Part shown: positions 1 through 64,000 of the stretch, piece after piece
Layout of the letters: every line of letters starts with the position of its first letter
Numbering within the stretch: position 1 is the stretch's first letter
Assembly (NCBI GenBank): GCA_948468595.1
Contig: CAOKIU010000004.1
Coordinates: forward strand, 1,988-65,987
DNA from: an uncultured Christensenella sp.
GTDB taxonomy: Bacteria > Bacillota > Clostridia > Christensenellales > UBA1750
Reading direction: 5' to 3'
Length of the DNA: 64,000 nucleotides
Notes under the pieces: model-generated
What the model saw: the letters and a program-made list of their open reading frames with translations, nothing else
What the model was told of the DNA's origin: nothing
Database searches by the model: none
Made by a program: the position numbers and the translations under genes

Positions 1-966
1 CATCTCCTTAAAGTTCTCGCTGCGGTAGGAAACCTGCGGCCAGACCGAGACCATGACCTTCATGCCCATGGATTCCAACTCCTGCACCATCGCCTTGGGG
101 TCGGGCCAGAACTCCTCCTCAAAGCGGTAGTCGCCCATGAAGGGCCAGTGGAAGAAGTCGATGACGATGACATCCACCCGGACGCCGCGGCGATGGTACT
201 CGCGCGCCACGTTGAGCAGCTGCTCCTGGTTCCAATAGCGCAATTTGCACTGCCAGAAGCCCAGGCCGTATTCCGGCATGACGGGCGCGTGGCCCACGGC
301 GTCGGCATACTCCTTTTCAATCTGAGCGGGCGTATCCCCGGCGCAGATCCAGTAGTCCATCTGCCGGGTGTTCTCCGCCACCCACTCGGTCAGGTTGTAG
401 CCAAAGCTGGCGCGGCCGATGGCGGGATTGTGCCACAAAAAGCCGTAGCCCTTGTTGGAGAGAACAAAGGGCACGCTGGCCTGCGAGTTGCGCTGCGCCA
501 GCTCAAAGAAGGAGCCCTTGCAGTTGAGGACCTCCTGCTGGTATTGCCCCATGCCGTAGAGCTTTTCGCTCTCGTCCGCCTCAAACTCCACCACCAGCTT
601 GCACTCGCCGCCCGGCAGGGGCAGGAACTGGCGCGGCTTGATCTTCAGCGCGTCGGTGCCGGCGCGCTCGGCGAGCAGGAGCTCGCCCCTCTGATTGTAG
701 TAGGAGACCGTAAGCCTGTCCGGCCGGTCGGGGCAATGGCGCACCACCGCCTTGAGCCGGCCGACGGTAACGGTGGCCTCCTCGCCGCAAATCGCAATCT
801 CGGCCTTGGATGCCGCGGGCTCCAGCAGCGCCCAGCCGGGCAGCTCGGGTTCGCCCATGTAGCGGGCAACCACGCGCAGCGCGTTTTCCCCCCAGGGGAT
901 CAGCCACAGGTTTTCCCCTTGATAGCGGCACTTGAGCATGCCGCCGTCGTTTACAAACATGGCCAT
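1..966 (-). CDS. Glycoside hydrolase family 31 (alpha-xylosidase/alpha-glucosidase-like), N-terminal 322 codons; gene continues past the left edge
   Basis: Missing from the ORF track because no stop lies in-window. Own reverse-strand translation from ATG at 966 (GGGAG upstream) reads MAMFVNDGGMLKCRYQGENLWLIPWGEN...RGVRVDVIVIDFFHWPFMGDYRFEEEFWPDPKAMVQELESMGMKVMVSVWPQVSYRSENFKEM and is open to base 1. The IDFFHW..FWPDP..MVSVWP block is typical of GH31 catalytic barrels. Confidence 0.8.
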   Translation of the reverse strand, partial: MAMFVNDGGMLKCRYQGENLWLIPWGENALRVVARYMGEPELPGWALLEPAASKAEIAICGEEATVTVGRLKAVVRHCPDRPDRLTVSYYNQRGELLLAERAGTDALKIKPRQFLPLPGGECKLVVEFEADESEKLYGMGQYQQEVLNCKGSFFELAQRNSQASVPFVLSNKGYGFLWHNPAIGRASFGYNLTEWVAENTRQMDYWICAGDTPAQIEKEYADAVGHAPVMPEYGLGFWQCKLRYWNQEQLLNVAREYHRRGVRVDVIVIDFFHWPFMGDYRFEEEFWPDPKAMVQELESMGMKVMVSVWPQVSYRSENFKEM

Positions 967-1191
967 GTCGTCTTCTCCCTTTCTATCGCAGTGGATCGCG
1001 TGGGCAGGAATGCCGCCTTGCGGCCGCTCATCCCGTAGCGCCCAGGTTTTCCCTCTCGCTATTGAGTGTATCGCGTATCTTTTTCGATGTCAATCGCGCT
1101 TTTTACAGCAAGTGCGACCAAATGGAGGGGAGAGCGGAGCAGGCGAGCGGGCAATCCCTGCCCGCTCGCCCAATGCCCATATGCCCTGCGG

Positions 1192-2952
1192 TTAGGGCAG
1201 TTCAGCCTTGCGGGCGGCGAACTCCGCCTCCGCGCCTTCGATATTCCAGGTAAGCAGTTCCGGGTAGCCCAGGCCGTCGGCCTTGTCCACCATCTCGCTC
1301 CACAGGGCGTTAAACTGCGCCTCGTCGGCGGCAAAGACCATGCGCCAGGAGTATTCCTGCACGATTTGACCGATGGTGCTCTTCTTCTGCTCCAGATCCT
1401 GGCTCATGACGCGGGCGCCGTCCGGCATGAAGGGCACTTTGTAGATGGAGAGCATGTCGTTCTTCTCAAAGTATTCCTTGGGTGTGCGCACGCCAAAGTG
1501 CGCGCGCCAGGAATCCAGCGCGGGGTTGGTGTCCATGTCCAGCACGCTGGTCCACATCTTGTTGAGGAACGGCTCGCCGAACTTCTTGGAAACCGTGGTG
1601 TTGGTCAGGGTGCCGGGGCTGAACTTGGGCTGGCCGTCGTTGTACTGCCCGCCGCCCCATTCCTCGGGCACGGTCGTGGTGCTGTTGTTGTAGATCTCAA
1701 CGCCCAGCTCGGTCAATTCCGGCTTGCCCTCTTCGTTGTAGTTCCAGGCCATGCCCTCCGGGCCGTTGAAGTAGACCATGGTTCCCTCGTCCGAATAGAC
1801 CCAGTTCAGGAAGTCCATCAGCCGCGCCGGGTCCTTGGCCTTGGCGCCGATGCAGGTGGTGCGGATGCCGCCGTAGGTGGACTGGCTGTAGGAGTAGATC
1901 TTTTCGTTCTGGACGGGCACCATGTACATGCCCTTGCCCTCCTGGGTGTGCGCCGGGGTGTTGTAGCCCGTCACCCAGCTAAAGTAGCTGGAAAGCACCT
2001 GGCCGTCCTGTATTTTGGCCGTGACATCCGCGTTCTTTTGCGAGATGGAGTCCGGGTCCACCAACCCCATCTGGTTGGCGTCGAAGAACAGCTTGAGCGA
2101 GCGGTAGTACATGCCGCCCTCCTCTAAGAAGGACTCGTACTTGGGCTCCGCGCCGCTGATGAAGAGCAGGTTGCCGGTATCGCCGTCGTTGTAGCCCAGC
2201 ATCGCGCCGTACTGCTTGGCGAACATCATGTGCGTGCTGTCCCAGTCCGACCACATGGAAAAGCCGTAGGTGGGCTTGCCGGTGTCGGAGGTGGGGCAGA
2301 GCGCCTGCATCTGTTGGAGCACGGGCAGCAGATCCTCCAGCGTGTCGATCTTAGGGCAGCCCAGCTGCTGGTACAGGTCCCAGCGCAGATACGGGCCCCA
2401 GATCATGTCGGTGCCCTCGTTGGGCCCCTCATCGTCGTAGGAGACGTTGTAGCCGATGCCGTAGATGTGCTCCCCATCGCCGAACATGGCCTTGTTGTAT
2501 TCCAGCGCCTCGGGGAAGTTCTGAAGGAAGGTCGGGCCGTACTGTTCCAGCAGGCCGTCCTGCTGCCAGTCCATAATCAGCCCCGCGTCCACGGCATTTT
2601 TGATGGTCTCCACGGCGCTGTCGCCGAAGATCACCAAGTCGCCCAGGTCGCCGGAGGCCATCATCGTGGCCAGCTTGCTGTCGCCGCCCTCCAGGTTGGT
2701 GGCGATGATGTTGTGCTCCATGTTGAACTTGTCCTTGAGGATCTTGCCGAACCAACCCGGCTGGATGCCGGCGTAGTTCGAGGTCATGGAGAACACCTGC
2801 ACCGTGTAGAGCGAGCTTTTGTCAAGGCCGCCCTCGGTTTCGGGCTGTTGTGCGGGCGTTGCCGGCGCCTCCGAGGGTGCGGGCGCCGCGGCGCAGCCAG
2901 CCAGCGCGCAGGCGAGGACCAGCGCAAGGAGCGTAGCGAGAATTCGTTTCAC
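1192..2952 (-). CDS. ABC transporter extracellular solute-binding lipoprotein (large LplA-type, carbohydrate)
   Basis: ORF 1192..3267 trimmed by 105 codons to the GTG at 2952, which follows AGGAGG. N-terminus VKRILATLLALVLACALAGC is a signal peptide plus lipobox. About 586 aa, directly downstream of two sugar permease genes. Confidence 0.85.
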   Translation of the reverse strand: MKRILATLLALVLACALAGCAAAPAPSEAPATPAQQPETEGGLDKSSLYTVQVFSMTSNYAGIQPGWFGKILKDKFNMEHNIIATNLEGGDSKLATMMASGDLGDLVIFGDSAVETIKNAVDAGLIMDWQQDGLLEQYGPTFLQNFPEALEYNKAMFGDGEHIYGIGYNVSYDDEGPNEGTDMIWGPYLRWDLYQQLGCPKIDTLEDLLPVLQQMQALCPTSDTGKPTYGFSMWSDWDSTHMMFAKQYGAMLGYNDGDTGNLLFISGAEPKYESFLEEGGMYYRSLKLFFDANQMGLVDPDSISQKNADVTAKIQDGQVLSSYFSWVTGYNTPAHTQEGKGMYMVPVQNEKIYSYSQSTYGGIRTTCIGAKAKDPARLMDFLNWVYSDEGTMVYFNGPEGMAWNYNEEGKPELTELGVEIYNNSTTTVPEEWGGGQYNDGQPKFSPGTLTNTTVSKKFGEPFLNKMWTSVLDMDTNPALDSWRAHFGVRTPKEYFEKNDMLSIYKVPFMPDGARVMSQDLEQKKSTIGQIVQEYSWRMVFAADEAQFNALWSEMVDKADGLGYPELLTWNIEGAEAEFAARKAELP

Positions 2953-2987
2953 GTTTTTGTCCTCCTTCTTTGGTTTTAGGTGTATTT

Positions 2988-3908
2988 TTATCCCTTCACA
3001 GCGCCGATCATAATGCCCTTGACAAAGTAGCGCTGGAAGAAGGGATAGACGAACAGGATGGGCAGCACCACGACCATGGAGACCGTCATGCGCACGGATT
3101 CCGGCGTCTGCATGGTGGATAGGTCCATGTTGGCCATGAGCGTGGGGTCGGACTTGAGCAGCGCCGCAAGGGACGCGGCTTCGTTCAAGTACCGGTACAA
3201 GAGGAATTGCAGGGTGAAGTACTGGGCGTCCGACATCAAAAACAGGGTGTCGGTAAAGGCGTTCCATTGGCTCACCGCGCCGAAGATGGCGATGGTGGCC
3301 AGAATCGGCTTGATCAGCGGGATGATGATGCTAACGAGGATGATGCCAAAGCCCGCGCCGTCCAGCTGCGCCGATTCCTCCAGCGACGCCGGAACCGATT
3401 CCACGAACGTCTTGACCAGGATGATGTTGTAGGGGCTGACGATGGTGGGCAGGATGTAGGCCAGGAAGTTGTTGGTGAGCTTTAATGTGTTCATGGTGAT
3501 GTACCAGGGAATGATGCCGGCGTTAAAATACATCGTCACCACCACAAAGCGGTACCAGAATTTGCGCATCCACATCTTTTCCTTGGTGAAAAGGTAGCCG
3601 CAGGTCGCGCTGGCCAGCACCATGAGCCCCGTGCCGATCCCCGTGCGCCCCACGCTCAGCAGGGCCGCGCGGCCGATGCCGCGGATCTTTAATACCTCAA
3701 CATAGTTGCCAAAGTGTACGCCCACCGGATAGAACATCACGTCCCCAAGGCTGGAAACCTGGTTGTCGGAAATCGTGTTGATGAACAGGTAGTAAAACGG
3801 AAACACGCACAGCAGCGTGAACAACCCGAAGAACAGGTAGTTCAGCGCGTTAAAGGCGATGTCCCCGCCGCTGAGCCGCAGCTTGACCGCTTGGCGTTCC
3901 CTCATCAT
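2988..3908 (-). CDS. Carbohydrate ABC transporter permease (LplC/YtcP-type)
   Basis: Polytopic membrane protein with EAA-loop motif ESAQLDGAGFGIILVSIIIPLIKP. Tightly packed with the neighbouring permease and SBP genes. Confidence 0.9.
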   Translation of the reverse strand: MMRERQAVKLRLSGGDIAFNALNYLFFGLFTLLCVFPFYYLFINTISDNQVSSLGDVMFYPVGVHFGNYVEVLKIRGIGRAALLSVGRTGIGTGLMVLASATCGYLFTKEKMWMRKFWYRFVVVTMYFNAGIIPWYITMNTLKLTNNFLAYILPTIVSPYNIILVKTFVESVPASLEESAQLDGAGFGIILVSIIIPLIKPILATIAIFGAVSQWNAFTDTLFLMSDAQYFTLQFLLYRYLNEAASLAALLKSDPTLMANMDLSTMQTPESVRMTVSMVVVLPILFVYPFFQRYFVKGIMIGAVKG

Positions 3909-3920
3909 TGCTTCCCCCTT

Positions 3921-4865
3921 TTAAAGAATGGTGTTGCCGCGGATGGCCTTGGACAGGCCGTTGGCCACGAACAGCAGCGTCAGACTCACGATGGATTTGA
4001 GGATGCTGACCGCGGTGGCATAGGAAAAGCTGCCGCCGCCCAGGCCGATGTTGTACACATAGAGATCCAGCACCTCGATGCGGTTGCGGTTCATGGGGTT
4101 TTGAAAGACGAAGTACTGCTCCATGCCGTTGGAGATGAAGTTGGCGATGGAGAGCAGCAACAGCACGAAATAGGTCTCCATGATGCCCGGCACCGTGATG
4201 TGCCACATGATTTGGAACCGGCCCGCCCCATCGATGCGCGCCGCCTCATACAGCTCCTGGTCGATGCCCGCGATGGCCGCAAGGTACATGATCGAGGACC
4301 AGCCCAGCGTCTTCCAGATGTGCCAGACGCACATCTTGAGCCAGGTGTGGGAGGGATCGGCGAGGAAGTTGACGGGGCGCTGAAGAACCCCCAGCTTGAG
4401 CAGCAGGCCGTTGAGGAACCCGTTGTTGGTGTTGAACAGCGCATAGGCGAAGGAATACACCAGCACCCAGGAGATGAAGTTGGGCAGCGTGGTCAGGATC
4501 TGCACGCTTTTTTTGTACCAAGGCGTCTTGACCTCGCTTAAAAACACCGCAAAGGCCACCGGCAGCACCGAACAGGCGATGTTGAGCAGGCTCATGGCGA
4601 TGGTGTTGGTCATCACCCGCATCACCTCCGCGCGCTGCACGGGGCTGGAGACCAGGGCGGAAAACCACTTCAGCCCCACGAAGGACTCCCGGCTCAGCGG
4701 GATTCCCGGCCGGTAGTCGAAAAAGGCGTAGGACCACCCGAACAGCGGGCCGTAGCTGAAGACGAGCACCAGCAGAATAAAGGGCAAAACCATTAAAAAC
4801 AGCTTGTACTTGTCCGGCAGACTCGCGCGTTTTGAGGTTGAGCGCGTTGCGGCGTGGACGGTCAT
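3921..4865 (-). CDS. Carbohydrate ABC transporter permease (LplB/YteP-type)
   Basis: Polytopic membrane protein with EAA-loop motif YEAARIDGAGRFQIMWHITVPG. First gene of the permease-permease-SBP-GH31 string. Confidence 0.9.
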   Translation of the reverse strand: MTVHAATRSTSKRASLPDKYKLFLMVLPFILLVLVFSYGPLFGWSYAFFDYRPGIPLSRESFVGLKWFSALVSSPVQRAEVMRVMTNTIAMSLLNIACSVLPVAFAVFLSEVKTPWYKKSVQILTTLPNFISWVLVYSFAYALFNTNNGFLNGLLLKLGVLQRPVNFLADPSHTWLKMCVWHIWKTLGWSSIMYLAAIAGIDQELYEAARIDGAGRFQIMWHITVPGIMETYFVLLLLSIANFISNGMEQYFVFQNPMNRNRIEVLDLYVYNIGLGGGSFSYATAVSILKSIVSLTLLFVANGLSKAIRGNTIL

Positions 4866-4999
4866 GGCAGCATTCCTCCTAAGGTTTCATGCGGTTTTGC
4901 AGCGGTTTTTGTACTTTCATTATGGCCCATTTTCCGCTTTGCCGTCCATATCAATAATCACGGAATCATCTCAAAAAGCAACAAATGTTAATGGGCGGT

Positions 5000-5042
5000 A
5001 AAAAAGCCCCTTGCCGGCAGATGAACGCTGCTGGCAAGGGGC
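5000..5042 (-). terminator. Rho-independent terminator of the ARH-fold gene
   Basis: The minus strand reads GCCCCTTGCCAGCAGCGTTCATCTGCCGGCAAGGGGC (15-bp stem with one G-U) followed by TTTTTT, 44 nt after the stop at 5086. Confidence 0.8.
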
Positions 5043-5085
5043 TGGGAGCATGGGGGAAGACGCCGCGCCGCTTTAGGCCGTGGCG

Positions 5086-6651
5086 CTACACGCGCGGCTG
5101 GTTGGGAATGGGGTAGGGGCCACGCTTTTCCCAAACGGTGGGAACGGGCGTGCCGCCCTCGTTGAGCAGGACGAAGGGCACGCAGTGCGTCATGCCCTTT
5201 TTGTTCTCCTCAAAGGTGAATTCCGCCACAAACCGGTAGAGCGGACGGGTGAGCTGTTCGACCAAAACCTCGAACTCCACCGCCTTGGTTCCGCTGCCCA
5301 GGTGCGCCATGGAGACGAAAACCGCCGCGTCCTTGGAGGGCAGCACCTGCACCTCGTCCTGCGCATAGAGGTGGACGAGCACCCGGTCGCCGGAGATGGA
5401 TTTGGAGTTGTTGGAGATCAGAAAGCGAATCCTCTTGGGCACGCCGTTTTCCAGCACCGGCTCCCCCAGATAGTCCAGGCGCACATTCATATAGGGGAAG
5501 CAATACTTGACGGTGTTCATCTCGGCATAGAGGTTTTGGAAGTAGTCCTTGGCAAAGAAGTCCGGCGCCGCGCCCGCGTCTTGGGGGGTGAACTGAATGT
5601 CCAGTCCCATCTGCTCCACGGCCTTGAGGAAGAGAGCTTCCACGCGCGCGCTCATCTCGTCGATGGTGGCGGGGATGCGGCCGCTGAGGCGGAAGGGGTC
5701 CAGCGACACCGTCTTGATGCCGCGGCCGATGGGGGCGATCCACTTTTCGTCAATGCACGCAATTCCGTACATCAGGCCGTACATCGCCGCGATGGTGCCC
5801 GCCGTGCAGTCCGTGTCCTCCCCAAAGCTCACCGCCGTGAGAATCGATTCGTCGAAGCTGCCCGCGCATTTGAGCAGCGAATAGACCAAAATAAACAGGT
5901 TGGAGGGCACGTCCCAGCCCATCTTCCCCTCCTTATAGCCATTGCGCTCATCCTCGGGGGAGATGTAATGCCATTCAATGTGGCCAATCCATTCCTTGAG
6001 CATCACCTGGCGCGCCTGCTCGCGGTCCAAGCCCGCCTCCACGCACGCCACGGCCCTGCGCACGGCGCGGGATACGGCGCAGTCCTCGGGAATGTAGGAG
6101 AGGCCGATATCGATGAGGGTGGGAACGCGGGTCTCAAAAAAGCAGGCGGATTCCATTGCCGCGACAAAGACCTCGGCATAGACGCCTTCGCCGTTGCCGT
6201 GATCCACCACCGCGTCCTCAAAGGCGTATCGGGCCGCAAGCTCGGGATGGCCGGGGAAGAGGCAGGCCCAGATCTCCGCCCGGATGAAGGAGCCGCAGCT
6301 ATCCTTAAAGTCGTTGTTGTGCGTGCCGGAGACGGGCGGTTGCAGCCCCGCGCGCAGGTTTGTCTTGGCCGTGCCGTACTCGCCGTGGGTGAAGATCATC
6401 AGCTCGTTGAAGTACTGGCCCAGGTCCTTGCAGTCCAGGTTCAGCCCCTTGTCCTCCAGCGCGATGAGCCAGAGAATCTGGATGTCCAGATCGTCGTTGG
6501 GCAGCGGCTCGCCCGTCATTTCGTGCGTGTAATAGGTGACGTCGTTGGGCTGCCGGTTCCACTCCATGGGCATGCCCAGGGTGCCGCCGACGTTTTTGCC
6601 AATCCAGCAACCCGTAAGGCGGTTCCGGTAATCGGAAAGAGAGAGATACAT
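5086..6651 (-). CDS. ADP-ribosylglycohydrolase-fold protein with ~180-aa C-terminal extension
   Basis: ORF 5086..7758 trimmed by 369 codons to the ATG at 6651 (AAAGGAGG upstream); the discarded part overlaps the AraC gene on the other strand. Motifs CWIGKNVGGTLGMPMEW, DHGNGEGVYAEVFVAAME and FGEDTDCTAGTIAAMYG match the ARH (DraG/ARH3) family pattern. Confidence 0.8.
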   Translation of the reverse strand: MYLSLSDYRNRLTGCWIGKNVGGTLGMPMEWNRQPNDVTYYTHEMTGEPLPNDDLDIQILWLIALEDKGLNLDCKDLGQYFNELMIFTHGEYGTAKTNLRAGLQPPVSGTHNNDFKDSCGSFIRAEIWACLFPGHPELAARYAFEDAVVDHGNGEGVYAEVFVAAMESACFFETRVPTLIDIGLSYIPEDCAVSRAVRRAVACVEAGLDREQARQVMLKEWIGHIEWHYISPEDERNGYKEGKMGWDVPSNLFILVYSLLKCAGSFDESILTAVSFGEDTDCTAGTIAAMYGLMYGIACIDEKWIAPIGRGIKTVSLDPFRLSGRIPATIDEMSARVEALFLKAVEQMGLDIQFTPQDAGAAPDFFAKDYFQNLYAEMNTVKYCFPYMNVRLDYLGEPVLENGVPKRIRFLISNNSKSISGDRVLVHLYAQDEVQVLPSKDAAVFVSMAHLGSGTKAVEFEVLVEQLTRPLYRFVAEFTFEENKKGMTHCVPFVLLNEGGTPVPTVWEKRGPYPIPNQPRV

Positions 6652-6825
6652 GGCCGTTCCTCCTTTGGCGGAATCCTCTGTTTGCCTATCATTGTACCCG
6701 AGGCCGCGCCAATTGTTTAGGGGGGATTTTTGTGAGAATAGGGGTGCGTTTTGCGTGGAAATTTGCGGGTGGAGGATGGATTTTGCTCGCGCGCGGAGGT
6801 ACAATGAGACAGAGGAGGGATCGCA

Positions 6826-7803
6826 ATGGAGCAGGAGCGGTTTGCCCGCGCCATGGCGGGCGGTCAGGACGCGCAAAGCGAGGGGGAGTGGTTCCAGGTG
6901 ACGCTCTGCCCGGATGGGGAGCTCGTTTGGGAGGGCCGGCGCTGCACCCTCGCCCCAGGCGCGGCGGGCTTTCGGGGCGGACGGCACCTCGGCGCGTCGG
7001 GCCTGCGGCTCTCGTTTTACGAGGCGGTGCAGACCGAGAACTGCAACCGATACCGCATGCCCTGCACGGATTTTGCACAGATCAGCGGGGAGGTGGGCGC
7101 GGTGGACAAATCTCCCGCGCGCATTGAGGCGGAGCGGCGCATCGTGCGCGACATTGAGAACGAGCGCGGGGCGCACCTGACGCGGCTCATCGAGGAGTGG
7201 TTTGACACCGAACCGAACGCGGACGTGGAGACGCTGCGCCTGCTGGTCATCGAGCTGCACCACGTCATCAAGTGGAAGCTGTTTGACGCCCACAGCCTGA
7301 ACGCCGCGCGCGTCAAGCGCGGCTTTGAGGTCTACGAAATCTTGGGCGTGCCCACGGTCGAAGCGCTGAGGCAATGGATGCGGGATTGGGTGATCTACAC
7401 CTTTTTGATTGTCGCGCCGCTGTGCGACGTGCCCGCGCGCCGCGTGGCCCGGGCGGTGCGCTATATGGAGGAGAACGCGGCGGCGCATCCGCGCGTCTTT
7501 GAGGTGGCGGCGCATCTGAATATGGACCCTGCGTATTTTTCCAACGTCTTTAAGCGGGAGACGGGCCTTTCGCCCAGCGCGTACATCCTGCGCCTTAGGC
7601 TGGACAAGGCGGAGGCCATGCTCAAAAGCGGGGTGCCTGTTGGGCGCACCGCGCAGCGGTTGGGCTTTTCCGACCTTAAGGCGTTTCGCGCGGCGTACAG
7701 GGCGAGGTTTGGCGTTCCGCCCTCCCACGCTAAGCAGGGCAGCCCGCCAATTAACCAACTGTTAACGCCCTCGCCGGTTGACAAAACGACAAATAGAATC
7801 TAA
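6826..7803 (+). CDS. AraC/XylS-family transcriptional regulator
   Basis: C-terminal double HTH: VAAHLNMDPAYFSNVFKRETGLSPSAYILRLRLDKAEAMLKSGVPVGRTAQRLGFSDLKAFRAAYRARFGVPP. GAGGAGGG RBS lies before the ATG. Divergent from the ARH/sugar locus. Confidence 0.85.
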   Translation: MEQERFARAMAGGQDAQSEGEWFQVTLCPDGELVWEGRRCTLAPGAAGFRGGRHLGASGLRLSFYEAVQTENCNRYRMPCTDFAQISGEVGAVDKSPARIEAERRIVRDIENERGAHLTRLIEEWFDTEPNADVETLRLLVIELHHVIKWKLFDAHSLNAARVKRGFEVYEILGVPTVEALRQWMRDWVIYTFLIVAPLCDVPARRVARAVRYMEENAAAHPRVFEVAAHLNMDPAYFSNVFKRETGLSPSAYILRLRLDKAEAMLKSGVPVGRTAQRLGFSDLKAFRAAYRARFGVPPSHAKQGSPPINQLLTPSPVDKTTNRI

Positions 7804-7806
7804 AAT
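7778..7806 (+). promoter_or_regulatory. Sigma-A-type promoter for the met leader/operon
   Basis: TTGACA (7778-7783), exactly 17 nt of spacer, TAAAAT (7801-7806). Confidence 0.65.
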
Positions 7807-7835
7807 GTACACAAATTCAATACTCCTTGGAAAGA

Positions 7836-8116
7836 CAGTGAAGAGAAGAGTAGTTCTTCTGCCGGCGTGCCCAGAGAATCCGCGTTTGCTGCGAGCGGAT
7901 CACGCGAGGAGGACGAACATGGTCTCGGAGTCGCGCGGTCGAGGCAGGATGCTTAGGCTGCGGCGGGGTCGCCCGTTATAGCGAGACGGTATAAGCGGCA
8001 GACTGCGGTTTCCGCCGTACCGGATGAGGCCCGTCCCGCGAGGGAGGGGCGAAAAAAGGTGGTACAACGAAGCGTGTGCTCTCGTCCTTTGCGGGGACGG
8101 GAGCTTTATTCTTTTC
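7836..8116 (+). promoter_or_regulatory. T-box leader (tRNA-sensing riboswitch), probable Met specifier, with intrinsic terminator
   Basis: Stem I base AGUGAAGAGAAGAGUAG (GA/K-turn plus AGUA S-turn) resembles glyQS GAUGAGAAGAAGAGUA, and an AGAGA bulge is present (CCAGAGAA). Helix GUUCUUCU/AGGAGGAC brackets a specifier loop GAAC-AUG-G (AUG at 7919-7921). T-box sequence AAAAAGGUGGUACAACG sits at 8053-8069. Terminator CUCUCGUCC..GGACGGGAG (8079-8103) is followed by CUUUAUUCUUUUCU. Confidence 0.7.
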
Positions 8117-8191
8117 TCCCCCCGTAAATCGGGGCAAGGGAGAGGGCAAGGCCAAGGAGAGATTAGGCTTGGGAACAAAGGGGTGAGGAAC

Positions 8192-8934
<743 letters not shown>

Positions 8935-8947
<13 letters not shown>

Positions 8948-9603
8948 TTGGCCGGCACCTGCCCATGCTGCTGGAGGGCTCGGGCGAGACGCTCTACATC
9001 ACCTTCGCTTCCGCGTTCTTAGCTTACTTGATCGGCGTGCCGCTGGGCATCGCCCTGATCGTAACCGACAAGGGCGGCCTCCGCCCGCAGCGCGCGTTTA
9101 ACGCGGTGCTGGGTTGGATCGTCAACATCGGGCGCTCCATTCCCTTCATCATCCTCATGCTGGTGATCTCCCCGCTCACGCGCCTGATCGTGGGCCGTGC
9201 CTACGGCACCAACGCCACCATCGTGCCGCTGGTCATCGCCGCGGCGCCCTTTGTGGCCCGAATGGTGGAACAGTCCTTAAAGGAAATTGATCAGGGCGTG
9301 GTGGAGGCGGCCCGCACCATGGGCGCCACCAATTTGGAGATCATTTGGAAGGTGCTCTTGCCGGAGTCCGTTCCCTCGCTCATCCGCGGGGCGGCCGTGA
9401 CCATCATCACCTTGGTCGGCTATTCCGCCATGGCCGGCGCCGTTGGCGGCGGCGGATTGGGCGATATCGCCGTTCGGTACGGAATGCACCGCTACGAATA
9501 CGACGTGATGATCCTGACGCTGGTGCTCATCGTCATCATCGTCCAGGTCATACAGGTGGTCTTTGACCTCATTGCCAAAAAGATTGATAAGAAAGTCAAA
9601 TAA
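8935..9603 (+). CDS. metI: Methionine ABC transporter permease
   Basis: Polytopic membrane protein with MetI-type EAA region EAARTMGATNLEIIWKVLLPES. The ATG overlaps the metN 3' end and follows GGGAGG. Confidence 0.9.
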
Positions 9604-9621
9604 ACAGGAGGAATGTCATTT

Positions 9622-10431
9622 ATGAAGCTCGCAAAGAAAATCGCCGCTTTGGTTCTGGCGCTTGCGCTGATGCTGTCGCTGACGGCCTGCACCGGCGGGA
9701 ACAAGGAAAAGAAGCTGGTGGTGGGCGCCTCGCCCGCGCCGCACGCCGAGATCCTGGAGTTTGTCAAGCCCATCCTGCAAGAAAAGGGCATCGTTCTGGA
9801 GATTGAGGAGTTCACCGACTACGTGCTGCCCAATCAGGCGCTGGAGGCCGGGGACCTGGACGCCAACTACTTCCAGCACTACCCCTATCTGGCCAACTTC
9901 AACGAGAACAACAAGGCGAATCTCGTCTCCGCCGCCGCCATTCATTTTGAGCCCCTGGGCATTTACGCCGGCAAGAGCGCGGACCTGAACGCCATTCCCG
10001 ACGGCGCGACCGTAGCGGTCCCCAACGACGCCACCAACGAGGCGCGCGCGCTGCAGCTGCTCGCCGCGCAGGGCATCATCACCCTGCCCGAGGGCGCGGG
10101 TCTCAACGTCACTGCCCGCGATGTGGTGGAGAACCCCCACAACCTGGAGTTCTTGGAGATTGCCGCCGAGCAGGTGCCCCGCACGCTGGTGGATGTGGAC
10201 TTTGCCGTGGCCAACGGCAACTACGCGCTGGAGGCCGGCATCACCGACAAGCTCCTTGTGACGGAGGAAAAGAACTCCGAAGGCGCGCAGACCTACGCCA
10301 ACATCATCGCGGTCCGCGCGGGGGATGAGAACCGCGAGGAGATCAAGACCCTGGTAGAGGTCCTTCAGTCCGAAGAGGTTCGCGCCTTCATCACCGAAAA
10401 ATACGGCGCCAACGTCATCCCGGTGTTCTAA
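9622..10431 (+). CDS. metQ: Methionine-binding lipoprotein (NlpA/MetQ family)
   Basis: Second in-frame ATG chosen: AGGAGG at 9605-9610 is only 2 nt from the ATG at 9613 but 11 nt from the one at 9622. MKLAKKIAALVLALALMLSLTAC lipobox, then GASPAPHAEILEFV...ANYFQHYPYL, typical of MetQ. Confidence 0.9.
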   Translation: MKLAKKIAALVLALALMLSLTACTGGNKEKKLVVGASPAPHAEILEFVKPILQEKGIVLEIEEFTDYVLPNQALEAGDLDANYFQHYPYLANFNENNKANLVSAAAIHFEPLGIYAGKSADLNAIPDGATVAVPNDATNEARALQLLAAQGIITLPEGAGLNVTARDVVENPHNLEFLEIAAEQVPRTLVDVDFAVANGNYALEAGITDKLLVTEEKNSEGAQTYANIIAVRAGDENREEIKTLVEVLQSEEVRAFITEKYGANVIPVF

Positions 10432-10463
10432 ATCCGCGAAAGAAACGGGACCAACAGTCAAAT

Positions 10464-10495
10464 AATTTTGCTCGGCCTTACCGGCCGGGCAAAAT
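10464..10495 (+). other. Stem-loop without U-tract between metQ and the lipoprotein gene
   Basis: AATTTTGCTCGGCC-TTAC-CGGCCGGGCAAAATT, a ~14-bp stem with no downstream T-run and no room for a promoter before 10535. Possible mRNA processing or stability element rather than a terminator. Confidence 0.35.
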
Positions 10496-10534
10496 TGGCG
10501 ATATGCCACAAAAATTGAAGGAGGATGTTTCCCA

Positions 10535-11140
10535 ATGAAAAAGCTCATGTCCGTTTTGCTGTCTGTACTGCTCCTTGTGTCCCTGACCGCCTGCTCCCAG
10601 GGCGCCAAGCTCGAACGCGGCGCGTGGGACGGCACAACCTTCACCAACACGTTCTCCGGCATCACCATGACCATCCCCAACACCGAAGAGTGGACCATCG
10701 CCTCTGAGGAGGATTTGGCCGCGCTGATGGACATTGCTTCCGATACGATGGAGGATGCCAACAAGCTGCAAGCCGCTCTGGCCAAGATCCAGACCGTTCA
10801 GGATATGATGGTGCAGAACGCCACCACCGGCTCCAGCGTTGTGCTCATGTATGAGAACCTGTCCCTGCACGGCGTTGGCTCCAGCTACACGGCTGAGGAT
10901 TTCGCCAAGGAAGTGGAAACCGGCCTGAAGAACAACACGCAGATCTCCTACACCCTTAAGGACAACTATACCACGACCCTTTGCGGCAAGGAGTACGTCG
11001 TTGTGCCCACCGAGGTTCCGGACTACGGCATGAACCAGAGCTACCTGATGCGCCGTGAGGGCAACTACATGGTGGAAATCATCCTCACCGGCCTGGGCCA
11101 GGAGTCCATTGACGAGCTGCTGGGCATGTTCGCCGAGTAA
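10535..11140 (+). CDS. Lipoprotein of unknown function
   Basis: GAAGGAGG RBS. MKKLMSVLLSVLLLVSLTAC is a signal peptide plus lipobox. The rest is hydrophilic with no family I recognise. Confidence 0.75.
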   Translation: MKKLMSVLLSVLLLVSLTACSQGAKLERGAWDGTTFTNTFSGITMTIPNTEEWTIASEEDLAALMDIASDTMEDANKLQAALAKIQTVQDMMVQNATTGSSVVLMYENLSLHGVGSSYTAEDFAKEVETGLKNNTQISYTLKDNYTTTLCGKEYVVVPTEVPDYGMNQSYLMRREGNYMVEIILTGLGQESIDELLGMFAE

Positions 11141-11171
11141 AAAAGGGCAGGCGGCTCGCGCCGCGGCCATT

Positions 11172-11211
11172 AAATCCCGCTGGGGCCTTTCGTCCCACGC
11201 GGGATTTTTTT
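11172..11211 (+). terminator. Rho-independent terminator
   Basis: AAATCCCGCTGGGG..CCCACGCGGGATTT followed by a T-run (GGGATTTTTTTG). Confidence 0.8.
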
Positions 11212-11297
11212 GTCCAGCCTGTCACCGGCGCGCAGTATTGGGTTTTGGTGTGGAATATGATACAATGCTTGTAATGAAACTGGGGGAGGTTACGACC

Positions 11298-13898
11298 ATG
11301 AGCATCATACCCAGGAAAGAACATCCAAGACCGGATTGGCAAAGGAACAATTGGCTCAATCTCAACGGCGAGTGGGAATTTGGCTTTTCCCAAGAGGAGA
11401 CCTGCCCGGCGCTGACTGGAAGGATCGTGGTGCCCTTCTCTTGGGCCAGTCCGCTCTCGGGCGTTGCGCAGGACCGCAAGGGCACGGGCTGGTACCGCCG
11501 CACCGCCCGGTTCGACGCGCAGGGCGAGGTTTTTCTCGTCATCGGCGCGGCGGATTATGAAACCCGCGTCTTTATCAACGGCGCTGCGGCTGGCGCGCAT
11601 GTGGGCGGCTACGGCGAAATTCGCCTCAACGTCACAAAGCTGTGGCGCAGGGGCGAGGACAACGAGATCTGCATCCGCGTAACCGACAACGATCTCCCCT
11701 GCCAGACGCGCGGAAAGCAAGGGTATGGCGAGATCCGCGGCATTTGGCAGACCGTCTACCTGGAGGAGGCGCCCGAGACCCACCTTGTCCATGCCAAGAT
11801 GGAGACCAAGGTGGATGGCGCCGTCACAGTCCGCGCGTGCATCCATGCCCAGCGGGCGGAGGAGACGACGCTATCGGCGGCCTTTGACGGCGAGGTCTAT
11901 TCCCAAAGGGTGTCCCTCGCCCCTGGCCGGAACGAAGCGGAGTTGTCGTTTGCGCTTAAAGCGCCCAAGCTCTGGACGCCGGAGACGCCGCATTTGTACG
12001 AGGGCGAGCTTCGCTTGGGGGAGGACGTGGTGCGCACCTACTTTGGCGTGCGCGAGGTCGGCTTTGCCTGCTTTGGCGGCAGGAGCTTCCCCTGGATCAC
12101 CTTAAACGGCAAGCCCGTGTACCTGAACGGGACGCTGGATCAGTCCTTTAACCCCAAGGGATACTTCACCCTGCCCTCGGAGGAAGAGGTGAAAGGCGAG
12201 GTGCAGCGCCTAAAGGACCTGGGCCTGAACCTGGTACGCCTGCACATCAAGCCCGAGGAGCCCCGCAAGCTCTATTGGATGGACAAGCTGGGCATCCTGG
12301 GCTTTGCGGACATGGTGTGCTTCTGGGGCGAGCCGGAGCCGGATACGCGCGCGCAGTTCGAGCGCGAGCTGGAGGAGATGCTGCGGCGCGACTGCAACCA
12401 TCCCTCCATCATGGCCTGGATCGTGTTTAACGAGACCTGGGGTCTGTTTTCCAACCTGGAGGGGAAGATGCGCGTCTACGCGCCGCAAACGCAGGAATGG
12501 GTGCGCAAGGTGTACAAAAGCGTCAAGGCGTTTGACCCCACGCGCCTTGTGGAGGATAACTCCGCCTGCAATCTGGACCACGTGGAGACGGACCTAAACA
12601 CCTGGCACTTCTATTTAAACGGCTACATGACCGTCAAGGAGCACATCGATACGGCGGCCAAGGGCGCGTATGAGGGCAGCGCGTGGAACTTCACCGGCGG
12701 CAACCGCCAGGCCTGCGTGCCGCTGATGAACTCCGAGTGCGGAATGGTTTGGGGCGTGCAGGACAGCGCGGGGGACAGCGATCTGGCCTGGCAGTACCAC
12801 TACATGATAAACGAGTTCCGCCTGCATGAGAACCTGTGCGGGTTTGTATTCACCGAGTTTCACGACGTCATCAATGAGTTCAACGGCTATTACCGCATTG
12901 ACAACCAGAAGAAGTCCTTTGGCTACGACCTTTTGGGGATGGGCATGACGATTGCGGACCTGCACGCCAAGGACTTTATCGCCTATGACGCGCCGCCCTG
13001 CCGCACGGTTGGTGGCGGCGAAAGGGTGGAGGTGCCCGTCTACCACTCCAGCTTTGGCGGCGTGCGCGCGGGGGAACCCCTGCTCCTTGAGTGGTTCCTG
13101 CACGGCACGCACGGCTACTACCAGCAGGGCAGCCTGACCTTTGCGGCCAAGGGCGATGGGCTGACGGCGCTGGGGACGGTGGAAGTCGCCATGCCCGAGG
13201 CTGCGGATGTCGCGGCGCTGACCTTCCGCTTGGTTCACAAGGGAGAGGTGCTGAGCAAGAACTTCCTCACCTTTGACGTGCGCGGTGCGCGCGTGGGCGC
13301 GGCAGCGGTCCGCCCGCGGGACTATGTGGAAAACCGCTTTGCCAACTCCTGGTTGGCGCTCTCCTCCGCCAAGGCGTGCGGCGTGGGGGAGGGGGCGTTC
13401 GTCTACGAGATCCCCACGGCGGGCTTTGCGGAGTTTGACAAGGTGGAGCTGCGCTTTGAGGCGGGGGCGAAGGTGCAGCTGGCCAAGGACAACAACGGCG
13501 CGCTGCCCAACTCCGAGGGCGCGGATTTCATGCAGGGATACAAGATGGACCCGGGGACCAACCACAACTCCTACTTTATGACGGATGAAAAGCGCTTCCC
13601 CTCCACGCTGCGCGTGGTGGTAGAGGGCGAGGAGCTGCTCCGGCAGACGCTGCCCGACGACCCTGCCGACTGCAACGGCGTGCTCTCCTGGCACTATCAG
13701 GCGCGCGAGCGGTATCTGGACGAGGCCGGTTCCTACGGCTATCTGATCATGGTGCCCATCGCCGGCGAGGCGCTCAAGCGGGCCAAGGCAAAGGGGACGC
13801 TGCGCGTGGAGCTCATTAGCGACGAGGGCGGGCTCGCGCTTTACGGCCGAAATGCCGGGCGCTTCCCCATCGACATCGAAGTGATCCCAAGACTTTGA
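11298..13898 (+). CDS. Glycoside hydrolase family 2 (beta-galactosidase/beta-glucuronidase-like) with C-terminal extension
   Basis: ORF 11055..13898 trimmed by 81 codons to the ATG at 11298 (GGGGGAGG upstream; TGaTACAAT extended -10 at 11258-11266). Jelly-roll WYRRTARFDAQGEVFLVIGAADYETRVFINGAAAGAHVGGY, acid/base HPSIMAWIVFNETWG, nucleophile region LMNSECGMVWG. Confidence 0.85.
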   Translation: MSIIPRKEHPRPDWQRNNWLNLNGEWEFGFSQEETCPALTGRIVVPFSWASPLSGVAQDRKGTGWYRRTARFDAQGEVFLVIGAADYETRVFINGAAAGAHVGGYGEIRLNVTKLWRRGEDNEICIRVTDNDLPCQTRGKQGYGEIRGIWQTVYLEEAPETHLVHAKMETKVDGAVTVRACIHAQRAEETTLSAAFDGEVYSQRVSLAPGRNEAELSFALKAPKLWTPETPHLYEGELRLGEDVVRTYFGVREVGFACFGGRSFPWITLNGKPVYLNGTLDQSFNPKGYFTLPSEEEVKGEVQRLKDLGLNLVRLHIKPEEPRKLYWMDKLGILGFADMVCFWGEPEPDTRAQFERELEEMLRRDCNHPSIMAWIVFNETWGLFSNLEGKMRVYAPQTQEWVRKVYKSVKAFDPTRLVEDNSACNLDHVETDLNTWHFYLNGYMTVKEHIDTAAKGAYEGSAWNFTGGNRQACVPLMNSECGMVWGVQDSAGDSDLAWQYHYMINEFRLHENLCGFVFTEFHDVINEFNGYYRIDNQKKSFGYDLLGMGMTIADLHAKDFIAYDAPPCRTVGGGERVEVPVYHSSFGGVRAGEPLLLEWFLHGTHGYYQQGSLTFAAKGDGLTALGTVEVAMPEAADVAALTFRLVHKGEVLSKNFLTFDVRGARVGAAAVRPRDYVENRFANSWLALSSAKACGVGEGAFVYEIPTAGFAEFDKVELRFEAGAKVQLAKDNNGALPNSEGADFMQGYKMDPGTNHNSYFMTDEKRFPSTLRVVVEGEELLRQTLPDDPADCNGVLSWHYQARERYLDEAGSYGYLIMVPIAGEALKRAKAKGTLRVELISDEGGLALYGRNAGRFPIDIEVIPRL

Positions 13899-13971
13899 CG
13901 CATCAACGGCGCGGGAAGGCTGAGAGCGCGTAGAGCGGGCTTTCGGCCTTCCCGCTTTCAGGGGAGAGAAC

Positions 13972-15084
13972 ATGAGGATACTGCATACGTCGGATTGGCA
14001 CCTGGGCCTGGACTTCTATGGCGTTTCCCTTTTGGAGGAACAGCGGCGCATGATCGATGAGATCGCTCAGATCGCCGTGGATGAAGGGGTGGCCGCGGTG
14101 CTGGTGGCGGGGGATATTTTTGACCGCGCGGTGGTCGCGCCGGACGCCATCGCGCTTTACAACTATGCCATGCGCCGCCTCTGCTTGGAGGCGCGCCTGC
14201 GCGTGATCCTGTGCGCGGGCAACCACGACGGCGCGGCGCGCCTGTCCTCCTTGAGCGACCTGCTCCGGCGCGCCGGCCTGTACATCTTTGGCCGCGTGGG
14301 CGAGCGGGATGACCAGGTGGACCTGGGCGAGGCTGTGGTGCACGTGCTGCCCTATGTCCATACCGACGACGTGCGCATCGCCTATCCGCAGGAGCAGGAG
14401 CGCATTGCGTGCGCCGCCGACGCCATGCGCATTGCCCTTGATCACCGCAGGCCGGAGAAGGGGGATGGAAGGCGGCACATCCTCATGGCGCACTGCATTG
14501 CCGCCGGCGGGCGCACCGGCCAGAGCGACCGCGCGGCGGCGGTGGGCGGTGCGCTCGCCGTGCCCACGACGCTGTTTGCCCCCTACGACTATACCGCCCT
14601 GGGGCATTTGCACCGGCCGCAGACCCTTTCCGGCGCGCCGGTGCGGTATTCCGGCACGCCGCTGTGCTACTCCTTTGCCGAAGCCGACCAGGAAAAGAGC
14701 GTCACGCTTTTGGATACGGAGGATATGTCCTGGCGCGCCGTGCCGCTGCACCCCCTGCACAAGGTGCTTAGGGCCCAGGGCACGATGGACGAACTGCTCA
14801 TGGGGGAATCGGAGGACTACATGCATCTGACCGTCCTGGACGAGCCTGCCACCGCCAGCGTGCAGGACGAGCTCAGGCGGCGCTACCCCCGCGCGCTGCT
14901 CATCGAGAGCGGGCGGCGGGAGATCATGGGCGCCGCGCCGATGCTCACAATGGAGGAGGCCGAGAGCGACTCTCCCTTGCGCATCGCGGAAAAATTCTAC
15001 CTATATAAGACCGGCATGGAGATGGACGAGGAGCAGCGCGCCTGGTTCCAGACCGCCATTGAGCGCGCCGAGAGGGAGGGATGA
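13972..15084 (+). CDS. sbcD: Exonuclease SbcD (Mre11-type nuclease subunit)
   Basis: Phosphoesterase motifs MRILHTSDWHLG, VAGDIFD and CAGNHDG. Directly followed by sbcC. Confidence 0.9.
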   Translation: MRILHTSDWHLGLDFYGVSLLEEQRRMIDEIAQIAVDEGVAAVLVAGDIFDRAVVAPDAIALYNYAMRRLCLEARLRVILCAGNHDGAARLSSLSDLLRRAGLYIFGRVGERDDQVDLGEAVVHVLPYVHTDDVRIAYPQEQERIACAADAMRIALDHRRPEKGDGRRHILMAHCIAAGGRTGQSDRAAAVGGALAVPTTLFAPYDYTALGHLHRPQTLSGAPVRYSGTPLCYSFAEADQEKSVTLLDTEDMSWRAVPLHPLHKVLRAQGTMDELLMGESEDYMHLTVLDEPATASVQDELRRRYPRALLIESGRREIMGAAPMLTMEEAESDSPLRIAEKFYLYKTGMEMDEEQRAWFQTAIERAEREG

Positions 15085-15087
15085 CCG

Positions 15088-18000
15088 GTGCTGCCCATTT
15101 GCTTGACGTTGCAGGCCTTCGGGCCGTATCTGGAGGAGCAGACCGTGGACTTTACGCGCCTTTCCGATCGCTTTCTCATCTGGGGGGAGACGGGCGCGGG
15201 CAAGACGGCGCTGCTGGACGCCATGACCTGCGCGCTGTATAACCGCGCCAGCGCCCAGGATCGCGGCGGCGTCTACGACCTGCGCTGCCAGCTTGCCCCC
15301 GCGCAGCAGGAGACGCGCATTGACTTTTTGTTCGCCGTCCGCGGCAGGCGCTATCGCTTTTGGAAGCGCTTAAGGCCGGTGAAGCGGCGCAAGGCTGATG
15401 ACGATGTGCGCAAGAACTACAATTTGGAGTGCGGCGCGGTGGAACTCCTGCCGGACGGCACGGAGAGAAACCTGCTTCAGAGCGCCAAGCCCACCGCCCA
15501 GGAGGAGGCGGCCCAGTTCGTCATCGGCATGGGGTACAGCCAATTTGTGCAGGTGATGGTGCTGCCTCAGGGAAAGTTTGAGCGGTTCTTAACCGCGGAC
15601 TCCACCGAAAAGGAGAAAATCCTCAAAAACATCTTTCGCACCGATCGCTACAACGCCTATCAGGACGGCCTCAACCGCCTGTGCCGCGAACGCGAGGCCG
15701 AAACGCGGGAGGCGGAGCAGGCCGTAGCGGCGCAGTGGGCGGTATACGGCGCGGATAGCGCCGACGCCCTGCGCGCGCAGCTCAGCGGCGACGCCGAGGC
15801 GCTAGACGCCTTGGAGCGCGACGAGCGGGACAGCCGGGCGGGCTATGAACGCCTGAACGCCGAGACGCAGCGCGCGCAGCAGCTTCAGGAGCGGTTCGCC
15901 CGCCTGGACGCCGGCGAGGAGGCCCTGCGGGCGTTGACGGCGCAGGCCGGGGAGGTGAAGCGCCGGGAGGCGGCGCTTCAGGCCGCGGAGCGCGCGCTGT
16001 ATGTCGAGCCGCTTTACGCGCAGATGCAGCGGCTTGCCGCCGAGTGCAGCCAGGCCGGGCGGCGCGCCGTGGGCACAAAACGGCAGCTCGACCAGGCGCG
16101 GGCAGAGGAGCGGGCCGCGCAGGAGGCCCTTGCGTTGCTCAACGCCGAGCAACCCCGCGTAGAATCCTTGCGCCGGGAGGCAGGGCTGTTGGAGATGCGC
16201 CTGCCGGAGCTCATCGGCCTTGCGGCGGCGCGCAGCGCGCTCAAGGAAGCGCAGCGCCTGTGCGCGCCCGCGCAGCGGCGCTTTGAGGCGGAGACGCAAA
16301 GGGCGCGGGAGCTGTCCGCGCGCTTGGAGAACCGCCGCGGCCAGGCGCGGGAATTGGAGGAAAAGTACGTCTCCCGGTTGGTCGCGCTCAAGGAGAGCTG
16401 CGACGCCTACGCGCAGTCTAGGCGCGCGCACGCTCAGGCGCAGGACCTGCGCCAAAGGGCGGAGGCGGCGCGGCAGGCGCGCGCGCAGGCCCAGGAGGAG
16501 CGCGAGGCGGTCAGCGCACGCGTGGCGGAGCTCCTTGGGCAGGAGGCGGAGCGGGAGATGCAGTATTTCAGCAACGCCGCCTCCGAGTTGTCCAAACGGC
16601 TAAAGGAGGGCAAGCCCTGCCCGGTGTGCGGCAGCCTGCACCATCCCAACACGCGCCAGAGCGCGGGCTATTTGAACGCGCGGGAGAACTACCTTGCGGC
16701 GCGCAAGACCCTCCGATCCGCGCAGAAGGCGCTGACCGACGCCGCGGCCAAGAGCGAGGGCGCGGCGGAGCGAGCGCGCAGCCTGGAGGCCCAGGCCGAA
16801 GAGGCGGCGCGCGAGGCTTCCCGCTGCGTGCCCTACGACGAGGAAGCGGAGCGGTCGGCGCTCCAATCCTTGCGGGAGGCGCAGGAGAAAAACGCGCTCT
16901 GCGACGAATGCAAGCGCGAGGCAGTGGAGCTGGAGCGCGAGCTTCGCCGGGCGGAGCGGGAGGCGGCCAAGGCGCAGGAGGAGTACGGCGAGCGCACCGC
17001 GGCCGTGGAGCGCGCCCGCACGAAGCTGGAAGAAGGGGAGCGGCGCGCCGGGGCCACCGCGGAAACCGCCCAGCAGGCGCAGGAGCGGCTGGACGCGATG
17101 CGGCAGGCCGTCTCCCGCCACGAAGAGCGCGCCGAGCGCGCGCGCAAGCGCGGCGGCGAGGCGGAAAAGCAGTCCCTGCTCTGCGCGCGGCTGCATAAGG
17201 ACGCTTGGGAAGCGGCGCAGGAGCTTCAACAGCGGGCGGAGCGCGCGCGTGAAGCGTTCGCCGCGGCGGCAAAGGCGCGCGGGTTCGCCGGCGAGGAGGA
17301 CTTCCTGGCCGCGCTGCGCAGCGAGGAGGAGATCGCCGGCCTGCGCGGCGCGAGCGAAGAATACCAGCGCAGCCTCAGCGCCGCGCGCGCGGAGGCGGAG
17401 GCTGCCCGCAAAGCCGTGGACGGCCAACAGCGGCCCGACCTTGACCGGCTTATGCGGGCGCGGGAGGAGAGCCTTGCGCGATGCAACGCCGCTGCCGCGG
17501 CCGCGGGGGCGCAGCGCGCGCTGTTGGAGAACAAGCGCAAGGCGCTGGTGAAGACCGAGAAGGACGGCGAGAAGGCGCGCGCCCTTCGCCGCGCCTGCGA
17601 CAAGATGCGCGCCTTTGCCGAAACCTTTGCCTACAGCAAGGGCGTTACGCTCTCCAGCTTCGTGCTCTCGGCCATGCTGGCGCGCGTGGCCGAACAGGCC
17701 AACTACCTGTTGGAGCGGGTGCATGGGGGGCGGTACCGGCTGGCCATCTGCCAGGCGTCCAGCCGCGCGAAGCTGGACGGGTTGGAGCTGAAGGTGCTGG
17801 ACGCCTATTCCGGCGGGGAGCGCGATGTGCGCACCCTTTCGGGCGGGGAGAAGTTTCTGGTCTCCCTTACGCTGTCGCTGGGGCTGTCGGCTGTGGTGCG
17901 CGCGCAGACGGGCGGCATCTCCATGGAGGCCATGTTTATCGACGAGGGTTTTGGCACCCTGGACCCCCGCTCCATCAAGGACGCGCTGGACGTGCTTGCG

Positions 18001-18123
18001 CGCATCGGCAGCGGCGGCAAGGTGGGCATCATCTCCCATGTGGAGGTCCTGCGCGAGAACGTCTTGCAGGGCGTTGAGGTGATCAAGGGCGATAAGGGCA
18101 GCAAAATCGCCCTCCACACCTGA
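15088..18123 (+). CDS. sbcC: Exonuclease SbcC (Rad50-type ATPase subunit)
   Basis: GTG start 3 nt after the sbcD stop. Walker A GETGAGKT, long Ala/Glu/Arg-rich coiled coil, zinc hook CPVCGSLHHP, signature LSGGEKFLVSLTLSLGL, Walker B MFIDEGFGTLD. Confidence 0.9.
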   Translation: MLPICLTLQAFGPYLEEQTVDFTRLSDRFLIWGETGAGKTALLDAMTCALYNRASAQDRGGVYDLRCQLAPAQQETRIDFLFAVRGRRYRFWKRLRPVKRRKADDDVRKNYNLECGAVELLPDGTERNLLQSAKPTAQEEAAQFVIGMGYSQFVQVMVLPQGKFERFLTADSTEKEKILKNIFRTDRYNAYQDGLNRLCREREAETREAEQAVAAQWAVYGADSADALRAQLSGDAEALDALERDERDSRAGYERLNAETQRAQQLQERFARLDAGEEALRALTAQAGEVKRREAALQAAERALYVEPLYAQMQRLAAECSQAGRRAVGTKRQLDQARAEERAAQEALALLNAEQPRVESLRREAGLLEMRLPELIGLAAARSALKEAQRLCAPAQRRFEAETQRARELSARLENRRGQARELEEKYVSRLVALKESCDAYAQSRRAHAQAQDLRQRAEAARQARAQAQEEREAVSARVAELLGQEAEREMQYFSNAASELSKRLKEGKPCPVCGSLHHPNTRQSAGYLNARENYLAARKTLRSAQKALTDAAAKSEGAAERARSLEAQAEEAAREASRCVPYDEEAERSALQSLREAQEKNALCDECKREAVELERELRRAEREAAKAQEEYGERTAAVERARTKLEEGERRAGATAETAQQAQERLDAMRQAVSRHEERAERARKRGGEAEKQSLLCARLHKDAWEAAQELQQRAERAREAFAAAAKARGFAGEEDFLAALRSEEEIAGLRGASEEYQRSLSAARAEAEAARKAVDGQQRPDLDRLMRAREESLARCNAAAAAAGAQRALLENKRKALVKTEKDGEKARALRRACDKMRAFAETFAYSKGVTLSSFVLSAMLARVAEQANYLLERVHGGRYRLAICQASSRAKLDGLELKVLDAYSGGERDVRTLSGGEKFLVSLTLSLGLSAVVRAQTGGISMEAMFIDEGFGTLDPRSIKDALDVLARIGSGGKVGIISHVEVLRENVLQGVEVIKGDKGSKIALHT

Positions 18124-18222
18124 GGAAGCGGAGAAACCGTCCGTTCCTGGCAAGGCGCAGGTCTTGAAAAGGGAGGACGAACCATGTATGCTAAGAATAA
18201 CAAGACGCTTGGAGGGAACAAA

Positions 18223-20412
18223 ATGGCGATTACCGTTTTAAAGGACCCCATGATCTTCAAGATCGACACGGGGAACGCGAGCTATGTCATGGCGGTGATG
18301 GGACAGGGACACCTGATCCACCTCTATTACGGCGCGGCAATAGACGGGGCGCGGGTGGAGTACCTGGCGGCCGAACGGGGCAGGGCCTCCTTCTGGGCCA
18401 TCCCGGCTGGGGATGAGGACAGCTTTTCCACCGATGTCATGCCCATGGAGTACGCCGGCCAGGGAACGGCCGACCTGCGCCCCGCGGCCGTCGCCACGGT
18501 GGACGCGGACGGCGACAACGTGACGGACCTTCGGTACTTTGGCTATGAGATCCTGGAAGGCAAGCCCGACAACCCCGGCCTGCCTCATACCTATTTAAAC
18601 CAGGGTGACGGGGCCCAGACCCTCAAAATCACGCTGCGGGACGCGGTCAAGGACCTCTATGTGGACCTGTATTACACGGCGTTTGACTTTTCCGGCGCCA
18701 TCGCGCGTTGGACGGTAGTGCGCAACGCGGGCGCGCAGGCGGTGGACCTCACCCGCGTGATGAGCGCCTCCCTACAGTTCCCCGGCAAGGATTATGATTT
18801 GATTCACCTGCACGGCGCGTGGGCGCGGGAATTCCACGTCGAGCGCACGCCCATCGCGCACACCACGCAGGCGGTTTCCTCCTTCCGCGGCTCCTCCTCG
18901 CATTTGCACAATCCCTTTGCCGTTATCGCGGCCAAGGACGCGGATGAGGATGCGGGAGAGGTTTACGGCGTCAGCCTGATCTACTCCTCAAACTTCCTGA
19001 TCGAAACCGATGTCGACGCCTTTGACGGTCTGCGCCTCAACGCGGGCATCAACGACCGCGCCTTTTGCTGGCGCTTGGAGCCGGGCGCGTCCTTTGCCAC
19101 GCCGGAAGCGGTGCTGGTCTTTTCGGATCAGGGCCTGGGCGAGATGTCCCGCGCCTACCACAAGCTCTACCAGCGCAACCTGGCGCGCGGCAAGTACCGC
19201 GACCAACCCCGGCCCGTGCTGCTCAACTCCTGGGAGGGCGTGTACTTCGACTTCAACGCCGAAAAGATCCTGCGCATGGCCAAGAGCGCGGCGCAGACGG
19301 GCATAGAGCTGTTTGTGCTGGACGACGGCTGGTTTGGCAAGCGGGACAACGACCTGTGCGCGCTGGGGGACTGGGTGGTCAACGAAAAAAAGCTGGGCTG
19401 CACGCTGCATGATTTGGTGGAGGGCGTCAAGGCCACGGGCATGGACTTTGGCCTGTGGTTTGAGCCGGAGATGATCTCGCCGGACAGCGACTTGTACCGC
19501 GCGCATCCCACTTGGTGCCTGCACCAGAAAAAGCGCGCCCCTTCCCTGGGCCGCCATCAGCTCATTCTCGATTTGACGCGCAAAGACGTGCAGGATTACG
19601 TGGTCGAGGCGGTGAGCCGTGTGCTCTCCAGCGCCGACATCCGCTACGTCAAATGGGACATGAACCGCAACATGGCGGAGGTTGGCTCCGCCTGCCTGCC
19701 CCCTGAGCGGATCGGAGAGGTTTACCACCGCTACATCCTGGGCGTGTACAGCGTCATGGAGCGCGTCACCTCCGCTTTCCCGAACGTGCTGTTTGAGTCC
19801 TGCTCCGGCGGCGGCGGCCGCTTTGACGCCGGCATTCTCTACTACATGCCGCAAAATTGGACCTCTGACGACAGCGACGCCATCGAACGGCTGAACATCC
19901 AATATGGATGCTCCATGGTCTACCCGCCCTCCGCCATGACCTGCCATGTTTCCGCTGTGCCCAACCACCAGGTCGCCCGCGTCACGCCCCTGAACACGCG
20001 CGGCAACGTCGCCATGCAGGGCAGCTTTGGATATGAGCTGGACATGACCAAGCTCACCCCGGAGGAGAAAGAAGAGGTCGCCGCCCAGGTCGAGGAATAC
20101 AAGAGATACCGCGATTTGGTCATCACCGGATCGCAGTACCGCCTCATTTCGCCTGTGAATAGCAACGAATGCGCGTTTATGACCGTCTCGGCGGACAGAT
20201 CCACCGCCATCCTCACCTACGTCAAAAAGCTCAACGATCCCAATCCGCCCGTCACCCGCGTGCGCCTGAAGGGCTTGGACCCGGACGCGCAGTATCGCGG
20301 CGTGGCGGATGGCAAGGTCTACAGCGGCCGCACGCTGATGAACGCCGGCCTGAACATGCCCGCCATGCGGGCGGACTTTGATTCCGTGCGCATGGTGTTT
20401 GAGCGCGTTTAG
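18223..20412 (+). CDS. Alpha-galactosidase, glycoside hydrolase family 36
   Basis: ORF trimmed by 13 codons to the ATG at 18223 (GGAGGG upstream). Motifs LNSWEGVYFDFN, FVLDDGWFGKRDND, GLWFEPEMISPDS, YVKWDMNR (nucleophile Asp region), ESCSGGGGRFD, QNWTSDDSDAIERL. Confidence 0.9.
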   Translation: MAITVLKDPMIFKIDTGNASYVMAVMGQGHLIHLYYGAAIDGARVEYLAAERGRASFWAIPAGDEDSFSTDVMPMEYAGQGTADLRPAAVATVDADGDNVTDLRYFGYEILEGKPDNPGLPHTYLNQGDGAQTLKITLRDAVKDLYVDLYYTAFDFSGAIARWTVVRNAGAQAVDLTRVMSASLQFPGKDYDLIHLHGAWAREFHVERTPIAHTTQAVSSFRGSSSHLHNPFAVIAAKDADEDAGEVYGVSLIYSSNFLIETDVDAFDGLRLNAGINDRAFCWRLEPGASFATPEAVLVFSDQGLGEMSRAYHKLYQRNLARGKYRDQPRPVLLNSWEGVYFDFNAEKILRMAKSAAQTGIELFVLDDGWFGKRDNDLCALGDWVVNEKKLGCTLHDLVEGVKATGMDFGLWFEPEMISPDSDLYRAHPTWCLHQKKRAPSLGRHQLILDLTRKDVQDYVVEAVSRVLSSADIRYVKWDMNRNMAEVGSACLPPERIGEVYHRYILGVYSVMERVTSAFPNVLFESCSGGGGRFDAGILYYMPQNWTSDDSDAIERLNIQYGCSMVYPPSAMTCHVSAVPNHQVARVTPLNTRGNVAMQGSFGYELDMTKLTPEEKEEVAAQVEEYKRYRDLVITGSQYRLISPVNSNECAFMTVSADRSTAILTYVKKLNDPNPPVTRVRLKGLDPDAQYRGVADGKVYSGRTLMNAGLNMPAMRADFDSVRMVFERV

Positions 20413-20436
20413 CGCCCCGCAAAAGGAGGCTTTGAC

Positions 20437-21156
20437 ATGCCCAACCTGCAACAGCTCATCGATTCCCACCGCCGCGCGGTGTTCTTTGGCGGCGCGGGCG
20501 TTTCCACGGAGAGCGGAATCCCCGACTTTCGCAGCGTGGACGGGCTATACCGCCAGGCCTACGCCTATCCGCCGGAAACCATCCTCAGCCATAGCTTTTT
20601 TGAGCGCAACCCCGAGGAATTCTACCGGTTTTACCGCGAAAAGATGCTCTTATTGGACGTCCGCCCCAACGCGGCGCACGACAAGCTGGCGCGCTTGGAG
20701 GCGGCGGGCCGGCTCAGCGCGGTTGTGACGCAGAACATCGACGGCCTGCATCAAATGGCGGGCAGCCGGACAGTGTGGGAGCTGCACGGCTCCATTCACC
20801 GCAACCACTGCCTGACCTGCGGCAGGACCTACGACGCGCGCTTTATGCTCGAGAGCCGCGGCGTGCCGCGCTGCGCCTGCGGGGGCGCCGTGCGGCCGGA
20901 CGTGGTGCTCTACGAAGAGGGCTTGGACGACGCGGTTTTGGAGGGCGCGACAGCGGCCATCGCCCAGGCGGACCTGCTCATCATCGGCGGCACATCGCTG
21001 GCCGTCTACCCGGCGGCGGGGCTGCTCCAATTCTTTCGGGGGGATGCGGTGGTGCAGATCAACCGCGACCCAACCCCTTACGATGGCCGCGCGACGCTCT
21101 GCCTGCATGAGGGCATCGGCAAGGTGCTGGGCGACATCCAGGTCAACCCCCTTTAA
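20437..21156 (+). CDS. cobB: NAD-dependent protein deacylase, Sir2 family
   Basis: GAGVSTESGIPDFRS, TQNIDGLH, Zn ribbon CLTCG..CACGG, GTSLAVYPAA. Confidence 0.9.
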   Translation: MPNLQQLIDSHRRAVFFGGAGVSTESGIPDFRSVDGLYRQAYAYPPETILSHSFFERNPEEFYRFYREKMLLLDVRPNAAHDKLARLEAAGRLSAVVTQNIDGLHQMAGSRTVWELHGSIHRNHCLTCGRTYDARFMLESRGVPRCACGGAVRPDVVLYEEGLDDAVLEGATAAIAQADLLIIGGTSLAVYPAAGLLQFFRGDAVVQINRDPTPYDGRATLCLHEGIGKVLGDIQVNPL

Positions 21157-21268
21157 GCGCAGGGGGAATCCGCGAAACGGAGAACAACGCCGGCATACCT
21201 TCCGCGCATAACGCTGGCGGTAAAGGGGAGCGCGGATTGCAGCAAATCGGAATTTGGGAGGCGCGCAC

Positions 21269-21604
21269 ATGACGATCAACGAATACCAAAGCCTGGCGAT
21301 GCGGACGCTCAATCCCGCGTTGCAGAAGAGGGATGTTTTGATCAACAGCGTGATGGGCCTTTGCGGTGAATCCGGCGAGGCCATCGACCTTGTGAAGAAA
21401 TGGCTTGCCCAGGGGCATGCCTTGGATAAAGCGCACCTTGCCAAAGAGCTTGGCGACATCGCCTGGTATTTGGCCGAGGCGGCTACCGCGCTGGATCTGC
21501 CGCTGGAAGAGATTTTACAGGGGAATATCGATAAGCTGAAAAATCGGTATCCGGAGGGCTTCGCGTCGGAGAAATCCGTCCTTCGCTTGGAGGGCGACCT
21601 CTGA
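21269..21604 (+). CDS. MazG-like all-alpha nucleoside triphosphate pyrophosphohydrolase domain protein
   Basis: ORF trimmed by 5 codons to the ATG at 21269 (GGGAGG upstream). MTINEYQSLAMRT...GLCGESGEAIDLVKKW...ELGDIAWYLAEAA...NIDKLKNRYPEGF matches the small MazG-domain family. Confidence 0.8.
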   Translation: MTINEYQSLAMRTLNPALQKRDVLINSVMGLCGESGEAIDLVKKWLAQGHALDKAHLAKELGDIAWYLAEAATALDLPLEEILQGNIDKLKNRYPEGFASEKSVLRLEGDL

Positions 21605-21680
21605 AAGGGGCGCTGGCAAGGATGCTGGAAAGAGCGCGGCCGCGGCTTAGAACAAGGCGCATGGAAAGGGGAGCAAGAGA

Positions 21681-23402
21681 ATGGTTTTGGAGGAACTGGG
21701 AAAGAGAATCCTGTTTTTTGACGGAGCGATGGGGACGCAGCTTCTCGCCGCGGGCCTGGCGCAGGGGGAGCGGCCGGAGATGTGGAACCTCACCCACGAG
21801 GAAGCGGTCCGGGATATTCACCTGCGCTATCTGCGCGCCGGCGCGGACCTTGTGACGAGCAATACCTTTGGCATCAACGCGCTGCGGTTTGCGCAGGACC
21901 AGGTGGAGCAGCTGACGGCGCGCGCGGTGCGCATCGCCCGGGATGCCTGCCGCTTGACCGGGCGCGGGGCCGTGGCCCTGGATATGGGCCCCACGGGCCG
22001 CATGCTGGAACCGTATGGTGATCTTGGCTTTGAGCGGGCGGTGGAGCTGTATGCGCAGGTAGCCAGGGCGGGGGAGTCCGCCGGCGCGGACTGCGTGCTG
22101 ATTGAAACCATGGCCGACGCCTACGAATTAAAGGCGGCGGTGTTGGGCGCCAAGGAGGGGTGCGGCCTGCCCATCCTGGCTACCGTCACGGTGGATGAGG
22201 CGGGCAGGCTGCTCACCGGCGCGGACCTGCCCACGGTTGCGGCGCTGCTGGAGGGGCTGGGCGTGCGCGCCTTGGGCCTGAACTGCGGCCTCGGCCCCCG
22301 GCAAATGGAGGGCTTGCTGGCGCAGCTGCGGCAGGTCTGCTCGCTGCCCATCATCGTCCAGCCCAACGCCGGCCTGCCGCGCCAGGAAGGGGAGCGCGTG
22401 GTTTACGACGTGGATGCCGAGGGCTTTGCGCGCAGCCTGGAGCGCATCTGCGAAGGGGGCGCGTGGATCGTGGGCGGATGCTGCGGCACGACGCCGGAGC
22501 ACATCCAAAGGGCCGTTGCGGCCTGCCGCGCCGTGGCCCCCCGTCCCCTGCCGGAGCGCAGGCGGACCGTGATCACCTCCGGACGCCGCGCGGTTGCGCT
22601 GGGGGAGCGGACGTGCGTCGTGGGCGAGCGCATCAACCCGACGGGAAAGCCCGCGCTGGAGCAGGCGCTGCGCGCGCATGACATGGATGAGCTGCTGGAC
22701 GAGGCGGACGCGCAGGCAGAAAGCGGCGCGGATGTGCTGGATGTCAACGTGGGCCTCTCTCAAGTGGATGAGGCGGCGCTGCTCGGCGAGGCGGTGCAGG
22801 CCATTCAGGCCGTGACAAGCCTGCCGCTGCAAATCGACACCGCATCTCCGGCCGCGATGGAGCGCGCGATGCGCCTGTACAACGGCAAGCCCATGGTCAA
22901 CTCCGTCACCTGCAGGCAAGAGGATATGGACGCCATTTTTCCGCTGGTGAAGAAATACGGCGGCGTGGTGATAGGGCTGACGATGGATGAGGAGGGCATC
23001 CCCAAGACGGCGGAGGGCCGCGTGCGCATCGCGGAAAAGATTCTGCGCCGCGCCGAGGAATACGGCATTGGCCGGGAGGATGTCGTCATGGACGCGCTGA
23101 CCTTGGCCATTTCCGCCGGGGCGGACGCGCGCGTCACGCTGGAAGCTGCGCGCCGCATCAAGGAAGAGCTGGGGGTGCGCACGATTCTGGGCATTTCCAA
23201 CGTCTCCTTTGGCCTGCCGGGGCGGGAACAGCTCAACGCCGCCTTTCTCTCCATGGCCGTGGCCTGCGGGTTGGACGCGGCGATTGTCAACCCCCTGTCC
23301 GAACCGGTGATGCGCGCCCTTTGCGCGGCGCAAGCGCTGGTGGGGGCCGATCCGGATTGCGCGTCGTACATCGCCAAAACCGCCGGAAAGGGCGCGCGCT
23401 GA
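21681..23402 (+). CDS. Homocysteine S-methyltransferase domain fused to pterin-binding domain (MetH-like, no cobalamin-binding domain)
   Basis: Hcy-binding barrel with Zn-ligand cysteines (LGLNCGLGP, VGGCCGTTPEHI), then pterin-binding barrel (GADVLDVNVG, LPLQIDT, MVNSVT, GISNVSFGLPGRE). The protein ends about 40 aa after the barrel. Confidence 0.85.
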   Translation: MVLEELGKRILFFDGAMGTQLLAAGLAQGERPEMWNLTHEEAVRDIHLRYLRAGADLVTSNTFGINALRFAQDQVEQLTARAVRIARDACRLTGRGAVALDMGPTGRMLEPYGDLGFERAVELYAQVARAGESAGADCVLIETMADAYELKAAVLGAKEGCGLPILATVTVDEAGRLLTGADLPTVAALLEGLGVRALGLNCGLGPRQMEGLLAQLRQVCSLPIIVQPNAGLPRQEGERVVYDVDAEGFARSLERICEGGAWIVGGCCGTTPEHIQRAVAACRAVAPRPLPERRRTVITSGRRAVALGERTCVVGERINPTGKPALEQALRAHDMDELLDEADAQAESGADVLDVNVGLSQVDEAALLGEAVQAIQAVTSLPLQIDTASPAAMERAMRLYNGKPMVNSVTCRQEDMDAIFPLVKKYGGVVIGLTMDEEGIPKTAEGRVRIAEKILRRAEEYGIGREDVVMDALTLAISAGADARVTLEAARRIKEELGVRTILGISNVSFGLPGREQLNAAFLSMAVACGLDAAIVNPLSEPVMRALCAAQALVGADPDCASYIAKTAGKGAR

Positions 23403-23412
23403 ACCAAACAAC

Positions 23413-23451
23413 AAAATCCCCTCCCGACGCCCAGCGTCGGGAGGGGATTTT
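23413..23451. terminator. Bidirectional rho-independent terminator between convergent genes
   Basis: AAAATCCCCTCCCGACGC-CCA-GCGTCGGGAGGGGATTTT: a perfect 18-bp stem with A-run and T-run flanks. Confidence 0.85.
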
Positions 23452-23467
23452 GCATCCGGTGAAACCG

Positions 23468-23998
23468 TCAATACTTGCGGTAATAGTAGTAAACGTCGCC
23501 CCGCATGCCCGGTAGGCAGTGCCCCACGGTCATCCGCTTTTCGTACAGCGAAAAGCCGCACTTTTCCGCAAGGCGGCAGGCGGATGCATCGCTCTGATCC
23601 GCCAACAGCACAAGATAGGGGAGATCGGACTGTTTTAGAAGCCAATCGGAGAGCAGGTTGACGGCCTCCTTCGTGTAGCCGCATCCCTTGTGGGCCTCGG
23701 ACACGAAATAGGTCATCTGCATCACGTTCAGCTCTGTTTGCTCGCTCACGCGCACCATGCCGATCAGCTCATCCTTGCCGGGCAGGGTCACGGCGAACGT
23801 GCATGCCGCGCGCGGGTTGCCGGCATGCGCTTCCGCTCGCTCGCCCAGCAGCGCGTCAAAAGCCCCCGGAAGCGCCGTGCTATCGGACCCATCCGGCAGC
23901 AACCGCGCAATGGCCGGCTCCCGCGCGATGCGCAAAAAGCGCTCCTCGTCCCGCCGCTCCAAGGAGCGCAGCAATATGCTCTTGCCCTCCAGAATCAT
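23468..23998 (-). CDS. GNAT-family N-acetyltransferase (RimJ/RimL-like)
   Basis: MILEGKSILLRSLERRDEERF..., acetyl-CoA motif region YFVSEAHKGCGYTKEAVNLLSDWL. Confidence 0.8.
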   Translation of the reverse strand: MILEGKSILLRSLERRDEERFLRIAREPAIARLLPDGSDSTALPGAFDALLGERAEAHAGNPRAACTFAVTLPGKDELIGMVRVSEQTELNVMQMTYFVSEAHKGCGYTKEAVNLLSDWLLKQSDLPYLVLLADQSDASACRLAEKCGFSLYEKRMTVGHCLPGMRGDVYYYYRKY

Positions 23999-24021
23999 GT
24001 ATCCCGCCGCCTTTCCACGCT

Positions 24022-24363
24022 TTACTTAATCGTCCCGCTCGAGACCCATTGATCCAGCTCGATGATGTTCATGTAGACGGCATCCGGGCGCAGCGCCAAT
24101 TGATCGACGAGGTAGTCGTACAGCCCCTTTGTGAACGCCTGCTTTTGCGCCAAGGGAGAGGGTTTGTACAGGCGAAGATCGACAAACGCGCCGTTTATCC
24201 GCTCGCCCTTCATGTACAGGGCGCAGTCCTGCTCGATGTGGACCATGCAGTTGTCCGCGTTCTTGTTGGGGATCAAGCAGATGAGCTGGGCGCAGGCCTC
24301 ATAGAGCGACCGCTGCTCCTCGCCGGTGAGGGGTTTGCCAACTTTGACGTGCAAATAGGGCAT
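24022..24363 (-). CDS. Tautomerase-superfamily (MIF/4-OT-like) protein
   Basis: ORF trimmed by 16 codons to the ATG at 24363 (AGGAGG upstream). Begins MPYLHVKVGKPLT, i.e. Pro-1 after Met removal, the hallmark catalytic residue. 113 aa. Confidence 0.7.
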   Translation of the reverse strand: MPYLHVKVGKPLTGEEQRSLYEACAQLICLIPNKNADNCMVHIEQDCALYMKGERINGAFVDLRLYKPSPLAQKQAFTKGLYDYLVDQLALRPDAVYMNIIELDQWVSSGTIK

Positions 24364-24433
24364 GGTGATTCCTCCTGTAGTTCTTAATTTGACGGGAAAG
24401 CCGCCGCGCAAACGGGCGCGGAGGCAAGCCTCT

Positions 24434-25330
24434 TTATCGGGGCCAGGCGAGCATCACGTCCGCCGCGCCCGAAAAGGAGACGGTTTCGTTAGGCAGGATC
24501 AGCACGCTCATGCCGGGCGTGACGGTGAGGGAATCAAAGCAAAGACTGCCCGAGAGCAGGGTCGCGCACACAAAGACATCGCGCGGGTTTTCGTAGGTGC
24601 CTTTAAGCGTCGTCCTGCGCGTGGAGTAAGCGGCCTCGTCATAGTCGTGATCCCGCTCATAGGGGACGGCCGTGGAGGCTTTGGCGGGGTCCACGTTTTC
24701 CATTGCCTGCTCCAATTGCAGCGGCCGCTTCGCGCCGGAGGCGTCCACCCGGTCGTAATCGTAGAAGCGATAGGTCACGTCCGTAGACTGCTGAATCTCG
24801 TATACCAGGCTGCCCGCGCACAGGGCGTGCAGCGTGCCCGTCTCCACAAAGACATAATCGCCTTCCTTTACGGGAAGACGGCCCACCGCCTCATCCCAGC
24901 GCCCCTCCTGAACCAGAGTGCGCAGCGCCTCCACGCTTTGACAGTTGCAGCCGTTTACAATGGAGCCGCGCGCGGGCGCCTTGAGGAAGAGCCAGCTCTC
25001 CGTCTTGCCAAAGGGCGCACCCTCATGCGCCTGCGCGTACGCATCGCTGGGATGGATCTGAATGGAGAGATCTTCCCGGGCGTCCACCAGGCCGATGAGC
25101 AGGGGAAAGGACTCGCACAGCTGGGAACCGAACAGCCCGCGGTGTTCCCGATAGACATCGTAGAGCGTCATGCCGATGAACTCGCCGTTGAGCACGGTGC
25201 AGGTCAGCTCTTCGTTGCCCGCCACAGTATAGAGCGAGCCCACGTGCGGGTTGAGCGGGTCGGCGCCATAGGGCTGCAACCGCGTGCCGCCCCAGAGCGT
25301 GGTCTTTGCAAGGGTATCCAATACAAACAT
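24434..25330 (-). CDS. manA: Mannose-6-phosphate isomerase, class I (Firmicute type)
   Basis: ORF trimmed by 10 codons to the ATG at 25330 (AAGGAGAG upstream). FPLLIGLVDAREDLSIQIHPSD, FGKTESWLFL, VETGTLHALCAG, YEIQQSTDVTYRFYDYDR. Confidence 0.85.
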   Translation of the reverse strand: MFVLDTLAKTTLWGGTRLQPYGADPLNPHVGSLYTVAGNEELTCTVLNGEFIGMTLYDVYREHRGLFGSQLCESFPLLIGLVDAREDLSIQIHPSDAYAQAHEGAPFGKTESWLFLKAPARGSIVNGCNCQSVEALRTLVQEGRWDEAVGRLPVKEGDYVFVETGTLHALCAGSLVYEIQQSTDVTYRFYDYDRVDASGAKRPLQLEQAMENVDPAKASTAVPYERDHDYDEAAYSTRRTTLKGTYENPRDVFVCATLLSGSLCFDSLTVTPGMSVLILPNETVSFSGAADVMLAWPR

Positions 25331-25461
25331 GGCTTTCGCTCTCCTTGAACCTGATCCCATGGCCCTAAAGCGGGATCATGGCGTCTCTTCGATAAGGACT
25401 CGAAGGAAGCCGGTTTTAAGCCCGCAGCACGCCGCCGCAGCCGCTTCCGGTTGTCCCCATT

Positions 25462-26736
25462 TTACAACTTTATCCGCAGCTTGTCCAATACATTGTTGTA
25501 TAGCAGCATCCCCGCGGTGCGCTCCGCCTCCTCCAGGTCCATGGCGCCCTCATCCACTTTGCGTGCGAGCGCACGCGCCACCATGCGCCGCGCCATCATC
25601 TGATGGCCGTAGATGGGGTCGATGGGAATGTAGTCGCCGCCAAAGGCGAAGATCTTGTTGCGGGGCATCACATCCAGGTATTCGGCCAGCGCGTTTTCCG
25701 CGGCCAGGGGAGAGACGATGTTCATCCAGGCAAAGTCCACCGTCACATTGGGAAACTGCTTGCCCAGAATGCCCATCTGTCCCACGTAGGGGTAGCCGAT
25801 GTGGAATAGATCAAAGCGCAAGCCCGGATATTTCAACAGCAGGTTGGTCAATTGCAGCGGATCGGTATAGGGAAGGTAGTTGCCGTTGCCCTCCTGGAAC
25901 CCCGTGTGGATCTGCAAAAACGCGCCCATTTCCTCCAAAATGCCCAGGCAGAAGTGCAAAATGTAATCCTGTAGCCGCAGTGGGATGGGGGCTTTGGGGT
26001 TTTGGAGGAAGCGCGGCATCGTCTCCTTAAAGTCGGCCGCGGCGTCCTCATAGCGCACCTGCTCAAAGCGCAGCGGGCGGCTGTAGGCCACGCCCAGCTT
26101 GTAGCCCTGATAGCCGTAGGACGGCGAGGCGGTCAGGTCCGCGCGCACCGCGGCCAGGAACCCGTCAAACGTCATAAGATCCGTGCCATAGTGCACCAGG
26201 GAATCCCAGATGAAGTCCCATTCCGAAAGATACCCGTCCAGCCGCAGAACCTGCGCAAAGAGGGTGTCGTCCGACCAGCCGCTGCCGTACATGTGCGCAA
26301 ACCCGTCGTTGATGCTGCGCTCAATGTGGCAGCAGTCCTTGAGCACGTGGCGGAAGTAATCGGGATTGTCCAGATTGCGTTGGAAGGCCGCGTTGATGCG
26401 GCCGATGGTTTGCCGGTCGACGCGCTTTTCGCCGTACAGGCCGCGCGCCGTCTCGTCCAGCGACCGGCCGTAGCCCGTGGTGCGGCAAATCTCCCACCAG
26501 GGCTCAATCTGGGAGAAGCGCTCCTCCACATCCCGCGTCGTGTCCAGCGCCGCTTGGAGCAGCGCCGGGGGCATTCCCGCGGAGAGCAAATCCTTGTCAA
26601 AATAATGGCGCAGATATTCCGTCAGGATGTCCGCGGGCTGCGGGCGCAGACTGGGCCGAAGGGGCAGGTGTTCGTGGGTGTCTAAAATGGGCGTCTGTGC
26701 GATGCGGTCAAAAAGCGTGCTTGCCGTTGCGTTCAT
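25462..26736 (-). CDS. Amidohydrolase-superfamily TIM-barrel metalloenzyme (uronate-isomerase-like), function unknown
   Basis: ATG at 26736, 7 nt after AAGGAGG. ILDTHEHLP (HxH metal motif), FLQIHTGF, DLFHIGYPY, GGDY. Confidence 0.75.
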   Translation of the reverse strand: MNATASTLFDRIAQTPILDTHEHLPLRPSLRPQPADILTEYLRHYFDKDLLSAGMPPALLQAALDTTRDVEERFSQIEPWWEICRTTGYGRSLDETARGLYGEKRVDRQTIGRINAAFQRNLDNPDYFRHVLKDCCHIERSINDGFAHMYGSGWSDDTLFAQVLRLDGYLSEWDFIWDSLVHYGTDLMTFDGFLAAVRADLTASPSYGYQGYKLGVAYSRPLRFEQVRYEDAAADFKETMPRFLQNPKAPIPLRLQDYILHFCLGILEEMGAFLQIHTGFQEGNGNYLPYTDPLQLTNLLLKYPGLRFDLFHIGYPYVGQMGILGKQFPNVTVDFAWMNIVSPLAAENALAEYLDVMPRNKIFAFGGDYIPIDPIYGHQMMARRMVARALARKVDEGAMDLEEAERTAGMLLYNNVLDKLRIKL

Positions 26737-26917
26737 CAAAATGCCTCCTTGCCGTTGCTAGCGATTCATGTCGCTGCATATAGTGTTCTGCGCGGCGCTG
26801 TACAAGTCCTTGTTTTCCCGTCCCTTCGCCCTCTTTCCCGGCTTGTTTGTTGTATCCCAAAGCAAGATGGAATTGTTTGTTTTTCACGCCAAAAAAATAC
26901 ACTTCTCTCCAACAGTG

Positions 26918-26957
26918 TTGACAGTCACTTAACAAAATGATACGCTTTTTGTACTAT
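26918..26957 (+). promoter_or_regulatory. Promoter region of the seven-gene envelope operon (two alternative sigma-A registers)
   Basis: Register 1: TTGACA (26918-23), 17 nt, TACGCT (26941-46). Register 2: TTAACA (26929-34), 17 nt, TACTAT (26952-57). Either register puts the track's ATG at 26937 inside the promoter. Confidence 0.5.
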
Positions 26958-27053
26958 GGGGTCCCATCGGGAGCGCGGTTTTACGTGTTGGGCCGCGGGA
27001 AGTCGACGATGGACCTTTGGCAGGGGCAGAAATCGGAAAGGGCGGTAGGGTGT

Positions 27054-28034
27054 ATGCGCGTGCGCAAGAGGCTTTTTTGCGGGAATCAAACCCGCCCAAG
27101 GGCTTTGGCGAAATCCGGCTGGCTGTATGCGCTTACGGCGGTGCTGTGCGCAGCGCTGCTGTTTGCAACGCCGAGACTTTTCGCCCAGCGCACCCAGCCC
27201 CTTGCGCCCTCAAGCGACGCGGGACTGTTCTCCTGGAGCGCGGAGGAGGTCAATAAGACCGATGGAAAGCTCTTCTCCCTGATGAAACAGGAAAAACTGA
27301 ATGTTTTGTACCAAAGTTTTTCCGACAAGAACAGCCGGCAGGAGCAGATGTCCATCTTTGTGGAGACGGCGATGGAGGAGGGCATAAAGGTCTATCACCT
27401 GACCGGGGACCCCTCCTGGGGAACGGACCCAAAGGGAGAGAGGCTCTGCCAGGCCGTGGAGGAGGCGAACGCCTATAACCGCCGGATCAAGCGAAAGTTC
27501 CTGGAGCGGCGGGAGAAGGACGGCCAAAGGTGGAAAGAAATTCCGCAGCTTGCGGGGATTGTCTTTGATGTGGAGCCCTACATCCTGAAGGAGTGGGATA
27601 AAGATCCGGAAAAGGTTATGAACAGCTTTGTCTCCGGGATGAAAGCCGCATACGCTCTGGCGCAGGACTATGGATTGGAAGTCATCGTCTGCGTGCCCTG
27701 GCACTATGATCAAAACGGGCAGCAGGGAGGCTTGGAGGAGCTGATCAAGAGCGGCTGCGACAGCATCGCGGTGATGAACTATTATCGCGGTTCGGAAATC
27801 AAAAACATCGCCACGGAAGTGGAATTGGTGAAGAAATACTGCAAGGGGCTCATCACCATCTATGAGCTGCAAGAGGCGGACGGCCGAGGCGTGAGGGAAA
27901 TCAACACCTACGCAGGCTGCGGGCTTGACGCCGTGAAAAAGAACTACGATGGCGTCAGGGAGGCCTATCCGGAGCAAAGGATCTCCCTGGCCTATCACGA
28001 TTACCGGGCCTTGAAGGGAATGTTGGAAAGGTGA
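27054..28034 (+). CDS. Membrane-anchored extracytoplasmic TIM-barrel-like protein, putative glycoside hydrolase-like (DxE motif)
   Basis: Start uncertain (ATG at 27009 or 27054, both in frame with ORF 26937..28034). Basic head plus one TM (WLYALTAVLCAALLFATPRLF). The body alternates hydrophobic strands and helices and carries LAGIVFDVEPY, which resembles the GH18-type DxxDxDxE strand. The stop overlaps the next gene's GTG. Confidence 0.6.
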   Translation: MRVRKRLFCGNQTRPRALAKSGWLYALTAVLCAALLFATPRLFAQRTQPLAPSSDAGLFSWSAEEVNKTDGKLFSLMKQEKLNVLYQSFSDKNSRQEQMSIFVETAMEEGIKVYHLTGDPSWGTDPKGERLCQAVEEANAYNRRIKRKFLERREKDGQRWKEIPQLAGIVFDVEPYILKEWDKDPEKVMNSFVSGMKAAYALAQDYGLEVIVCVPWHYDQNGQQGGLEELIKSGCDSIAVMNYYRGSEIKNIATEVELVKKYCKGLITIYELQEADGRGVREINTYAGCGLDAVKKNYDGVREAYPEQRISLAYHDYRALKGMLER

Positions 28035-28726
28035 ATGAAGTTCTTCGGCAGGAGAGGAAGTTTCTCATCGGCCTGCCTGACTACTATCAGTTCAGCGGCA
28101 ATCTGGCCAAGGTCATGATGGAGGACCCGCACAACCGCGGCGACGGATACCCCATCCGCTCCCTCTACTTTGACTCGCTGGAGGACCGGGACTTTCAGGA
28201 GAAGCTGGACGGCGTATCGATTCGCCGCAAGATCCGCCTAAGGTGCTACGGCCCGGGCAGCGACTTTGCCCTGCTGGAGGTCAAGCAAAAAGAGGCGAAC
28301 CTGCAAAAAAAGCGCTCCCTGCGCCTTCCGCGCGCGGCGGCCGCCCGCCTGACCCAGGGGGATTACAGCCCGCTGCTGACCTGCCCGGAGCCCCTGGCCC
28401 AGGAATGCTACGCCCTGATGAACATCCATGCCTACCGGCCCCGCTCCGTGGTGGAATACCGCCGGAGGGCTTTCATTGCCAAGGAGAACAAGATCCGCGT
28501 CACCTTTGATCACCACATCGTGGGGACGGAGAGCCATTACGATATTTTTGACAGTGCGCTCAACCAATACCCCCTTCAGGACCCGTCGCTGGTGGTGCTG
28601 GAGGTCAAGTACAACGGCTTTCTGCTGAGCTATATCAAGGATATGCTCCGCGATTGTGCGACCGGCGAAATATCCGTCAGCAAATACGGCCTGAGCCGGT
28701 CGGTCAGCAAGCACATTGATTTTTAA
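28031..28726 (+). CDS. VTC-domain (CYTH/triphosphate-tunnel, polyphosphate-polymerase-like) protein
   Basis: GTG at 28031 overlaps the upstream stop (GTGA). Tunnel-type alternating charged strands: QERKFLI, IRSLYFDS, IRRKIRLRCY, LLEVKQKE, VEYRRRAFI, IRVTFDHHI, VVLEVKYNG. No TM segment. Confidence 0.75.
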   Translation: MNEVLRQERKFLIGLPDYYQFSGNLAKVMMEDPHNRGDGYPIRSLYFDSLEDRDFQEKLDGVSIRRKIRLRCYGPGSDFALLEVKQKEANLQKKRSLRLPRAAAARLTQGDYSPLLTCPEPLAQECYALMNIHAYRPRSVVEYRRRAFIAKENKIRVTFDHHIVGTESHYDIFDSALNQYPLQDPSLVVLEVKYNGFLLSYIKDMLRDCATGEISVSKYGLSRSVSKHIDF

Positions 28727-28744
28727 ATCTAGGAGACATAGACC

Positions 28745-29422
28745 ATGAGAGAGTATCTAGCCCAGATCATCGCGGAAAGCGGGAGCCTCACTGCGCAGGA
28801 GGTCGTGCTGCATATCGCCGCCTCGGCGGTGCTGAGCATCGCCATTTACGTTTCCTACTGGTATACCCATGCGGGCACGGCCTACAGCAAAAAATTCAAT
28901 GTGTCGCTCATGACCCTCACCGTCCTTACCGCCACCGTTATGACGGTCATCGGCAACAACATCGCCCTGTCCCTTGGCATGGTGGGCGCGCTGTCCATCG
29001 TGCGCTTCCGCACGGCCATCAAGGACTCCAGGGACACGGCCTACATCTTCTGGACCATTATTGTGGGCATCTGCTGCGGCGTGGGGGACTACCTGGTGGC
29101 CGGCGTGGGCACGGCCGTGGTGTTTATCATCCTGATGGTCCTGGGCCGGGTGCGGAATGAAAACCGCATTTTGCTCATCATTCGGGGCGCGAAGGAGAGA
29201 AGCGCGGACATGGAGCGCCTGGTCTTCTCCTATTTTAACAAGCGCGCCCTCTTGCGCGTGCGCAACACCACGGCGGAGCATGTGGAGCTGATCTACGAGA
29301 TGCCCCGGCGGATCTGGCAGTTAAACTACCGCAAGGATGTGGATATTTCCGACGCGCTGTACGCCCTGGGCGGCACGGAGTATGTAAACACCGTGACCCA
29401 GAGCGACGAGATTAGCGGGTGA
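28745..29422 (+). CDS. DUF4956-like polytopic membrane protein
   Basis: TAGGAGA RBS. About five hydrophobic segments (VVLHIAASAVLSIAIYVSYWY, VSLMTLTVLTATVMTVIG, LGMVGALSIVRF, AYIFWTIIVGICCGVG, LVAGVGTAVVFIILMVLG) plus a ~90-aa soluble tail. Family assignment is from memory of the VTC/DUF4956/CotH neighbourhood. Confidence 0.65.
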   Translation: MREYLAQIIAESGSLTAQEVVLHIAASAVLSIAIYVSYWYTHAGTAYSKKFNVSLMTLTVLTATVMTVIGNNIALSLGMVGALSIVRFRTAIKDSRDTAYIFWTIIVGICCGVGDYLVAGVGTAVVFIILMVLGRVRNENRILLIIRGAKERSADMERLVFSYFNKRALLRVRNTTAEHVELIYEMPRRIWQLNYRKDVDISDALYALGGTEYVNTVTQSDEISG

Positions 29423-30963
29423 CGGCCGTGCGGCGCGGCATGGTGGTCATGGCGGGCGTGGCGGCGTGCATCCTGCTGCTGTCCCTCCTGTTTCAGGACA
29501 TGGGAGACCGAACGGGCGTGATGCGGTATCAGCAGCACCGCGCGCAGCCATCGGAAGAGGAGCTGGGCCGCTGCGCGGTTTGCGGCGGAGCGGGGCAGCT
29601 GTGCACCCATCTGCCCATCATCCGCATTGAGACGGGCGGCAAGACCATTCCGGGACGCCCCTATGAGGGAGAGAACGGCGATACGGCGGGCTATTACGCA
29701 GGGGAAGACGGGGAGGAGGAAATCTTAGTCCGGTTTTCCACGGTGTCGGAGGAGGGCGTTTGGCACCACGCGGACGATGCCGCAACCGAGGAAGGCGAGG
29801 CCCTTTTCCGCTACCGGGGCAACAGCTCCCGCTGGTTTGCCAAGGGCAACTTCCGCCTCAGAACCGTGGAGGATGGAAACCCGGAGCAAAGCCGGAAAAT
29901 GGGTCTGCTGGGGATGAAGAGCGGCAAGGAATGGTCCCTGCACGGACCCTTTTTGGACAAGACGCTGATGCGGAACTACCTTTGCATGAACCTCTCGGCG
30001 GAGGTGACGGGCGAATGGACGCCGGACGTGCGCTTTTGCGAGGTGCTGCTGGACGGGGAGTATCAGGGCGTCTACCTGCTGACGGAGACCATCGACGTGG
30101 ATGAAAACCGGCTGGCCCTGCACGAGTATGCGCCGGGGGACCCGGTGATGAGCTACCTGGTCCGCATTGAACCCCGCACCAACCCGGAAAAGGTGTTGGA
30201 CAATTTCACCCTCTACTCCTACCGGATGGAGCCGGGGCGGAATTTGGAGCTCTTGTACCCGGGGACCATCAACCAAACCCAGCAAGTGCGCTCCTACGTT
30301 CAGGCCGACTTCAACGAGGTGGAGCGGATGCTCTATTCCGTGGAGATGCTGGACGGCTCCGACGCCTGGCAACAGGTATTGGACATGGATTCCTTTGTGG
30401 ATTACTATATCCTGATGGAGTTTTTCGGAATCAACGATACCTTTGGCGCCTCGACCTACTTTTACCGGGATGCCCGGGGCAAGCTGTGCATCGGTCCGGT
30501 ATGGGATTACAACAATGCCCTTGACAACAACTTTTTGCGGCCTAGCTCCAGCCGCGAATTCCTGATCTCCCAGAGAGGGTGGTATGCAAAGCTGATGCAG
30601 GACGAGGATTTTGTGGAGCGGGTGATCACCCGCGACCGGGATTTGCGCAAGGGCGTTCTTTCCGAGGCGCGCCGTGTTGCCGATGAAAAGGAGGTGCAGG
30701 CGTGGCTGGGCAGCGCCGTGGACCGCAACTTCTCCGTCTGGGGCTATTCGTTTAACCCGGATATGCTCACGAGCCACGAGCGCCATCGGCCTTATCCGGA
30801 AAGCGGCGAAACCCTGCGGGATGTGAACCCCTCCAGCTATGAGGAGGCGGTGGAATGGATGATGGAGTACATGATCGACCGGGGGCAGTGGATGGATGAC
30901 CACATCGAATCCCTGCGGCAATACAGCCACCCCTCCAGGGTTGCCAATCAGACGCTGGGGTAG
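29419..30963 (+). CDS. CotH-family atypical kinase, N-terminally membrane-anchored
   Basis: GTG overlaps the DUF4956 stop (GTGA). Signal anchor RRGMVVMAGVAACILLLSLLF. CotH blocks FRYRGNSSRWFAKGNFRL, WSLHGPFLDKTLMRNYL, CEVLLDGEYQGVYLLTE, FYRDARGKLCIGPVWDYNNALDN. Confidence 0.8.
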   Translation: MTAVRRGMVVMAGVAACILLLSLLFQDMGDRTGVMRYQQHRAQPSEEELGRCAVCGGAGQLCTHLPIIRIETGGKTIPGRPYEGENGDTAGYYAGEDGEEEILVRFSTVSEEGVWHHADDAATEEGEALFRYRGNSSRWFAKGNFRLRTVEDGNPEQSRKMGLLGMKSGKEWSLHGPFLDKTLMRNYLCMNLSAEVTGEWTPDVRFCEVLLDGEYQGVYLLTETIDVDENRLALHEYAPGDPVMSYLVRIEPRTNPEKVLDNFTLYSYRMEPGRNLELLYPGTINQTQQVRSYVQADFNEVERMLYSVEMLDGSDAWQQVLDMDSFVDYYILMEFFGINDTFGASTYFYRDARGKLCIGPVWDYNNALDNNFLRPSSSREFLISQRGWYAKLMQDEDFVERVITRDRDLRKGVLSEARRVADEKEVQAWLGSAVDRNFSVWGYSFNPDMLTSHERHRPYPESGETLRDVNPSSYEEAVEWMMEYMIDRGQWMDDHIESLRQYSHPSRVANQTLG

Positions 30964-30977
30964 GAAGGAAAACGGGA

Positions 30978-33122
30978 ATGAGACGATTTGTAACAGCGGC
31001 GGTGCTGCTGTTGGCCATTGCCCTTGGCGCGTATTACGCCGTCTTCTACGGCGGGCTCTACCTGCGCCTTGGAAAGGGGGAGGCGGTGGACCTGCCCTTC
31101 CGCGCGGAGGGAACGGAGCTTCAGCGTTGGAACGGACAGGACTATGCCGCGCTGACCCTGCGCGGCGTGGATGTATCCGCCAGCATGCCGGGGCACTACG
31201 CCACCGCCTATGACGCCGGGGAGGAGGATTACCTCCGTTGGTTTGAGGCCATCGGCGAAATGGGGGCCAACGCCGTTCGGGCGACCAATGTGATGAACGA
31301 CGATTTTTACAACGCCCTTTATGCCTATAACACCACCCATGATCAGCCCTTGTACCTGCTTCAGGGCACCAACATCAGCGACGATGTGGGCGACGGCGCC
31401 AAGGACGCTTATGTCGATGGCTTTCTCGGCGCGCTGATTGAGGACGGCAAAAACCTGGTGGATATCGTCCACGGGCGGAAAAACCTTCCCGCCGTCGGGA
31501 TTCGGAGCGGCGGCGTGTACCGAAAGGACGTCTCCCCCTGGGTGGTGGGGTTTCTTGTGGGGACGGAGTGGTATCCCGATACCATCTCCTATACGGACCA
31601 CAGCACCATCCGATCCGGCGCTTTTGAGGGGACGTACTTCCAAACGACGGCCGATGCCACGCCCTTTGAGGCGGCGATGGCGCAAGTCATGGAGGCGATC
31701 ACCGCCTATGAGACGGATAAATACGGCGCGCAGCGGCCCATCGGGTTTCTCTGCGATCCTTCCTGCGACTTTCTCGAGTATGAGGAGGTCTACGCCCGCC
31801 AGCTGAGCAAGCACGCGCAGGCCGACCCGGAGCATGTCACGCCCACGCCCTCGATGGCGGCGGGATGCTTTGCCGCCTACCGGCTCTTCCATTTTTGCGA
31901 TACGTTTGCGCAGCGCCTTTCCAGCGCGCAGCAACAGGCCATTGCGCCGCTCCTTGAGGGACTGCCCACCGAACAGCCTTACGGCGGTTATCTTAAGCTG
32001 TTGACCCGATACCATACCATGCCGGTGCTGGCCGCAGGCTACGGCGTTTCCTCCAGCCGCGGCGCCGTGGTGCAGGATAAGGAGCCTCTGACGGAGAAGC
32101 AGCAGGGGGAGCGCTTGGTCGAAATCAGCCGGACGCTGGAGGACGACGGCTGGGCGGGGGGCTTCATCTCCACCTGGCAGGACGAATGGGAGCGCAGGAG
32201 CTGGAACACGGCCTTTGCCACAGTGCCAACGGAGAACTATCTTTGGCACGATTTGCAGACGGAAAGCCAGGGCTATGGCCTGATGGCTTTCGCCCCGGGG
32301 GCGCAGGCGACCTGCACCCTGGATGGGAACCCCGATGAGTGGACGGCCAAGGACCTCCTCCTGGAGCGGGACGGGCTGCGCCTGTCGGCCCGCTACGACG
32401 CCGAGGGCGTATACCTGCTGGTGGAAGGGATGGACCAGCAGGAGGCGCTTTACCTGCCCCTGGATGTGTCGCCGGAGGTGGGGAGCCGCTCCTCGGATCG
32501 CCCTGCGCTGACATTTGCGCGGGAGGCGGATCTTCTCCTCTGCATTGACGGGGCGGAAGACACCCGGCTGCTGGTGCAAGAGCGCTTCGACCCCCTGCGG
32601 GAGCGGTTTCTCAACGAGACAGAGGGCGTGGACCCCTTTCTGTACTTCCCAAAGAAGGAGAGCAAATCCTTTGTGTCCCTGGGCATGGCGATGCAAAACA
32701 CCCTGCTGGTGGAGGAGCTCAACCCCAAGACCCGCGCCCTTCAGCGCCTGAAGGTGTGGGAGACGGGAAAGCTGGTCCACGGAAACGGGGACAGCCAATC
32801 GGCGGAGTATAACTCTCTGGCCGACTTCTGCTTTGGAGAGGGGTGCGTGGAGATTCGCCTCCCTTGGCTGCTGCTGAACGTGGGCGACCCTTCCTCCATG
32901 ATGGTCCATCGGGACTATTACGCGCATTATGGCGTGGAGTTTCAGTCGGTTGAGAGGATTTGGATTGGGATGGCCCGTCAGGGCGACCAGGGCGAGATTC
33001 CCATGGAGGCGCTGCGGCTCAGGGGCTGGAAGCGCGTAGAGTACCGGGAGCGGCTGAAGGAGAGCTACTACGTCGTGCAGGCGGCTTGGAAAGGGGGCGG
33101 CCAGAATGCAGCTTCCGGTTAA
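30978..33122 (+). CDS. Membrane-anchored 714-aa protein with clan GH-A-like TIM-barrel region and C-terminal beta-rich domains, function unknown
   Basis: GGAAGGAAAA RBS. Signal anchor AAVLLLAIALGAYYAVFYGGLYL. LRGVDVSASMPGHY..YLRWFEAIGEMGANAVRATNV..VVGFLVGTEWYP..VLAAGYGVSSSRG..GGFISTWQDEW. Confidence 0.65.
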   Translation: MRRFVTAAVLLLAIALGAYYAVFYGGLYLRLGKGEAVDLPFRAEGTELQRWNGQDYAALTLRGVDVSASMPGHYATAYDAGEEDYLRWFEAIGEMGANAVRATNVMNDDFYNALYAYNTTHDQPLYLLQGTNISDDVGDGAKDAYVDGFLGALIEDGKNLVDIVHGRKNLPAVGIRSGGVYRKDVSPWVVGFLVGTEWYPDTISYTDHSTIRSGAFEGTYFQTTADATPFEAAMAQVMEAITAYETDKYGAQRPIGFLCDPSCDFLEYEEVYARQLSKHAQADPEHVTPTPSMAAGCFAAYRLFHFCDTFAQRLSSAQQQAIAPLLEGLPTEQPYGGYLKLLTRYHTMPVLAAGYGVSSSRGAVVQDKEPLTEKQQGERLVEISRTLEDDGWAGGFISTWQDEWERRSWNTAFATVPTENYLWHDLQTESQGYGLMAFAPGAQATCTLDGNPDEWTAKDLLLERDGLRLSARYDAEGVYLLVEGMDQQEALYLPLDVSPEVGSRSSDRPALTFAREADLLLCIDGAEDTRLLVQERFDPLRERFLNETEGVDPFLYFPKKESKSFVSLGMAMQNTLLVEELNPKTRALQRLKVWETGKLVHGNGDSQSAEYNSLADFCFGEGCVEIRLPWLLLNVGDPSSMMVHRDYYAHYGVEFQSVERIWIGMARQGDQGEIPMEALRLRGWKRVEYRERLKESYYVVQAAWKGGGQNAASG

Positions 33123-34215
33123 GGGCGTAATTTACTTTTACATGTTCATTTGCGTCGCCCTGTTGGTGTTTAACCTGCTCTATATCTGCCGCGCCGATCA
33201 CGTCAAGCGGCGGCAGCAGCGCAAAAGCCAGCGCTGGGAGGCGTATCTGGACGGCGTGAAGAAGGGCGGAAAGCCCGCATGGAGCCGGAGAAAGCTGTTT
33301 CGCATGCTGCGCAACAGTCAGGAGCTCATGGCCCTCTATGCGGCCGCAGAGGGCCGGGACCAGGCGGAGATCGAGGCCGTCTTTCGGCAAAATCGCTCGC
33401 TGTTTGTGGAACTGGCGCAGGATTACGGGAAGAAGGCCCCCATGGAGCGAGCCTTTTTCGCCTATGTGATCGCCGCCTTTTATCCGGCCGTAGGGGACAA
33501 GCAGGACCCGCTGCTGGAGATCCTTCTCCGCTACCTGGATGACTCCACAGTATACTGCCGGGAAAATGTGCTCCACGCCCTGTATACTTTGGGAAACATG
33601 CAGGCGGTGGAGCACGCCTTCGTCCTGATGAGCCAGCGGGAGTGGTATCACGACCCCAGGCTCCTGGCCGATGGGCTGAACCGGTTTCAGGGGGAGCGGG
33701 AGAAGCTGGCCGGCAGGCTTTGGAGCCGCAGAAGGGATCTGATCGAGTGTTACCAATCGGGCGCCATTCGCTTTGCCGACGCGCTGCCCGGGGACGATTT
33801 TGTAGAGGACTTCCTGGAGGCGCTCAAGACCGAGACGCTTCCCACGGAGACGCAGTTTGCGCTGGTGCGGTATTTTCGCCGCCATGCCGACCCGCGCGCA
33901 AAACCGGAGCTGCTTAGGCTGCTAAAGGAGCAGGTGGAGGGAAGGCGGGAGCTGGCCATCGCCGCGGCCGCGGCCCTCTCCTCTTATCCGGACGGGGAAA
34001 CCCGGCAGGCCCTCAAAGAGGCGCTCCGCAGCCGCAATTGGTATGTGCGGCAGAACGCGGCCCGCTCCTTAAAGGCGATGGGCGCCACCTGGGAGGAAAT
34101 TCAGGCCGAAATAAAGGGAGACCGATACGCGACGGAGATGCTGGAATACGTCTATGGCGTCCAGCCTGCCGGGGCGCAAGGCGGAAAGGAAAGCGAGGTG
34201 CATAAGGCGGTATGA
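33106..34215 (+). CDS. Membrane-anchored HEAT/PBS-lyase-repeat protein
   Basis: The ATG overlaps the upstream gene by 17 nt. One N-terminal TM (VIYFYMFICVALLVFNLLYI) followed by basic residues. Helical repeats ending ...LAIAAAAALSSYPDGETRQALKEALRSRNWYVRQNAARSLKAMG. Confidence 0.7.
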   Translation: MQLPVKGVIYFYMFICVALLVFNLLYICRADHVKRRQQRKSQRWEAYLDGVKKGGKPAWSRRKLFRMLRNSQELMALYAAAEGRDQAEIEAVFRQNRSLFVELAQDYGKKAPMERAFFAYVIAAFYPAVGDKQDPLLEILLRYLDDSTVYCRENVLHALYTLGNMQAVEHAFVLMSQREWYHDPRLLADGLNRFQGEREKLAGRLWSRRRDLIECYQSGAIRFADALPGDDFVEDFLEALKTETLPTETQFALVRYFRRHADPRAKPELLRLLKEQVEGRRELAIAAAAALSSYPDGETRQALKEALRSRNWYVRQNAARSLKAMGATWEEIQAEIKGDRYATEMLEYVYGVQPAGAQGGKESEVHKAV

Positions 34216-35636
34216 ACGAGGTGATGATTCAAATTCTGCGTGTGGTGGAAGTGTTTTTTCTGCTGTATCTTCTGCTTTACGCCTCCTATCTGTTCCTGTC
34301 CGTGGCCATGGGCGCCTGGCGGCTTTACCGCCTGGACCGGATGCGCGCCATCAAAAACGAACTCAAGCATGAGTTCTACTTTCCCGTCTCCATCCTGGTG
34401 CCTGCCCACAACGAAGAGGTCACCATTTTGGACAGTGTGCTCTCCTTGCTGAAACTGGACTACCGGCTCTATGAGATTATCGTCGTGGACGATGGGTCCG
34501 GGGACGACACAAGCAAGGTGCTCATCGATCACTTCCACATGAAGGAGGTTCGCCGTCCCATCCGGAGGAGCATCCCCTGCAAACACATCGTGGCCATTTA
34601 CGAGGCGCCGGATACGCGCGTTCGGCTGACCCTCCTGCGGAAGGAAAACGGGGGCAAGGGCGATGCGCTCAACGCCGGCATCAACGCCTCCCAGTATCCC
34701 TATTTTCTCTGCATTGACGCGGATTCCATGCTTCAGTGGGATTCGCTGGAGCGCATCGCCCAGCCGGTGATGGAGGATGACGACGTGGTGGCGGTGGGAG
34801 GGTTGATCCGCATCGCGCAGTGCATAACGGTGGATTGGAAGGAGGGCGGCGATCTCAAGCAGGGGCTGAGTTATCACCTGCCTTGGAACTTCCTGACCAG
34901 CATGCAGGTCATGGAGTACGACCGGTCCTTCCTGGCCTCCCGCATACTGATGGACAACTTCAACGGCAACCTAATCATCTCCGGCGCTTTTGGCCTGTTT
35001 AAAAAGAGCGTGGTCATTGCCGCCGGCGGCTACGCCACCGACGTGTTGGGCGAGGACATGGAACTGGTGGTCAAGCTGCACGCCTACTGCCGCAACAACA
35101 TGGAGAAGTATTCCATCCGCTACGAACCCAATGCGATTTGTTGGAGCCAGGTCCCCTCGACGATGACGGACCTCTTCAAGCAGCGCCGCCGGTGGCATAT
35201 CGGTTTGTTTCAGTGCATCACGCGGTATGGCTTTATGTTCATGAAATCGCGCTTCGGAATGGTGGGCACCGCATCCTACCTCTACTATCTGCTCTATGAG
35301 CTGTATTCGCCCATCATTGAATTGGTGGGGTTGATTGCGACGATCGCGGCGGCGCTGGTGGGCCTGCTCAATTTCACCTTCATGGTCCAATTCTACCTGC
35401 TCTTTGCGCTCTACAGCTCCATTTTGACCATCACCGCGTTCTTTCAGCGGATCTACACGCAAAATGTCCGTTTGAGTTCGCGGGATGTGTTCCGCGCCTG
35501 CGTCATGTGCCTGATCGAGAACGTCTTCTTCCGATTTGTCTTTGACTTTATCCGCCTTAGCGCGTTTTTCAGCTACCGGAAAAACAAGGGAACTTGGGGA
35601 AAAATCAAGCGCGTGCAGCAAAGCCAGGCGCAATAG
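34212..35636 (+). CDS. Processive family-2 glycosyltransferase (synthase type, PgaC/IcaA/BcsA-like core with flanking TM helices)
   Basis: ATGA overlap with the HEAT gene. N-terminal TMs, then ILVPAHNEE, IIVVDDGSGDDT, GGKGDALNAG, LCIDADSM (DxD), ISGAFGLFKK, QRRRWHIG (QxxRW), then several C-terminal TMs. Confidence 0.85.
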   Translation: MNEVMIQILRVVEVFFLLYLLLYASYLFLSVAMGAWRLYRLDRMRAIKNELKHEFYFPVSILVPAHNEEVTILDSVLSLLKLDYRLYEIIVVDDGSGDDTSKVLIDHFHMKEVRRPIRRSIPCKHIVAIYEAPDTRVRLTLLRKENGGKGDALNAGINASQYPYFLCIDADSMLQWDSLERIAQPVMEDDDVVAVGGLIRIAQCITVDWKEGGDLKQGLSYHLPWNFLTSMQVMEYDRSFLASRILMDNFNGNLIISGAFGLFKKSVVIAAGGYATDVLGEDMELVVKLHAYCRNNMEKYSIRYEPNAICWSQVPSTMTDLFKQRRRWHIGLFQCITRYGFMFMKSRFGMVGTASYLYYLLYELYSPIIELVGLIATIAAALVGLLNFTFMVQFYLLFALYSSILTITAFFQRIYTQNVRLSSRDVFRACVMCLIENVFFRFVFDFIRLSAFFSYRKNKGTWGKIKRVQQSQAQ

Positions 35637-35648
35637 GGGCGGCCGTAT

Positions 35649-35684
35649 CCCGCGTTTTGCGCGGGCTTGCGCCTTTCCTTTTTG
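35649..35684 (+). terminator. Weak candidate terminator after the GT2 gene
   Basis: CCCGCG-TTTTG-CGCGGG (6-bp stem), then CTTGCGCCTTTCCTTTTTGG. Confidence 0.4.
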
Positions 35685-35707
35685 GCACTGTGCCTGCAAT
35701 CGATGCC

Positions 35708-35746
35708 CGGCAGCCGGTGGGGATATGTCTTCCCCGCCGGCTGCCG
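35708..35746 (+). other. Very stable 16-bp hairpin (possible terminator or RNA-stability element)
   Basis: CGGCAGCCGGTGGGGA-TATGTCT-TCCCCGCCGGCTGCCG (one G-U pair), followed by CGTTGATTTG. Confidence 0.5.
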
Positions 35747-35851
35747 CGTTGATTTGCAGGCCCGTCTTGCGCCCTGTGCGCGGCGAGAAAAAGCAGGGGC
35801 GCCGCGCGCGGGCTTATGCTATAATGGAAGGCGGTATAAGGGGGGAAGCGC

Positions 35852-37936
35852 ATGGACGAGGCGTTTTTTAAGTGGCTGGAGGAGGAAAAGGGCGTGGCGC
35901 TCAGCGCGCAGCAGCGCGCGGCGGTGACCGCGGTGGAGGGCGCGGGGCTGTTGGTGGCCACGCCCGGCAGCGGCAAGACCACTGTGATAGTCTGCCGCAC
36001 CGCCTACTTGACGCGCGTCAAGGGCGTGCCGCCCGAGCGCATTTTGACGCTGACCTATGGCAAGCAGAGCCAGCGGGACATGGAGCGTCGCTTTGCCGCG
36101 CTCTTCCCCGAGCTTGTGGGGCCGCGCTTTTCCACCATCCATGCCCTGAGCCTTGGCGTGCTCCGGCGCTACGCGGAGGGAACGGGCGGGGAAATGTTTG
36201 CCCTGATGACGGATGGAGGGAAGGTGATTCGCGCCCTTCTTGCCCAGCAGATTCGGGGATACGTTTCGGAGGATCTGCTCGCCGGCGTGACGAGCATGCT
36301 GGAATACGCATCCAACGCCATGGTGGATGCACGGGGCGTCAAGGACCTCAAGGTGGAGGGCTGCGATTTTCCGGCGCTGCACGCGGCCTACACACAGTAC
36401 AAGAGGGAAAGGCGGCTGATGGACTTTGGCGACCTGCTGATTTTCTCTCACCGCGCGCTGCAAAAGCATCCCTGGCTGTTGGACGCTTACCGGCGGCAGT
36501 ACGCCTATGTGCAGATTGACGAGGCGCAGGACACCTCGCTCATCCAGCAGCGCATTGCGGACCTCATCGCCGGGGAAGGAGGGCGCCTCTTCCTGGTGGG
36601 CGATGAGGACCAGAGCATCTATGGCTTCCGCGGCGCGGACCCTGCGTATATGATGGCCTTTGAACAAACCCATCCCGGCGCGCGCGTGCTGTACATGGAG
36701 AGCAACTACCGCTGCGCCGGGGCCATCGTTCGGGCGGCGGGCAACGTGATTCAGTACAATGCGTTCCGGCGGGAAAAGCACATGCGCGCGGTGCGTCAGG
36801 CCGAGGGACGCGCCGAAAAGACGGAGCTGCGCGATTGGAACGCGCAGGCGGAGGCCGTGTGCGAGCGCGCCCGGTCACTCGCGCCGGGCAGAACGCTGGG
36901 CGTGCTCTACCGCAACAACGACAGCCTGCCGGCGATCTGCGATGCGCTGCTGCGCGCGGGCATCCCCTTCCACGTTCGCTATCGGGACGAAAAGCCCGGC
37001 TTGTTCTCCCATTTTACCGCGCGCAATCTGCGCTCCCTGATCCGCCTGTCCTTTGACCCGACGGACGGCGAGGCGTTCTTTGACGTGCGCAATCGCATTT
37101 GCCGGGGCATACCGCAGCCCCTGGCCGCGCGACTGCGCCGGGGCGGGGAGGATGTCTTTGCGTCGCTGTATGCGCTGATGCCCTTGCCGGCGCAGGAGAG
37201 ACAGGAATTGGCCCGCAAGGCGGACGCGATCGCCGGGTTTAAGACGATGCGCGCCTATCCGGCGGTGGGCGGCATCATCGATGAGTTCAACCTGGACGGT
37301 TGGGGCGCCAACGCGCAGAAGACCGACGCGCTGCTCTCGTTGGCCATGGGGGTGGAGACGCTCGAGCAGTATGTGGAAAAGCTGGACAGCCTGGAGCGGG
37401 TGCTGAGCGGCGACCCGCCCGATTCCGGCCAGGTGTATTTGAGCACCATTCACGCCGCCAAGGGCCTGGAGTACGACGAGGTGATGCTGATCGACGGCAA
37501 AGCGGGCGTGCTGCCCGCCAGCGACCGGCGCGACACCCCGGAGGAGCGGCGCGCCTTTGAGGAGGAGACGCGCCTGATGTATGTGGCGGCGACCCGCGCG
37601 CGGGAGCGGTTTACCTTCCTGTATTCCACGCACAGCCATGGCAGCCGCTGTGCGCCGTCCCTGTATTTGGACCGGCTATTTCCCCCGCCGCCGGCAAAGC
37701 GGGACGTTCCGCTGGGGGCGGCAAACCGCGGGCGCGCCTTTGCACCGTCCAAGACGCGCGCGGAGATCAGCTTGGAGGGGTTGGCGGGCAAGCGCGTCAA
37801 ACACATCAAGTTCGGAGAAGGCGTCGTGCTCTCCGTTCGGGGAGAGATCGGCGCGGTGCGCTTTGCGGACGGAGAGCGCACGCTGGACCTGAAAGTTTCG
37901 CTGGGCAATGGCATCCTGACGCGGGAAGAAAGCTGA
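35852..37936 (+). CDS. UvrD/Rep/PcrA-family ATP-dependent DNA helicase
   Basis: Walker A ATPGSGKT, motif II VQIDEAQDTS, motif III FLVGDEDQSIYGFRGA, NYRC, STIHAAKGLEYDEV, motif VI YVAATRARERF. TGcTATAAT extended -10 at 35817-35825. Confidence 0.85.
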   Translation: MDEAFFKWLEEEKGVALSAQQRAAVTAVEGAGLLVATPGSGKTTVIVCRTAYLTRVKGVPPERILTLTYGKQSQRDMERRFAALFPELVGPRFSTIHALSLGVLRRYAEGTGGEMFALMTDGGKVIRALLAQQIRGYVSEDLLAGVTSMLEYASNAMVDARGVKDLKVEGCDFPALHAAYTQYKRERRLMDFGDLLIFSHRALQKHPWLLDAYRRQYAYVQIDEAQDTSLIQQRIADLIAGEGGRLFLVGDEDQSIYGFRGADPAYMMAFEQTHPGARVLYMESNYRCAGAIVRAAGNVIQYNAFRREKHMRAVRQAEGRAEKTELRDWNAQAEAVCERARSLAPGRTLGVLYRNNDSLPAICDALLRAGIPFHVRYRDEKPGLFSHFTARNLRSLIRLSFDPTDGEAFFDVRNRICRGIPQPLAARLRRGGEDVFASLYALMPLPAQERQELARKADAIAGFKTMRAYPAVGGIIDEFNLDGWGANAQKTDALLSLAMGVETLEQYVEKLDSLERVLSGDPPDSGQVYLSTIHAAKGLEYDEVMLIDGKAGVLPASDRRDTPEERRAFEEETRLMYVAATRARERFTFLYSTHSHGSRCAPSLYLDRLFPPPPAKRDVPLGAANRGRAFAPSKTRAEISLEGLAGKRVKHIKFGEGVVLSVRGEIGAVRFADGERTLDLKVSLGNGILTREES

Positions 37937-38241
37937 CGCGGGCGCGCCCTTGCGGTGCCAAGGCCCCGTATCAGATCGACAAAGTGGGATGAATAGGAGA
38001 GGCGGCAGGAGCGGAGAAGTGGTTGTGCTTGCGTTTGAAGGAGGGCAAGGCGGGCCCTTGCGCTGCCGACGAAGAAGGGTGAATAGGCAAGCGCGGCAGA
38101 ATCGGAGACGCGGCCGCGCTTTGCGTTCGGAGGGCGCGATGGATCATGGGAATTGGTGGAGAACCGGCATCTTGATTGACGCGGGAGAAGGCGTGATGTG
38201 CGCACCCCCCCGTCCCTTTTTCCAGCCCGGGCCGAAAAGGG

Positions 38242-38270
38242 TTGACGGAACAAGCGGCGGGCAATACAAT
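38242..38270 (+). promoter_or_regulatory. Sigma-A-type promoter of the PatB/MalY-like gene
   Basis: TTGACG (38242-47), 17 nt of spacer, TACAAT (38265-70), 29 nt before the ATG. Confidence 0.65.
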
Positions 38271-38298
38271 AAGGGAGAATAAGAGGAGGCGACTGCCC

Positions 38299-39480
38299 AT
38301 GCAGGATGATTTTGACCGGCTGCTCGACCGGAGGGGGACGGGCGCGCTGAAGTGGGACCGCCGCACGCCGGAGGAAAAGCGGCGCGGGATCGTGCCCCTG
38401 TCGGTTGCGGACATGGAGTTTCCCTGCGCGCGGCCCATCCAGGAGGCGGTGCGCCGCGCGGCGGAACACGGCCTCTACGGCTATACCGACCCGGACGAGC
38501 GCTACTTTGACGCGGTGACGGGATGGCTGCTCCGGCGGCACGGAATGCGCGTGCGGAGCGAGGATATCGTGTGCGAAAACGGGGTGATTCCCGCCCTGTC
38601 CACCGCGCTGCGCGCCTTGACGCGCGAAGGCGAGGGCGTCATTTGCTTTACCCCTGTTTACTATCCGTTTGCGCAGGTCATCACCCTCAACAACCGCAGG
38701 ATGGCGGAGTGTCCGCTCCTCCGGAGCGCGGACGGCCGCTATGAAATGGACTTTAACCGCCTGGAGGACCTGGCGCGCCGGCAGGACGTGACGGCCCTCA
38801 TCCTTTGCTCGCCGCACAACCCGGTGGGCCGCGTATGGACGCGGGAGGAGCTAACCCAGGTCGTGGACATTTGCCGCCGGCATGGCGTCCTTATGCTGAG
38901 CGACGAAATCCATTTTGACATCGTCCTGGAGGGGGAGCACACCGTGCTGGCCCGCGCGGGAGAGGGCGCGGCGGACAGATGCGTGCTGCTGACCTCGCCC
39001 TCGAAGACCTTTAACCTGGCAGGCCTGCGCATTGCCAATCTCATCATTCAAAATCCCGATCTGCGGGCAAGCTATAAGCGGCAGCAGGAGGCGGACGGAA
39101 ACTCCAACATCGCCTATTTCGGCAGAGCGGCCGCCATTGCGGCCTATGAGGAGTGCGCCCCTTGGGTAGACGCGCTGTGCGGCTACCTGCGCGGCAACTT
39201 CTCTTGGATGGAAGCGTTCTTCTCCCAGCGCCTGCCGGGCGCTGTGCTCACCCGCACGGAAGGAACTTACTTTGCCTGGGCGGACTTTTCCGCCTGGGGC
39301 ATGGATGACGCCGCGCTTTCGCGCTTCCTTAGGGAGCGGGCGGGCCTGGTGCTGGACGACGGAACGATGTTCGGCGCGGGCGGGAGCGGCTGCGCGCGCT
39401 TTAACATCGCCCTGCCGCGCCAGGAGCTTAAAAAGGCGCTGGACCGCCTGGATGCCGCGGTTAAGGGCGCGTCGCTCTGA
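38299..39480 (+). CDS. PLP-dependent C-S lyase (MalY/PatB-type cystathionine beta-lyase, aminotransferase class I/II fold)
   Basis: ORF trimmed by 19 codons to the ATG at 38299 (AAGAGGAGG upstream). FDRLLDRRGTGALKWD, PLP-lysine motif TSPSKTFNLAGLR. Confidence 0.85.
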   Translation: MQDDFDRLLDRRGTGALKWDRRTPEEKRRGIVPLSVADMEFPCARPIQEAVRRAAEHGLYGYTDPDERYFDAVTGWLLRRHGMRVRSEDIVCENGVIPALSTALRALTREGEGVICFTPVYYPFAQVITLNNRRMAECPLLRSADGRYEMDFNRLEDLARRQDVTALILCSPHNPVGRVWTREELTQVVDICRRHGVLMLSDEIHFDIVLEGEHTVLARAGEGAADRCVLLTSPSKTFNLAGLRIANLIIQNPDLRASYKRQQEADGNSNIAYFGRAAAIAAYEECAPWVDALCGYLRGNFSWMEAFFSQRLPGAVLTRTEGTYFAWADFSAWGMDDAALSRFLRERAGLVLDDGTMFGAGGSGCARFNIALPRQELKKALDRLDAAVKGASL

Positions 39481-39528
39481 CCCCGCGCCCGGCGCATTGC
39501 CCCACAATTGAAGAGGAGGATCTATCGC

Positions 39529-40236
39529 ATGGCAAACATACCCACCCCGCACATCACCGCGAAGGAGGGGGATTTCGCCCCCACCGTTCTCATGCCCGGA
39601 GACCCCTTGCGCGCGCAGGCCATTGCCCAGCGCTACCTCGAGGATGCAAAACTCGTCAACAACGTCCGCGGCGTGCAGGGCTATACCGGCACATACAAGG
39701 GCAAGCGCGTATCGGTCATGGCCAGCGGCATGGGCATGCCCTCCATGGGCATCTATTCCCATGAGCTATACAATTTTTACGGCGTGGAGAGCATCATCCG
39801 CGTGGGCAGCGCGGGGATGATCGATCAAAGCCTGCGCCTGCGGGACGTGGTGGCGGGCATGAGCTGCTATACCAACTCCGCCTTTGGCCGCCAGTTCGGC
39901 TTTGACGGCAGCCTTGCGCCCTGCTGCTCGTTTGAACTGCTTGAGCAGGCGGTCAGCGCGGGCAAGGCCCTTGGCGTGCAGCTGAAGGTGGGCGCGCTGT
40001 TCTCCTCGGACACCTTCTATGACGAGAGCAACCCCGCCGGCGCGCTGGAAAAACTGCATGTGCTGGCCGTTGAGATGGAGGCCGCCGCCCTTTATTTGAA
40101 CGCCGCGCGCAGCGGCAAGCGCGCGCTGGCGCTGTGCACCATCTCCGACAACCCCAAGACGGGCGAGGGCCTTTCGGCGCAGGAGCGCCAGCTCACCTTC
40201 CACCAGATGATGGAAATCGCCCTGGAGATCGCCTGA
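39529..40236 (+). CDS. deoD: Purine nucleoside phosphorylase (hexameric DeoD type)
   Basis: ORF trimmed by 7 codons to the ATG at 39529 (AGAGGAGGA upstream). TPHITAKEGDFAPTVLMPGDPLRA, SGMGMPSMGIYSHEL, IRVGSAG, AVEMEAAAL. Confidence 0.9.
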   Translation: MANIPTPHITAKEGDFAPTVLMPGDPLRAQAIAQRYLEDAKLVNNVRGVQGYTGTYKGKRVSVMASGMGMPSMGIYSHELYNFYGVESIIRVGSAGMIDQSLRLRDVVAGMSCYTNSAFGRQFGFDGSLAPCCSFELLEQAVSAGKALGVQLKVGALFSSDTFYDESNPAGALEKLHVLAVEMEAAALYLNAARSGKRALALCTISDNPKTGEGLSAQERQLTFHQMMEIALEIA

Positions 40237-40237
40237 T

Positions 40238-40654
40238 ATGAGGGGCGCAAAAGAATTGATTGACCTCGCCCTGCGCGCGCGGGAAGGCGCCTACGCCCCC
40301 TATTCGGATTTTCTGGTGGGCGCCGCGCTCGAATGCGCGGACGGCCGCGTGTTCACCGGCTGCAACATCGAAAACGCCGCCTACTCCGTGTGCAACTGCG
40401 CCGAGCGGACCGCGCTGTTTAAGGCGGTGTCCGAGGGCGCTAGGGATTTTGTCCAGATTGCCATTGTGGGCGGCAAGCGCGCGGAGGGCGCGGCGCAGAT
40501 CTGCGCGCCCTGCGGCGTGTGTCGGCAAGCGCTGTTGGAGTTTTGCGACGCCGGCGACTTTTTGGTGCATTTGGGCGCGGCGGATGGGGCGTGTGTCACC
40601 TACCGCCTGAGCGACCTGCTCCCCGCGGCGTTTTCGCCCGAGAGACTGACCTAG
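40238..40654 (+). CDS. cdd: Cytidine deaminase
   Basis: Starts 1 nt after the deoD stop. Zinc motifs CAERTALF and PCGVCRQ. Confidence 0.9.
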   Translation: MRGAKELIDLALRAREGAYAPYSDFLVGAALECADGRVFTGCNIENAAYSVCNCAERTALFKAVSEGARDFVQIAIVGGKRAEGAAQICAPCGVCRQALLEFCDAGDFLVHLGAADGACVTYRLSDLLPAAFSPERLT

Positions 40655-40663
40655 GAGAATGTC

Positions 40664-41626
40664 ATGACGGAACAAGAATTGTTTGCGCGCCTCAATCTCT
40701 TTAAGAAGCTGGCCATTCCCCGGCCGTCGCTGTTTGCCCTGGAGAAAAAGGGCGAGAGGAGCTTTGCGCGCGCGACGCCGGATCACGGGCTGATGGTCTA
40801 TCCCGACGCGGAGAGCTGCCGCGTGGGCCTCTACGCGCAGGAGTGCATGCGCGCGGGCGACGGCTGGGACGACGCGCCGCTCCTTATGTGCGGCGCGCTT
40901 GTGCAGATGTGCGACCGGGAGGACCTGGACCGGGACGATTACGCGCTGATCAAGTCGCTGGGGCTGCGCTATCGCGGCCGCGGGCAATGGCCGCGCCTGC
41001 GCCGCCTGCGCCCTGGCCGCGTTCCTTGGTACTTGGAGGAAGAGGACAGGGAATTGCTCGCCGCCGCCCTTGACGCCGCCTGCGCGCTGGCCGAAGGGGG
41101 AAGGCTGTGCCTTCCCGAGGATGAGCTCGCCGTTGTTGCGGAGGACGGCCTTCGGTGGGAGGCGATGGAGATTGCGCCTGCACCGCCCCTCTACCCGGTC
41201 GCGGACATTCCGGACGAGATGATGCTGGCCCGCCTCAAAAAGCAGCCCAAGCGGAGCGCCGCTTGGGAGGTGACGGTGCAGGCCTTTCCCTATCCCGCCG
41301 ACAGCGGGGACGGCGGCGCGCCGGTGTGCCCGCAGATGCTGCTGATGGTCGATGAGGAGACGGATCAGGTGCTGGACATCTGTGTAACCAACGATTATCA
41401 GGGCGAGGGATACCGCCGCCTGTCCGATGCGTTTCTCACCCAAATTCAGAAGCGCGGCCGCCCCATGCGCCTGCGCTGCGCCAATATCCGTGCGCTGAGC
41501 CTCATGGAGGACATCTGCCGCAAAACGGGCGTGCCCGCCGAGCTGTGCGCGAACCTGCCGCAGCTCAAGGAGGCGTTTGAGTCCCTGCTCCGCTTAACCG
41601 GCGAGGCGGATGGCGGCGAGGAATAA
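40664..41626 (+). CDS. Conserved-looking hypothetical protein (320 aa), no family assigned with confidence
   Basis: Starts 9 nt after the cdd stop. Soluble and acidic. Has normal protein-like composition, unlike the antisense artefacts. Confidence 0.65.
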   Translation: MTEQELFARLNLFKKLAIPRPSLFALEKKGERSFARATPDHGLMVYPDAESCRVGLYAQECMRAGDGWDDAPLLMCGALVQMCDREDLDRDDYALIKSLGLRYRGRGQWPRLRRLRPGRVPWYLEEEDRELLAAALDAACALAEGGRLCLPEDELAVVAEDGLRWEAMEIAPAPPLYPVADIPDEMMLARLKKQPKRSAAWEVTVQAFPYPADSGDGGAPVCPQMLLMVDEETDQVLDICVTNDYQGEGYRRLSDAFLTQIQKRGRPMRLRCANIRALSLMEDICRKTGVPAELCANLPQLKEAFESLLRLTGEADGGEE

Positions 41627-41954
41627 CAGAGGGAGGACGCCGTTGCCTCCCCAATGAAGATAACAAGAAAAAAGCCGGTCCAATCCAAGCACCGGCAAGC
41701 TCAAAAGCCGTGAATGAAGAATCAACGCCTTTTGCCTGTAACTGCGCGCTATAGGGGTAAAAAACCTATGGCGTTTTTTTCGCCCATGGCCCCAAGCACA
41801 CAAAGCCGCACCCTATGGGGAGAACGGGAGGAGGCGCAACACAGGGCAGTTTTCCCAAAGAGAAAAGCTTTGCCAAACCACATGAGGAAGGGCGCCGGGC
41901 ATTCCGCATGAGACGCCTTTAGAGTTTACAGGGTAGAGCATCAAGGCGAGTGTG

Positions 41955-41984
41955 AAAAAACGGCATAGCCGTTAAGCTATGCCG
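41955..41984 (-). terminator. Rho-independent terminator of the small membrane protein gene
   Basis: The minus strand reads CGGCATAGC-TTAACG-GCTATGCCG followed by TTTTTT. Confidence 0.75.
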
Positions 41985-42040
41985 TTTCGCTCTGCGTCAC
42001 GATGGTTTCTTGGCGAGACGAGCCCGTTTGCTTCAGGCGT

Positions 42041-42370
42041 TCAGCGCCGGCGAGGGTCCTCTTGCTCGCCGGGCCCCTTTTGATTCTCGTCCTCACGGCC
42101 GTAAAGGGCGAACGCGCCGGGATTGGCCCCGGAGGAGACGCCGCCGCCCGGACGGCCCATGTTGATAAAGCCGCCCAGCAAGCCGGGGCCCTTGCGCTCG
42201 GGCTTGGGCTTGCCCCGGTTGCGGATGGCTGAGACGAGATAGACGAGCAAGGAGCCCACCAGCAGCGCGGCCATGACGAGGAGGAAGGTGAGCAAGCGCC
42301 AATCCGGCGTACTGCGCGCCCAAGCGGTATATGAACCAAAGACGGAAGCATACGCAAGAGAAGTACACAT
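42041..42370 (-). CDS. Small membrane protein (109 aa) with Gly/Pro-rich basic tail
   Basis: Three overlapping minus-strand frames exist. This one has AAAGGAG 8 nt before its ATG, a clear TM (WRLLTFLLVMAALLVGSLLVYLV) and a dedicated terminator. Confidence 0.45.
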   Translation of the reverse strand: MCTSLAYASVFGSYTAWARSTPDWRLLTFLLVMAALLVGSLLVYLVSAIRNRGKPKPERKGPGLLGGFINMGRPGGGVSSGANPGAFALYGREDENQKGPGEQEDPRRR

Positions 42371-42539
42371 GCGATCATACTCCTTTCTGCGTCCAGCGCC
42401 GGCGCGCGGCCTCTCCTTTAAAGGGGCGGCGCGCCCATTGTAGCGATGGCAGCGGGCGGGACAGGGCTACAGACGGATCGCCGCACGTGCGCCTTTAGCC
42501 TTGGCGCGCCTCTTTAGGCGGCCGGAAGGGCGAGGCGGA

Positions 42540-42944
42540 TCAATCCTTGAGGTAGTCGAACAGTTCGATGGATTCGCCGGACGGGCCGTCAAAGAAGATG
42601 TTCTTGATGCCTCCCAGAATCTCGGCGTTGTAGGAAACCTGCGCCTGCGGGGGAATGATGCCCCTATCCTTGTATTGCGCAACCAAATCGTCGATGTGCG
42701 TGCACTCGATGCACACATGCCCAATCCACCCGTCGGCATTGCGCTTGTTCAGGGCGGATTTGTCCTCCGGGCAGATCAGCTCCAGCAGGCATGTGCCCAG
42801 CGAGAGGAAGGCCAGCTCCGGCCCCGGCTTGCACTGCGCGTCCTTGTGAAAGCCCAGGGATTCGTAAAAGGCAATGGATTTTTCCAAGTCCCCGGTGAAG
42901 ATGCCGATGTGCGCAAGACCGGTCAGCTTTGCATTCGTATTCAT
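42540..42944 (-). CDS. VOC-family (glyoxalase/bleomycin-resistance/dioxygenase fold) protein
   Basis: LAHIGIFTGDLEKSIAFYESLGF..., GWIGHVCIECTHIDDL..., FFDGPSGESIELFDY: a paired beta-alpha-beta-beta-beta module pattern. Confidence 0.85.
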   Translation of the reverse strand: MNTNAKLTGLAHIGIFTGDLEKSIAFYESLGFHKDAQCKPGPELAFLSLGTCLLELICPEDKSALNKRNADGWIGHVCIECTHIDDLVAQYKDRGIIPPQAQVSYNAEILGGIKNIFFDGPSGESIELFDYLKD

Positions 42945-43018
42945 GGCGTGTGTCCCCCTTGTGTTCTTGATTTAGTCATATTATAACATAACTGGAACGC
43001 AATTTGCACGCGCATCTG

Positions 43019-43047
43019 TTGCAACGCCGCGCTTCTTGGGTTAAAAT
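43019..43047 (+). promoter_or_regulatory. Sigma-A-type promoter upstream of the S-component/coaX genes
   Basis: TTGCAA (43019-24), 17 nt of spacer, TAAAAT (43042-47). Leaves a ~120-nt leader. Confidence 0.6.
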
Positions 43048-43171
43048 ATACACAATGCTCCACGGCAACCGTGCGCGGTGTCGATGCGGGCGAGGGAAAA
43101 GCGCGCCGCACGCTTTGCGGCAAAAAAATCGTCAGGTATCCTGACAGGAACTTGAACGGAGGTACAATTGT

Positions 43172-43789
43172 ATGACATCGCTTCAAAAGTCCCATGGTAA
43201 GACGCGCAAACTCGCCGTGGCGGGAATGCTTTCCGCCATCTCCATCATCCTTGGCCTGACCCCCTTGGGCATCATCCCCGTCGGCCCCCTCAACGCCACC
43301 ATCATGCACCTGCCCGTCATCATCGGCGCGGTGCTCGAAGGCCCGGTGGTGGGGCTGATCATCGGCGCCATTTTCGGCGTGTTCAGCTTATACCGCGCCT
43401 CGGTGGGCGGATCGGTGCTGGCGCCGCTGTTCTTGAACCCGGTGGTCTCCGTTTTGCCAAGGTTGTTGATCGGCCCCTGCGCGTACTATGTCTTTAAGGG
43501 CTTTTCCAAGCTGACGAATAAGCGCGCGCTCCAGGTGGGTGCGGCGGCCGTGGCCGGCACGCTGACCAATACCATTGGGGTGATGGGCTTTATTTATATC
43601 CTCTATGCGCAAAGGTACGCCGCGCTCATGGAGCTGGACGTGGATACGGTGGGCTGGACCATCCTCTCCGCCTCCGCGCTCAACGGAATTCCCGAGTGCA
43701 TCATCGCGGTGATCGTGACGGTGGCGGTGGTTCTGGCGGTGTGGAACCTGGGCGGAAGGGCTAAAAAGCGGGCTGCGAGAAAGGATTGA
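43172..43789 (+). CDS. ECF transporter substrate-specific (S) component, likely pantothenate-specific (PanT-like)
   Basis: Six-TM small integral membrane protein (LAVAGMLSAISIILGLTPLGIIPVGPLNATIMHLPVIIGAVLEGP...). Immediately upstream of coaX, with the ECF energising module 2 kb downstream. Confidence 0.7.
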   Translation: MTSLQKSHGKTRKLAVAGMLSAISIILGLTPLGIIPVGPLNATIMHLPVIIGAVLEGPVVGLIIGAIFGVFSLYRASVGGSVLAPLFLNPVVSVLPRLLIGPCAYYVFKGFSKLTNKRALQVGAAAVAGTLTNTIGVMGFIYILYAQRYAALMELDVDTVGWTILSASALNGIPECIIAVIVTVAVVLAVWNLGGRAKKRAARKD

Positions 43790-43798
43790 GCCTAAAAC

Positions 43799-44572
43799 AT
43801 GATACTGACGCTCGATATTGGGAATACGAACATCAAGTGCGCCTTGTATGAGGACGATACGCTCAAAAAGGCGTGGCGCATGGCCACCGACCGCCACAAG
43901 ACCCACGACGAGTACGGCGTGCTGCTGACCATGTTCCTCAAAAACGCGGGATACGACAAGGCGGACGTGGAGGGCATTGTCATGTCCTCGGTCGTGCCCA
44001 CCATCAACTACACCATCGAGCACATGATCGACGACTATTTTGGCATCGAGCCCATTCAGGTGGTTCCCGGCATCAAAACGGGAATCAACATCAGGTATGA
44101 CAACCCCCAGGGCTTGGGCGCCGACCGCATCTGCAATGCCGTGGCCGCGCAAAAGTACTACGGCGGCCCCTGCATTTTCATTGACTTTGGCACCGCCACC
44201 ACCTTTGGCGTCATCTCCAAGAAGGGCGAGTTCCTGGGCGGCGCCATCTGCCCGGGGCTCAAGCTCTCCTCTGAGGCGCTGACCGAGCGCGCGGCGCAGC
44301 TGCCCAAGGTGGAGCTGATCAAGCCCGAAACCGTCATTACCCGCAACACGGTTTCCAACATGCAGGCGGGCATCGTTTACGGGTACGTCGGCCAGGTGGA
44401 TTACATCGTGCGCAAAATGAAGGCGGAGATCGGCGGCTCGGAGCACATCCGCGTCATTGCCACCGGCGGCCTTTCGCGCATGATCGCCTCGGAAACCTCC
44501 ACCATCGACATCATCGACGGGCTGCTCACCCTCAAGGGCCTGCGCCTGCTCTACGAGAGAAACGCAAAATAA
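43799..44572 (+). CDS. coaX: Type III pantothenate kinase
   Basis: MILTLDIGNTNIK, GADRICNAVAA, IDFGTATTF, TGG: ASKHA-fold CoaX motifs. Confidence 0.9.
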   Translation: MILTLDIGNTNIKCALYEDDTLKKAWRMATDRHKTHDEYGVLLTMFLKNAGYDKADVEGIVMSSVVPTINYTIEHMIDDYFGIEPIQVVPGIKTGINIRYDNPQGLGADRICNAVAAQKYYGGPCIFIDFGTATTFGVISKKGEFLGGAICPGLKLSSEALTERAAQLPKVELIKPETVITRNTVSNMQAGIVYGYVGQVDYIVRKMKAEIGGSEHIRVIATGGLSRMIASETSTIDIIDGLLTLKGLRLLYERNAK

Positions 44573-44587
44573 AGGAGGAGACGAATC

Positions 44588-44935
44588 ATGTACGTTCCGT
44601 CCGGCATGCATCAAGATCAGGAGCGCCCCAATATGCGCGGGGGCGAGGGCGTGGTTGTGATCAGCCCCATCGCCGCCGAAGGCGAGCTGCCTGAAAAATG
44701 CCGCCTCTTTGGCAAAATCACCCTCCCTGCCGGCGCGTCCATCGGCGCGCACGCGCATCAAGGGGAGTGCGAGATGTTCTATATCCTGGAGGGCAACCCC
44801 ATCATCACCGACGACGGGAAGGAAATCACGGCGCACCCCGGCGACTGCATCTTGACGCACTCCGGCCACAGCCATGCGGTGCGCAATCCCGGCAGCGCGC
44901 CCGCCATCCTGATTGCCAACATCGTCAAGGACTGA
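44588..44935 (+). CDS. Cupin-domain protein
   Basis: AAGGAGGAG RBS. GAHAHQGECEMFYILEG...HSGHSHAV metal-binding cupin motifs. Confidence 0.8.
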   Translation: MYVPSGMHQDQERPNMRGGEGVVVISPIAAEGELPEKCRLFGKITLPAGASIGAHAHQGECEMFYILEGNPIITDDGKEITAHPGDCILTHSGHSHAVRNPGSAPAILIANIVKD

Positions 44936-44948
44936 AAGGCGGCGCATC

Positions 44949-45851
44949 ATGGCAAGAAGTTTTGACGATATCTATCAAATCGCGCCCGACGCGGCGGTGC
45001 GCAGGCTGACCGCGTTCCGCGAGACGCACCCCTCCCGCACCATGGAGAAGGAGGGCATGATCTATCGTGTTTGGGACCTGGGAGAAGGGGAGCGCGCGAT
45101 GGTGTTCCTGCCCAGCGGCATGGGCCACGGCGAGATCTGGTTTCCCTATCTGACCGATCTGTGCGTGGACGCGCGCTGCATTGCCTTTTCGCTGCCCGAG
45201 TGCAAGCACATGGGGGACTTTGCGCGCCAGATCCACAAGATGCTGCGCGAGGACCTGGGCGTCAAGGAGGTCATTTTGGTGGGTTCCGCCATCGGCGGCC
45301 TGATCACGCAGACCTACCTGCGCCTCTATCCGGACGAGGTCATCGGCCAGATCCTGGTCACCACCGGCGCGCCCTGCAAGGAGCTGCCCGAGGAGGACTG
45401 CGTGCGCTGGACCAGCCGCAAGGGCATGGCGCTGCGATACCAGTTTACGCCCTTTGAGCCGATGCGCCGGCAGATGGGCTATCAGACCTTTGACACCATG
45501 TGCCCGGAGGAAATGCAGGACGGCATGACCTTCTGGCGCGCCTTCATCGCCGAGACCTACGAGCATTATGTCTATAAGAAGCAGTACGTCAACCTAAACT
45601 GCCTCGCCCTTTCGGAGATCTACCGCACAAAGCCCTTCTATAAGGGGGATATGCAGGGCTGGATGGGCAAGACGCTCATCCTGGAATCGCCCGGCGACCA
45701 GTATTACAAGGAGCGCGAGCGCGGCCTGCTGCGGGATCTGTATCCCGGCGCGCAGGTTGTTTCCATCGGCCCCATCGGGCAGTTTGCCCTCATGGCCAAC
45801 GAGACGGAGATGATCGGGCACATGCGCGCGTTCGTCCGCGGCCTAAAGTAG
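44949..45851 (+). CDS. Alpha/beta-hydrolase-fold protein
   Basis: ORF trimmed by 12 codons to the ATG at 44949. MVFLPSGMGHGEIWF (oxyanion region) and nucleophile-elbow-like ILVGSAIGG. Confidence 0.7.
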   Translation: MARSFDDIYQIAPDAAVRRLTAFRETHPSRTMEKEGMIYRVWDLGEGERAMVFLPSGMGHGEIWFPYLTDLCVDARCIAFSLPECKHMGDFARQIHKMLREDLGVKEVILVGSAIGGLITQTYLRLYPDEVIGQILVTTGAPCKELPEEDCVRWTSRKGMALRYQFTPFEPMRRQMGYQTFDTMCPEEMQDGMTFWRAFIAETYEHYVYKKQYVNLNCLALSEIYRTKPFYKGDMQGWMGKTLILESPGDQYYKERERGLLRDLYPGAQVVSIGPIGQFALMANETEMIGHMRAFVRGLK

Positions 45852-45919
45852 GCCGCCTCCGCCCGTTTTCCGCTTGAGGGAGGGCGCGAGGCTGAAATTG
45901 AGAGCGAGGAAAAGTGACT

Positions 45920-46765
45920 ATGGAGATCATTCGCGCGAGCGATGTTTGGTATGAATACGTAAACCCCGACGAGACCGGGGAAATGGCTGTGCGCGGCGTG
46001 TCGCTCTCGGTCAGGCGCGGGGAGTGGCTGTCCATCATCGGCCACAACGGCTCGGGCAAGTCCACCCTGGTCAAGCTCCTCAACGGTTTGTACGTGCCCA
46101 AGCGCGGCAGCGTGACGGTGGATGGGATCGACACGCAGGACGAGGAGCGCATCTGGGAGGTCCGCCAAAAGGTCGGCATGATCTTTCAAAACCCCGATAA
46201 CCAGATCGTGGCCACGGTCGTGGAGGAGGACGTTGCCTTTGGGTTGGAGAACCTGGGCGTGGAACCCGCGCAGATCCAGCCTCGCGTCCAAAAGGCGCTG
46301 GAGGCGGTGGATATGACGCGGTTTGCCACCGTGGCGCCGCACATGCTCTCCGGCGGGCAGAAGCAGCGCGTCGCCATTGCGGGCGTGCTGGCGATGAGAC
46401 CTGACGTGATGCTGATGGATGAGCCCACCGCCATGCTGGACCCCAGCGGCCGGCGCGAGGTGATGGATACGGTGGAGCGCCTGCACAAGGAGGAGGGCAT
46501 GACCGTGGTGCTCATCACGCACTTTATGGAAGAGGCCCTGCGCGGCGATCGCGTGATTGTGATGGAGAAGGGCAAGGCCGTGATGGAGGGCAAGCCCCGA
46601 GAGGTCTTTACCCAGGTAGAGGAGCTCAAGAACATCGGCCTGGACGTGCCGCCGATGACCGAGCTTGCGCACAGGCTGCGCGCGGACGGCTTCCCCATTG
46701 CGGGCGAGCCGATGACGGTTAAGGAGATGGTGGAGGAACTATGCCGGTTGAAGCAAGGGATTTGA
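45920..46765 (+). CDS. ecfA1: ECF transporter ATPase EcfA1
   Basis: Walker A GHNGSGKST, Q-loop MIFQNPDNQ, signature LSGGQKQRVAIAG, Walker B MLMDEPTAMLD. Start at ATG 45920 or GTG 45914. Confidence 0.9.
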   Translation: MEIIRASDVWYEYVNPDETGEMAVRGVSLSVRRGEWLSIIGHNGSGKSTLVKLLNGLYVPKRGSVTVDGIDTQDEERIWEVRQKVGMIFQNPDNQIVATVVEEDVAFGLENLGVEPAQIQPRVQKALEAVDMTRFATVAPHMLSGGQKQRVAIAGVLAMRPDVMLMDEPTAMLDPSGRREVMDTVERLHKEEGMTVVLITHFMEEALRGDRVIVMEKGKAVMEGKPREVFTQVEELKNIGLDVPPMTELAHRLRADGFPIAGEPMTVKEMVEELCRLKQGI

Positions 46766-47631
46766 CCCACACCTACAATGTGGACAGCCCGTTTGAATCC
46801 ACGGCTCTGGACAAGGTGAGCTTTTCCATTGCGGACGGGGAGTTCGTGGGCATCATCGGGCACACGGGCAGCGGCAAGTCCACCCTCATTCAGCACTTAA
46901 ACGGCCTGCTCAAGCCCACGGGCGGCACGGTGATTGTGGACGGACTCGACCTTATGGCCAAGGAGACGGACAAAAAAGAAGTGCGCCGCCGCATCGGCCT
47001 GGTCTTTCAGTACCCTGAATACCAGCTCTTTGAGGAGACTGTGTTTCAGGACATCGCCTTTGGCCCCAAGAACCTGGGCCTTGACAAGGAGGAGATCGAG
47101 CGCCGCGTGCGGGACGCCTGCAAGCTGGTGGACCTGGACTGCGACCAGGTGGGGGAGAAGTCGCCCTTTGAGCTGTCCGGCGGGCAGAAGCGCCGCGTGG
47201 CCATTGCCGGCGTGCTGGCCATGGAACCGGGCATCCTCATCCTGGACGAGCCCACCGCGGGCCTTGACCCCTATGGCCGCGACTCCATTTTAAACCTGGT
47301 TCGCCTCTGGCATGAGCGGGGCAAGACCATATTGATGGTCTCCCACTCCATGGACGATGTGGCCCGCCTGGCGGACCGCATCCTGGTGATGAACCACGGC
47401 CGGTTGGAGATGCAGGGCACGCCGGACGAGATCTTCTCTCAGGAGGCGCGCCTTCGCAGCATCGGCCTGGACGTGCCCGCCGTGACCACCCTGGCCGGCG
47501 AGCTGAATCGGCTGGGATTTGACCTTCCCCCGCACATCCACACCATGGAGGATATGGAGCGCGCGCTTGCATCCGCGCTAGGCGGCCGGCCGGCGGCGAA
47601 AAAAACAGAGGAGGCGACCGCCCATGCTTAA
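46741..47631 (+). CDS. ecfA2: ECF transporter ATPase EcfA2
   Basis: Walker A GHTGSGKST, signature LSGGQKRRVAIAG, Walker B LILDEPTAGLD. Overlaps the ecfA1 3' end. Confidence 0.9.
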   Translation: MPVEARDLTHTYNVDSPFESTALDKVSFSIADGEFVGIIGHTGSGKSTLIQHLNGLLKPTGGTVIVDGLDLMAKETDKKEVRRRIGLVFQYPEYQLFEETVFQDIAFGPKNLGLDKEEIERRVRDACKLVDLDCDQVGEKSPFELSGGQKRRVAIAGVLAMEPGILILDEPTAGLDPYGRDSILNLVRLWHERGKTILMVSHSMDDVARLADRILVMNHGRLEMQGTPDEIFSQEARLRSIGLDVPAVTTLAGELNRLGFDLPPHIHTMEDMERALASALGGRPAAKKTEEATAHA

Positions 47632-48424
47632 GGACATCACGCTGGGGCAGTTTTTTCCCGGAGATTCGGTCGTTCACCGCCTGGACCCGCGCGTGAAGAT
47701 GTTGATGATGGTGGCCTATATCGTCGTGGTCTTTTTGGTCAAGGGGTTTCTGGGCTACTTGGTGCTCTTTGCCTTTCTGGCGGGGGCGACTCTGCTTTCC
47801 CACATCAAGCCCAAGTTCCTCCTGCGGTCCATCAAGCCCATTCTCTTTATCGTCGTCATGACCTTTGTGCTCAACGTCCTCTTTACTAGGGGAGAGAAAC
47901 TCCTGGTGGAATGGGGCATCCTGCACATTTACTGGGAGGGCGTGCGCTTTGCGGTGTTTATGAGCCTGCGCCTGGTGTTCCTGCTGCTGGGCACTTCCCT
48001 TCTGACGCTGACCACCTCGCCCATGGCGCTGACCGACGCGCTGGAGCGCTTGCTCAAGCCGCTGAAGGCGATCCGCTTTCCCGTACATGAAATGGCCATG
48101 ATGATGACCATCGCCCTGCGGTTTATCCCCACGCTCCTGGAGGAGACCGATAAGATCATGAAAGCGCAGACGGCAAGGGGCGCGGATTTTGATTCGGGCA
48201 ATCTCTTTGCGCGCGCCAAGGCCATGGTGCCGCTGCTGGTCCCGCTCTTTGTGGGCGCGTTCCGCCGGGCGGACGAATTGGCCATGGCCATGGAGGCCCG
48301 CTGTTACCACGGCGGCGGCAACCGCACGCGCATGAAGGTGCTCAAGGTACAGCGCATCGATTGGTACGCCTCCGGCGTGATGGCCGGAACGCTCTGCCTT
48401 GTGCTGTTGGAGAGACTGCTGTGA
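47624..48424 (+). CDS. ecfT: ECF transporter transmembrane (T) component
   Basis: Polytopic membrane protein with conserved Ala-Arg-Gly coupling-helix motifs (KAQTARGADF, AMEARCY). Overlaps ecfA2. Confidence 0.9.
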   Translation: MLKDITLGQFFPGDSVVHRLDPRVKMLMMVAYIVVVFLVKGFLGYLVLFAFLAGATLLSHIKPKFLLRSIKPILFIVVMTFVLNVLFTRGEKLLVEWGILHIYWEGVRFAVFMSLRLVFLLLGTSLLTLTTSPMALTDALERLLKPLKAIRFPVHEMAMMMTIALRFIPTLLEETDKIMKAQTARGADFDSGNLFARAKAMVPLLVPLFVGAFRRADELAMAMEARCYHGGGNRTRMKVLKVQRIDWYASGVMAGTLCLVLLERLL

Positions 48425-49224
48425 CGCGCCGCATCGCCCTTTTGGTCTCCTACGATGGCACGAGCTACGCCGGATGGCAGACCCAGCGCAATGCCGTGGC
48501 CGTGCAGCAGGTGATCGAGGAAGGGCTCGCGCGCCTGCTCGGGCGCCGTGTGCCCCTGACCGGGGCCTCCCGCACCGACGCCGGCGTTCACGCCATGGGC
48601 CAGGTCGCCCACTTCGATACCGAGGCGCGCATCCCCGCCCATAAGGTGAGCTTTGCCTTGAACACCATGCTTCCGGACGACATCCGCGTGGTGGAATCCT
48701 TTGAGGCGCCCCCGGACTTCCACGCCCGCTTTTCCGCCGCCGGCAAGGTCTACGCCTATACCGTGGTAAACGCGCCGCATGCCTCGGCGATGCTGGGCCG
48801 GTATTCGGCGCACTGCCCCGCCGCGCTGGACGTGGAGCGGATGCACCGCGCCGCGCAATCCATCGTGGGCGCGCACGATTTTTCCGCCTTCATGGCCTCG
48901 GGCGGCACGTCCAAGACCTTTGTGCGGGAGATGAAGGCGGCTCAGGTCTGCAAGGCGGGCGATCAGGTGTCCTTCATGGTCTGGGGCACGGGCTTTTTGT
49001 ACAATATGGTGCGCATCCTTGCGGGCACGCTGATGCTCATTGGCCAAGGCAAGCTCGAACAGGACGCGCTTGCGCGCGCCATCGCCTCGGGCGACCGGCT
49101 GGACTTGGGCTTTACCGCCCCCGCCCGCGGGCTCACGCTGATGCGCGTGCTCTACCCGGGCCAGGAGGAGCTTGCCCGCGCGATTTTGCGTCAAAAACTG
49201 TTATTTAACCATGAAAACGCTTGA
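48421..49224 (+). CDS. truA: tRNA pseudouridine(38-40) synthase TruA
   Basis: ORF trimmed by 20 codons to the GTG at 48421, which overlaps the ecfT stop (GTGA). IALLVSYDGTSYAGWQ, catalytic Asp in GASRTDAGVHA. Confidence 0.9.
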   Translation: MTRRIALLVSYDGTSYAGWQTQRNAVAVQQVIEEGLARLLGRRVPLTGASRTDAGVHAMGQVAHFDTEARIPAHKVSFALNTMLPDDIRVVESFEAPPDFHARFSAAGKVYAYTVVNAPHASAMLGRYSAHCPAALDVERMHRAAQSIVGAHDFSAFMASGGTSKTFVREMKAAQVCKAGDQVSFMVWGTGFLYNMVRILAGTLMLIGQGKLEQDALARAIASGDRLDLGFTAPARGLTLMRVLYPGQEELARAILRQKLLFNHENA

Positions 49225-49249
49225 CGCAGAGGCTAAAATTGGGTACAAT
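49221..49249 (+). promoter_or_regulatory. Sigma-A-type promoter of rplM-rpsI
   Basis: TTGACG (49221-26), 17 nt of spacer, TACAAT (49244-49). Overlaps the truA stop. Confidence 0.65.
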
Positions 49250-49255
49250 ATATGT

Positions 49256-49345
49256 TGCGTTGAACTGTGACCATTAGCCCCGGTTACCAGAACGACATGC
49301 CTGCGGCGCCTGACCACCGCGCGTGGGCGAGAGAATAACTTCAAT
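49256..49345 (+). promoter_or_regulatory. ~100-nt rplM leader, possibly the r-protein L13 autoregulatory leader
   Basis: Position only: an untranslated stretch between the promoter and the rplM RBS. I could not verify the L13-leader consensus by eye. Confidence 0.3.
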
Positions 49346-49360
49346 TTGGAGGGAACCCCT

Positions 49361-49795
49361 GTGAAATCGTATATGGCTAAGGCTGAAACCGTACAGAGAA
49401 AATGGTACGTTGTGGACGCTGAGGGCATGGTGCTCGGACGCCTTGCGTCTCAGGTAGCGGCCATCCTCCGCGGCAAGAACAAGCCCACCTTTACCCCGCA
49501 TGTCGATACCGGCGACCATGTGATCATTCTCAACGCGGATAAGGTCGTCTTGACCGGCGACAAGCTCAATCAGAAGTTCTACCGCCGCCACTCCGGCTAT
49601 CCGGGGGGACTTAAGGAGACCTCTTACAAAGTCATGATGGAGAAAAAGTCCGATCTGGCCGTGATTGAGGCCGTTCGTGGCATGCTCCCCAAGAACGCTC
49701 TGGGCCGCCAGATGATTAAGAAGCTGCGCGTGTACAAGGGCGCGACCCATGACCATCAGGCGCAGAACCCCGAAGCGCTCGAGCTGATCAAGTAA
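49361..49795 (+). CDS. rplM: 50S ribosomal protein L13
   Basis: GTG at 49361, after [58 protein letters not shown]. Confidence 0.95.
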
Positions 49796-49815
49796 GAGGG
49801 AAGGAGAGATTTTAA

Positions 49816-50208
49816 ATGGCAGCATTAGCATATCAGGCCGTTGGCCGCCGCAAAAAGTCCATTGCTCGCGTTCGCCTCGTGCCGGGCGAGGGCAAGATCC
49901 TAATCAACCACCGCGATATTGACAACTACTTTGGGCTGGAAACCCTGAAGATGACGGTGCGTCAGCCCTTGGTTCTGACCGATACCGGCGCCCGGTTCGA
50001 CGTTCTTGTCAACGTCTATGGCGGCGGCACCACCGGCCAGGCCGGCGCGATTCGCCATGGCATCGCCCGCGCGCTGTGCAAGGCGGATGCCGAGCTGCGC
50101 GGCAGCTTGAAGAAGGCCGGGTTCCTCACCCGCGATCCTCGCATGAAGGAGCGCAAGAAGTACGGCCTGAAGGCCGCCCGTCGCGCGCCCCAGTTCTCCA
50201 AGCGCTAA
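49816..50208 (+). CDS. rpsI: 30S ribosomal protein S9
   Basis: ...[23 protein letters not shown]...[27 protein letters not shown]. Confidence 0.95.
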
Positions 50209-50224
50209 AAAGCTTTATCAATGC

Positions 50225-50267
50225 AAAAAACCCCGGAATCCTGCGATTCCCGGGGTTTTCTTTTGTT
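50225..50267 (+). terminator. Rho-independent terminator of rplM-rpsI
   Basis: AAAAAACCCCGGAATC-CTGC-GATTCCCGGGGTTTTCTTTTGTT. Confidence 0.85.
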
Positions 50268-50547
50268 GCATAGTTTGAGACGGCGTATAGGGAACAAATA
50301 CCCAAAAGGAGCGTGAAAAGGGTTAGGAGGGCCGCCGAAGGTTTGTCTAAATCGTCGTGCGGCGCACACCTTTGGCCGATTGGGCGAACCTGTAGCGATA
50401 GGATAGGGCTGTTTGGATCACGCGCAATCCACTCATTGGCGATTCATGGTTTTGGACATCCCTTCGCATCCATATTGAGGCATCGCAACCGACAACCGTG
50501 GGACTTCACATCGGTCCGATTGCTTGTGCAACAGAGGAAGTTTTTGC

Positions 50548-50579
50548 AAAAAAGAGCGGTCGGCGCACCGGCCGGCCGC
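50548..50579 (-). terminator. Candidate terminator of the Zn-ADH gene
   Basis: The minus strand reads GCGGCCGGCCGGTGCGCCGACCGC followed by TCTTTTTT, about 50 nt after the stop at 50633. Confidence 0.5.
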
Positions 50580-50632
50580 AGAGAAGAGGAGAAGAAGTCA
50601 TTTCCCCGAAGAGGAACCCCCGTTGTGTTTGC

Positions 50633-51658
50633 CTAGAAGTCGATGACGATTTTGCCCGTCTTTCCCGTATCAAAGAGCCGAATCGCCTCCTGAATCTGGT
50701 CAAAGGGGAAGCGGTGCGTGATCATGGCCTCCAGGTCCACATGCTTTTTCCGAATCAAATCGAGAATGGCGAAGTGATCCTGGCGCGGCATGATGGACGA
50801 GCCAAAGAGCGTGAGTTCTTTGCCGATGGCGGCGTAGAGGCTGGGGGCGGAGTCCGCTTTCTGGGACATGGGGCCGTTGAAGCCCACCATGCAGATCTGG
50901 CCGTGAACGGCCGCGGCCTCCAGAGCCTGCTTCTGGGCGACCAAGGACCCGGAGGATTCGTAGACGCGGTCCGGCCCCCTTCCGTCCGTGAGCTGCTTTA
51001 GCCTTTCGACGACGTCTTCCTTGCGGAAGTTCACGACCGCGTCGCATCCCATCGTCTTGCCCAGCGAAAGTCGTTCTGCGATGCCGTCAATTCCGATTAC
51101 CGTTGCGCCCAGCGCGTGCGCGTAGGCAACGCCGGCCAACCCCACGGGACCCAAGCCAAAGACCGCGACGGTGTTTTCCCCATTGAGCTGTAGCTTTTTG
51201 AGCGCGGAATAGGAGGTGCCGGCAAAGCAGCCGATGAAGGCGCCCACGGCAAAGGAAACCTCCTGGGGAAGGGGCAGACAGTTCGCCTCGCGCACAAGGA
51301 CCTTGTCCGCAAACACGCCGTGCGCTGCGCCGGCCCGCGCGCGCCGGTCCTCCGTGCAGAATTGCATGTATCCGGACATGCAGTTTTGGCACCTGCCGCA
51401 GCCGATGACGTGGTAGAGCGCAACCCGATCGCCAACCCGCACGCCGGTCACGCCGGAGCCGACGGCGGATACGACGCCCGCGCCCTCGTGTCCCATGACG
51501 ACGCTCTCATTGGGATGCGCGGAGTGCAGGTTGTGCAGGTCCGATCCGCACAGGCTCGCGGCCTTTACGTCCACAACGACTTCGCCGGCCGCAGGCGCGG
51601 GATCAGGGATGGTGCGGAATTCCATTTGCATCGTAGCGGGAAAGAACAATCCTTTCAT
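50633..51658 (-). CDS. Zinc-dependent medium-chain alcohol/polyol dehydrogenase
   Basis: ORF trimmed by 6 codons to the ATG at 51658 (GAGGAGG upstream). GHEGAGVV, structural-zinc loop CGRCQNCMSGYMQFC, Rossmann VFGLGPVGL. Confidence 0.85.
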   Translation of the reverse strand: MKGLFFPATMQMEFRTIPDPAPAAGEVVVDVKAASLCGSDLHNLHSAHPNESVVMGHEGAGVVSAVGSGVTGVRVGDRVALYHVIGCGRCQNCMSGYMQFCTEDRRARAGAAHGVFADKVLVREANCLPLPQEVSFAVGAFIGCFAGTSYSALKKLQLNGENTVAVFGLGPVGLAGVAYAHALGATVIGIDGIAERLSLGKTMGCDAVVNFRKEDVVERLKQLTDGRGPDRVYESSGSLVAQKQALEAAAVHGQICMVGFNGPMSQKADSAPSLYAAIGKELTLFGSSIMPRQDHFAILDLIRKKHVDLEAMITHRFPFDQIQEAIRLFDTGKTGKIVIDF

Positions 51659-51724
51659 GTTGCAGATCCTCCTCAATGAATTGGGCGCCGCCCTGCTCTT
51701 AAAGAGAGCAGGGCGCAGTTCTCT

Positions 51725-53404
51725 TTACCGATTGCTCATGTACTCGATCATCTCGTCATAGGGCCCGGAAATATAGGGCATGTAATTCGGATTGTTCAGA
51801 TCGTCCAGGACAGGCTGCACCTTGGGCTTCATCTCCTGTAGCCATTCCGCCCAAACCGCGTCGATCTCTTCCACGGCGCAGGTGCTCACGATTTCGACGG
51901 CTTTGGCCTTGAGCTCCTCGGTAAACAGGCCGTACTTGTCCTTGTTCGGCACGGAGGTGTAGAACAGGTTGTAATCCAGGTGGCGCCGCGTCGCATGCTC
52001 GTTGTCCCAGTCCTGTGACCATGCGTATTCGTCGATGTCCGTTTGCCGGTACTTGGGATTGTTCAGGTCCGAAACCCCGCCGTCCAGCATGATGCGGTTC
52101 ATGAACCCCCGGCAGCCGCTGGGATAGGGGTCGACATAATCGCCGTTCTCATTGACCGGCCAAAGCAGGCTGATGCTCCCATCCTCATGCAGCGTATAGT
52201 CCGTGTCCTTGAATCCGTACTTGCGCAAGAGCGTACCTTCGTTTGAACAGAGGTAATCGCAGAAGTCGAGGTAGCGCTCCATTTGTTCGTTCGTCACGCC
52301 CGCGGCCATGGAGTGGCCGGACCAATAGCAGGGCGATTCCTTCTGCCAGAAATCGTTCTCATCCAGGGGCGAAGAGATTTTGGCGATCTGCACGCACGTT
52401 TCGCGGTCCAGCTCGGGCAACGCCTCTACCAGCGCATCGCGGTAGTCCTTGATGCGCGCGATGCCCATGTTCTCACAGATCGCAACGCACTGCCCGGACT
52501 TAAACAGGTCTGCGTACAAGGAGGAATTCGTGTCTAGGACCAGATCCGGCCAGATGACGCCGCGCCGATACAGCTCGGTGGCAGCCTTAAGGCCCGTTAG
52601 GTAATTCTCCGTCGCCGGGACCCAGACGTATTGCCCGTCGATTGCGGCAAAGGAGGTCTCCTCTGTGCCATAGACCTTATCCTGCGTCTGCCAGATTCCG
52701 AAGCAGTCCGGGAAGTACCACTGGGGCGCGACCGCGCCGAAGGTCCGGCCCTCGCCGTTGCCGCCAAGGTTCTGCCGTGTGCAGGCCTCGACCATTCCCC
52801 AGAACTCCTCCCAGGTGTAGACGTCGTCCTCTGCGCGCATTCCCAGCGCTTCGGCCCAGTCCGCGCGATAGACGAACATCATCGGAACGCCGTACCCGTA
52901 TTCCGTCAAGTCCTGCTTGGCGACGGTGGCGTAGAGTTTTCCGTCCACACGCATGAGGTCATCGCCAATCATGGAGTCGAAAGAGGCCTGTAGGTTGGGC
53001 CAGGGACTCAGGTCGTCCGGAAACGGTTTAAACGTCCCATCCTGCACCCACTGGAGCCATTCCGTGTAGAGGTTTTCGTTCAAGTCCATCCACAACAGGT
53101 CGGGGACATCGCCGGACGCAACCCAGAGGCGCGCCTTATCATGCCGCTCCCCGAACTGCATGGGGATGAAATTCCAGTCCATGTTGAACTTTTCACAGAT
53201 GTATTCGTAGAGGGCGTCGCTGCCCATCTTGTCGGCATCCGTGATGTTGGTGGAGATGACTACATGTGTGCTGTACGTGCCCGTTGGCTTGTTCGTTCCC
53301 GGCAAGGGTTCTTCGGCAGGCGGTGACACATGCGGCGCCGTGCATCCCAGCAGGAAGAGAAGGACTGCGGTCAACAGGACCAGGGCGGTCAGTCGTTTCC
53401 TCAT
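51725..53404 (-). CDS. ABC transporter extracellular solute-binding lipoprotein (large LplA-type)
   Basis: MRKRLTALVLLTAVLLFLLGC lipobox. 559 aa, downstream of two sugar permeases. Confidence 0.85.
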   Translation of the reverse strand: MRKRLTALVLLTAVLLFLLGCTAPHVSPPAEEPLPGTNKPTGTYSTHVVISTNITDADKMGSDALYEYICEKFNMDWNFIPMQFGERHDKARLWVASGDVPDLLWMDLNENLYTEWLQWVQDGTFKPFPDDLSPWPNLQASFDSMIGDDLMRVDGKLYATVAKQDLTEYGYGVPMMFVYRADWAEALGMRAEDDVYTWEEFWGMVEACTRQNLGGNGEGRTFGAVAPQWYFPDCFGIWQTQDKVYGTEETSFAAIDGQYVWVPATENYLTGLKAATELYRRGVIWPDLVLDTNSSLYADLFKSGQCVAICENMGIARIKDYRDALVEALPELDRETCVQIAKISSPLDENDFWQKESPCYWSGHSMAAGVTNEQMERYLDFCDYLCSNEGTLLRKYGFKDTDYTLHEDGSISLLWPVNENGDYVDPYPSGCRGFMNRIMLDGGVSDLNNPKYRQTDIDEYAWSQDWDNEHATRRHLDYNLFYTSVPNKDKYGLFTEELKAKAVEIVSTCAVEEIDAVWAEWLQEMKPKVQPVLDDLNNPNYMPYISGPYDEMIEYMSNR

Positions 53405-53446
53405 GAAAGTTGCCTCCTTTATCTCTTGTGTAAATCGGCGGATGAT

Positions 53447-54352
53447 TCATCCCTTCACCGCGCCGATGGCCAGTCCTTGCACAAAGTATTTTTGCAGAAA
53501 CGGATAGACGCACAGAATGGGGAACATCGTGATCACGATGGAAGCCATCTTGATGCCATCGTTGAAGGGAATGATTCCCGCCTCCAGCAGGTGAGAAGAG
53601 GTGTTGGTGCTTCCCGCGGCCTGGATGATGCCGCGCAGAACCAGCTGCAAAGGCTGCTTAAAGGCGTTCTTGATGAACAGCATGCCATACCACCACTCGT
53701 TCCAGCGCTCCACCCCATAGTACAGACAGAAGGTCACAACCATCGGCATGCAGATGGGAAGTATGATCCGAAACAGAATCACCAATTCGCTCGCGCCGTC
53801 CAGCCGGGCGGATTCCTCCAATTCCTCCGGGATCGCGGCAAAGTACTTGCGCATCACCGTCATATAGGTGATGGAGACCCCGGTGGGAAGCACCATGGAG
53901 AGGATGTTGTCCATCAGCCCCAGATCCTTAATCAGCAGATAGAAAGGAATCAGCCCGCCCGAGAAGTACAGCGTAAAGAGGATCATGTAGAGAAAGAAGC
54001 TGCGAAGCGGGAATTTTTTGTTGAACGCATAGGCCAGCAGCAGCGTCAGGATCATGTTGTATACGACGCCCAGCGCCGTGATCATCGCCGTCACGCCCAT
54101 GCCCGTGAAGAGTACGCGGTTTTCAAACACGACGTAATAGGACTCCCAGGTCAGCACCTTGGGATAGAGCATGAACGGTTCGCGGGCATAGATGTGCTGC
54201 GGGGTGACGGAGAGCAGGATGCAATTGTAAAAGGGGTAGAGGATGATCAACGCGAACAACGCGGTGAACAAGATGTTGAGGATGTCAAAGAAGGTGGTTC
54301 TTTGGATTGGGCCGCTTCTCGGCCGCCGGGCATGCGATCGAATGCGCGTCAT
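53447..54352 (-). CDS. Carbohydrate ABC transporter permease (LplC-type)
   Basis: EAA loop EESARLDGASELVILFRIILPICMP. Polytopic membrane protein. Confidence 0.9.
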   Translation of the reverse strand: MTRIRSHARRPRSGPIQRTTFFDILNILFTALFALIILYPFYNCILLSVTPQHIYAREPFMLYPKVLTWESYYVVFENRVLFTGMGVTAMITALGVVYNMILTLLLAYAFNKKFPLRSFFLYMILFTLYFSGGLIPFYLLIKDLGLMDNILSMVLPTGVSITYMTVMRKYFAAIPEELEESARLDGASELVILFRIILPICMPMVVTFCLYYGVERWNEWWYGMLFIKNAFKQPLQLVLRGIIQAAGSTNTSSHLLEAGIIPFNDGIKMASIVITMFPILCVYPFLQKYFVQGLAIGAVKG

Positions 54353-54367
54353 GCATTTTTCCTCCCT

Positions 54368-55312
54368 TCAAACGATGCCCTCCTCGCCCAGCAGCTTGCA
54401 AATGCCATTGGCCGACAGCAGGAGAATGCAGTTCGTAACGCCCTTAAAGAGCCCCACCGCCGTGCTCACGCCAAAGTTGCCCGCGCGCTGGAAAGTGATT
54501 CGGTAGATATAGGTATCGATGATGTCGCCCACATCGTAGACAGACGCATTGTAGAGGTTGATTACCTGGTCAAAGCCCACGTCCATCATGGAACCGATGC
54601 GCAGAATGAGCGTGACGACGACGATCATCGAAATGCCGGGCCAGGTTATGTAGCGCATTCGATGCCAGCGGTTGGCGCCGTCGATGGTTGCGGCCTCGTA
54701 TAGGGAAGGATCGATGGCCGTGATCGAGGCAAGGTATAGGATGCAGTTCCAGCCCGACTCCTTCCAGGCGAGGAAGAAGACCAGAATCGATCGGAACAGG
54801 GCCTTATCCGTCAAAAACTGGTGTTTTTGACCGCCAAGGGCCGCAATCAGGCTGTTCACCGCTCCGCTGGAGGAGAGCAGGTTCATCACAATCCCCGAAA
54901 TCAACACCCAAGACAGGAAGTGCGGGAAGGTGTAGACCGTCTGAACGAATTTTTTGTATCGCGCCAACCGGATCTCGTTGAGAAACAGCGCGAGAACAAC
55001 CGGAAAGGGGAAGCAGAAAACCACCTGATACAAGCTGATGAGCAGCGTATTGCGCACGGCAACCCAGAAATCGGAATTGAGAAACAGGTATTCGAAGTTT
55101 TCCAATCCGCACCAAGGGCTAAGGGTGATCCCAAGGCTTGCACGGAATGTCTTGAACGCCAATTGAATGCCGTAGATGGGAATGTATCGGAAGATGAGGA
55201 AAAACAGGATGCCGGGCAGGATGAGCAGATACATATAGCGGCTCTCCCAGGCACGGCGGAAGACGGACTTTCGCCGTGCCGCGCCCGGGCGTCTTTCCAC
55301 GTGCGCGGTCAT
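54368..55312 (-). CDS. Carbohydrate ABC transporter permease (LplB-type)
   Basis: ORF trimmed by 57 codons to the ATG at 55312 (AAAGGAGGGG upstream). EAA loop YEAATIDGANRWHRMRYITWPG. Confidence 0.9.
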   Translation of the reverse strand: MTAHVERRPGAARRKSVFRRAWESRYMYLLILPGILFFLIFRYIPIYGIQLAFKTFRASLGITLSPWCGLENFEYLFLNSDFWVAVRNTLLISLYQVVFCFPFPVVLALFLNEIRLARYKKFVQTVYTFPHFLSWVLISGIVMNLLSSSGAVNSLIAALGGQKHQFLTDKALFRSILVFFLAWKESGWNCILYLASITAIDPSLYEAATIDGANRWHRMRYITWPGISMIVVVTLILRIGSMMDVGFDQVINLYNASVYDVGDIIDTYIYRITFQRAGNFGVSTAVGLFKGVTNCILLLSANGICKLLGEEGIV

Positions 55313-55403
55313 GGAACACCCCTCCTTTGTGCGAACGCAACGGAAACTTCCGGACGGGGGCCATCCCCCTTCATGCGCACCCGAATGGAGCGCTTCCTTT
55401 TGA

Positions 55404-56468
55404 TTAAGCGGTTTCATCAGCCGGGGAGATGGAACACTTTTTTCCGGTTTCCGCGCTCTGGATGCAGGCATGTACCATTTCAAGCGAGTGAATGTTGTTG
55501 CGGCAATCCGTCATCATGGTCTGTCCACGGTTCAGCGCCGACAGCATATCGTCCACACAGCCGGCATGGTCCTCCCGTCCGCTGTAGGCCAGTGGGATCT
55601 CCTCCCGCACGCCCTCTTCCTCAAAGTAGCCCGCGCTGGGAACGGGCTGCGCCCGCGAGACCCATACCCGTTCGGCGCCGTCCCAGCAGGCCGTTCCATC
55701 CGTGCAGTAGACGCGCCAGAAGCCATGGGACGTGGTGTTCTCACACTTCGTCGCCCAGGAGCCGCGAAGAGAGAGAACGGAGTCGTCTTCAAAGACAAAG
55801 GTGCACAGCGCTATGGCGGAATGGTCGTACCAACTGTTGGGCGGATTGAGCTCCTGACAATAGGCGCTGATCGCTCGCTTTTCCCCGAGAAGAAAACGCG
55901 CCTGGTCAAAGGTGTGGATCAGCATATCCACCAGTACGGGATGCTCCATTCGATTTCGAAAGTCTGGCCGGCCGTCTCCCGGGCCCATGAAGTGCGCGCC
56001 GAGGAACATATCGCACGTCACGAGATACGGTTTGCCAAGATAGGTCTTGGCAAGTTCCGCGCGCAGGGTTTGAATGCCGCGCAGATAGCGGCGGTTCTGC
56101 ATCACGAAGTAGGGCCGGCTGCTTTCCTGCGCACAGGCGACCATCTCCCGCGCCTGGGACAGGTCCCCGGCCATCGGCTTTTCCCCCAACACGCAGCGGC
56201 CTTCGCGCAGGGCGCGTGTGACCACGGCGTGATGGACGTAGGGCGGTGTGGCGTCCAGCACCAGGTTGGCCTTGCAATGCTCCAACGCCGCGTCCGCGCC
56301 GTCATAGACCTGCGCCCCCGGGGCGTAGGCATCCCGCAGAGCCTCTGCCCGTTCCACGGCCGGGTCGGCAAATGCCGCCAGGACGACATCCTCCCGCCCT
56401 TTCAGGGCATCGAGCCATTTCCTCGTGATGCCGTTGCATCCGATCACAAGGACTTCCCACATCTTCAT
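55404..56468 (-). CDS. Gfo/Idh/MocA-family NAD(P)-dependent oxidoreductase
   Basis: N-terminal Rossmann VLVIGCNGITRKW and the family EKP motif (VLGEKPMA). The ATG overlaps the upstream gene's stop (ATGA). Confidence 0.85.
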   Translation of the reverse strand: MKMWEVLVIGCNGITRKWLDALKGREDVVLAAFADPAVERAEALRDAYAPGAQVYDGADAALEHCKANLVLDATPPYVHHAVVTRALREGRCVLGEKPMAGDLSQAREMVACAQESSRPYFVMQNRRYLRGIQTLRAELAKTYLGKPYLVTCDMFLGAHFMGPGDGRPDFRNRMEHPVLVDMLIHTFDQARFLLGEKRAISAYCQELNPPNSWYDHSAIALCTFVFEDDSVLSLRGSWATKCENTTSHGFWRVYCTDGTACWDGAERVWVSRAQPVPSAGYFEEEGVREEIPLAYSGREDHAGCVDDMLSALNRGQTMMTDCRNNIHSLEMVHACIQSAETGKKCSISPADETA

Positions 56469-57712
56469 CTCCCCCTTTTGTGTGTCTCGAATTCGCTCTG
56501 CCTTTCCTCCCAGTGTTCCAACCGCTCCAGGATCTCCATATACATGCGTCCGTTATGGTAGGGCGTCTTCCAGCCGTTGATGGGATAGCGGTTTTTCGGG
56601 TGATCCGGCGGAAGAGAGGCGTCGGAGAGCCAATCCCGATAGACCCCGCCCTCGCGGTCCACGACGCGCTTGTCGATGTAGTCCCATACGCGGTACATCC
56701 AGTCCAGGTACTTCTCTTCCCCGGTCAGTTCGTAGGCGTTCAGGAACCCGACAACCGCCTCGGCCTGCACCCACCAGACCATGTCGCGCACGATCTCGCC
56801 CTCCACATTTTCGGCATACATGCCGCTGCTGTTGGGGTCCAGCGCCTGTGCGCAGGCGTCGGCAATGCGCGTCGCAATCGGAATGCACTGGCGAATCGTA
56901 TCGGCGTCTCCCCATGCCTGCGCCGCCTCCACGAGCAGCCATGCGCCCTCGATGTCATGCCCATAGGAAAACAGGGACCGGGTAATCCCCCAATCATCGG
57001 TCATGTAGGGCTTGTAGTGATAGCTCTCCGTGTCCAATAGCTTCGAGGACATGATCCGGATCAGTTCCCCAACCTTGGCGTGAAGATCTTCGTCCTTCCA
57101 GACGCGCATCAGATTGGTGTAGGATTCAATCAAGTGCAGGTGCGTGTTGAGCGCCTTGCTTCCCAGCGCCGGATCGGGAATGTTAAAGCTCTCCGGAATG
57201 CGCGCCCAGTCGCGGCGATAGGTTTCAAAATAACCTCCGTGAACTTTGTCCGCGCAGTGCGCCTCCAGCAGGGCATACACGTCTTTGGCCAGGCGCAGCC
57301 CGCGCGTCTCGCCGCTGGCCCGCATGAGCTCCGCCCCGCCGTAGATCAGAAAGGATTGCCCATAGACATACTTCCGGTCCTGCGCAGGCGATCCGTCCGC
57401 GCGCAGACCCCAGTATCCGCCGCCCCAAACCGGGTCCAGGAACTGCGTTTCGATCGCGTCCAGGGCATGCATGGCGACCTGGAGCCATCGATCCTGTTTC
57501 AGGATGCGGTATGCGGCTGCGTAAGTCCACAGCATCCGCGCCGTGAAGACCAGAGAGCGTTCCGCGTCGGCGATGGGGTGCAGGTCCCGATCAACCTTGC
57601 CGAAAAAGCCGCCGTTGGAATCTGTCGCCTGTGTGGCGAAGAAATCCAGCACCTCCTGCAACCCGCTTGAAGCACGCTTGGCAAGACTCGTTCTTTCGTC
57701 TTTGTTCAACAT
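56465..57712 (-). CDS. N-acylglucosamine 2-epimerase (AGE) superfamily (alpha/alpha)6-barrel isomerase/epimerase
   Basis: GGGAGG RBS. FFGKVDRDLHP, ARMLWTYAAAY, YGQSFLIYGGAEL, NTHLHLIESYTNL, YGHDIEGAWLL, as in cellobiose 2-epimerase / mannose isomerase / YihS relatives. Confidence 0.8.
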   Translation of the reverse strand: MLNKDERTSLAKRASSGLQEVLDFFATQATDSNGGFFGKVDRDLHPIADAERSLVFTARMLWTYAAAYRILKQDRWLQVAMHALDAIETQFLDPVWGGGYWGLRADGSPAQDRKYVYGQSFLIYGGAELMRASGETRGLRLAKDVYALLEAHCADKVHGGYFETYRRDWARIPESFNIPDPALGSKALNTHLHLIESYTNLMRVWKDEDLHAKVGELIRIMSSKLLDTESYHYKPYMTDDWGITRSLFSYGHDIEGAWLLVEAAQAWGDADTIRQCIPIATRIADACAQALDPNSSGMYAENVEGEIVRDMVWWVQAEAVVGFLNAYELTGEEKYLDWMYRVWDYIDKRVVDREGGVYRDWLSDASLPPDHPKNRYPINGWKTPYHNGRMYMEILERLEHWEERQSEFETHKRGR

Positions 57713-57774
57713 GTTTGCGCCTCCCTCTGAAGTTTTTTGCTTGTGTTAACAGCTTAACGGAAACGCAATATTGT

Positions 57775-57788
57775 CGCAAGCGTTTGCA
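57775..57788 (-). promoter_or_regulatory. cre-like / LacI-type operator candidate upstream of the AGE-oxidoreductase-ABC operon
   Basis: The minus strand reads TGCAAACGCTTGCG. The core fits WTGNAANCGNWNNCW, with mismatches only at the flanking W positions. Confidence 0.3.
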
Positions 57789-57842
57789 CATCGAATCGAT
57801 GAAACCACCCCAGAAGTACTAAGATAAGTGCACATTTTCAGT

Positions 57843-57891
57843 AAAAAAAGCTCCCGCTCTCTTTCACAAGAAATGAAAAGAGAGCGGGAGC
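57843..57891 (-). terminator. Rho-independent terminator of the two-component genes
   Basis: The minus strand reads GCTCCCGCTCTCTTT-loop-AAAGAGAGCGGGAGC followed by TTTTTTT, 18 nt after the HK stop. Confidence 0.85.
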
Positions 57892-57908
57892 AAGACCGGG
57901 GATGCGCG

Positions 57909-59630
57909 CTAAGCGCTGGGTTTCTCGCGCAAAAGGGGCAATATGACCGTGACGCAGGTGCCCTTGCCCGGCACACTGTCCACGCGGAGGCCGTAGCATT
58001 CTCCCATGAGCAGTTGAATTTTGCGGTTGATATTGATCAGCCCCACGCCCATGCCGTTGCTTTGCACCTCCTCGTCCCGCGCGGCTGCGCCCCTGGCCGA
58101 CAGCATCTGGCGCATGACCTGTAGCCTTTCCGCGCAGATCCCGGCGCCATTGTCCCGAATCTCCATGGCAAAAGCCTTCTCGCCCTGAAGCCTTCCGCAT
58201 ACCAAGAGCTCGCCCTCTCTGGAAATGCTCTCCAGCCCATGAAAAATCGCATTCTCCACCAGGGGCTGTAGCACCATTTTGATGGTCCAACAGTCCAGAA
58301 TTTCTTCCGGCACGTCAAACCGCGCGCGGAACTTGTCGTTCATCCGCACGTTCATGATCTCCACATAGCGTCGGATGATGCCCAGCTCCTCCCGAACCCG
58401 CACATAAGTATCCCCCTTGACGGAATAGCGGAAGATCTTCGCCATCTTCACGGCGATGGAGGCGATCTCATCCTGATCGTTTTCCAGCGCGATGCCCCGA
58501 ATGCAGGAGAGCGTGTTGTAGAGAAAATGGGGATTGATCTGGCTTTGCAGGGCGGAAAACTGGAGCTTGCGCTGTAGGAGCTCGGCCGCATAGAGCCGGT
58601 TCTGGTTTTCGATGCTCTGCTGCGTGCTCTGCCGGATCTGCTCCAGCATGCGGTTGATCTCCACGGCGATGGATTGCAGCTCATTGCTCGTGGAGATGCG
58701 CACCGGCGCGGTCGCATGGGGTTGTTCCGCGTTCCGAAGCAGCTGTGAACGCAGCTGCATGACGGGGAGGGAGATGTTTCGATGGCTGAAGAGCAAAAAG
58801 GCCGTCGTTCCCAGCAGGGCGACGAGCAGGAAGGAAAGGATCAGCAGCTGAGAGCTGCGATCCTCCACTAAAGCCATGCGCGGGTTCACGCGCTGCAAGA
58901 GCGTCCAGCTTCCCTCATCAAGGGGGAACTGTTGACTCTCCAGGGCTGAAAAATCTGTTCCGCCCTGCGCATGAAGCACGCCGTCCTCGCCATAGGAAAG
59001 CGAAAGGTCCACGCCATTCAACACGGCGGTGCGCAGCACCTCCACCACCGCGCTCGTCCGGCAGAGCACCATGCACAGCCCTACCTGGCTGGAAAAGCTC
59101 TCCCCGGGAATCGCACTGTTGACCGGCAATAGGTAGGCGTAATACTCGGTCCCGTTTCCTCCCGCCGGGCCAAAGAATCCCGTAAAGTACGCGCCTTCCC
59201 CGCCGGCGGACGCATATTCCTCCAATGCAATGGCTAACACCGGCGACACCTGCGTGCCAAAGACATGGGTTTCGCCTGTGCTGGATACCAGGCAGACATC
59301 GACGATGTTGCGGTTGGTGTTGATGGCATAGCTGACGCTGCCGGAATACTTCCGGTGCAATTCGGCAAGGCGCAGTTTGTTCGTCTCCTTGGTGGTGAGG
59401 ATCTCCTGAACAGAGGTGGAATAGCATAGGCCCGCCGCGGAGACGCGCACGTTCTCCAGGATGGTTTCAATGCTGCCCTTGGCCTGCATCGCAGCGGCCA
59501 GAGCGTACTGCCGGGTAGAATCCATCGACAGGCGGCGCACCTGCGCGATGGCGGATAGACCGATCACCAGGAGCAGCACCAAAGAAGAGATTTGAATCGT
59601 CAGGAGCTGCGCTCGTATGCTGCGAAACAT
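57909..59630 (-). CDS. Sensor histidine kinase (YesM/LytS-type His_kinase + HATPase_c)
   Basis: ORF trimmed by 83 codons to the ATG at 59630. Two TMs flank a ~270-aa extracytoplasmic domain. LQSQINPHFLYNTLSCIRGIA, LVENAIFHGL, IRDNGAGI, GMGVGLININ. Confidence 0.85.
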   Translation of the reverse strand: MFRSIRAQLLTIQISSLVLLLVIGLSAIAQVRRLSMDSTRQYALAAAMQAKGSIETILENVRVSAAGLCYSTSVQEILTTKETNKLRLAELHRKYSGSVSYAINTNRNIVDVCLVSSTGETHVFGTQVSPVLAIALEEYASAGGEGAYFTGFFGPAGGNGTEYYAYLLPVNSAIPGESFSSQVGLCMVLCRTSAVVEVLRTAVLNGVDLSLSYGEDGVLHAQGGTDFSALESQQFPLDEGSWTLLQRVNPRMALVEDRSSQLLILSFLLVALLGTTAFLLFSHRNISLPVMQLRSQLLRNAEQPHATAPVRISTSNELQSIAVEINRMLEQIRQSTQQSIENQNRLYAAELLQRKLQFSALQSQINPHFLYNTLSCIRGIALENDQDEIASIAVKMAKIFRYSVKGDTYVRVREELGIIRRYVEIMNVRMNDKFRARFDVPEEILDCWTIKMVLQPLVENAIFHGLESISREGELLVCGRLQGEKAFAMEIRDNGAGICAERLQVMRQMLSARGAAARDEEVQSNGMGVGLININRKIQLLMGECYGLRVDSVPGKGTCVTVILPLLREKPSA

Positions 59631-59640
59631 AGCGCATCCC

Positions 59641-60393
59641 TCACTTCCGATCCGTCTGGCATTCCGCGCGGTACTTCCGCGGCGGAACGCCGACCTGCCC
59701 GGCAAAGATGCGGGCAAAGTAGCGCGAATCGTCGTATCCGACCGAGGCGGCGATCTCGGAAACGGGCATCGCGGATTTTGCCAACAGCTCCTTTGCGCGC
59801 TCGATCCTACGGTCGCGGACGTATTGAGAGAAGGTCTGTCCCGTGGCGTTTTTGAAGAGCTGGCTGCAATAATTTGCATTCAGATAAAACCGCGCCGCGA
59901 TTTGTTCCAGGTTGAGCGGTTCAAATGCGTGTTGGGCGACATAGGCGAGAAGCCGGTTGAATTGCTGGTTGCTGTGCAGGGAGGGGATCTCTTCCTGCGC
60001 GGGCACGCGCTCGCTTCCCATGGAAAGATGCGAGGACAGCCGCTCTAAAAGCTCTTCGGCGTCCTCTTCGTCAAACGGCTTGAGAACGTATTCAAATACG
60101 TCCAGGCGAATCGCGTTTTTTGCATACGCAAATTCAGAGTATCCGCTCAAAACCACATACACGGTCTTGGGAAGAAACGCCTTGAGTTCCCGGATGAGAT
60201 CCAAACCGGACATTTGCGGCATCCGGATGTCCACAAAAGCCACGTCCGGATGAAGCCTTGGCAGCATTTCCAGGGCTTGAATGGGATCGGTGAGCGCGGC
60301 GACGAGGGAAAAACCATAGTCCTTGAAGGGAAAAGTGTGCCGAATATCGCTCAGCACGTATTTTTCATCGTCAATCAGGGCGACGGTATGCAC
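59641..60393 (-). CDS. Response regulator, receiver + AraC-type HTH (YesN-like)
   Basis: GTG start after AAAGGAGGAG. IDDEKYVL, FVDIRMPQMSGLDL, VLSGYSEFAYAKNAI..YVLKP. C-terminal AASVGYDDSRYFARIFAGQVGVPPRKYR. Confidence 0.85.
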   Translation of the reverse strand: MHTVALIDDEKYVLSDIRHTFPFKDYGFSLVAALTDPIQALEMLPRLHPDVAFVDIRMPQMSGLDLIRELKAFLPKTVYVVLSGYSEFAYAKNAIRLDVFEYVLKPFDEEDAEELLERLSSHLSMGSERVPAQEEIPSLHSNQQFNRLLAYVAQHAFEPLNLEQIAARFYLNANYCSQLFKNATGQTFSQYVRDRRIERAKELLAKSAMPVSEIAASVGYDDSRYFARIFAGQVGVPPRKYRAECQTDRK

Positions 60394-60688
60394 GAATCCA
60401 CTCCTCCTTTCCTGGGGGGATGTCCGTCAATTCAAGCAACACTGCATTTCATGTAACAAAATGATAATACAGTTTGCGCGCTCTTGTCAAGGCGCGCCCT
60501 CGCCATTTGCCGACAAATTCCGCATGTCCAGAGGGGAAAAACCAGCCAATTCCCTGCAAAATAACTGCTTCGATGATGAAAGCTCAGCTTATAGCGCGCT
60601 CAACCGATGCGCAGCATCCGGCTCGGCATGAAGACGAGAGCGCGCCTTAGCGCTTTAAGAGACGACGAGCGGGAGGGGGAGGTTCTTC

Positions 60689-60717
60689 TTGTGCCGCGCG
60701 CTGTTTGCAGCTATAAT
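60689..60717 (+). promoter_or_regulatory. Candidate sigma-A promoter of ygiQ
   Basis: TTGTGC (60689-94), 17 nt of spacer, TATAAT (60712-17). Confidence 0.5.
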
Positions 60718-60755
60718 AATGGAGTAAGCCGCCGTCAGGCGCAGAGGAGGTTTTC

Positions 60756-62741
60756 ATGCCGGATCAGTTTTTGCCTGTAACGCGCGAGGAGATGCTCGCG
60801 CGCGGTTGGGATCAGCCGGATTTTATTGTGGTATCCGGGGATGCGTACGTCGACCATCCCTCCTTTGGCCATGCCATCATCTCCAGGGTGCTGGAAGACG
60901 CGGGCTATCGCGTGTGCATGCTCAACCAGCCCGACTTTCACAACGCCTTGGATTTCAAGCGGTTTGGCCGGCCGAAATATGGGTTCATGGTGGCGGCGGG
61001 GAATATCGATTCCATGGTCAATCACTATACCGCGGCCAAGCGGCCGCGGTCGGAGGACCTCTATTCGCCGGGAGGCAGGCCGGGATTGCGCCCTGACCGC
61101 GCCACCATCGTCTACTGCAACCGCATCCACGAGGCGTTTGGCAAGATCCCCATCATCATCGGGGGCGTGGAGGCCTCGCTGCGCCGCTTTGCGCACTACG
61201 ATTACTGGGATAACGCCGTGCGCCATTCCATCCTGGCGGACTGCGGGGCGGACCTGCTCTCCTACGGCATGGCGGAAAAGCAAACCGTGGAGATCGCGCG
61301 CCGCCTGCGCGACGGGCTGCCGCTCCAAGGCATCCCCGGCACCTGCACCATGGCGGACGACGTTCCGGAGGACGCCGTGGAGATTCCCTCCTTTATGGAG
61401 TGCAAGGCCGATAAGATCGCCTATTGCAAGGCGTTTAAAATGCAATACGAGGAGCAGGACCCCATCCGCGGCCGCAAGCTGGCCCAGCGGCATGAAAAAA
61501 AGGTGCTCGTGGCGGAAAAGCCCATGATGCCGCTGACCCGCAGCGAGCTGGACCGCGTCTATAACCTGCCCTATCAGCGAAAGTGGCACCCATCCTACGA
61601 CAAAGAGGGCGGCGTGCCGGCATTGCAGGAGGTGGAGTTTTCCATTACCAGCACGCGGGGATGCTTCGGCGCCTGCGCGTTTTGCGCGCTCACCTTCCAT
61701 CAAGGGCGCATCGTGCAGTCGCGCAGTCCGCAGTCCATCTTGCAGGAGGCCCGCAAGCTCACCCAGCTCGAGGGCTTTAAGGGCTACATCCACGATGTGG
61801 GCGGGCCCACCGCGAACTTCCGTTTTCCGGCCTGCAAAAACCAGCTCAAGGTTGGCGCCTGCAAGTCCCGCCAGTGCCTGGCGCCCGAGCCCTGTCCCCA
61901 GCTGGAGGTGGATCACAAGGAACTGACCAGGCTGCTCAAGGACCTAAGGCAGATCGAGGGCGTCAAAAAGGTGTTCATCCGCTCCGGCCTGCGCTTTGAC
62001 TACATGATGCTGGACAAGGACGACGCCTTCTTCCGCGAGCTGTGCGCCCATCACGTCAGCGGCCAGCTCAAGGTCGCCCCTGAGCACGTCGCGCCCAAGG
62101 TGCTCACCCTCATGGGCAAGCCGGGCTGCCATGTCTTTCAGGCCTTCCGGGAGAAGTATAAGCGCGTCAACCAGCAGTTGGGCAAGGACCAGTACCTCGT
62201 GCCCTACTTCATCTCCAGCCATCCGGGCGCGGACCTTGCCGCGGCCATTGAGCTGGCGGAGTACCTGCGCGACATCGGTCATCAGCCCGAGCAGGTGCAG
62301 GATTTCATTCCCACGCCGGGCACGCTGGCCACGACCATGTTTTACACCGGCTTAAACCCCCTGACCTTTGAGCGCGTCTACGTGCCGCGCAGCCCGCAGG
62401 AAAAGGCCATGCAGCGCGCGCTGCTGCAATACAAGCGGCCGCAGAATCACGCACTGGTGCGCAAGGCGCTGCACCTGGCCGGGCGCGAGGACTTGATTGG
62501 CTTTGGTCCCAAGTGCCTCGTGCCGCCCGCCGGCGCCGCGCGCGGGAAGACGGAGCGCGCCGGGGCGCATGGCGTCAATCGCACAGCCCGCGCCGGCGCC
62601 AATTCGAAGCGTCAACCCAAAAGGGACGGCGCCAAGCCGCAGAACGCCGCCAAGGCGCGGCCCGGCACAAAGCCGAAGAGCGGGAGCAAGGCGCCTAGCG
62701 GAGCGCGCAAGCCGAAGGAAAGGGGCGGCAGGCGGCCCTGA
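60756..62741 (+). CDS. ygiQ: YgiQ-family (UPF0313) radical SAM protein with basic low-complexity tail
   Basis: [34 protein letters not shown], radical-SAM cluster [15 protein letters not shown] (CxxxCxxC), C-terminal Lys/Arg/Pro/Gly-rich tail. Confidence 0.9.
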
Positions 62742-62948
62742 CCCGCAAGCGGGCAGCGCAAAGATTGATGGGGCCACAGCCCAAATGTCTATGCGCGTGG
62801 AGCCAAATTCAAAGCCGTAAACCGTCGCAAAAGCGCGCGCATGCTGTAGGTAAAGAAGGGCGGGCTTGCCCCTAACCCGCAAAGAGGCGGGCGATCCTAA
62901 CCCATGAACGGACAGTCGATACGCGAAGACTCAAGGAGGAAGCGATCC

Positions 62949-64000
62949 ATGCGTTATGAGGAGTATCTCAACCGGGTGCGCGGATGCGTGCTGGGCCTGG
63001 GCCGGGCGCCCTTTCTCGCGCCCGCATTGGGCGCGGCGGCGCGCTTTGGGCCGGACTTAACGGCGCTGGACCTGGCGCGGGCCTATGCGCAGGAGGGCGT
63101 GCTGTCCCCGCATTTCCAACGCAACATGGAAAGAGGCGTGCTCCCGCCGTTGGCTGCGTTTGACGATCCGGAGCGCGACGGGGCGGGCGGCATGGACCGC
63201 GCGCCGCTCTGGGCCTGTCTATGCCCCGGAGACCCCGCGCGCGCCGTGCGCCTTGCGCGCGTGGACGCCTCGACGGACCATGGCGGCGAGGCTGTGGAGG
63301 CCGCCGGGTTTGTGGCCGCGGCCATGGCGCTCGCCTTTCAGGAAACGGATGCCGCCGCCTGCCTGTTGGCTGCGTCGGAATTCATGCGGGAGGATGGCCG
63401 CATCGCCAAGGCGGTCCATGACGCCTGCGCCCTGCGCGCGCAGCCCCGCGACCTGGCGCGCGCCCGCCTGGTCTGGCGTCACGGCGGCGCGGAGGGATCG
63501 CCGCTCACGCGCCTGACCGACCTGCTCGCCGCCCTGCTGCTGGATGGCAGCCCGACGGCTCTTTCGGCCGCATTTGCCGGGGTGCTGAACGGGGCGCCGA
63601 ACGCCGGGGAGGCGGATGCGTTGGCAGCGCAGATCGCCCAAACGGGGCTGCGCTTCCAAATGGAGGCGGCCCATCGCGGCCAGGCCCTGCCCCTCATCCT
63701 TACGGAAATCCCCGCTGTGAATCGGGGAAGCTACGCAAGGGAGCCGGTGCGGCTGTCCGTCTCCTTCATGGGCAAGCCTTGCCTGCGCCCCGGCTTGGCG
63801 CGTCAATGCGTGCTGAGCATCGAAAATGACGGGGCGGAAACGCTGGAGGGACCCCTGAGCTGCGTGGCGGAGGGCTGCATTCAGGCCATGACCGCCGGTC
63901 GCGCCAGGGTTGCGCCGTGCCAAACCGCGCGCGTGCCCCTGACCTTATGGATGCCCGAAGCGGTGCCCATCGTGACGGAGCGCAACCGCGTCACCGTGCG
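62949..64000 (+). CDS. Degenerate ADP-ribosylglycohydrolase-fold paralogue, N-terminal 350 codons; continues past the right edge
   Basis: Missing from the ORF track (no stop in-window). Own translation from ATG 62949 (AAGGAGGAAG upstream) is open to base 64000: MRYEEYLNRVRGCVLGLGRAPFLAP...LWACLCPGDPARAVRLARVDASTDHGGEAVEAAGFVAAAMALAFQE... This aligns by eye with the 5086-6651 product. Confidence 0.7.
   Translation, partial: MRYEEYLNRVRGCVLGLGRAPFLAPALGAAARFGPDLTALDLARAYAQEGVLSPHFQRNMERGVLPPLAAFDDPERDGAGGMDRAPLWACLCPGDPARAVRLARVDASTDHGGEAVEAAGFVAAAMALAFQETDAAACLLAASEFMREDGRIAKAVHDACALRAQPRDLARARLVWRHGGAEGSPLTRLTDLLAALLLDGSPTALSAAFAGVLNGAPNAGEADALAAQIAQTGLRFQMEAAHRGQALPLILTEIPAVNRGSYAREPVRLSVSFMGKPCLRPGLARQCVLSIENDGAETLEGPLSCVAEGCIQAMTAGRARVAPCQTARVPLTLWMPEAVPIVTERNRVTV

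Follow-up and report, generated by a model that had tools for sequence, protein, structure and literature searches.

A predicted synthase-dependent exopolysaccharide operon of gut Clostridia that joins a GT2–HEAT core to a VTC–DUF4956–CotH trio

Described relatives of the operon

The necrotic-enteritis-associated locus 2 (NELoc-2) of Clostridium perfringens encodes, in the order of the published Table 4, a VTC protein of 232 aa, a membrane protein of 226 aa (mis-named 'tubulin/FtsZ'), a CotH protein of 497 aa, a hypothetical protein of 685 aa, a HEAT protein of 377 aa and a GT2 of 466 aa, annotated as 'chitin synthase' (Lepp et al. 2010, PMC2879425). The stretch of DNA analyzed here (the window; 64,000 nucleotides from an uncultured Christensenella sp.) encodes counterparts of 231, 225, 514, 714, 369 and 474 aa in the same order. 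The match of the six-gene set to NELoc-2 is based on the order, sizes and annotations of the genes in the published table rather than on sequence, and neither locus has an established function in the literature. In NELoc-2, an island of 11.2 kb from a low-GC pathogen, the VTC/membrane pair is duplicated and split by a resolvase, whereas the window has a single pair; ahead of its gene set are a sigma factor and a protein of 348 aa, where the window has the gene 1 TIM barrel (PMC2879425).

The VTC, DUF4956 and CotH genes (hereafter the trio) also adjoin pelDEADAFG in streptococci and clostridia as a published accessory module (Whitfield et al. 2020, PMC7112168). Accessory genes at Gram-positive Pel loci encode CotH, a polyphosphate (polyP) polymerase, DUF4956 and DUF4832 (PMC7112168), as in SIR_1591-1594 of S. 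intermedius, where deletion mutants in the DUF4956 and CotH genes make less Pel and aggregate less (PMC12345266). As at Pel loci, VTC, DUF4956/MgtC-like and secreted CotH genes in the window are contiguous with a predicted synthase-dependent exopolysaccharide (EPS) operon, and a membrane-anchored, glycosidase-like protein with a TIM barrel and a β-domain is encoded alongside. However, the Pel synthase consists of PelF (a GT4), PelG, PelD/E and PelA, compared to an unrelated GT2 and HEAT pair in the window, and the TIM-barrel partner at Pel loci carries DUF4832 and actively hydrolyses Pel, whereas the gene 5 product of the window (g5) has neither a Pfam match nor a nucleophile. Synteny of the trio was stated in 2025 not to have been found outside Pel loci (PMC12345266); the operon family of the window is a counter-example. 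The first-pass annotation had not recognized the set as any characterized system, which the match to NELoc-2 (PMC2879425) and the published trio at Pel loci (PMC7112168, PMC12345266) correct.

Operon layout and distribution

An ORF check of the window identified seven same-strand (+) ORFs (27054/26937–35636) at the positions given by the first-pass annotation, whose overlaps and gaps were borne out exactly (Table 1). The upstream promoter and downstream hairpins that it proposed are present as a promoter-like site and terminator-like hairpins, all of them consensus matches. In the consensus scan, TTAACA-N17-TACTAT matched 9/12 consensus positions, and promoter-like sites numbered 6, compared to 3.1 ± 1.9 in shuffles. 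The site resembles a housekeeping sigma-70-type promoter. The first hairpin (35659–35672) is followed by CTTTCCTTTT and the second (35708–35746) has a 16-bp stem with 13 GC pairs. The gene 3′ of the operon encodes an unrelated UvrD-type helicase. Profile searches confirmed the VTC, DUF4956, CotH, HEAT and processive GT2 assignments of the first reading, and its interpretation of the seven genes as a single, tightly coupled envelope operon centred on a QxxRW GT2 is supported.

Table 1. Features of the operon in the window
Feature	Position	Strand	Description
Promoter-like region	26918..26957	+	TTGACA at 26918; TTAACA-N17-TACTAT at 26929-26957
Gene 1	27054..28034	+	N-terminal membrane anchor and extracytoplasmic (β/α)8 TIM barrel, unnamed family
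Junction 1/2	28031-28034	+	GTGA overlap
Gene 2	28031..28726	+	Soluble VTC-domain (triphosphate-tunnel) protein, predicted polyphosphate polymerase; 231 aa
Junction 2/3	28727-28744	+	18-nt gap
Gene 3	28745..29422	+	DUF4956 membrane protein, 4-5 TM helices, weakly MgtC-like; 225 aa
Junction 3/4	29419-29422	+	GTGA overlap
Gene 4	29419..30963	+	Signal-anchored CotH-family atypical kinase, predicted outward-facing; 514 aa
Junction 4/5	30964-30977	+	14-nt gap
Gene 5 (g5)	30978..33122	+	Signal-anchored clan-GH-A-like TIM barrel and C-terminal β-sandwich, unnamed family; 714 aa
Junction 5/6	33106-33122	+	17-nt overlap
Gene 6	33106..34215	+	One N-terminal TM helix, then cytoplasmic α-solenoid of PBS-lyase-type HEAT repeats; 369 aa
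Junction 6/7	34212-34215	+	ATGA overlap
Gene 7	34212..35636	+	Membrane-embedded processive family-2 glycosyltransferase (synthase/exporter), nearest PgaC/IcaA; 474 aa
Terminator-like hairpins (two)	35659..35746	+	Operon end; hairpin scan, consensus match only

The neighbourhood survey covered 80 related loci from many families, and the order VTC-DUF4956-CotH-g5-HEAT-GT2 is kept in essentially every one, with median gaps of -4 to +20 nt (67–79 loci). Because the same order is conserved in ~80 loci across many families, the arrangement is not due to chance. The six-gene order also occurs on a Planococcus plasmid and in a Clostridiaceae MAG whose genes were called independently; the two halves of the operon are therefore not adjacent in this genome only, the outcome that would have spoken against the first reading. 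A g5 relative is present in at least 566 species genomes, and most carriers are Clostridia. The seven-gene operon is real and is present in hundreds of gut Clostridia species.

Judged by gene content, the operon is modular, with a core of genes 5–7 and an accessory trio of genes 2–4, both portable, and an optional gene 1. The trio keeps its position between gene 1 and g5 in ~68 loci, at identities down to 34%, and g5-HEAT-GT2 occurs without it on Deinococcus pRadio2 and in Paenibacillus. Gene 1 is found in 25 of the 80 loci, either 5′ of VTC or 3′ of GT2. A GGDEF-EAL gene lies directly 3′ of the GT2 in 29 of the 59 related loci whose downstream flank was long enough, which argues for a c-di-GMP link of the operon family. 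Within the window, no GGDEF-EAL gene, c-di-GMP gene or recognizable c-di-GMP receptor was found, as had been noted at first for GGDEF, and the GGDEF-EAL gene is also missing from its nearest relatives.

Protein families of the operon

Gene 2 belongs to the VTC family (PF09359, 2e-38 in the Pfam profile search), and its family profile matches the catalytic domain of yeast Vtc4 (3G3Q) at 1e-4. In the alignment to 3G3Q, R6/K10 and R69/R71 lie opposite basic residues of the Vtc4 chain, which we take to be R196/K200 and R264/R266 (Vtc4 numbering); E83, K85, R145, R156, E191 and K193 are invariant in the family alignment. Thus, as in Vtc4, the catalytic tunnel domain has conserved basic and acidic tunnel residues, and synthesis of polyP by gene 2 is predicted. 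In the literature, we found no demonstration of VTC activity for a bacterial protein. The yeast complex consists of a polymerase and a membrane channel, and gene 2 is likewise genetically paired with a multi-pass membrane protein, suggesting coupled synthesis and translocation. Unlike in yeast VTC, there is no SPX domain, and the catalytic domain forms a soluble protein of its own, in which the hydropathy scan found no TM segment. As DUF4956 is unrelated to the transmembrane channel domain of Vtc, export of polyP is suggested by analogy only.

Gene 3 matches DUF4956 (PF16316, 1.5e-14), with an MgtC match (1e-5) below the cutoff; its C-terminal domain of ~90 aa is predicted to be cytoplasmic (hydropathy scan). 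In S. intermedius, its counterpart SIR_1592 has been described as an MgtC TM region plus ACT (PMC12345266). Gene 4 matches CotH (PF08757, 2e-51) over profile positions 2–322 of 322, and its N-lobe aligns with B. cereus CotH (5JD9). K142, E223, D340 and D363 are invariant in 18 orthologues. The 23-residue spacing of D340 and D363 is the same as that of D228/D251 in B. subtilis CotH, to which they may correspond, although the catalytic-loop mapping was not confirmed in the alignment to 5JD9. In contrast to Bacillus CotH, gene 4 is membrane-anchored (one N-terminal TM in the hydropathy scan), predicted to be extracytoplasmic and encoded in an EPS operon, and CotH of this type also occurs in lineages that are not known to form spores.

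Gene 6 matches HEAT_2 (4e-11), its family profile matches alphaRep/HEAT structures, and six K/R residues follow the TM helix (hydropathy/charge scan). Its gap to the GT2 has a median of -4 nt (79 loci), and the two co-occur even in loci lacking the trio. Gene 7 (GT2 in Pfam, 1e-24) carries the motifs DDG, DAD, GED and QRRRW; D94, D169/D171, E281/D282 and Q324/R325/R327/W328 are invariant in 24 orthologues. Profile matches to BcsA, chitin synthase and HAS cover the QxxRW half, and the best named NCBIfam model is TIGR03937 PgaC_IcaA, at 154 bits compared to a cutoff of 422. Like PgaC/IcaA, it has an N-terminal TM, a cytoplasmic GT-A domain (D, DxD, ED, QxxRW) and a C-terminal TM bundle (one and three TM segments, respectively, in the hydropathy scan). 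Further parallels to the PNAG systems (PgaABCD / IcaADBC) are a small-operon partner just 5′ of or overlapping the GT2 and an extracytoplasmic barrel protein, some g5 relatives being fused to CE4, cf. PgaB. However, the window has no PgaD/IcaD, CE4 deacetylase or PgaA porin, and the GT2 partner is the HEAT protein.

Genes 1 and 5 gave no Pfam, NCBIfam or PDB sequence match in profile and sequence searches. The longest ORF of gene 1 begins at 26937, but this ATG falls within the promoter-like site, whereas the ATG at 27054 is preceded by a Shine-Dalgarno-like stretch (GGAAAGGG/GGTAGGG); as homologues are ~326–333 aa long, 27054 is most likely the start. The AlphaFold2 model (pLDDT 87, 8 strands) is a (β/α)8 barrel, as first proposed, for which Foldseek matched barrels of GH53, GH18, GH1, GH10 and sugar epimerases (TM ~0.45–0.49). 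Among the invariant residues are D172 and E174 (β4), M241/N242/Y243 (β6), E271 and H315, with GH18-like DxE and MxY motifs. Weak Pfam matches of the homologues are to AP_endonuc_2 (12/23) and GH18 (2/23), and the barrel type is ambiguous between glycosidase-like and isomerase/epimerase-like.

The AlphaFold2 model of g5 (pLDDT 83) consists of a clan-GH-A-type barrel and a β-sandwich, closest in Foldseek to GH157 (2e-10), then GH2, GH5 and GH72. The fold suspected by the first-pass annotation thus held, with the correction that the nucleophile Glu is missing: the β7 motif is AAGYG in the window copy, compared to ISE[YF]G in 38/76 orthologues. The acid/base E197 is retained in this copy and decays within its clade. 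Since the nucleophile is lost, the window g5 is probably a pseudo-glycosidase. In a family of 1,729 clusters at 50% identity, natural g5-TM-HEAT fusions were found in five representative clusters and a g5-CE4 deacetylase fusion in one. The nucleophile loss, both fusions and the GGDEF-EAL gene following the GT2 are newly seen here.

Proposed pathway and alternatives

Most likely, the operon builds and exports a surface sugar polymer, and its predicted role in synthase-dependent EPS production is well supported. In the topology predicted from a simple count of hydropathy and charge, gene 1, CotH and g5 lie outside, VTC and HEAT inside. The GT2 would polymerize a sugar nucleotide at the inner membrane face and thread the chain outward, with the membrane-anchored cytoplasmic HEAT protein as its putative obligate partner. 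The external membrane-anchored g5 would receive or process the chain. Half of the family would act as canonical GH-A hydrolases, whereas g5 in the clade of the window, its nucleophile lost, would most likely be a binding or scaffold subunit; the g5-TM-HEAT fusions argue for coupling across the membrane. Gene 1 would add an external TIM-barrel enzyme, probably with a glycan-cutting or glycan-modifying activity. The polymer is probably β-linked with N-acetylhexosamine. Hints of an N-acetylated substrate are the g5-CE4 fusion, the PgaC/IcaA-nearest GT2, and the GH18-like motifs and Foldseek matches of gene 1, although the sub-cutoff score and the lack of a deacetylase in the window weaken the PgaC/IcaA likeness as a sugar clue.

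From domain content and predicted topology, we infer that phosphate or polyP is added outside the membrane, either to the glycan or to a surface protein. The trio may carry phosphoryl groups across the membrane: the cytoplasmic VTC tunnel enzyme would make polyP in partnership with the DUF4956 membrane protein, and the outward-facing CotH kinase would phosphorylate either a surface protein or the polymer itself, thereby helping the polymer to be made or retained. Sugar identity, polyP export and kinase substrate are thus inferred. On the evidence of the gene structure, the protein families and folds, the conserved catalytic residues, the modular conservation and the fusions, we consider it probable that the locus is an EPS operon that combines two portable modules with an optional enzyme.

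The trio could instead be a regulator, with CotH phosphorylating a protein (g5, another surface protein or a synthase component), polyP or the ACT-like domain of DUF4956 sensing phosphate or energy state, and the trio switching on polymer synthesis in organisms without c-di-GMP input. Protein phosphorylation has been proposed as regulation of streptococcal Pel (PMC7112168), characterized CotH enzymes are Ser/Thr protein kinases (PMC7821199), and the DUF4956 and CotH knockouts lower rather than abolish Pel (PMC12345266). The window and its nearest relatives also lack the GGDEF-EAL gene present in half of the other loci; however, the loci that have this gene carry the trio too. It is not obvious how a kinase facing outward would reach ATP or the synthase domain in the cytoplasm, and the operon encodes no substrate-like Ser-rich protein, so we regard regulation as unlikely compared to modification of the polymer or a surface protein.

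A spore-surface or sporulation glycan layer, in which CotH acts on coat proteins and the GT2 makes a spore-associated polysaccharide, would fit the role of CotH as a spore-coat kinase in Bacillus (PMC7821199) and the prevalence of Clostridia, many of them spore-forming, among the carriers. This is very unlikely, given a CotH that is N-terminally anchored and predicted to be extracytoplasmic, an upstream site of housekeeping type and GGDEF-EAL neighbours pointing to biofilm-type control. Moreover, the operon or trio is found in Planococcus, Deinococcus (core only), streptococci and bifidobacteria, which are not known to form spores.

Least credible of all is mere co-transcription of a polysaccharide synthase unit with a phosphate-storage or polyP-metabolism unit lacking any chemical link: the two modules are separable in nature and the evidence tying polyP to the glycan is indirect, but the trio lies between gene 1 and g5, linked by start/stop overlaps, in a position kept in most loci, one trio protein is predicted to lie outside the cell, and its only other described home is the Pel EPS locus, where its loss affects the polymer.

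Operon layout and conservation of gene order

The seven plus-strand genes constitute a tightly coupled operon (see table). The six junctions are, in order, a GTGA overlap, an 18-nt gap, a second GTGA, a 14-nt gap, a 17-nt overlap and an ATGA, and most of the starts are preceded by Shine-Dalgarno-like purine runs. Inspection of the sequence reproduced exactly the seven ORFs and all the junctions listed in the first-pass annotation. The start of gene 1 is probably the ATG at 27054: it follows a ribosome-binding-like stretch and agrees with the length of homologues (about 330 aa), whereas the ATG at 26937 falls within the promoter-like site. The neighbours of the operon are unrelated (a divergent amidohydrolase gene upstream and a UvrD-type helicase gene downstream), and its base composition does not stand out from that of the remaining window.

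Features of the operon in the window
Feature	Position	Strand	Remark
Gene 1 (TIM barrel) ORF	26937/27054-28034	+	longest-ORF start 26937, probable start 27054
Gene 2 (VTC) ORF	28031-28726	+	
Gene 3 (DUF4956) ORF	28745-29422	+	
Gene 4 (CotH) ORF	29419-30963	+	
Gene 5 (g5) ORF	30978-33122	+	
Gene 6 (HEAT) ORF	33106-34215	+	
Gene 7 (GT2) ORF	34212-35636	+	
Promoter-like site	26918-26957		consensus match only
Terminator-like hairpin 1	35659-35672		consensus match only
Terminator-like hairpin 2	35708-35746		consensus match only

Elsewhere in the window, unrelated genes upstream of the operon (18184-23402) encode a GH36 alpha-galactosidase, a Sir2-family deacetylase and a homocysteine S-methyltransferase/pterin-binding (MetH-like) protein. 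They are preceded by an SbcD/SbcC nuclease pair (13972-18123), whose SbcC-like ORF coincides with the highest GC content in the window (0.715 at 16001-18000). An ORF with DUF7309 and DUF6930 domains is located at 40664-41626.

The operon family is common in animal-gut Clostridia. When each species was represented by a single genome, a pattern scan identified at least 566 confirmed relatives of g5 (gene 5 and its family), and 80 loci were fetched. VTC, DUF4956, CotH, g5, HEAT and GT2 lie on one strand and in this order in essentially every locus with enough flank; comparison of the seven window proteins with six-frame ORFs from the 80 loci indicates that the order holds down to 34% g5 identity. 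Median intergenic distances across the related loci are -4 to +20 nt. Chance adjacency was rejected on this conservation of order and spacing, and the joining of the two halves of the operon, first noticed in this genome, recurs across the loci fetched. Most carriers belong to the gut Oscillospiraceae, Lachnospiraceae and Christensenellaceae; the others include Defluviitaleaceae, Erysipelotrichaceae-type MAGs and a single Chloroflexota MAG. All seven genes are annotated together on a plasmid of Planococcus maritimus (L081), and the set also occurs in a Clostridiaceae MAG with independent gene calls and Pfam labels. On the Planococcus plasmid (L081 14750-18061), a Qat anti-phage system (P-loop NTPase, QatC) lies ∼2 kb downstream of the operon, probably as mere plasmid cargo.

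Two plasmid-borne relatives retain the g5-HEAT-GT2 genes and lack the VTC/DUF4956/CotH trio. Deinococcus radiophilus pRadio2 (L082, 7530-12564) carries a TPR-fused g5 with HEAT and GT2, and Paenibacillus cellulosilyticus (L083, 7475-16652) has two tandem g5 paralogues with HEAT and GT2, together with a weak gene-1-like ORF.

Downstream of GT2, a same-strand GGDEF-EAL gene follows within 700 nt in 29 of the 59 loci with enough flank; the GGDEF motif of its product is degenerate (SDHGF) and the EAL domain is intact (for example, L048:15225-17060). This neighbour suggests a connection to c-di-GMP in part of the family. Genes for Hpt (14 loci) and hybrid histidine kinases (13 loci) recur less frequently. 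None of these three gene types is present in the window, and no c-di-GMP domain (PilZ, degenerate GGDEF or other receptor) was detected in the seven proteins or in the whole 64 kb. The earlier statement that a PilZ/GGDEF receptor is missing therefore stands for the window, but does not extend to the family. A protein of ∼173 aa without a Pfam match, coiled-coil-like by eye, is encoded on the same strand downstream of GT2 at L053:4643-5161 and in 12 other loci.

The synthase and its partners

The GT2 assignment of gene 7 was confirmed by Pfam. The motifs DDG, DAD, GED and QRRRW are present in the window sequence, and the corresponding residues (D, DxD, (T/G)ED and QxxRW) are invariant in 24 orthologues. 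Across the QxxRW half, the profile built from the family aligns with BcsA, with chitin synthases and with hyaluronan synthase (HAS), and a hydropathy scan places C-terminal TM segments, the putative channel, after the catalytic part. By its sequence, gene 7 is a processive synthase with every catalytic motif. These motifs, profile matches and TM segments support the initial reading of the operon as a synthase-dependent glycan pathway.

Gene 6 contains HEAT repeats (HEAT_2, 4e-11), and the HEAT protein is an obligate partner. A literature search found no characterised synthase-dependent system that combines HEAT and GT2; the GT2-HEAT-g5 core represents a combination of partners not described before for a processive synthase. 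The arrangement of the core across the membrane is already indicated by natural fusions. Five representative g5-HEAT fusion clusters (P0359, P0365, P0399, P0405 and P0404; ∼1040-1195 aa) consist of an anchor, a g5 domain of the active SE[VF]G type, a second TM helix and HEAT repeats. A Lys/Arg-rich stretch directly after the second TM fits a topology with g5 outside and HEAT inside. By domain arrangement, these g5-TM-HEAT proteins connect gene 5 with gene 6 across the membrane in the Rosetta-stone sense.

The g5 family comprises 1,729 clusters at 50% identity in an exhaustive HMMER search, yet has no Pfam model; the window protein has no Pfam, NCBIfam or PDB sequence match. Genes 1, 5 and 2 as single sequences likewise gave no match to PDB chains, and only profiles and folds were informative. 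In the AlphaFold2 model of g5 (pLDDT 83), an N-terminal anchor precedes a (beta/alpha)8 barrel, which is followed by a C-terminal beta-sandwich. Foldseek relates the barrel to clan GH-A enzymes, GH157 being the best match (2e-10), followed by GH2, GH5 and GH72. An external GH-A-fold partner accompanies the synthase in this operon family, and its conservation is strong and modular.

With the strand register taken from the secondary structure of the model rather than from superposition, the g5 family splits at the active site. In 38 of the 76 full-length orthologues, and likewise in the proteins from Deinococcus and Paenibacillus, the classical GH-A nucleophile is kept as ISE[YF]G at the end of beta7, with the acid/base Glu on beta4. 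The remaining 38, among them the window protein, have Gly, Ser or Asp at the nucleophile position, and the acid/base Glu has also decayed in 12 of them. In the window protein, the beta7 motif is AAGYG, with Gly354 at the nucleophile position and the acid/base residue E197 kept. The clan GH-A-like annotation of gene 5 thus holds for the fold, but not for the nucleophile Glu. Since this residue is missing, g5 of the window would be a pseudo-glycosidase, probably a binding or scaffold subunit. Two proteins of the operon are candidates for an extracytoplasmic hydrolase or lyase acting on the polymer: g5, with the GH-A fold but Gly at the nucleophile position, and gene 1, whose TIM barrel has an invariant D-x-E.

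All members of the g5 alignment were also scanned against Pfam at E ≤ 1 for DUF4832, DUF4874 and GH families. As nothing consistent was found, the link of g5 to the Pel-associated DUF4832 protein is architectural only. One cluster (P0341) is a g5 relative with a C-terminal CE4 polysaccharide deacetylase domain, an arrangement that recalls PgaB and PelA and, by analogy, hints at an N-acetylated polymer. Three other relatives (P0357, P0392 and P0400) have an N-terminal extension of ∼370 aa without a Pfam match.

Gene 1, which has no Pfam, NCBIfam or PDB sequence match, is optional: it is present in 25 of the 80 loci, usually directly upstream of VTC and sometimes downstream of GT2. Its AlphaFold2 model (pLDDT 87) is an anchored eight-stranded barrel, as expected from its description as a TM-anchored TIM-barrel-like protein. 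The nearest structures by Foldseek are GH53, GH18, GH1 and GH10 glycosidases and sugar epimerases, with TM-scores of ∼0.45-0.49. The invariant residues D172-x-E174 on beta4 and M241-N-Y243 on beta6 resemble the DxE and MxYD motifs of GH18. The family signals are mixed, being both isomerase-like and GH18-like: 12 of 23 homologues match a xylose-isomerase-like barrel and two of 23 match GH18 (Pfam at E ≤ 1), so that the modeled barrel may have either chemistry. A CE4 deacetylase was considered and rejected, given the eight-stranded model and the lack of CE4 among the top 50 Foldseek hits; none of the characteristic CE4 motifs is visible in the sequence. An hhalign comparison of gene 1 and g5 showed no relationship.

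The VTC, DUF4956 and CotH trio

Pfam profile searches bore out the family calls made earlier for VTC, DUF4956, CotH, HEAT and GT2. Gene 2 (231 aa) matches the VTC domain (PF09359, 2e-38), and its family profile aligns with the catalytic domain of yeast Vtc4 (3G3Q). The residues R6/K10 and R69/R71, invariant in 23 orthologues, pair with basic residues of Vtc4, presumably R196/K200 and R264/R266. E83, K85, R145, R156, E191 and K193 are further invariant tunnel residues, so that gene 2 has a Vtc4-type tunnel domain with catalytic basic and acidic residues. Unlike yeast Vtc4, it consists of the VTC domain alone, with no fused SPX, no Vtc-type transmembrane channel and no TM segment. Gene 3 matches DUF4956 (1.5e-14) and, weakly, MgtC. 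Gene 4 matches the full CotH profile (2e-51), and K142, E223, D340 and D363 are invariant among orthologues. Its N-lobe aligns to 5JD9, whereas the C-lobe profile failed to align. D340 and D363 are separated by 23 residues, as are D228 and D251 of the B. subtilis catalytic pair, and by this equal spacing only would be the catalytic Asp pair. At the sequence level, the trio has intact-looking active sites.

According to a crude hydropathy and charge scan, the products of gene 1, CotH and g5 each have a single N-terminal anchor and face outward, whereas the HEAT domain faces inward and VTC is cytoplasmic; the scan gives DUF4956 4-5 TM segments and a cytoplasmic tail.

In streptococci and clostridia, cotH, a polyphosphate (polyP) polymerase gene, DUF4956 and DUF4832 adjoin pelDEADAFG (Whitfield et al., PMC7112168). 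Deletion of SIR_1592 (DUF4956-type) and SIR_1594 (CotH) in S. intermedius lowers Pel and aggregation, and SIR_1591, an anchored TIM barrel with DUF4832, is an active Pel hydrolase (PMC12345266). The synteny of the three trio genes was reported as not found outside Pel loci (PMC12345266); the operon family described here is a case of it beyond Pel. Since g5-HEAT-GT2 occurs without the trio, and the trio adjoins the Pel synthase system, g5-HEAT-GT2 is the core and the trio is a portable accessory unit.

We infer that GT2 would make and export a beta-linked polymer, probably with N-acetylhexosamine, within a trans-membrane assembly of HEAT, g5 and GT2; gene 1 may trim or modify the chain, and the trio could provide phosphoryl chemistry at the outer face. 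PolyP is considered as an exported donor or tag because an outward CotH without an obvious ATP supply is combined with a cytoplasmic polyP polymerase beside a multi-pass membrane protein. We tentatively suggest, as a possibility of low probability, that VTC makes polyP inside, DUF4956 conducts or anchors it, and CotH uses polyP, not ATP, to phosphorylate or polyP-tag the nascent polysaccharide. Export of polyP is here an analogy with the yeast VTC complex, with no homology at the membrane part. The main rival, in which CotH acts on protein and regulates synthesis, is similarly doubtful. Mere co-transcription of unrelated functions is unlikely because the trio keeps its inserted position, with gene 1 before it and g5 after it, and because the Pel knockouts have phenotypes. 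A sporulation-specific role is also unlikely, since some carriers of the operon or trio are non-spore-formers and CotH carries a membrane anchor.

If polyP delivery to the polysaccharide were correct, the trio would be without precedent in two respects, as a bacterial VTC polyP synthase/translocase and as an extracellular polyP-dependent kinase, and would be a plug-in module serving unrelated synthases (Pel and GT2/HEAT). The trio moves between two unrelated synthase systems, and the question raised by the Pel work, of an extracellular CotH beside a polyP polymerase, becomes general and testable; the operon family adds another setting, genetically simpler than Pel, in which the biochemical role of the trio is easier to test.

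Relation to known exopolysaccharide loci

The window operon does not belong to the Pga/Ica, Pel or Bcs systems, judging from sequence searches for their defining features. The PgaC/IcaA model (TIGR03937) is the best named model for GT2, but scores 154 bits, below the curated cutoff of 422.3. PgaD/IcaD and CE4 (PgaB/IcaB) are absent from all seven proteins, in agreement with the first-pass view that the operon has no deacetylase; the one CE4 domain seen is fused to a distant relative of g5. PelF (GT4), PelG, PelD/PelE and PelA are absent from the seven operon proteins and ten flanking proteins, and no Pel cluster was found among the conserved flanking genes of the 80 loci. The match of GT2 to BcsA covers only the catalytic and QxxRW part, with no PilZ and no BcsB match.

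The earlier claim that the set is not a characterised Bcs, Pga/Ica or Pel system therefore stands, although this type of locus had been noticed before, as the necrotic-enteritis-associated locus NELoc-2 of Clostridium perfringens. Table 4 of Lepp et al. (2010, PMC2879425) lists VTC (232 aa), a membrane protein mislabelled tubulin/FtsZ (226), a resolvase, a second VTC/membrane pair, CotH (497), a hypothetical protein (685), HEAT (377) and a GT2 labelled chitin synthase (466). The window operon has the same order, nearly the same sizes and agreeing domain labels and, by these features rather than by sequence, is a NELoc-2-type locus. No C. perfringens entry is named among the best 120 matches, including those of a search seeded with a low-GC Clostridium g5. 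Later papers on NELoc-2 report re-annotation or expression changes only and assign no function. The operon is a variant within the synthase-dependent exopolysaccharide systems, seen before as NELoc-2, with its trio seen before beside Pel; by gene content, its family includes the locus linked to avian necrotic enteritis strains of C. perfringens.

Follow-up and report, generated by a model that had tools for sequence, protein, structure and literature searches.

The window analysed here (a 64,000-nt stretch of DNA from an uncultured Christensenella sp.) encodes a putative polyphosphate (polyP) polymerase of the VTC type, followed directly by a DUF4956 membrane protein. Our leading reading, a tentative one that is somewhat short of probable, is that the two are the conserved core of a widespread module which, together with an outward-facing CotH kinase, lies in a synthase-dependent exopolysaccharide operon, and that the VTC protein makes polyP at the membrane to serve a matrix-related purpose outside the cytoplasm. 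Bacterial polyP synthesis is attributed to PPK1 and PPK2; if a Vtc4-type enzyme works in bacteria as well, it would constitute a third class of bacterial polyP synthesis, and the eukaryotic vacuolar polymerase would have a widespread prokaryotic relative. In gut Clostridia, in streptococci and in a C. perfringens locus linked to avian necrotic enteritis, the pair keeps company with an outward-facing kinase and with polysaccharide synthases, and these ties offer testable answers to the questions of what powers phosphorylation outside the Gram-positive cell and what role the accessory genes play in Pel-type and related biofilm loci. For such tests, ready targets for point mutants are at hand in the conserved catalytic residues.

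Table 1. Features of the operon and its flanks, in window coordinates
Feature	Position	Strand	Details
Promoter-like site TTGCTA-18-TATAGT	26755..26784	+	consensus scan, 9/12 matches; weak evidence
First operon gene, one TM segment	26937..28034	+	365 aa; bulk predicted outside the membrane
Putative polyphosphate polymerase, VTC Vtc4-like triphosphate-tunnel domain	28031..28726	+	231 aa, soluble
DUF4956 membrane protein, MgtC/YhiD-like	28745..29422	+	225 aa; predicted five-helix membrane domain, ACT-like domain on the cytoplasmic side
CotH-family kinase, N-terminal signal anchor	29419..30963	+	514 aa; Pfam PF08757 E 1.8e-51
Probable TIM-barrel glycosidase/transglycosylase-like protein with C-terminal beta domain (p714)	30978..33122	+	714 aa, extracytoplasmic
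HEAT-repeat protein, N-terminal TM	33106..34215	+	369 aa; Pfam HEAT_2 E 4.4e-11
Processive family-2 glycosyltransferase (PgaC/IcaA-like or chitin-synthase-like), polysaccharide synthase	34212..35636	+	474 aa, TM helices
Terminator-like hairpin, operon end	35708..35746	+	16 pairs, 13 G-C; 72 nt past the GT2 stop

The VTC-domain protein and its catalytic residues

The VTC ORF starts with GTG, and this start codon overlaps the stop codon of the ORF before it. A sequence-only reading of this DNA had picked out the 231-aa product as a triphosphate-tunnel enzyme, quoting seven peptide strings, all of which were found in the translation, and describing the protein as lacking TM segments; indeed, no hydrophobic segment is present in the window protein, and the same is true of 82 of its 83 homologues. 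The match to Pfam VTC (PF09359; E 2.1e-38, 132.6 bits against a cut-off of 23) lies above the curated threshold, covers residues 6-223 of 231 and spans model positions 2-231 of 235, with VTC the only domain found by Pfam and SPX absent. When its AlphaFold model (pLDDT 87) was compared with the PDB by Foldseek, the best match was Vtc4 (3g3r/3g3q, E 2.5e-12, TM 0.72), and ranks 1-13 were occupied entirely by Vtc4, Vtc3 or Vtc2 tunnel domains (E 2.5e-12 to 1e-8), including both crystal and cryo-EM chains of Vtc4, with YgiF and other TTMs ranking lower. Sequence identity to Vtc4 is 17-18%. Searches of the PDB by phmmer with the VTC protein or the DUF4956 protein gave no Vtc4 match, and neither did a profile of close VTC homologues only, but a profile of 45 diverse homologues, built from 50%-identity cluster representatives, reached Vtc4 at E 1e-10. 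The family is large (7,639 clusters at 50% identity, with matches in at least 589 species genomes); the closest relative of the window locus is in an uncultured Oscillospiraceae MAG, at 80% identity.

In Vtc4, triphosphate and Mn2+ are bound by nine residues, which are needed for polyP to form in vivo (10.1101/2023.01.27.525886). The sequence-only reading had made its proposal hang on whether the Vtc4 catalytic residues align, and all nine do, with identical residues: K200, R264, R266, K281, Y359, R361, E426, S457 and K458 correspond to K10, R69, R71, K85, Y143, R145, E191, S217 and K218, the last three (E426, S457, K458) being mapped through a low-scoring HMM segment together with exact matches to the motifs VLEVK and SK[FY]. 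Among the 45 diverse homologues (31-48% identity), eight of the nine ligand-binding residues are invariant and S217 is at least 90% conserved. K458 is the sole member of the set missing from the inactive Vtc2 (Ile) and Vtc3 (Leu) (10.1101/2023.01.27.525886), and its counterpart K218, in the motif S-K-Y, is invariant in the same 45 homologues. As judged from sequence and model, the VTC ORF encodes a tunnel domain of the Vtc4 type, in effect the polyphosphate-polymerase domain of yeast as a free-standing bacterial protein, so that the triphosphate-tunnel identity first proposed is borne out by the Pfam VTC match, the Vtc4-like fold and the aligned catalytic residues.

The same fold is common to YgiF, AtTTM3, thiamine triphosphatase and class IV cyclases, all of them weaker Foldseek matches, and the VTC protein could instead be a hydrolytic TTM (a tripolyphosphatase, nucleotide triphosphatase or related enzyme) that degrades, or signals with, a phosphate compound at the membrane. 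In hydrolytic TTMs, the Glu residues of the ExExK motif build the water-activating (second) metal site, and the strand corresponding to E191-V-K193 carries an ExE pair. The bacterial VTC family has an invariant Glu, E8, at the second Glu position of ExExK, where Vtc4 has Thr198, and because this is half of the motif, hydrolysis instead of polymerisation keeps some small plausibility. At the same time, the first Glu position is occupied by Arg (R6), as it is in Vtc4 (R196), E191-V-K193 is exactly like Vtc4 E426-V-K428 instead of ExE, the polymerase-specific Lys K218 is invariant, and every Vtc4, Vtc3 and Vtc2 chain ranks above all hydrolases in Foldseek. We consider a hydrolytic enzyme improbable. 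The literature searched contained no biochemical proof of function or enzyme assay for any bacterial VTC member, in line with the earlier remark that no function had been demonstrated for the bacterial pair.

The operon around the pair and its conservation

The pair had been read from sequence as an isolated one, but it belongs to an operon of seven genes (26937-35636) whose products include an outward-facing CotH kinase and a GT2 (Table 1). The gene upstream of the operon is divergent (25462-26739, minus strand), and promoter-like sites in the region number 6 against 3.5 expected by chance; the gene following the terminator-like hairpin, at 35852, encodes an unrelated UvrD helicase. The 365-aa product of the first operon gene has no match in Pfam, NCBIfam or the PDB. 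Homologues of this protein are encoded at the corresponding position in 12 of 80 genome loci, all with a complete block (see below), and in 3 loci with an incomplete block, and are placed downstream in 6 loci; 16 of 18 homologues have N-in/C-out topology.

CotH, VTC and DUF4956 are contiguous in the window (28031-30963). The CotH family profile matched B. cereus CotH in the PDB (5jd9, E 5e-14), and both catalytic Asp residues are kept, the invariant D340 and D363 aligning with CotH D224 and D247. A single N-terminal TM segment is present in 76 of 77 CotH homologues, and the positive-inside rule, the only criterion used, oriented 50 of these 76 as N-in/C-out and 8 the contrary way, with 18 ties. 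The kinase domain is accordingly placed, as a prediction from sequence, outside the membrane; the mBio paper describes the CotH orthologue of S. intermedius as a secreted protein. Three loci encode, immediately after the pair, a family I inorganic pyrophosphatase that carries a signal peptide.

The remaining genes point to a polysaccharide locus. The GT2 protein matched Glycos_transf_2 (E 1.4e-24) and Chitin_synth_2 (E 1e-6) in Pfam and scored E 5.7e-45 and 154 bits against TIGR03937 PgaC_IcaA, under the equivalog cut-off of 422, so that by sequence it is a processive GT2 related to PgaC/IcaA, not at equivalog level; its homologues have 3-7 TM segments. The 714-aa window protein has no Pfam match, while in its family a GH72 match is present in 6 of 21 homologues (best E 1e-5) and the family profile weakly matched the catalytic domain of a GH2 enzyme in the PDB (E 0.04); it has an N-terminal TM segment, with C-out topology in 60 of 66 homologues. 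The HEAT protein is N-out/C-in in 56 of 60 homologues, and its repeats are predicted to be cytoplasmic. No pel families were found in the operon or in the five genes on each side, which are unrelated housekeeping genes, and identity as a Pel locus was rejected on that ground. Given this context, the likely purpose of the pair shifts from general polyP storage to cell-surface or matrix biology, and the conserved operon led us to reject an isolated phosphate-storage system as the main reading. Neither ppk1 nor ppk2 was found among the window proteins scanned, which cover 27 of its 49 likely genes.

Conservation of the pair extends well beyond close relatives. VTC and DUF4956 are adjacent and on the same strand in 78 of the 78 loci with flanking contig present (out of 80 genome loci), and among 48 distant metagenome loci, collected with a relative of ~31% identity as the seed, 46 have VTC next to DUF4956, in orders as different as VD, DV, CVD, VDC and CDV (V, VTC; D, DUF4956; C, CotH). 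Since the two are neighbours in 46 of these 48 loci irrespective of gene order, we take the pair to be a real functional unit. The VTC-DUF4956(-CotH) arrangement was found in Actinomycetota too. A collinear block of six genes, VTC-DUF4956-CotH-p714-HEAT-GT2, was seen in 59 of 80 related genomes and also on a Planococcus plasmid, and on Pseudobutyrivibrio pNP95 the CotH/VTC/DUF4956 trio lies in a different glycan cluster. No fusion of VTC to DUF4956 or CotH was seen among the 150 best family representatives; longer VTC members are extended by coiled-coil or low-complexity sequence or by a multi-TM region that is unrelated, and some probably stem from chimeric contigs (YchF and EAL fragments).

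That the ORFs arose by chance or are decayed genes has next to no probability. The family E-values are very strong, thousands of homologues keep the catalytic residues invariant, synteny is conserved, and the GC3 of the ORFs (0.80-0.85) is typical of genes in this window of ~60% GC; nothing was found in favour of this explanation, and we regard it as refuted.

The trio is already in the literature (bioRxiv 10.1101/768473, PMC2879425, PMC12345266), where it is described as accessory to the Pel loci of Gram-positive bacteria, in the order cotH - PPP (polyP polymerase) - DUF4956 - DUF4832 (S. intermedius SIR_1594-1591). The mBio authors did not find it outside Pel loci, but it does occur outside them, in this window and in the 59 of 80 related genomes.

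The DUF4956 partner as a possible exporter or regulator

As the sequence-only reading had noted, the DUF4956 ORF begins 18 nt after the VTC ORF; it is preceded by an AGGAGA ribosome-binding site. The protein matched Pfam PF16316 (E 1.5e-14, 54.5 bits, cut-off 30.6), and its AlphaFold model (pLDDT 78), with helices at residues 17-42, 49-69, 73-88, 95-113 and 116-133 and a beta-alpha-beta-beta-alpha-beta domain at 141-219, agrees with the initial description of about five helices and a ~90-aa tail. Besides DUF4956, Pfam returned nothing other than MgtC (PF02308), at 26.0 bits, under the cut-off of 31.4 (E 1.2e-5; residues 58-137, model 46-119), and a precomputed PF02308 match exists for 35 of 120 close homologues. 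The best two Foldseek matches were C-terminal domains of MgtC, 2lqj (E 6.7e-3, TM-target 0.62) and 7qa5 (E 1.3e-2), although other ACT or ferredoxin-like folds score almost equally. Alignment to E. coli YhiD by hhalign is weak (E 0.012, probability 3.6%) and gap-free over GALSIVRFRTAIKDSRDTAYIFWTIIVGICCGVGDY. The family also carries its own invariant basic loop, RFRTAIKDSRD. Taken together, DUF4956 looks like a remote relative of MgtC/YhiD.

The protein had been proposed as the counterpart of the VTC TM subunits, a view that found no homology behind it, either in Pfam or among the top 50 listed fold matches, which include no VTC chain; as far as sequence and model tell, DUF4956 is unrelated to the VTC channel subunits. 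Because of this, export through DUF4956, though plausible, is something we purely infer. What stands of the earlier interpretation is the Vtc4-type enzyme and its conserved pairing with DUF4956, and what falls is the VTC-channel homology and the isolation of the pair. To our knowledge, members of the MgtC family are regulators, with no known transporters among them.

The pair could act as a regulatory module that exports nothing: polyP or a short phosphate oligomer made by VTC would stay cytoplasmic, DUF4956 would be an MgtC-like regulator whose ACT-like domain senses a phosphate species or nucleotide and tunes the synthase or the phosphate/ATP balance, and CotH would act independently on surface proteins or on the polymer. 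MgtC regulates ATP synthase, PhoR and cellulose production (the mBio paper summarises likewise), and the likeness of DUF4956 to MgtC/YhiD, seen in the sub-threshold Pfam score, the 35 of 120 homologues, the best fold matches and the YhiD alignment, fits such a role. In S. intermedius, loss of DUF4956 raised Pel, as loss of a negative regulator would, loss of CotH lowered it, aggregation changed upon either loss, which also connects the trio with polysaccharide, and the phenotypes were mild; deletion of the VTC orthologue SIR_1593 produced no reported change or clear phenotype. Moreover, streptococcal pel loci carrying the trio are without c-di-GMP control, which again favours a regulatory module. 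Against it, the MgtC similarity is weak (the hhalign figures above), and such a module leaves unexplained the need for an enzyme of the polyP-polymerase type, the consistent company of an outward-facing kinase and the secreted pyrophosphatase of some loci. We consider it possible, though on the unlikely side.

Proposed mechanism and known systems

Under our preferred reading, in which polyP made at the membrane has an extracytoplasmic role, the VTC tunnel would bind ATP-Mn2+ and, like Vtc4, use the gamma-phosphate to lengthen a phosphate chain. This step is well supported by sequence, because the ligand-binding set is fully conserved, down to the Lys by which active Vtc4 differs from the inactive Vtc2 and Vtc3. 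DUF4956 may anchor the enzyme on the cytoplasmic side of the membrane and may either conduct the product outward or gate the enzyme through its ACT-like domain; strict gene adjacency and predicted topology are what weakly suggest this second step. The phosphoanhydride product might, as a speculation from context, serve the extracytoplasmic part of the operon, and it could do so as a phosphoryl donor for the CotH kinase, located where ATP is scarce, or as a polyanion deposited along with the polysaccharide. The S. intermedius phenotypes do not fit a simple linear VTC -> DUF4956 -> CotH path unless another polyP source compensates, and the lack of VTC-DUF4956 fusions and of SPX, the difference between DUF4956 and the three-helix DUF202, and E8 at the position of Thr198 also speak against the mechanism. 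Its fullest version is a third, Vtc4-type route to bacterial polyP, in which the MgtC-like protein hands the product across the membrane and so fuels the extracytoplasmic CotH kinase, giving ATP-independent phosphorylation outside the cell (of exopolysaccharide or surface proteins), or polyP deposited in the biofilm matrix; this we would call distinctly unlikely.

The yeast VTC complex (Vtc4/Vtc3/Vtc1; 3g3q, 7ytj, 8i6v) shares with the bacterial module the tunnel fold, the nine identical ligand residues and the pairing of an enzyme with a membrane component, and in both the product would act beyond the membrane. The bacterial protein differs in being a bare 231 aa, without the N-terminal SPX domain by which VTC senses inositol pyrophosphates and without the C-terminal three-helix TM domain, and in having Glu at T198, and it is paired with an MgtC-like protein of five helices and an ACT-like tail, not with the three-helix Vtc1/DUF202 pentameric channel. 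Yeast VTC belongs to vacuoles and acidocalcisomes, whereas the bacterial module keeps company with CotH and polysaccharide synthases. PPK1 and PPK2 would carry out the same net reaction, ATP-dependent polyP synthesis, if the prediction for VTC holds, with folds and mechanisms unrelated to it.

The likeness of DUF4956 to MgtC/SapB/YhiD (PF02308) lies in size (215-225 aa), in what looks like the same layout, an N-terminal membrane domain of four to five helices followed by a C-terminal ACT-like domain, and in a common motif, G-A-x-x-I-x-R...T-A-x-I-(W/F)-x-T-x-x-(I/V)-G-x-x-x-G-x-G-x-Y; what sets it apart is the sub-cut-off Pfam score, the weak hhalign result with YhiD and its own basic loop. 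We know of no MgtC genes that pair with VTC domains.

The accessory genes of the S. intermedius pel locus encode the same three families (secreted CotH, VTC, and an MgtC-like protein of four to five TM helices that carries an ACT domain), and there, as in the window, a TM-anchored glycosidase-like protein is present and an exopolysaccharide synthase locus adjoins. Unlike that locus, the window operon and the five genes on each side include no pel genes (no pelDEA(DA)FG contiguity), with a PgaC-like GT2, the HEAT protein and p714 instead. Gene order and protein sizes of the window operon match those of C. perfringens NELoc-2 (CP4_0459-CP4_0468), whose products of 348, 232, 226, 497, 685, 377 and 466 aa (hypothetical, VTC, membrane protein annotated 'tubulin/FtsZ', CotH, hypothetical, HEAT, GT2/chitin-synthase-like) compare with 365, 231, 225, 514, 714, 369 and 474 aa here. 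In NELoc-2 only, the VTC-membrane pair is duplicated, with a resolvase gene between the copies, and the host is a low-GC pathogen, in contrast to the GC-rich window.

The operon of the VTC-DUF4956 pair

Our analysis confirmed, far beyond chance, that both ORFs exist as described in the sequence-only reading, which had proposed them as a bacterial counterpart of the yeast VTC polyphosphate (polyP) polymerase/translocase. Their coordinates, lengths and 18-nt gap are exact, every quoted peptide string is present in the ORF1 (VTC protein) translation, and ORF1 has no hydrophobic segment, in agreement with the absence of a TM. For ORF2 (DUF4956 protein), where about five helices and a tail of about 90 aa had been noted, the model shows five helices in residues 17-133 followed by a 90-residue alpha/beta domain. 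Pfam VTC (PF09359) matches ORF1 end to end (E 2.1e-38) and Pfam DUF4956 (PF16316) matches ORF2 (E 1.5e-14).

The pair is part of a tight seven-gene operon, in which each gene either overlaps the next at the start and stop codons or is separated from it by 14-18 nt; the ORF1 start overlaps the TGA of the gene upstream. Its flanks are unrelated (amidohydrolase, phosphomannose-isomerase-like protein, methyltransferase, UvrD), and no member of the ppk1, ppk2 or pel families was found among the 27 window proteins scanned. Across homologues, the 365-aa and 714-aa operon proteins are predicted to face outward and the HEAT protein inward. Both outward-facing proteins are conserved and match no named family; the former carries invariant DxEP and MNYY motifs, with no relatives of known structure detected, and the latter shows no more than faint similarity to the TIM barrels of GH72 and GH2. 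Elsewhere in the window, G+C content rises to 0.715 within an SbcC/Rad50-like ORF, compared to about 0.60 in the rest, and two further proteins listed in the table are unrelated to the VTC module.

Features of the window and of homologous loci (L-numbers, individual loci in other genomes or metagenomes, each with its own coordinates)
Feature	Source	Position	Strand	Remarks
ADP-ribosylglycohydrolase-domain protein	window	5086-7758	-	890 aa, unusually long
SbcC/Rad50-like ORF	window	15088-18123		G+C peak at 16001-18000
Promoter-like site	window	26755-26784
Seven-gene operon	window	26937-35636	+	genes in order below
365-aa protein	window	26937-28034	+
ORF1, VTC protein	window	28031-28726	+	231 aa, GTG start
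ORF2, DUF4956 protein	window	28745-29422	+	225 aa; starts 18 nt 3' of ORF1, AGGAGA in front
CotH kinase	window		+	514 aa
714-aa protein	window	30978-33122	+
HEAT-repeat protein	window		+
GT2	window		+	PgaC/chitin-synthase-like
Strong hairpin	window	35708-35746
DUF7309/DUF6930 protein	window	40664-41626	+
Solo VTC copy	L003	7179-7871		Agathobaculum
Solo VTC copy	L005	10001-10693		Agathobaculum
Complete operon	L081	4470-12824		Planococcus maritimus plasmid NZ_CP059541
Large CotH partner	L088	5005-7587		distant locus
Large CotH partner	L117	3656-7177		distant locus
Large CotH partner	L131	10403-13105		distant locus
Large CotH partner	L133	3420-6611		distant locus
Pyrophosphatase	L088	9446-10093		N-terminal signal peptide
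Pyrophosphatase	L089	9679-10398		N-terminal signal peptide
Pyrophosphatase	L093	9400-10047		N-terminal signal peptide

Fold and catalytic residues of the VTC protein

No solved structure was reached with the single ORF1 sequence or with a close-homologue profile. The AlphaFold model of ORF1 is confident (pLDDT 87), and the PDB entries that match it best are 3g3r/3g3q, the catalytic domain of yeast Vtc4 (E 2.5e-12, TM 0.72, 17-18% identity), followed by other Vtc4/3/2 chains; hydrolytic tunnel enzymes, YgiF and AtTTM3 among them, rank below all of these. A profile of 45 cluster representatives, 31-48% identical to the window protein, matches Vtc4 (E 1e-10) and maps Vtc4 residues to ORF1 as follows: K200 to K10, R264 to R69, R266 to R71, K281 to K85, Y359 to Y143, R361 to R145, R373 to R156, E426 to E191, K428 to K193, S457 to S217 and K458 to K218, with the C-terminal third of the map based on a low-scoring HMM segment and the exact motifs VLEVK and SK[FY]. 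All of the mapped ORF1 residues are invariant in this alignment except S217, which is at least 90% conserved.

In the cryo-EM VTC study (10.1101/2023.01.27.525886), K200, R264, R266, K281, R361, K458, S457 and Y359 are triphosphate ligands of Vtc4 and E426 the Mn2+ ligand; the eight triphosphate ligands are shown to be required for polyP in vivo, and K458 is the sole ligand residue that differs in Vtc2 and Vtc3, both of which are inactive. Because these named ligands align to conserved ORF1 residues, the Vtc4 likeness of the catalytic tunnel claimed in the sequence-only reading stands, and model and alignment together show that the enzyme shares its fold with Vtc4 and has the complete set of Vtc4 ligand residues.

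All sequence and structure criteria tested place ORF1 in the VTC domain family, an assignment unsurprising as annotation, since RefSeq already names it 'polyphosphate polymerase domain-containing protein'. An exhaustive profile search recovered 7,639 representative clusters, of which 737 reach E<=1e-30; most of the clusters are stand-alone proteins of about 230 aa. No enzymology of any bacterial VTC-domain protein was found in the literature searched. At the position of Vtc4 Thr198, the bacterial family also retains an invariant Glu8, which makes up half of the ExExK motif known from hydrolytic tunnel enzymes. This Glu would fit a hydrolytic tunnel enzyme, while the fold ranking and the ligand set, K458 included, point to a polymerase, and we consider hydrolysis improbable as the function of the VTC protein. 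In Agathobaculum, extra solo VTC copies about 5 kb downstream of a GT2 gene have no adjoining DUF4956 and carry Gly at the Vtc4 S457 position.

The DUF4956 protein and conservation of the pair

Close DUF4956 homologues from many genera show 84% mean column identity, with the invariant stretch TVMTVIGNN..LSLGMVGALSIVR.RTA.KDSRD..YIFW.I..GICCGVGD, and the GALS(I/V)VRFRxA(I/V)K core is present even in an actinomycete. The top 50 fold matches listed for the model include no VTC-complex chain; the best two, both weak (E 7e-3 and 1e-2), are to MgtC from M. tuberculosis and from P. aeruginosa, each in its C-terminal ACT-like domain. The Pfam MgtC match is below threshold (E 1.2e-5), a precomputed MgtC match exists for 35 of 120 close homologues, and E. 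coli YhiD, an established member of the MgtC family, can be aligned to the conserved stretch with no gap. On these grounds the protein is best described as remote MgtC-like, with no homology to a Vtc1-type channel, and its proposed role as counterpart of the VTC membrane subunits is not upheld by homology. The S. intermedius orthologue has likewise been described as a TM domain of MgtC type joined to an ACT domain (mBio 2025). An invariant acidic tail, VTQSDEI(S/T)G (residues 217-225 of the window protein), closes the proteins of the near subfamily; it is predicted to be disordered, is not retained in distant homologues and might serve for docking or as a pseudo-substrate.

A genome scan picked up relatives in at least 589 species, the nearest (80% identity) in an uncultured Oscillospiraceae genome. 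The VTC-DUF4956-CotH-p714-HEAT-GT2 block (p714 being the 714-aa protein) is collinear in 59 of the best 80 loci, nearly all others being cut by contig ends. A plasmid of Planococcus maritimus, a Bacillales species, carries the complete seven-gene operon, which, together with a resolvase close by in C. perfringens NELoc-2, suggests horizontal movement of the locus. On the Pseudobutyrivibrio plasmid pNP95, CotH-VTC-DUF4956 lies inside a different polysaccharide cluster (GT2, GT4, acyl- and pyruvyl-transferases), and in Nonomuraea the order is VTC-DUF4956-CotH.

In a metagenome scan seeded with a relative only about 31% identical, 46 of 48 flanked loci have DUF4956 next to VTC and co-oriented with it, in varying gene orders (VD 24, DV 12, CVD 16, VDC 12, CDV 7; V, VTC; D, DUF4956; C, CotH). 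Of the 27 loci whose flanks extend for 4 kb or more, 17 were positive with a CotH profile; among the ten negatives, Pfam gives a divergent multidomain CotH in four, and in another three the CotH position is taken by a beta-helix protein of 916-940 aa. The invariant core is thus the genetically locked VTC-DUF4956 pair, which CotH usually joins as third partner.

Outward-facing partners and a possible mechanism

VTC homologues lack a TM segment in 82 of 83 cases and DUF4956 homologues have 4-5; a single N-terminal TM is found in 76 of 77 CotH homologues, with a charge bias favouring N-in/C-out in 50 (opposite in 8, ties in 18). The operon CotH family has invariant D340 and D363, aligned to B. 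cereus CotH D224 and D247, and their 23-residue spacing suggests that they correspond to the B. subtilis catalytic D228/D251. As far as sequence can tell, the module is usually accompanied by an outward-facing, apparently active CotH and located in glycan-synthesis loci. The CotH partners of distant loci are large (860-1173 aa) and multidomain, being fused to a right-handed beta-helix, to lamin-tail domains or to chitobiase C-terminal/Fn3-associated domains; such fusions fit a role on extracellular glycan or surface. In three metagenome loci, a family I inorganic pyrophosphatase (PF00719) lies directly 3' of the pair; given this position and their signal peptides, we take these enzymes to be exported and tied to the pair, a small independent hint of phosphoanhydride chemistry outside the membrane.

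Our preferred reading is that the VTC enzyme would polymerise phosphate from ATP at the inner membrane face. DUF4956 might, more tentatively, pass the product outward or gate the enzyme, and one may speculate that the product is used by CotH or becomes part of the matrix. In S. intermedius each gene was deleted in a 2025 study: the DUF4956 mutant had increased Pel but reduced aggregation, the CotH mutant had reduced Pel, and no change was reported for the VTC mutant; a neighbouring TM-anchored TIM-barrel protein was an active glycosidase. A simple linear pathway is disfavoured because of the silent VTC mutant and the opposite Pel effects of the other two, the lack of channel homology in DUF4956, the absence of VTC-DUF4956 fusions among the 150 best family representatives, and the retained Glu8. 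These mutants and the MgtC likeness would also suit a cytoplasmic regulatory module of MgtC type, which the predicted outward-facing partners speak against and which we regard as possible, if rather doubtful.

The pair with CotH is a gene set already described, its function putative (bioRxiv 10.1101/768473, PMC2879425, PMC12345266). According to Whitfield et al., the pel operons of streptococci, clostridia and bifidobacteria have accessory genes for CotH, a polyP polymerase, DUF4956 and DUF4832, and the S. intermedius authors stated that they had found the trio in Pel loci only. New here are that the set is common outside Pel loci, that the pair is invariant across distant lineages and gene orders, that the catalytic set, K458 included, is fully conserved, and that CotH and, in some loci, a pyrophosphatase are predicted to face outward. 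C. perfringens NELoc-2 contains the same gene series at almost equal sizes, with DUF4956 mis-annotated as tubulin/FtsZ; the pair is duplicated there and down-regulated in vivo. Compared to the yeast VTC complex, ORF1 stands outside the known architecture, since it comes without an SPX domain or a Vtc1-type channel, and is a well-defined candidate, open to direct testing, for a third kind of polyP synthase in bacteria, one whose role would unusually be extracytoplasmic.

Follow-up and report, generated by a model that had tools for sequence, protein, structure and literature searches.

The protein encoded at positions 29419-30963 (plus strand) of the window, the 64,000-nucleotide stretch of an uncultured Christensenella sp. 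contig analysed here, is an enzyme of CotH fold with one anchor helix at its N-terminus, and belongs as a constant member to a conserved module of three genes, which it shares with a Vtc4-like VTC enzyme and a DUF4956 membrane protein. In this genome the trio lies in a synthase-dependent exopolysaccharide operon, together with a PgaC-like GT2 glycosyltransferase, a HEAT-repeat partner and a GH-like ectoprotein. The best overall explanation, to which we give somewhat less than even confidence, is that the CotH protein is an ectokinase fed with polyP within this operon.

The reading frame opens with a GTG codon (29419-29421, context gcgGGTGAcg) that overlaps the TGA (29420-29422) of the upstream frame; the original prediction had described this overlap and named the upstream gene DUF4956, an identification that Pfam bears out (1.5e-14). 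Translation yields 514 amino acids starting MTAVRRGMVVMAGVAACILLLSLLFQDMGD. The CotH blocks noticed in the sequence correspond to a Pfam CotH (PF08757) match over residues 131-492, with an E-value of 1.8e-51 that is far past chance, a score of 176 bits against a cut-off of 23.8, and coverage of profile positions 2-322 out of 322. An AF2 model (pLDDT 85.6, pTM 0.85) retrieves Bacillus cereus CotH (5jda and 5jd9) as its top Foldseek matches, the former with E 5.4e-15, probability 1.00 and a target TM of 0.73, followed by PI3K, HipA and Fam20C. By both model and structural search the protein thus has the atypical protein-kinase-like fold of B. cereus CotH.

Does this fold still carry a working active site? 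An alignment to the Bacillus structures had been proposed as a check. With phmmer started from the CotH protein, a first profile and hhalign, only the N-lobe of 5jd9 in the PDB was aligned; the full-length 5jd9 chain sequence and a broader profile gave the complete register. In it the segment D340-x4-S345 ... W362 D363 Y364 N365 N366 (30436..30516, plus strand) runs ungapped against D-x4-N ... WDYD of B. cereus, the two Asp residues being spaced 23 residues apart in both proteins. The motif reads IGPVWDYNNALDN here and IPWDYDATWG in the B. cereus chain, so that the WD.D cited for CotH alignments was right for Bacillus and WDYN right for the present protein. D340, the catalytic Asp equivalent to PKA D166 and B. 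subtilis D228, aligns with the Asp of the B. cereus NFD-G segment, and D363 of the WD motif is the equivalent of the metal-binding PKA D184 and of B. subtilis D251; both are invariant, and the B. subtilis substitutions D228Q and D251A are inactive (PMC7821199). The adenine in B. cereus CotH is sandwiched by Tyr142 and Trp245 (PMC12189002), which in the profile alignment correspond to Y246 (30154..30156, plus strand; invariant in 47 sequences) and to the likewise invariant W362.

The catalytic-loop Asn, PKA N171, is replaced by S345, an invariant Ser in 78/79 orthologues, and the whole pattern D-x4-S ... WDYNN recurs in 78 of the 79 genome orthologues. Among the 150 nearest family representatives Ser occupies this position in 89, and WDxN is commoner than WDxD (87 versus 51). 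Judged by this conservation, WDYN, invariant in the clade (78/79) and the commoner form among relatives, is no defect. N365 and N366 may stand in for the missing Asn, and metal binding may differ with a Ser at this place. The suspicion that the protein could be a pseudokinase finds no obvious basis, as D340 and D363 are invariant; we consider it a probably active enzyme, given that it keeps the two validated Asp residues along with the Tyr/Trp pair of the adenine sandwich. The invariant sandwich residues further suggest retained nucleotide binding, and with it an ATP-type donor rather than a site for polyP only. WDxN was also considered as a marker of trio-linked, polyP-using CotH proteins and was rejected, since the trio CotHs of Deinococcus and Pseudobutyrivibrio have WDxD.

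The same substitutions could be taken as signs of a non-catalytic surface adhesin or scaffold needing only the CotH fold, as proposed for the Mucorales CotH invasins; the loss of the N171 equivalent to Ser and the change of WDxD to WDxN are what such a protein might show, and fungal CotH proteins are reported to serve as surface ligands. We regard this as very improbable. D340, D363, Y246, W362 and N365/N366 are invariant from Coriobacteriaceae to Erysipelotrichaceae, and the Asn is lost in most of the extracellular branch (89/150), which is no pattern of decay.

The sole hydrophobic segment of the protein by Kyte-Doolittle analysis is the N-terminal signal-anchor helix at residues 7-25 (29437..29493, plus strand; score 2.58), preceded by R5 and R6; the AF2 model draws a helix over residues 2-29 with a low-confidence linker at 26-33. 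It belongs to an N-terminal extension of about 130 residues that includes a conserved juxtamembrane segment. The N-in/C-out topology originally proposed holds up as a prediction: the helix is kept in 116 of 118 orthologues, in 100 of which the N-terminal side is the more basic one, and natural fusions of the GH-like and HEAT proteins in some relatives fit the predicted in/out pattern. The CotH domain is therefore very probably placed outside the membrane, where the S. intermedius CotH is also predicted to be secreted (PMC12345266). A catalytic domain on the cytoplasmic side (N-out/C-in), making the protein an ordinary membrane-tethered, ATP-using kinase, would have on its side that the orientation is predicted and that R31 and R36 lie on the C-terminal flank of the helix. 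That flank nevertheless has a net charge of zero, R5/R6 precede the helix and the basic N-terminal side recurs in 100/116 orthologues; many relatives bear extracellular modules or signal peptides (also PMC12345266; PMC8250860); and the neighbouring GH-like protein has the same type of anchor before a glycosidase fold expected outside. We hold the cytoplasmic arrangement to be very improbable.

The Cys patch CAVCGGAGQLC that had been singled out is found at residues 52-62 (C52-x2-C55-x6-C62, then T63 and H64; 29572..29604, plus strand, by direct reading). Across orthologues C52 and C55 vary, C62 is kept in about 90% and H64 is invariant. A lipoprotein reading of V-A-A-C17 was rejected: this Cys is unconserved and the hydrophobic run extends beyond it.

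The CotH gene is the fourth of a seven-gene operon (26937-35636) encoding, in order, an ectoprotein, the VTC protein, the DUF4956 protein, CotH, the GH-like ectoprotein, the HEAT protein and the PgaC-like GT2. Upstream of it a promoter-like site (26755..26784, plus strand; TTGCTA-18-TATAGT, 9/12, a consensus match only) sits in the intergenic gap after a divergent amidohydrolase gene, and 72 nt past the GT2 stop codon a terminator-like hairpin (35708..35746, plus strand) closes the operon with a 16-bp stem of 13 G-C pairs and a weak T-run. A search of Rfam for RNA elements such as riboswitches, in the operon and upstream of it, gives no match. The first gene (26937..28034, plus strand) is a 365-aa open reading frame, probably with its true start at the internal M40, whose product has one TM segment (about residues 60-83) and an ectodomain and gives zero matches in Pfam and NCBIfam scans; a homologue stands upstream in only 25 of 79 loci, and also in a plasmid copy in Planococcus, making it a variable member of the operon. 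The other six genes form a core, collinear at every one of the 79 genome loci examined, that was detected in 259 species.

The original prediction had placed the gene in a vegetative polysaccharide context with no spore-coat genes near, and the surroundings agree. Between 18 and 40 kb the genes are GH36, Sir2, a methyltransferase, a PMI-like gene, the amidohydrolase, the operon, a UvrD helicase, an aminotransferase and PNP, with no spore-coat gene among them, and VTC, DUF4956, GH-like, HEAT and GT2 neighbours accompany CotH in 79/79 loci. A consistent tie of orthologues to sporulation genes would have spoken against this context; no such link was found in the 79 collinear loci, and the operon occurs in Coriobacteriaceae, Dubosiella and Planococcus, including non-sporulating lineages. 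Spore-coat CotH is a cytoplasmic protein encoded beside CotG/CotB in sporulating Bacillales, whereas the present protein has an anchor helix and other neighbours.

The two genes preceding CotH encode the remaining members of the trio. The first (28031..28726, plus strand) specifies a soluble VTC-domain protein of 231 aa (Pfam VTC, 2.1e-38), a Vtc4-like triphosphate-tunnel enzyme and putative polyP polymerase. Initial searches of the PDB were uninformative and a more diverse profile was needed to reach Vtc4; the profile of bacterial VTC homologues matches the catalytic domain of yeast Vtc4 (3g3q) at 5.4e-11. Its K10, R69, R71, K85, Y143, R145 and E191 correspond to Vtc4 K200, R264, R266, K281, Y359, R361 and E426 and are all invariant, so that the profile match and the tunnel residues K200, R264, R266, K281 and E426 expected of PF09359 are both present. 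A TM domain of its own for coupled synthesis and translocation is absent from this soluble protein. The second gene (28745..29422, plus strand) encodes the 225-aa DUF4956 membrane protein, with 4-5 TM segments, a C-terminal soluble domain and a weak Pfam match to MgtC; R87, R89 and D97 of its motif GALSIVRFRTAIKDSRD are invariant across phyla.

VTC, DUF4956 and CotH are adjacent and co-oriented on one strand (28031-30963), with ends that overlap or nearly abut. Among 80 DUF4956-centred metagenome loci VTC adjoins DUF4956 in 68, while 11 others are cut by a contig end and in locus L155 VTC sits past a large CotH gene. CotH adjoins in 53 of the 54 evaluable loci, a count that is a lower bound, because one divergent CotH of 860 aa, in locus L157, was detected by Pfam after escaping both the CotH HMM and jackhmmer. 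With the genes written as V, D and C, the order is VDC in 35 cases, CVD in 5, CDV in 2 and DCV in 1, on one strand always. The trio also occurs without GT2: it stands alone in Deinococcus with no nearby glycosyltransferase, sits in a GT4/pyruvyl-transferase cluster in Pseudobutyrivibrio and is found in Nonomuraea. Rosetta-stone fusions among the three families were sought in the 80 loci and none was found. The proposed coupling of CotH to the adjacent VTC/DUF4956 pair is thus well supported, the trio being near-obligate and its linkage surviving changes of gene order, and we think it highly likely that the three proteins act in one pathway. In L157 a signal-peptide inorganic pyrophosphatase adjoins the trio, a single anecdotal case.

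Three genes lie downstream of CotH in the operon. The GH-like protein (30978..33122, plus strand; 714 aa) is a membrane-anchored ectoprotein with a TIM barrel and a beta-sandwich, of an unclassified family and present in 76/79 loci. Pfam and PDB sequence searches, even with a profile or with nine orthologues, find no match, and it is recognised by fold comparison only: its AF2 model (pLDDT 92.3) leads Foldseek to GH157 (9g4n, 1.8e-12) and to GH2 glucuronidases. The HEAT-repeat protein (33106..34215, plus strand; 369 aa; Pfam HEAT_2, 4.4e-11), which some relatives have as a fusion with the GH-like protein, has an N-terminal TM segment at residues 7-25 followed by KRRQQRK and a predicted cytoplasmic repeat domain. 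The last gene (34212..35636, plus strand) encodes a synthase-type, multi-TM GT2 of 474 aa (Pfam Glycos_transf_2, 1.4e-24; Chitin_synth_2), which reaches 154 bits against the PgaC_IcaA equivalog TIGR03937, whose cut-off is 422.3, and is a relative of PgaC/IcaA without being an equivalog. GT2 is the sole glycosyltransferase among the seven scanned operon proteins, none of which matches a Pel or CE4 family, and the operon contains no deacetylase or known phospho-sugar signature.

What could the three proteins do together? By analogy with the yeast VTC complex, the soluble VTC enzyme would polymerise polyP from ATP at the inner face of the membrane and DUF4956, probably oligomeric and with its invariant Arg at the cytoplasmic mouth, would pass it across, a joint step that we consider plausible at slightly under even confidence. 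The CotH ectodomain would then spend this phosphoanhydride supply on phosphorylating an extracellular target, whether directly or through the recharging of a bound adenine nucleotide; we put this forward as an appreciably more doubtful proposal. The target would be the nascent polysaccharide or a matrix or surface component rather than a spore protein, and a glycan is a tentative choice among these; a glycan acceptor is not required, because the trio occurs without any nearby glycosyltransferase in Deinococcus. The donor role of polyP and the acceptor role of a glycan are thus both inferred. Genetics elsewhere speaks for the mechanism, in that S. intermedius makes less Pel and aggregates less when its DUF4956 or CotH homologue is deleted (PMC12345266). 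Against it, DUF4956 is by sequence unrelated to the transmembrane domain of yeast VTC, and VTC-DUF4956 or DUF4956-CotH fusions are lacking. The general form of the idea, a bacterial carrier of phosphoryl-transfer potential across the membrane in which VTC makes, DUF4956 threads and CotH spends polyP on exopolysaccharide or surface targets, seems to us rather unlikely when taken as a whole.

An ATP-dependent ecto-protein kinase, rated at a similarly low level, would draw on released or extracellular ATP or act before or during export, phosphorylating Ser/Thr of surface or matrix proteins or of ectodomains in the exopolysaccharide machinery and thereby regulating polymer output; the polyP of VTC/DUF4956 would meanwhile serve separately, for instance as a polyanion of the matrix or to store phosphate or cations. 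In its favour, the Tyr/Trp pair around the adenine and the two catalytic Asp are invariant (PMC12189002), the characterised CotH enzymes are all protein Ser/Thr kinases (PMC7821199), and regulatory phosphorylation has been proposed by Whitfield et al. (PMC7112168). It leaves unexplained, however, the near-absence of CotH-less VTC/DUF4956 pairs, the persistence of trio linkage through gene-order shuffling and the source of ATP outside a Gram-positive cell, and the operon encodes no CotB/CotG-like Ser/Lys/Arg-repeat substrate.

The obligate trio would also fit if exported polyP were itself the product, for example as an anionic cross-linker of a cationic hexosamine polymer, and CotH were a polyP-handling enzyme that caps, sizes or attaches it to polysaccharide or wall. 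The Pel and PgaC-like GT2 systems of two trio-hosting contexts are expected to make hexosamine polymers (PMC7112168), a polysaccharide deacetylase is often present in NELoc-2 (PMC11677781), and the secreted pyrophosphatase beside the L157 trio would also fit. Yet such an enzyme would not need the conserved nucleotide pocket, a kinase-fold polyP transferase is without precedent, the Deinococcus trio lies away from any synthase and the present operon lacks a deacetylase; we judge this reading unlikely.

If true, the polyP-fed ectokinase would be the first enzyme of protein-kinase fold to run on polyP, its partners would be the first equivalent in bacteria of the eukaryotic VTC synthase-translocase, and the arrangement would explain in general terms where secreted bacterial kinases get their energy. 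In bacteria, thousands of CotH-family proteins bear export signals, yet, to our knowledge, the characterised members act only in the mother cell of Bacillus. The trio makes the question of the phosphodonor of extracytoplasmic kinases testable with three small proteins and culturable hosts. It is phylogenetically broad (Bacillota, Actinomycetota, Deinococcota) and polysaccharide loci have taken it up repeatedly, among them the necrotic-enteritis-associated locus of C. perfringens and the Pel aggregation locus of S. intermedius. Its study could show what the VTC-domain and DUF4956 proteins of bacteria do and reveal phosphate-modified or polyP-associated matrices in gut anaerobes.

Several known systems bear comparison. 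Bacillus CotH (PDB 5JD9/5JDA), a spore-coat Ser/Thr kinase, shares the Pfam family, the fold, the Asp register and the adenine-sandwich Tyr/Trp with the present protein at about 14% identity in the structural alignment, but it has no anchor helix, resides in the mother-cell cytoplasm, acts on CotB and CotG, has different neighbours and shows HN...WDYD in place of S...WDYNN. The Fam20B xylose kinase and POMK, kinase-like folds in an extracytoplasmic compartment, offer a precedent for sugar acceptors, although similarity to this group is marginal, the Fam20C structures being weak Foldseek matches (E about 0.02). Fam20B and POMK draw on ATP imported into the Golgi/ER. PgaCD/IcaAD resembles our GT2 in its TM segment, GT2 domain and C-terminal TM bundle, and PgaC_IcaA is the best NCBIfam match; the partners are PgaD/IcaD and PgaB/IcaB there and the HEAT and GH-like proteins here. 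The yeast VTC complex has in common with the bacterial enzyme the catalytic tunnel residues of Vtc4, and a membrane partner is always encoded beside the bacterial enzyme. The bacterial enzyme has neither an SPX domain nor a fused TM domain, whereas yeast VTC forms a Vtc1/2/3/4 membrane channel and has no CotH partner; DUF4956 is MgtC-like and not of the Vtc TM family, and coupled synthesis and translocation is an analogy only.

The association of CotH, VTC and DUF4956 has already been published without a mechanism (PMC7112168, PMC12345266, PMC2879425). In the Gram-positive Pel block of S. intermedius (SIR_1592-1594) the same three families are adjacent in a synthase-dependent exopolysaccharide locus, with a predicted secreted CotH, and mutants are altered in exopolysaccharide-dependent aggregation (PMC7112168, PMC12345266). 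The partners differ, pelDEADAFG and DUF4832 there as against GT2, HEAT and the GH-A-like protein here, and the CotH of S. intermedius carries an FN3 domain at its C-terminus. The trios that we find outside Pel loci, in the collinear genome loci of the present operon, in Deinococcus and in Pseudobutyrivibrio, contradict the report of none by the authors of the Pel-locus study. A matching layout is that of NELoc-2 of C. perfringens (CP4_0459-0468), a chromosomal locus associated with necrotic enteritis, with the same gene order and sizes as judged from the published table only: a 348-aa protein, VTC of 230, a membrane protein of 222 annotated as 'tubulin/FtsZ', CotH of 497, a hypothetical protein of 685, HEAT of 377 and a glycosyltransferase of 466 (PMC2879425). 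It differs in CP4 by a second copy of the VTC/membrane pair, the two copies lying around a resolvase, and further by its sigma/anti-sigma genes and, often, a deacetylase (PMC11677781).

The CotH-family kinase-fold protein is encoded at 29419-30963 on the forward strand (514 aa, GTG start), within a run of seven co-oriented genes at 26937-35636 whose ends overlap or nearly abut. All elements of the original prediction were recovered in place, including the overlap between the GTG and the TGA that ends the ORF before it, which the DNA at the start (...agc ggG TGA cgg...) bears out. Upstream of CotH lie a VTC-domain protein (28031-28726; Pfam VTC, 2.1e-38) and a DUF4956 membrane protein (28745-29422; Pfam DUF4956, 1.5e-14), which together with CotH form the trio considered here; downstream, Pfam distinguishes a 714-aa protein without a family, a HEAT-repeat protein and a GT2 glycosyltransferase. 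A promoter-like site (26755-26784) and a divergent amidohydrolase gene lie upstream of the operon, a G+C-rich 16-bp hairpin (35708-35746) lies downstream, and no Rfam elements were found at the operon. The remaining genes at 18-40 kb encode a GH36 alpha-galactosidase, Sir2, a methyltransferase, a PMI-like protein, an amidohydrolase, a UvrD helicase, an aminotransferase and a nucleoside phosphorylase; as predicted, there are no spore-coat genes among them. At 16-18 kb the G+C content peaks at 71.5%, which is ordinary: the peak falls on SbcD-like (370 aa) and SbcC/Rad50-like (1011 aa) genes at 13972-18123, the latter encoding a long Ala/Arg/Glu-rich coiled coil that drives the composition.

The GT2 protein has the layout of processive synthases—a TM segment, the GT2 domain and a TM bundle—and its best match is PgaC/IcaA, under the equivalog cut-off (154 vs 422 bits). 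Because a synthase, a cytoplasmic partner and an extracellular glycosidase-like protein are encoded together, the operon looks like a synthase-dependent exopolysaccharide system carrying the trio. The glycosidase-like member is the membrane-anchored 714-aa protein (30978-33122), which has about 324 unnamed homologues and no match in Pfam, NCBIfam or PDB sequences. Its confident model (pLDDT 92.3) combines a TIM-barrel glycosidase fold of the clan GH-A type with a beta-sandwich domain, and Foldseek ranks GH157 9g4n (1.8e-12) and GH2 glucuronidases highest; the protein may stand for a glycoside-hydrolase family that is not yet classified and is devoted to the EPS system of the operon. In the first gene (26937-28034) the annotated start gives about 39 residues ahead of a basic stretch and TM segment, and the true start is more likely the internal M40, near 27054; no family was detected for the ectodomain of its product.

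Is the CotH protein equipped for catalysis? The product begins MTAVRRGMVVMAGVAACILLLSLLFQDMGD and contains IGPVWDYNNALDN, with the Pfam CotH domain over residues 131-492 (E 1.8e-51). In the AlphaFold2 model (47 orthologues; pLDDT 85.6, pTM 0.85) residues 2-29 form a helix, after which comes a linker of low confidence. B. cereus CotH 5jda/5jd9 (E 5e-15, TM 0.73 on target) heads the list of structural matches to the model, ahead of PI3K, HipA and Fam20C, all kinase-like folds. A profile of 100-odd family representatives aligns the 5jd9 chain over its full length and agrees with an ungapped register of the same 23-residue spacing, in which D340 corresponds to the Asp of NFDG and D363 to the first Asp of WDYD. 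Mutation of their B. subtilis equivalents, D228 and D251, yields an inactive enzyme (PMC7821199). According to a 2025 review (PMC12189002), the active site of CotH consists of residues equivalent to PKA D166, N171 and D184, with the adenine ring held between Tyr142 and Trp245; the counterparts in the window protein are D340, S345 and D363 for the former and, for these B. cereus residues, Y246 and W362. The orthologue alignment shows no variation at any of the five positions, and the pattern D-x4-S-x16-WDxNN occurs in 78 of the 79 genome orthologues. The sole departure from the canonical set is the replacement of the catalytic-loop Asn by Ser, for which the invariant N365/N366 may compensate. 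The WDYN block noted in the original prediction is present as read, and by comparison with relatives it is no lesion, because among the nearest 150 representative clusters WDxN (87) is commoner than WDxD (51) and Ser at D+5 is the majority state (89). As to the loss of catalytic residues that would betray a pseudokinase, D340 and D363 are kept and invariant and the N171 equivalent alone is changed, to Ser; at the level of sequence, this worry seems largely removed. That CotH could be a non-catalytic surface protein, a reading favoured by the Ser and opposed by the invariant aspartates, is very improbable.

The side of the membrane on which this domain resides was predicted from hydropathy and flanking charges. 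CotH has one hydrophobic segment (residues 7-25), with R5 and R6 ahead of it and a following flank of net charge zero, in keeping with the basic head, single helix and N-in/C-out orientation proposed originally. The segment recurs in 116 of 118 full-length orthologues, the N-side being more basic in 100, and in 118 of 123 broader representatives. Because no AXA-type cleavage site is found in the N-terminus and the lipobox look-alike V-A-A-C17 was rejected as unconserved, the likeliest reading is an uncleaved signal anchor. An inverted CotH topology, which two Arg residues in the flank after the helix (R31, R36) would admit and the prevailing charge pattern opposes, is very unlikely. The predicted Cys patch CAVCGGAGQLC is indeed there (residues 52-62), but its conservation among orthologues is just partial. 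A juxtamembrane segment, RY(H/Q)QH..QPSE at residues 36-47 (window 29524-29560), is strongly conserved though it lies ahead of the kinase fold; Q39 and H40 are invariant and R36 nearly so, and the segment may be where CotH touches DUF4956 or the synthase.

Three proteins, namely the 365-aa product of the first gene, CotH and the 714-aa protein, have one N-terminal anchor apiece with basic residues ahead of it, and their large domains are predicted outside. VTC is predicted to be soluble. In DUF4956, 4-5 TM segments are combined with a soluble C-terminal domain that comes after RVRNENR and is predicted inside, and the HEAT protein has one TM segment followed by KRRQQRK, its repeats predicted inside. 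Fusions of the GH-like protein with the HEAT protein occur in one retrieved locus (L006, 11556-13985) and in the homologous proteins P0323/P0324 (810 aa). Such a fusion is sensible only with the C-terminus of the GH-like protein and the N-terminus of the HEAT protein both on the outer side, which agrees with the predicted topology, and these natural fusions imply that the two proteins act together across the membrane.

A scan with one genome per species found CotH relatives in 259 genomes, and the ORFs of 79 retrieved loci were searched with the seven window proteins. Besides CotH (79/79), homologues were detected for DUF4956 and the GH-like protein (76 loci each), VTC (73), HEAT (72) and GT2 (69), all missing members being accounted for by contig ends; the order VTC, DUF4956, CotH, GH-like, HEAT, GT2 on a single strand is invariable, and the first gene has a homologue in only 25 of the 79. 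The hosts include Oscillospiraceae, Lachnospiraceae, Christensenellaceae and Anaerovoracaceae, as well as Syntrophomonas, Acetobacterium, Erysipelotrichaceae (Dubosiella muris) and Coriobacteriaceae. The whole seven-gene operon is also found on a 67-kb plasmid of Planococcus maritimus, an aerobic, non-sporulating member of Bacilli (L080, 4470-12824 of NZ_CP059541), which indicates horizontal mobility and provides a tractable host. Consistent linkage to sporulation genes would have spoken against the prediction; across the 79 loci there is no consistent sporulation neighbour, several hosts are non-sporulating, and the sporulation reading of CotH is excluded.

The linkage of the trio itself is best viewed from DUF4956. 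A metagenome search found at least 598 relatives, of which 80 loci were kept. VTC lies within 4.5 kb of DUF4956 in 68 of these, in 11 further loci the gene is cut by the contig end, and in the last (L155) VTC comes after a very large CotH gene. Iterative search places CotH within 5 kb in 52 loci, and one additional CotH (L157) was detected by Pfam only (1.3e-16), leaving L163 as the sole evaluable locus without it. The gene order varies—VTC-DUF4956-CotH (35), CotH-VTC-DUF4956 (5), CotH-DUF4956-VTC (2) and DUF4956-CotH-VTC (1)—with co-orientation throughout and no fusions among trio proteins in the 80 loci. The 2025 study of S. intermedius reported the trio as not found outside Pel loci (PMC12345266); this is contradicted by a stand-alone CotH-VTC-DUF4956 trio on a Deinococcus taeanensis megaplasmid (L081, 7896-10706), which has oxidoreductase and acetyltransferase genes as neighbours and no glycosyltransferase nearby. 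The trio also occurs within a GT2/GT4/acyl- and pyruvyl-transferase cluster of Pseudobutyrivibrio pNP95, and in Nonomuraea. Since the linkage outlasts both rearrangement and a changed host locus, there is good evidence from gene context that the three proteins work together, and evidence that they constitute a portable module recruited mostly to glycan loci. The proposal that VTC and DUF4956 belong functionally with the kinase thus gains strong comparative support from near-obligate linkage in variable order.

Two of these loci hold further peculiarities. In L163 the VTC-DUF4956 pair is followed, in place of CotH, by a 695-aa Cthe_2159-type carbohydrate-binding beta-helix protein (8599-10683) that has TM segments at both termini and an acidic tail rich in Pro, Glu and Met; this protein could be an alternative outer partner of the pair. 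In L157 the trio is directly followed by a family-I inorganic pyrophosphatase (8609-9265; Pfam 2.8e-33) with a signal-peptide-like N-terminus and then by a small signal-bearing ORF (9222-9821) whose 'EVYFDTP' motif resembles a triphosphate-tunnel strand, hinting at phosphoanhydride chemistry outside the cell.

What could the partners contribute? A profile built from a diverse set of bacterial VTC proteins matches the catalytic domain of yeast Vtc4 (3g3q, 5.4e-11; also 8i6v and 7ytj). K10, R69, R71, K85, Y143, R145 and E191 of the window protein align with Vtc4 K200, R264, R266, K281, Y359, R361 and E426 (native numbering of 8i6v), reportedly the functionally important residues of Vtc4 (Hothorn et al. 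2009); across the bacterial family none of the seven varies. Conservation of DUF4956 is very strong (motif GALS-IVRFR-TAIKD-SRD): Firmicutes, Actinobacteria and Bacteroidota all keep R87, R89 and D97 without exception, and the sole outside similarity of the protein is a sub-threshold MgtC match. It is not homologous to the membrane domain of the yeast VTC complex, so 'synthase plus channel' is just an analogy.

We hypothesize that the trio is one pathway delivering phosphoryl groups to a target beyond the membrane: VTC would build polyP from cytoplasmic ATP, DUF4956 would pass it outward and the anchored CotH domain would consume it, yielding a phosphorylated polysaccharide or matrix component. 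The coupling of the proteins is well supported; the individual chemical steps we infer. The best argument for CotH as the consumer of what VTC and DUF4956 export is that this pair almost never occurs without it, and polyP as the direct donor is opposed most strongly by the invariant adenine pocket. The same pocket would suit an ATP-dependent ecto-protein kinase with polyP in a parallel role, a possible though doubtful alternative against which the pair-CotH linkage stands. CotH might instead anchor polyP or set its length, a reading compatible with the linkage and less so with the kinase-type active site, and one that we regard as unlikely. Returning to the phosphoryl-delivery pathway, we speculate that a bound nucleotide recharged from polyP might reconcile the pocket with the linkage. 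The feature is a compact and testable way to approach how an extracytoplasmic kinase obtains its phosphodonor.

The locus context is not new, and both the trio and the same operon have been noted previously. In C. perfringens NELoc-2, Lepp et al. (2010) listed this same series of genes, without interpretation (PMC2879425): a 348-aa protein, VTC, a membrane protein, CotH (497), a hypothetical protein (685), HEAT (377) and a glycosyltransferase (466). The membrane protein, mis-annotated there as 'tubulin/FtsZ', holds the position of DUF4956 in the window operon. A 2024 survey re-annotated NELoc-2, where a deacetylase is frequent (PMC11677781). A literature search found no paper that treats bacterial VTC, DUF4956 or secreted CotH biochemically. 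In Gram-positive Pel loci, Whitfield et al. (2020) recognized an accessory block made up of cotH, a polyP polymerase gene, DUF4956 and DUF4832, and suggested regulatory phosphorylation (PMC7112168). In S. intermedius, where a CotH-FN3 protein is predicted to be secreted, deletion of the CotH or DUF4956 homologue lowers Pel production and aggregation, and a link to phosphate metabolism was suggested (PMC12345266). New relative to these accounts are the recognition of the GT2/HEAT/GH-like operon as a second host system of the trio, and a widespread one, the occurrence of the trio in stand-alone and heteropolysaccharide contexts, numbers for its near-obligate linkage, and residue-level evidence on the catalytic competence of CotH.
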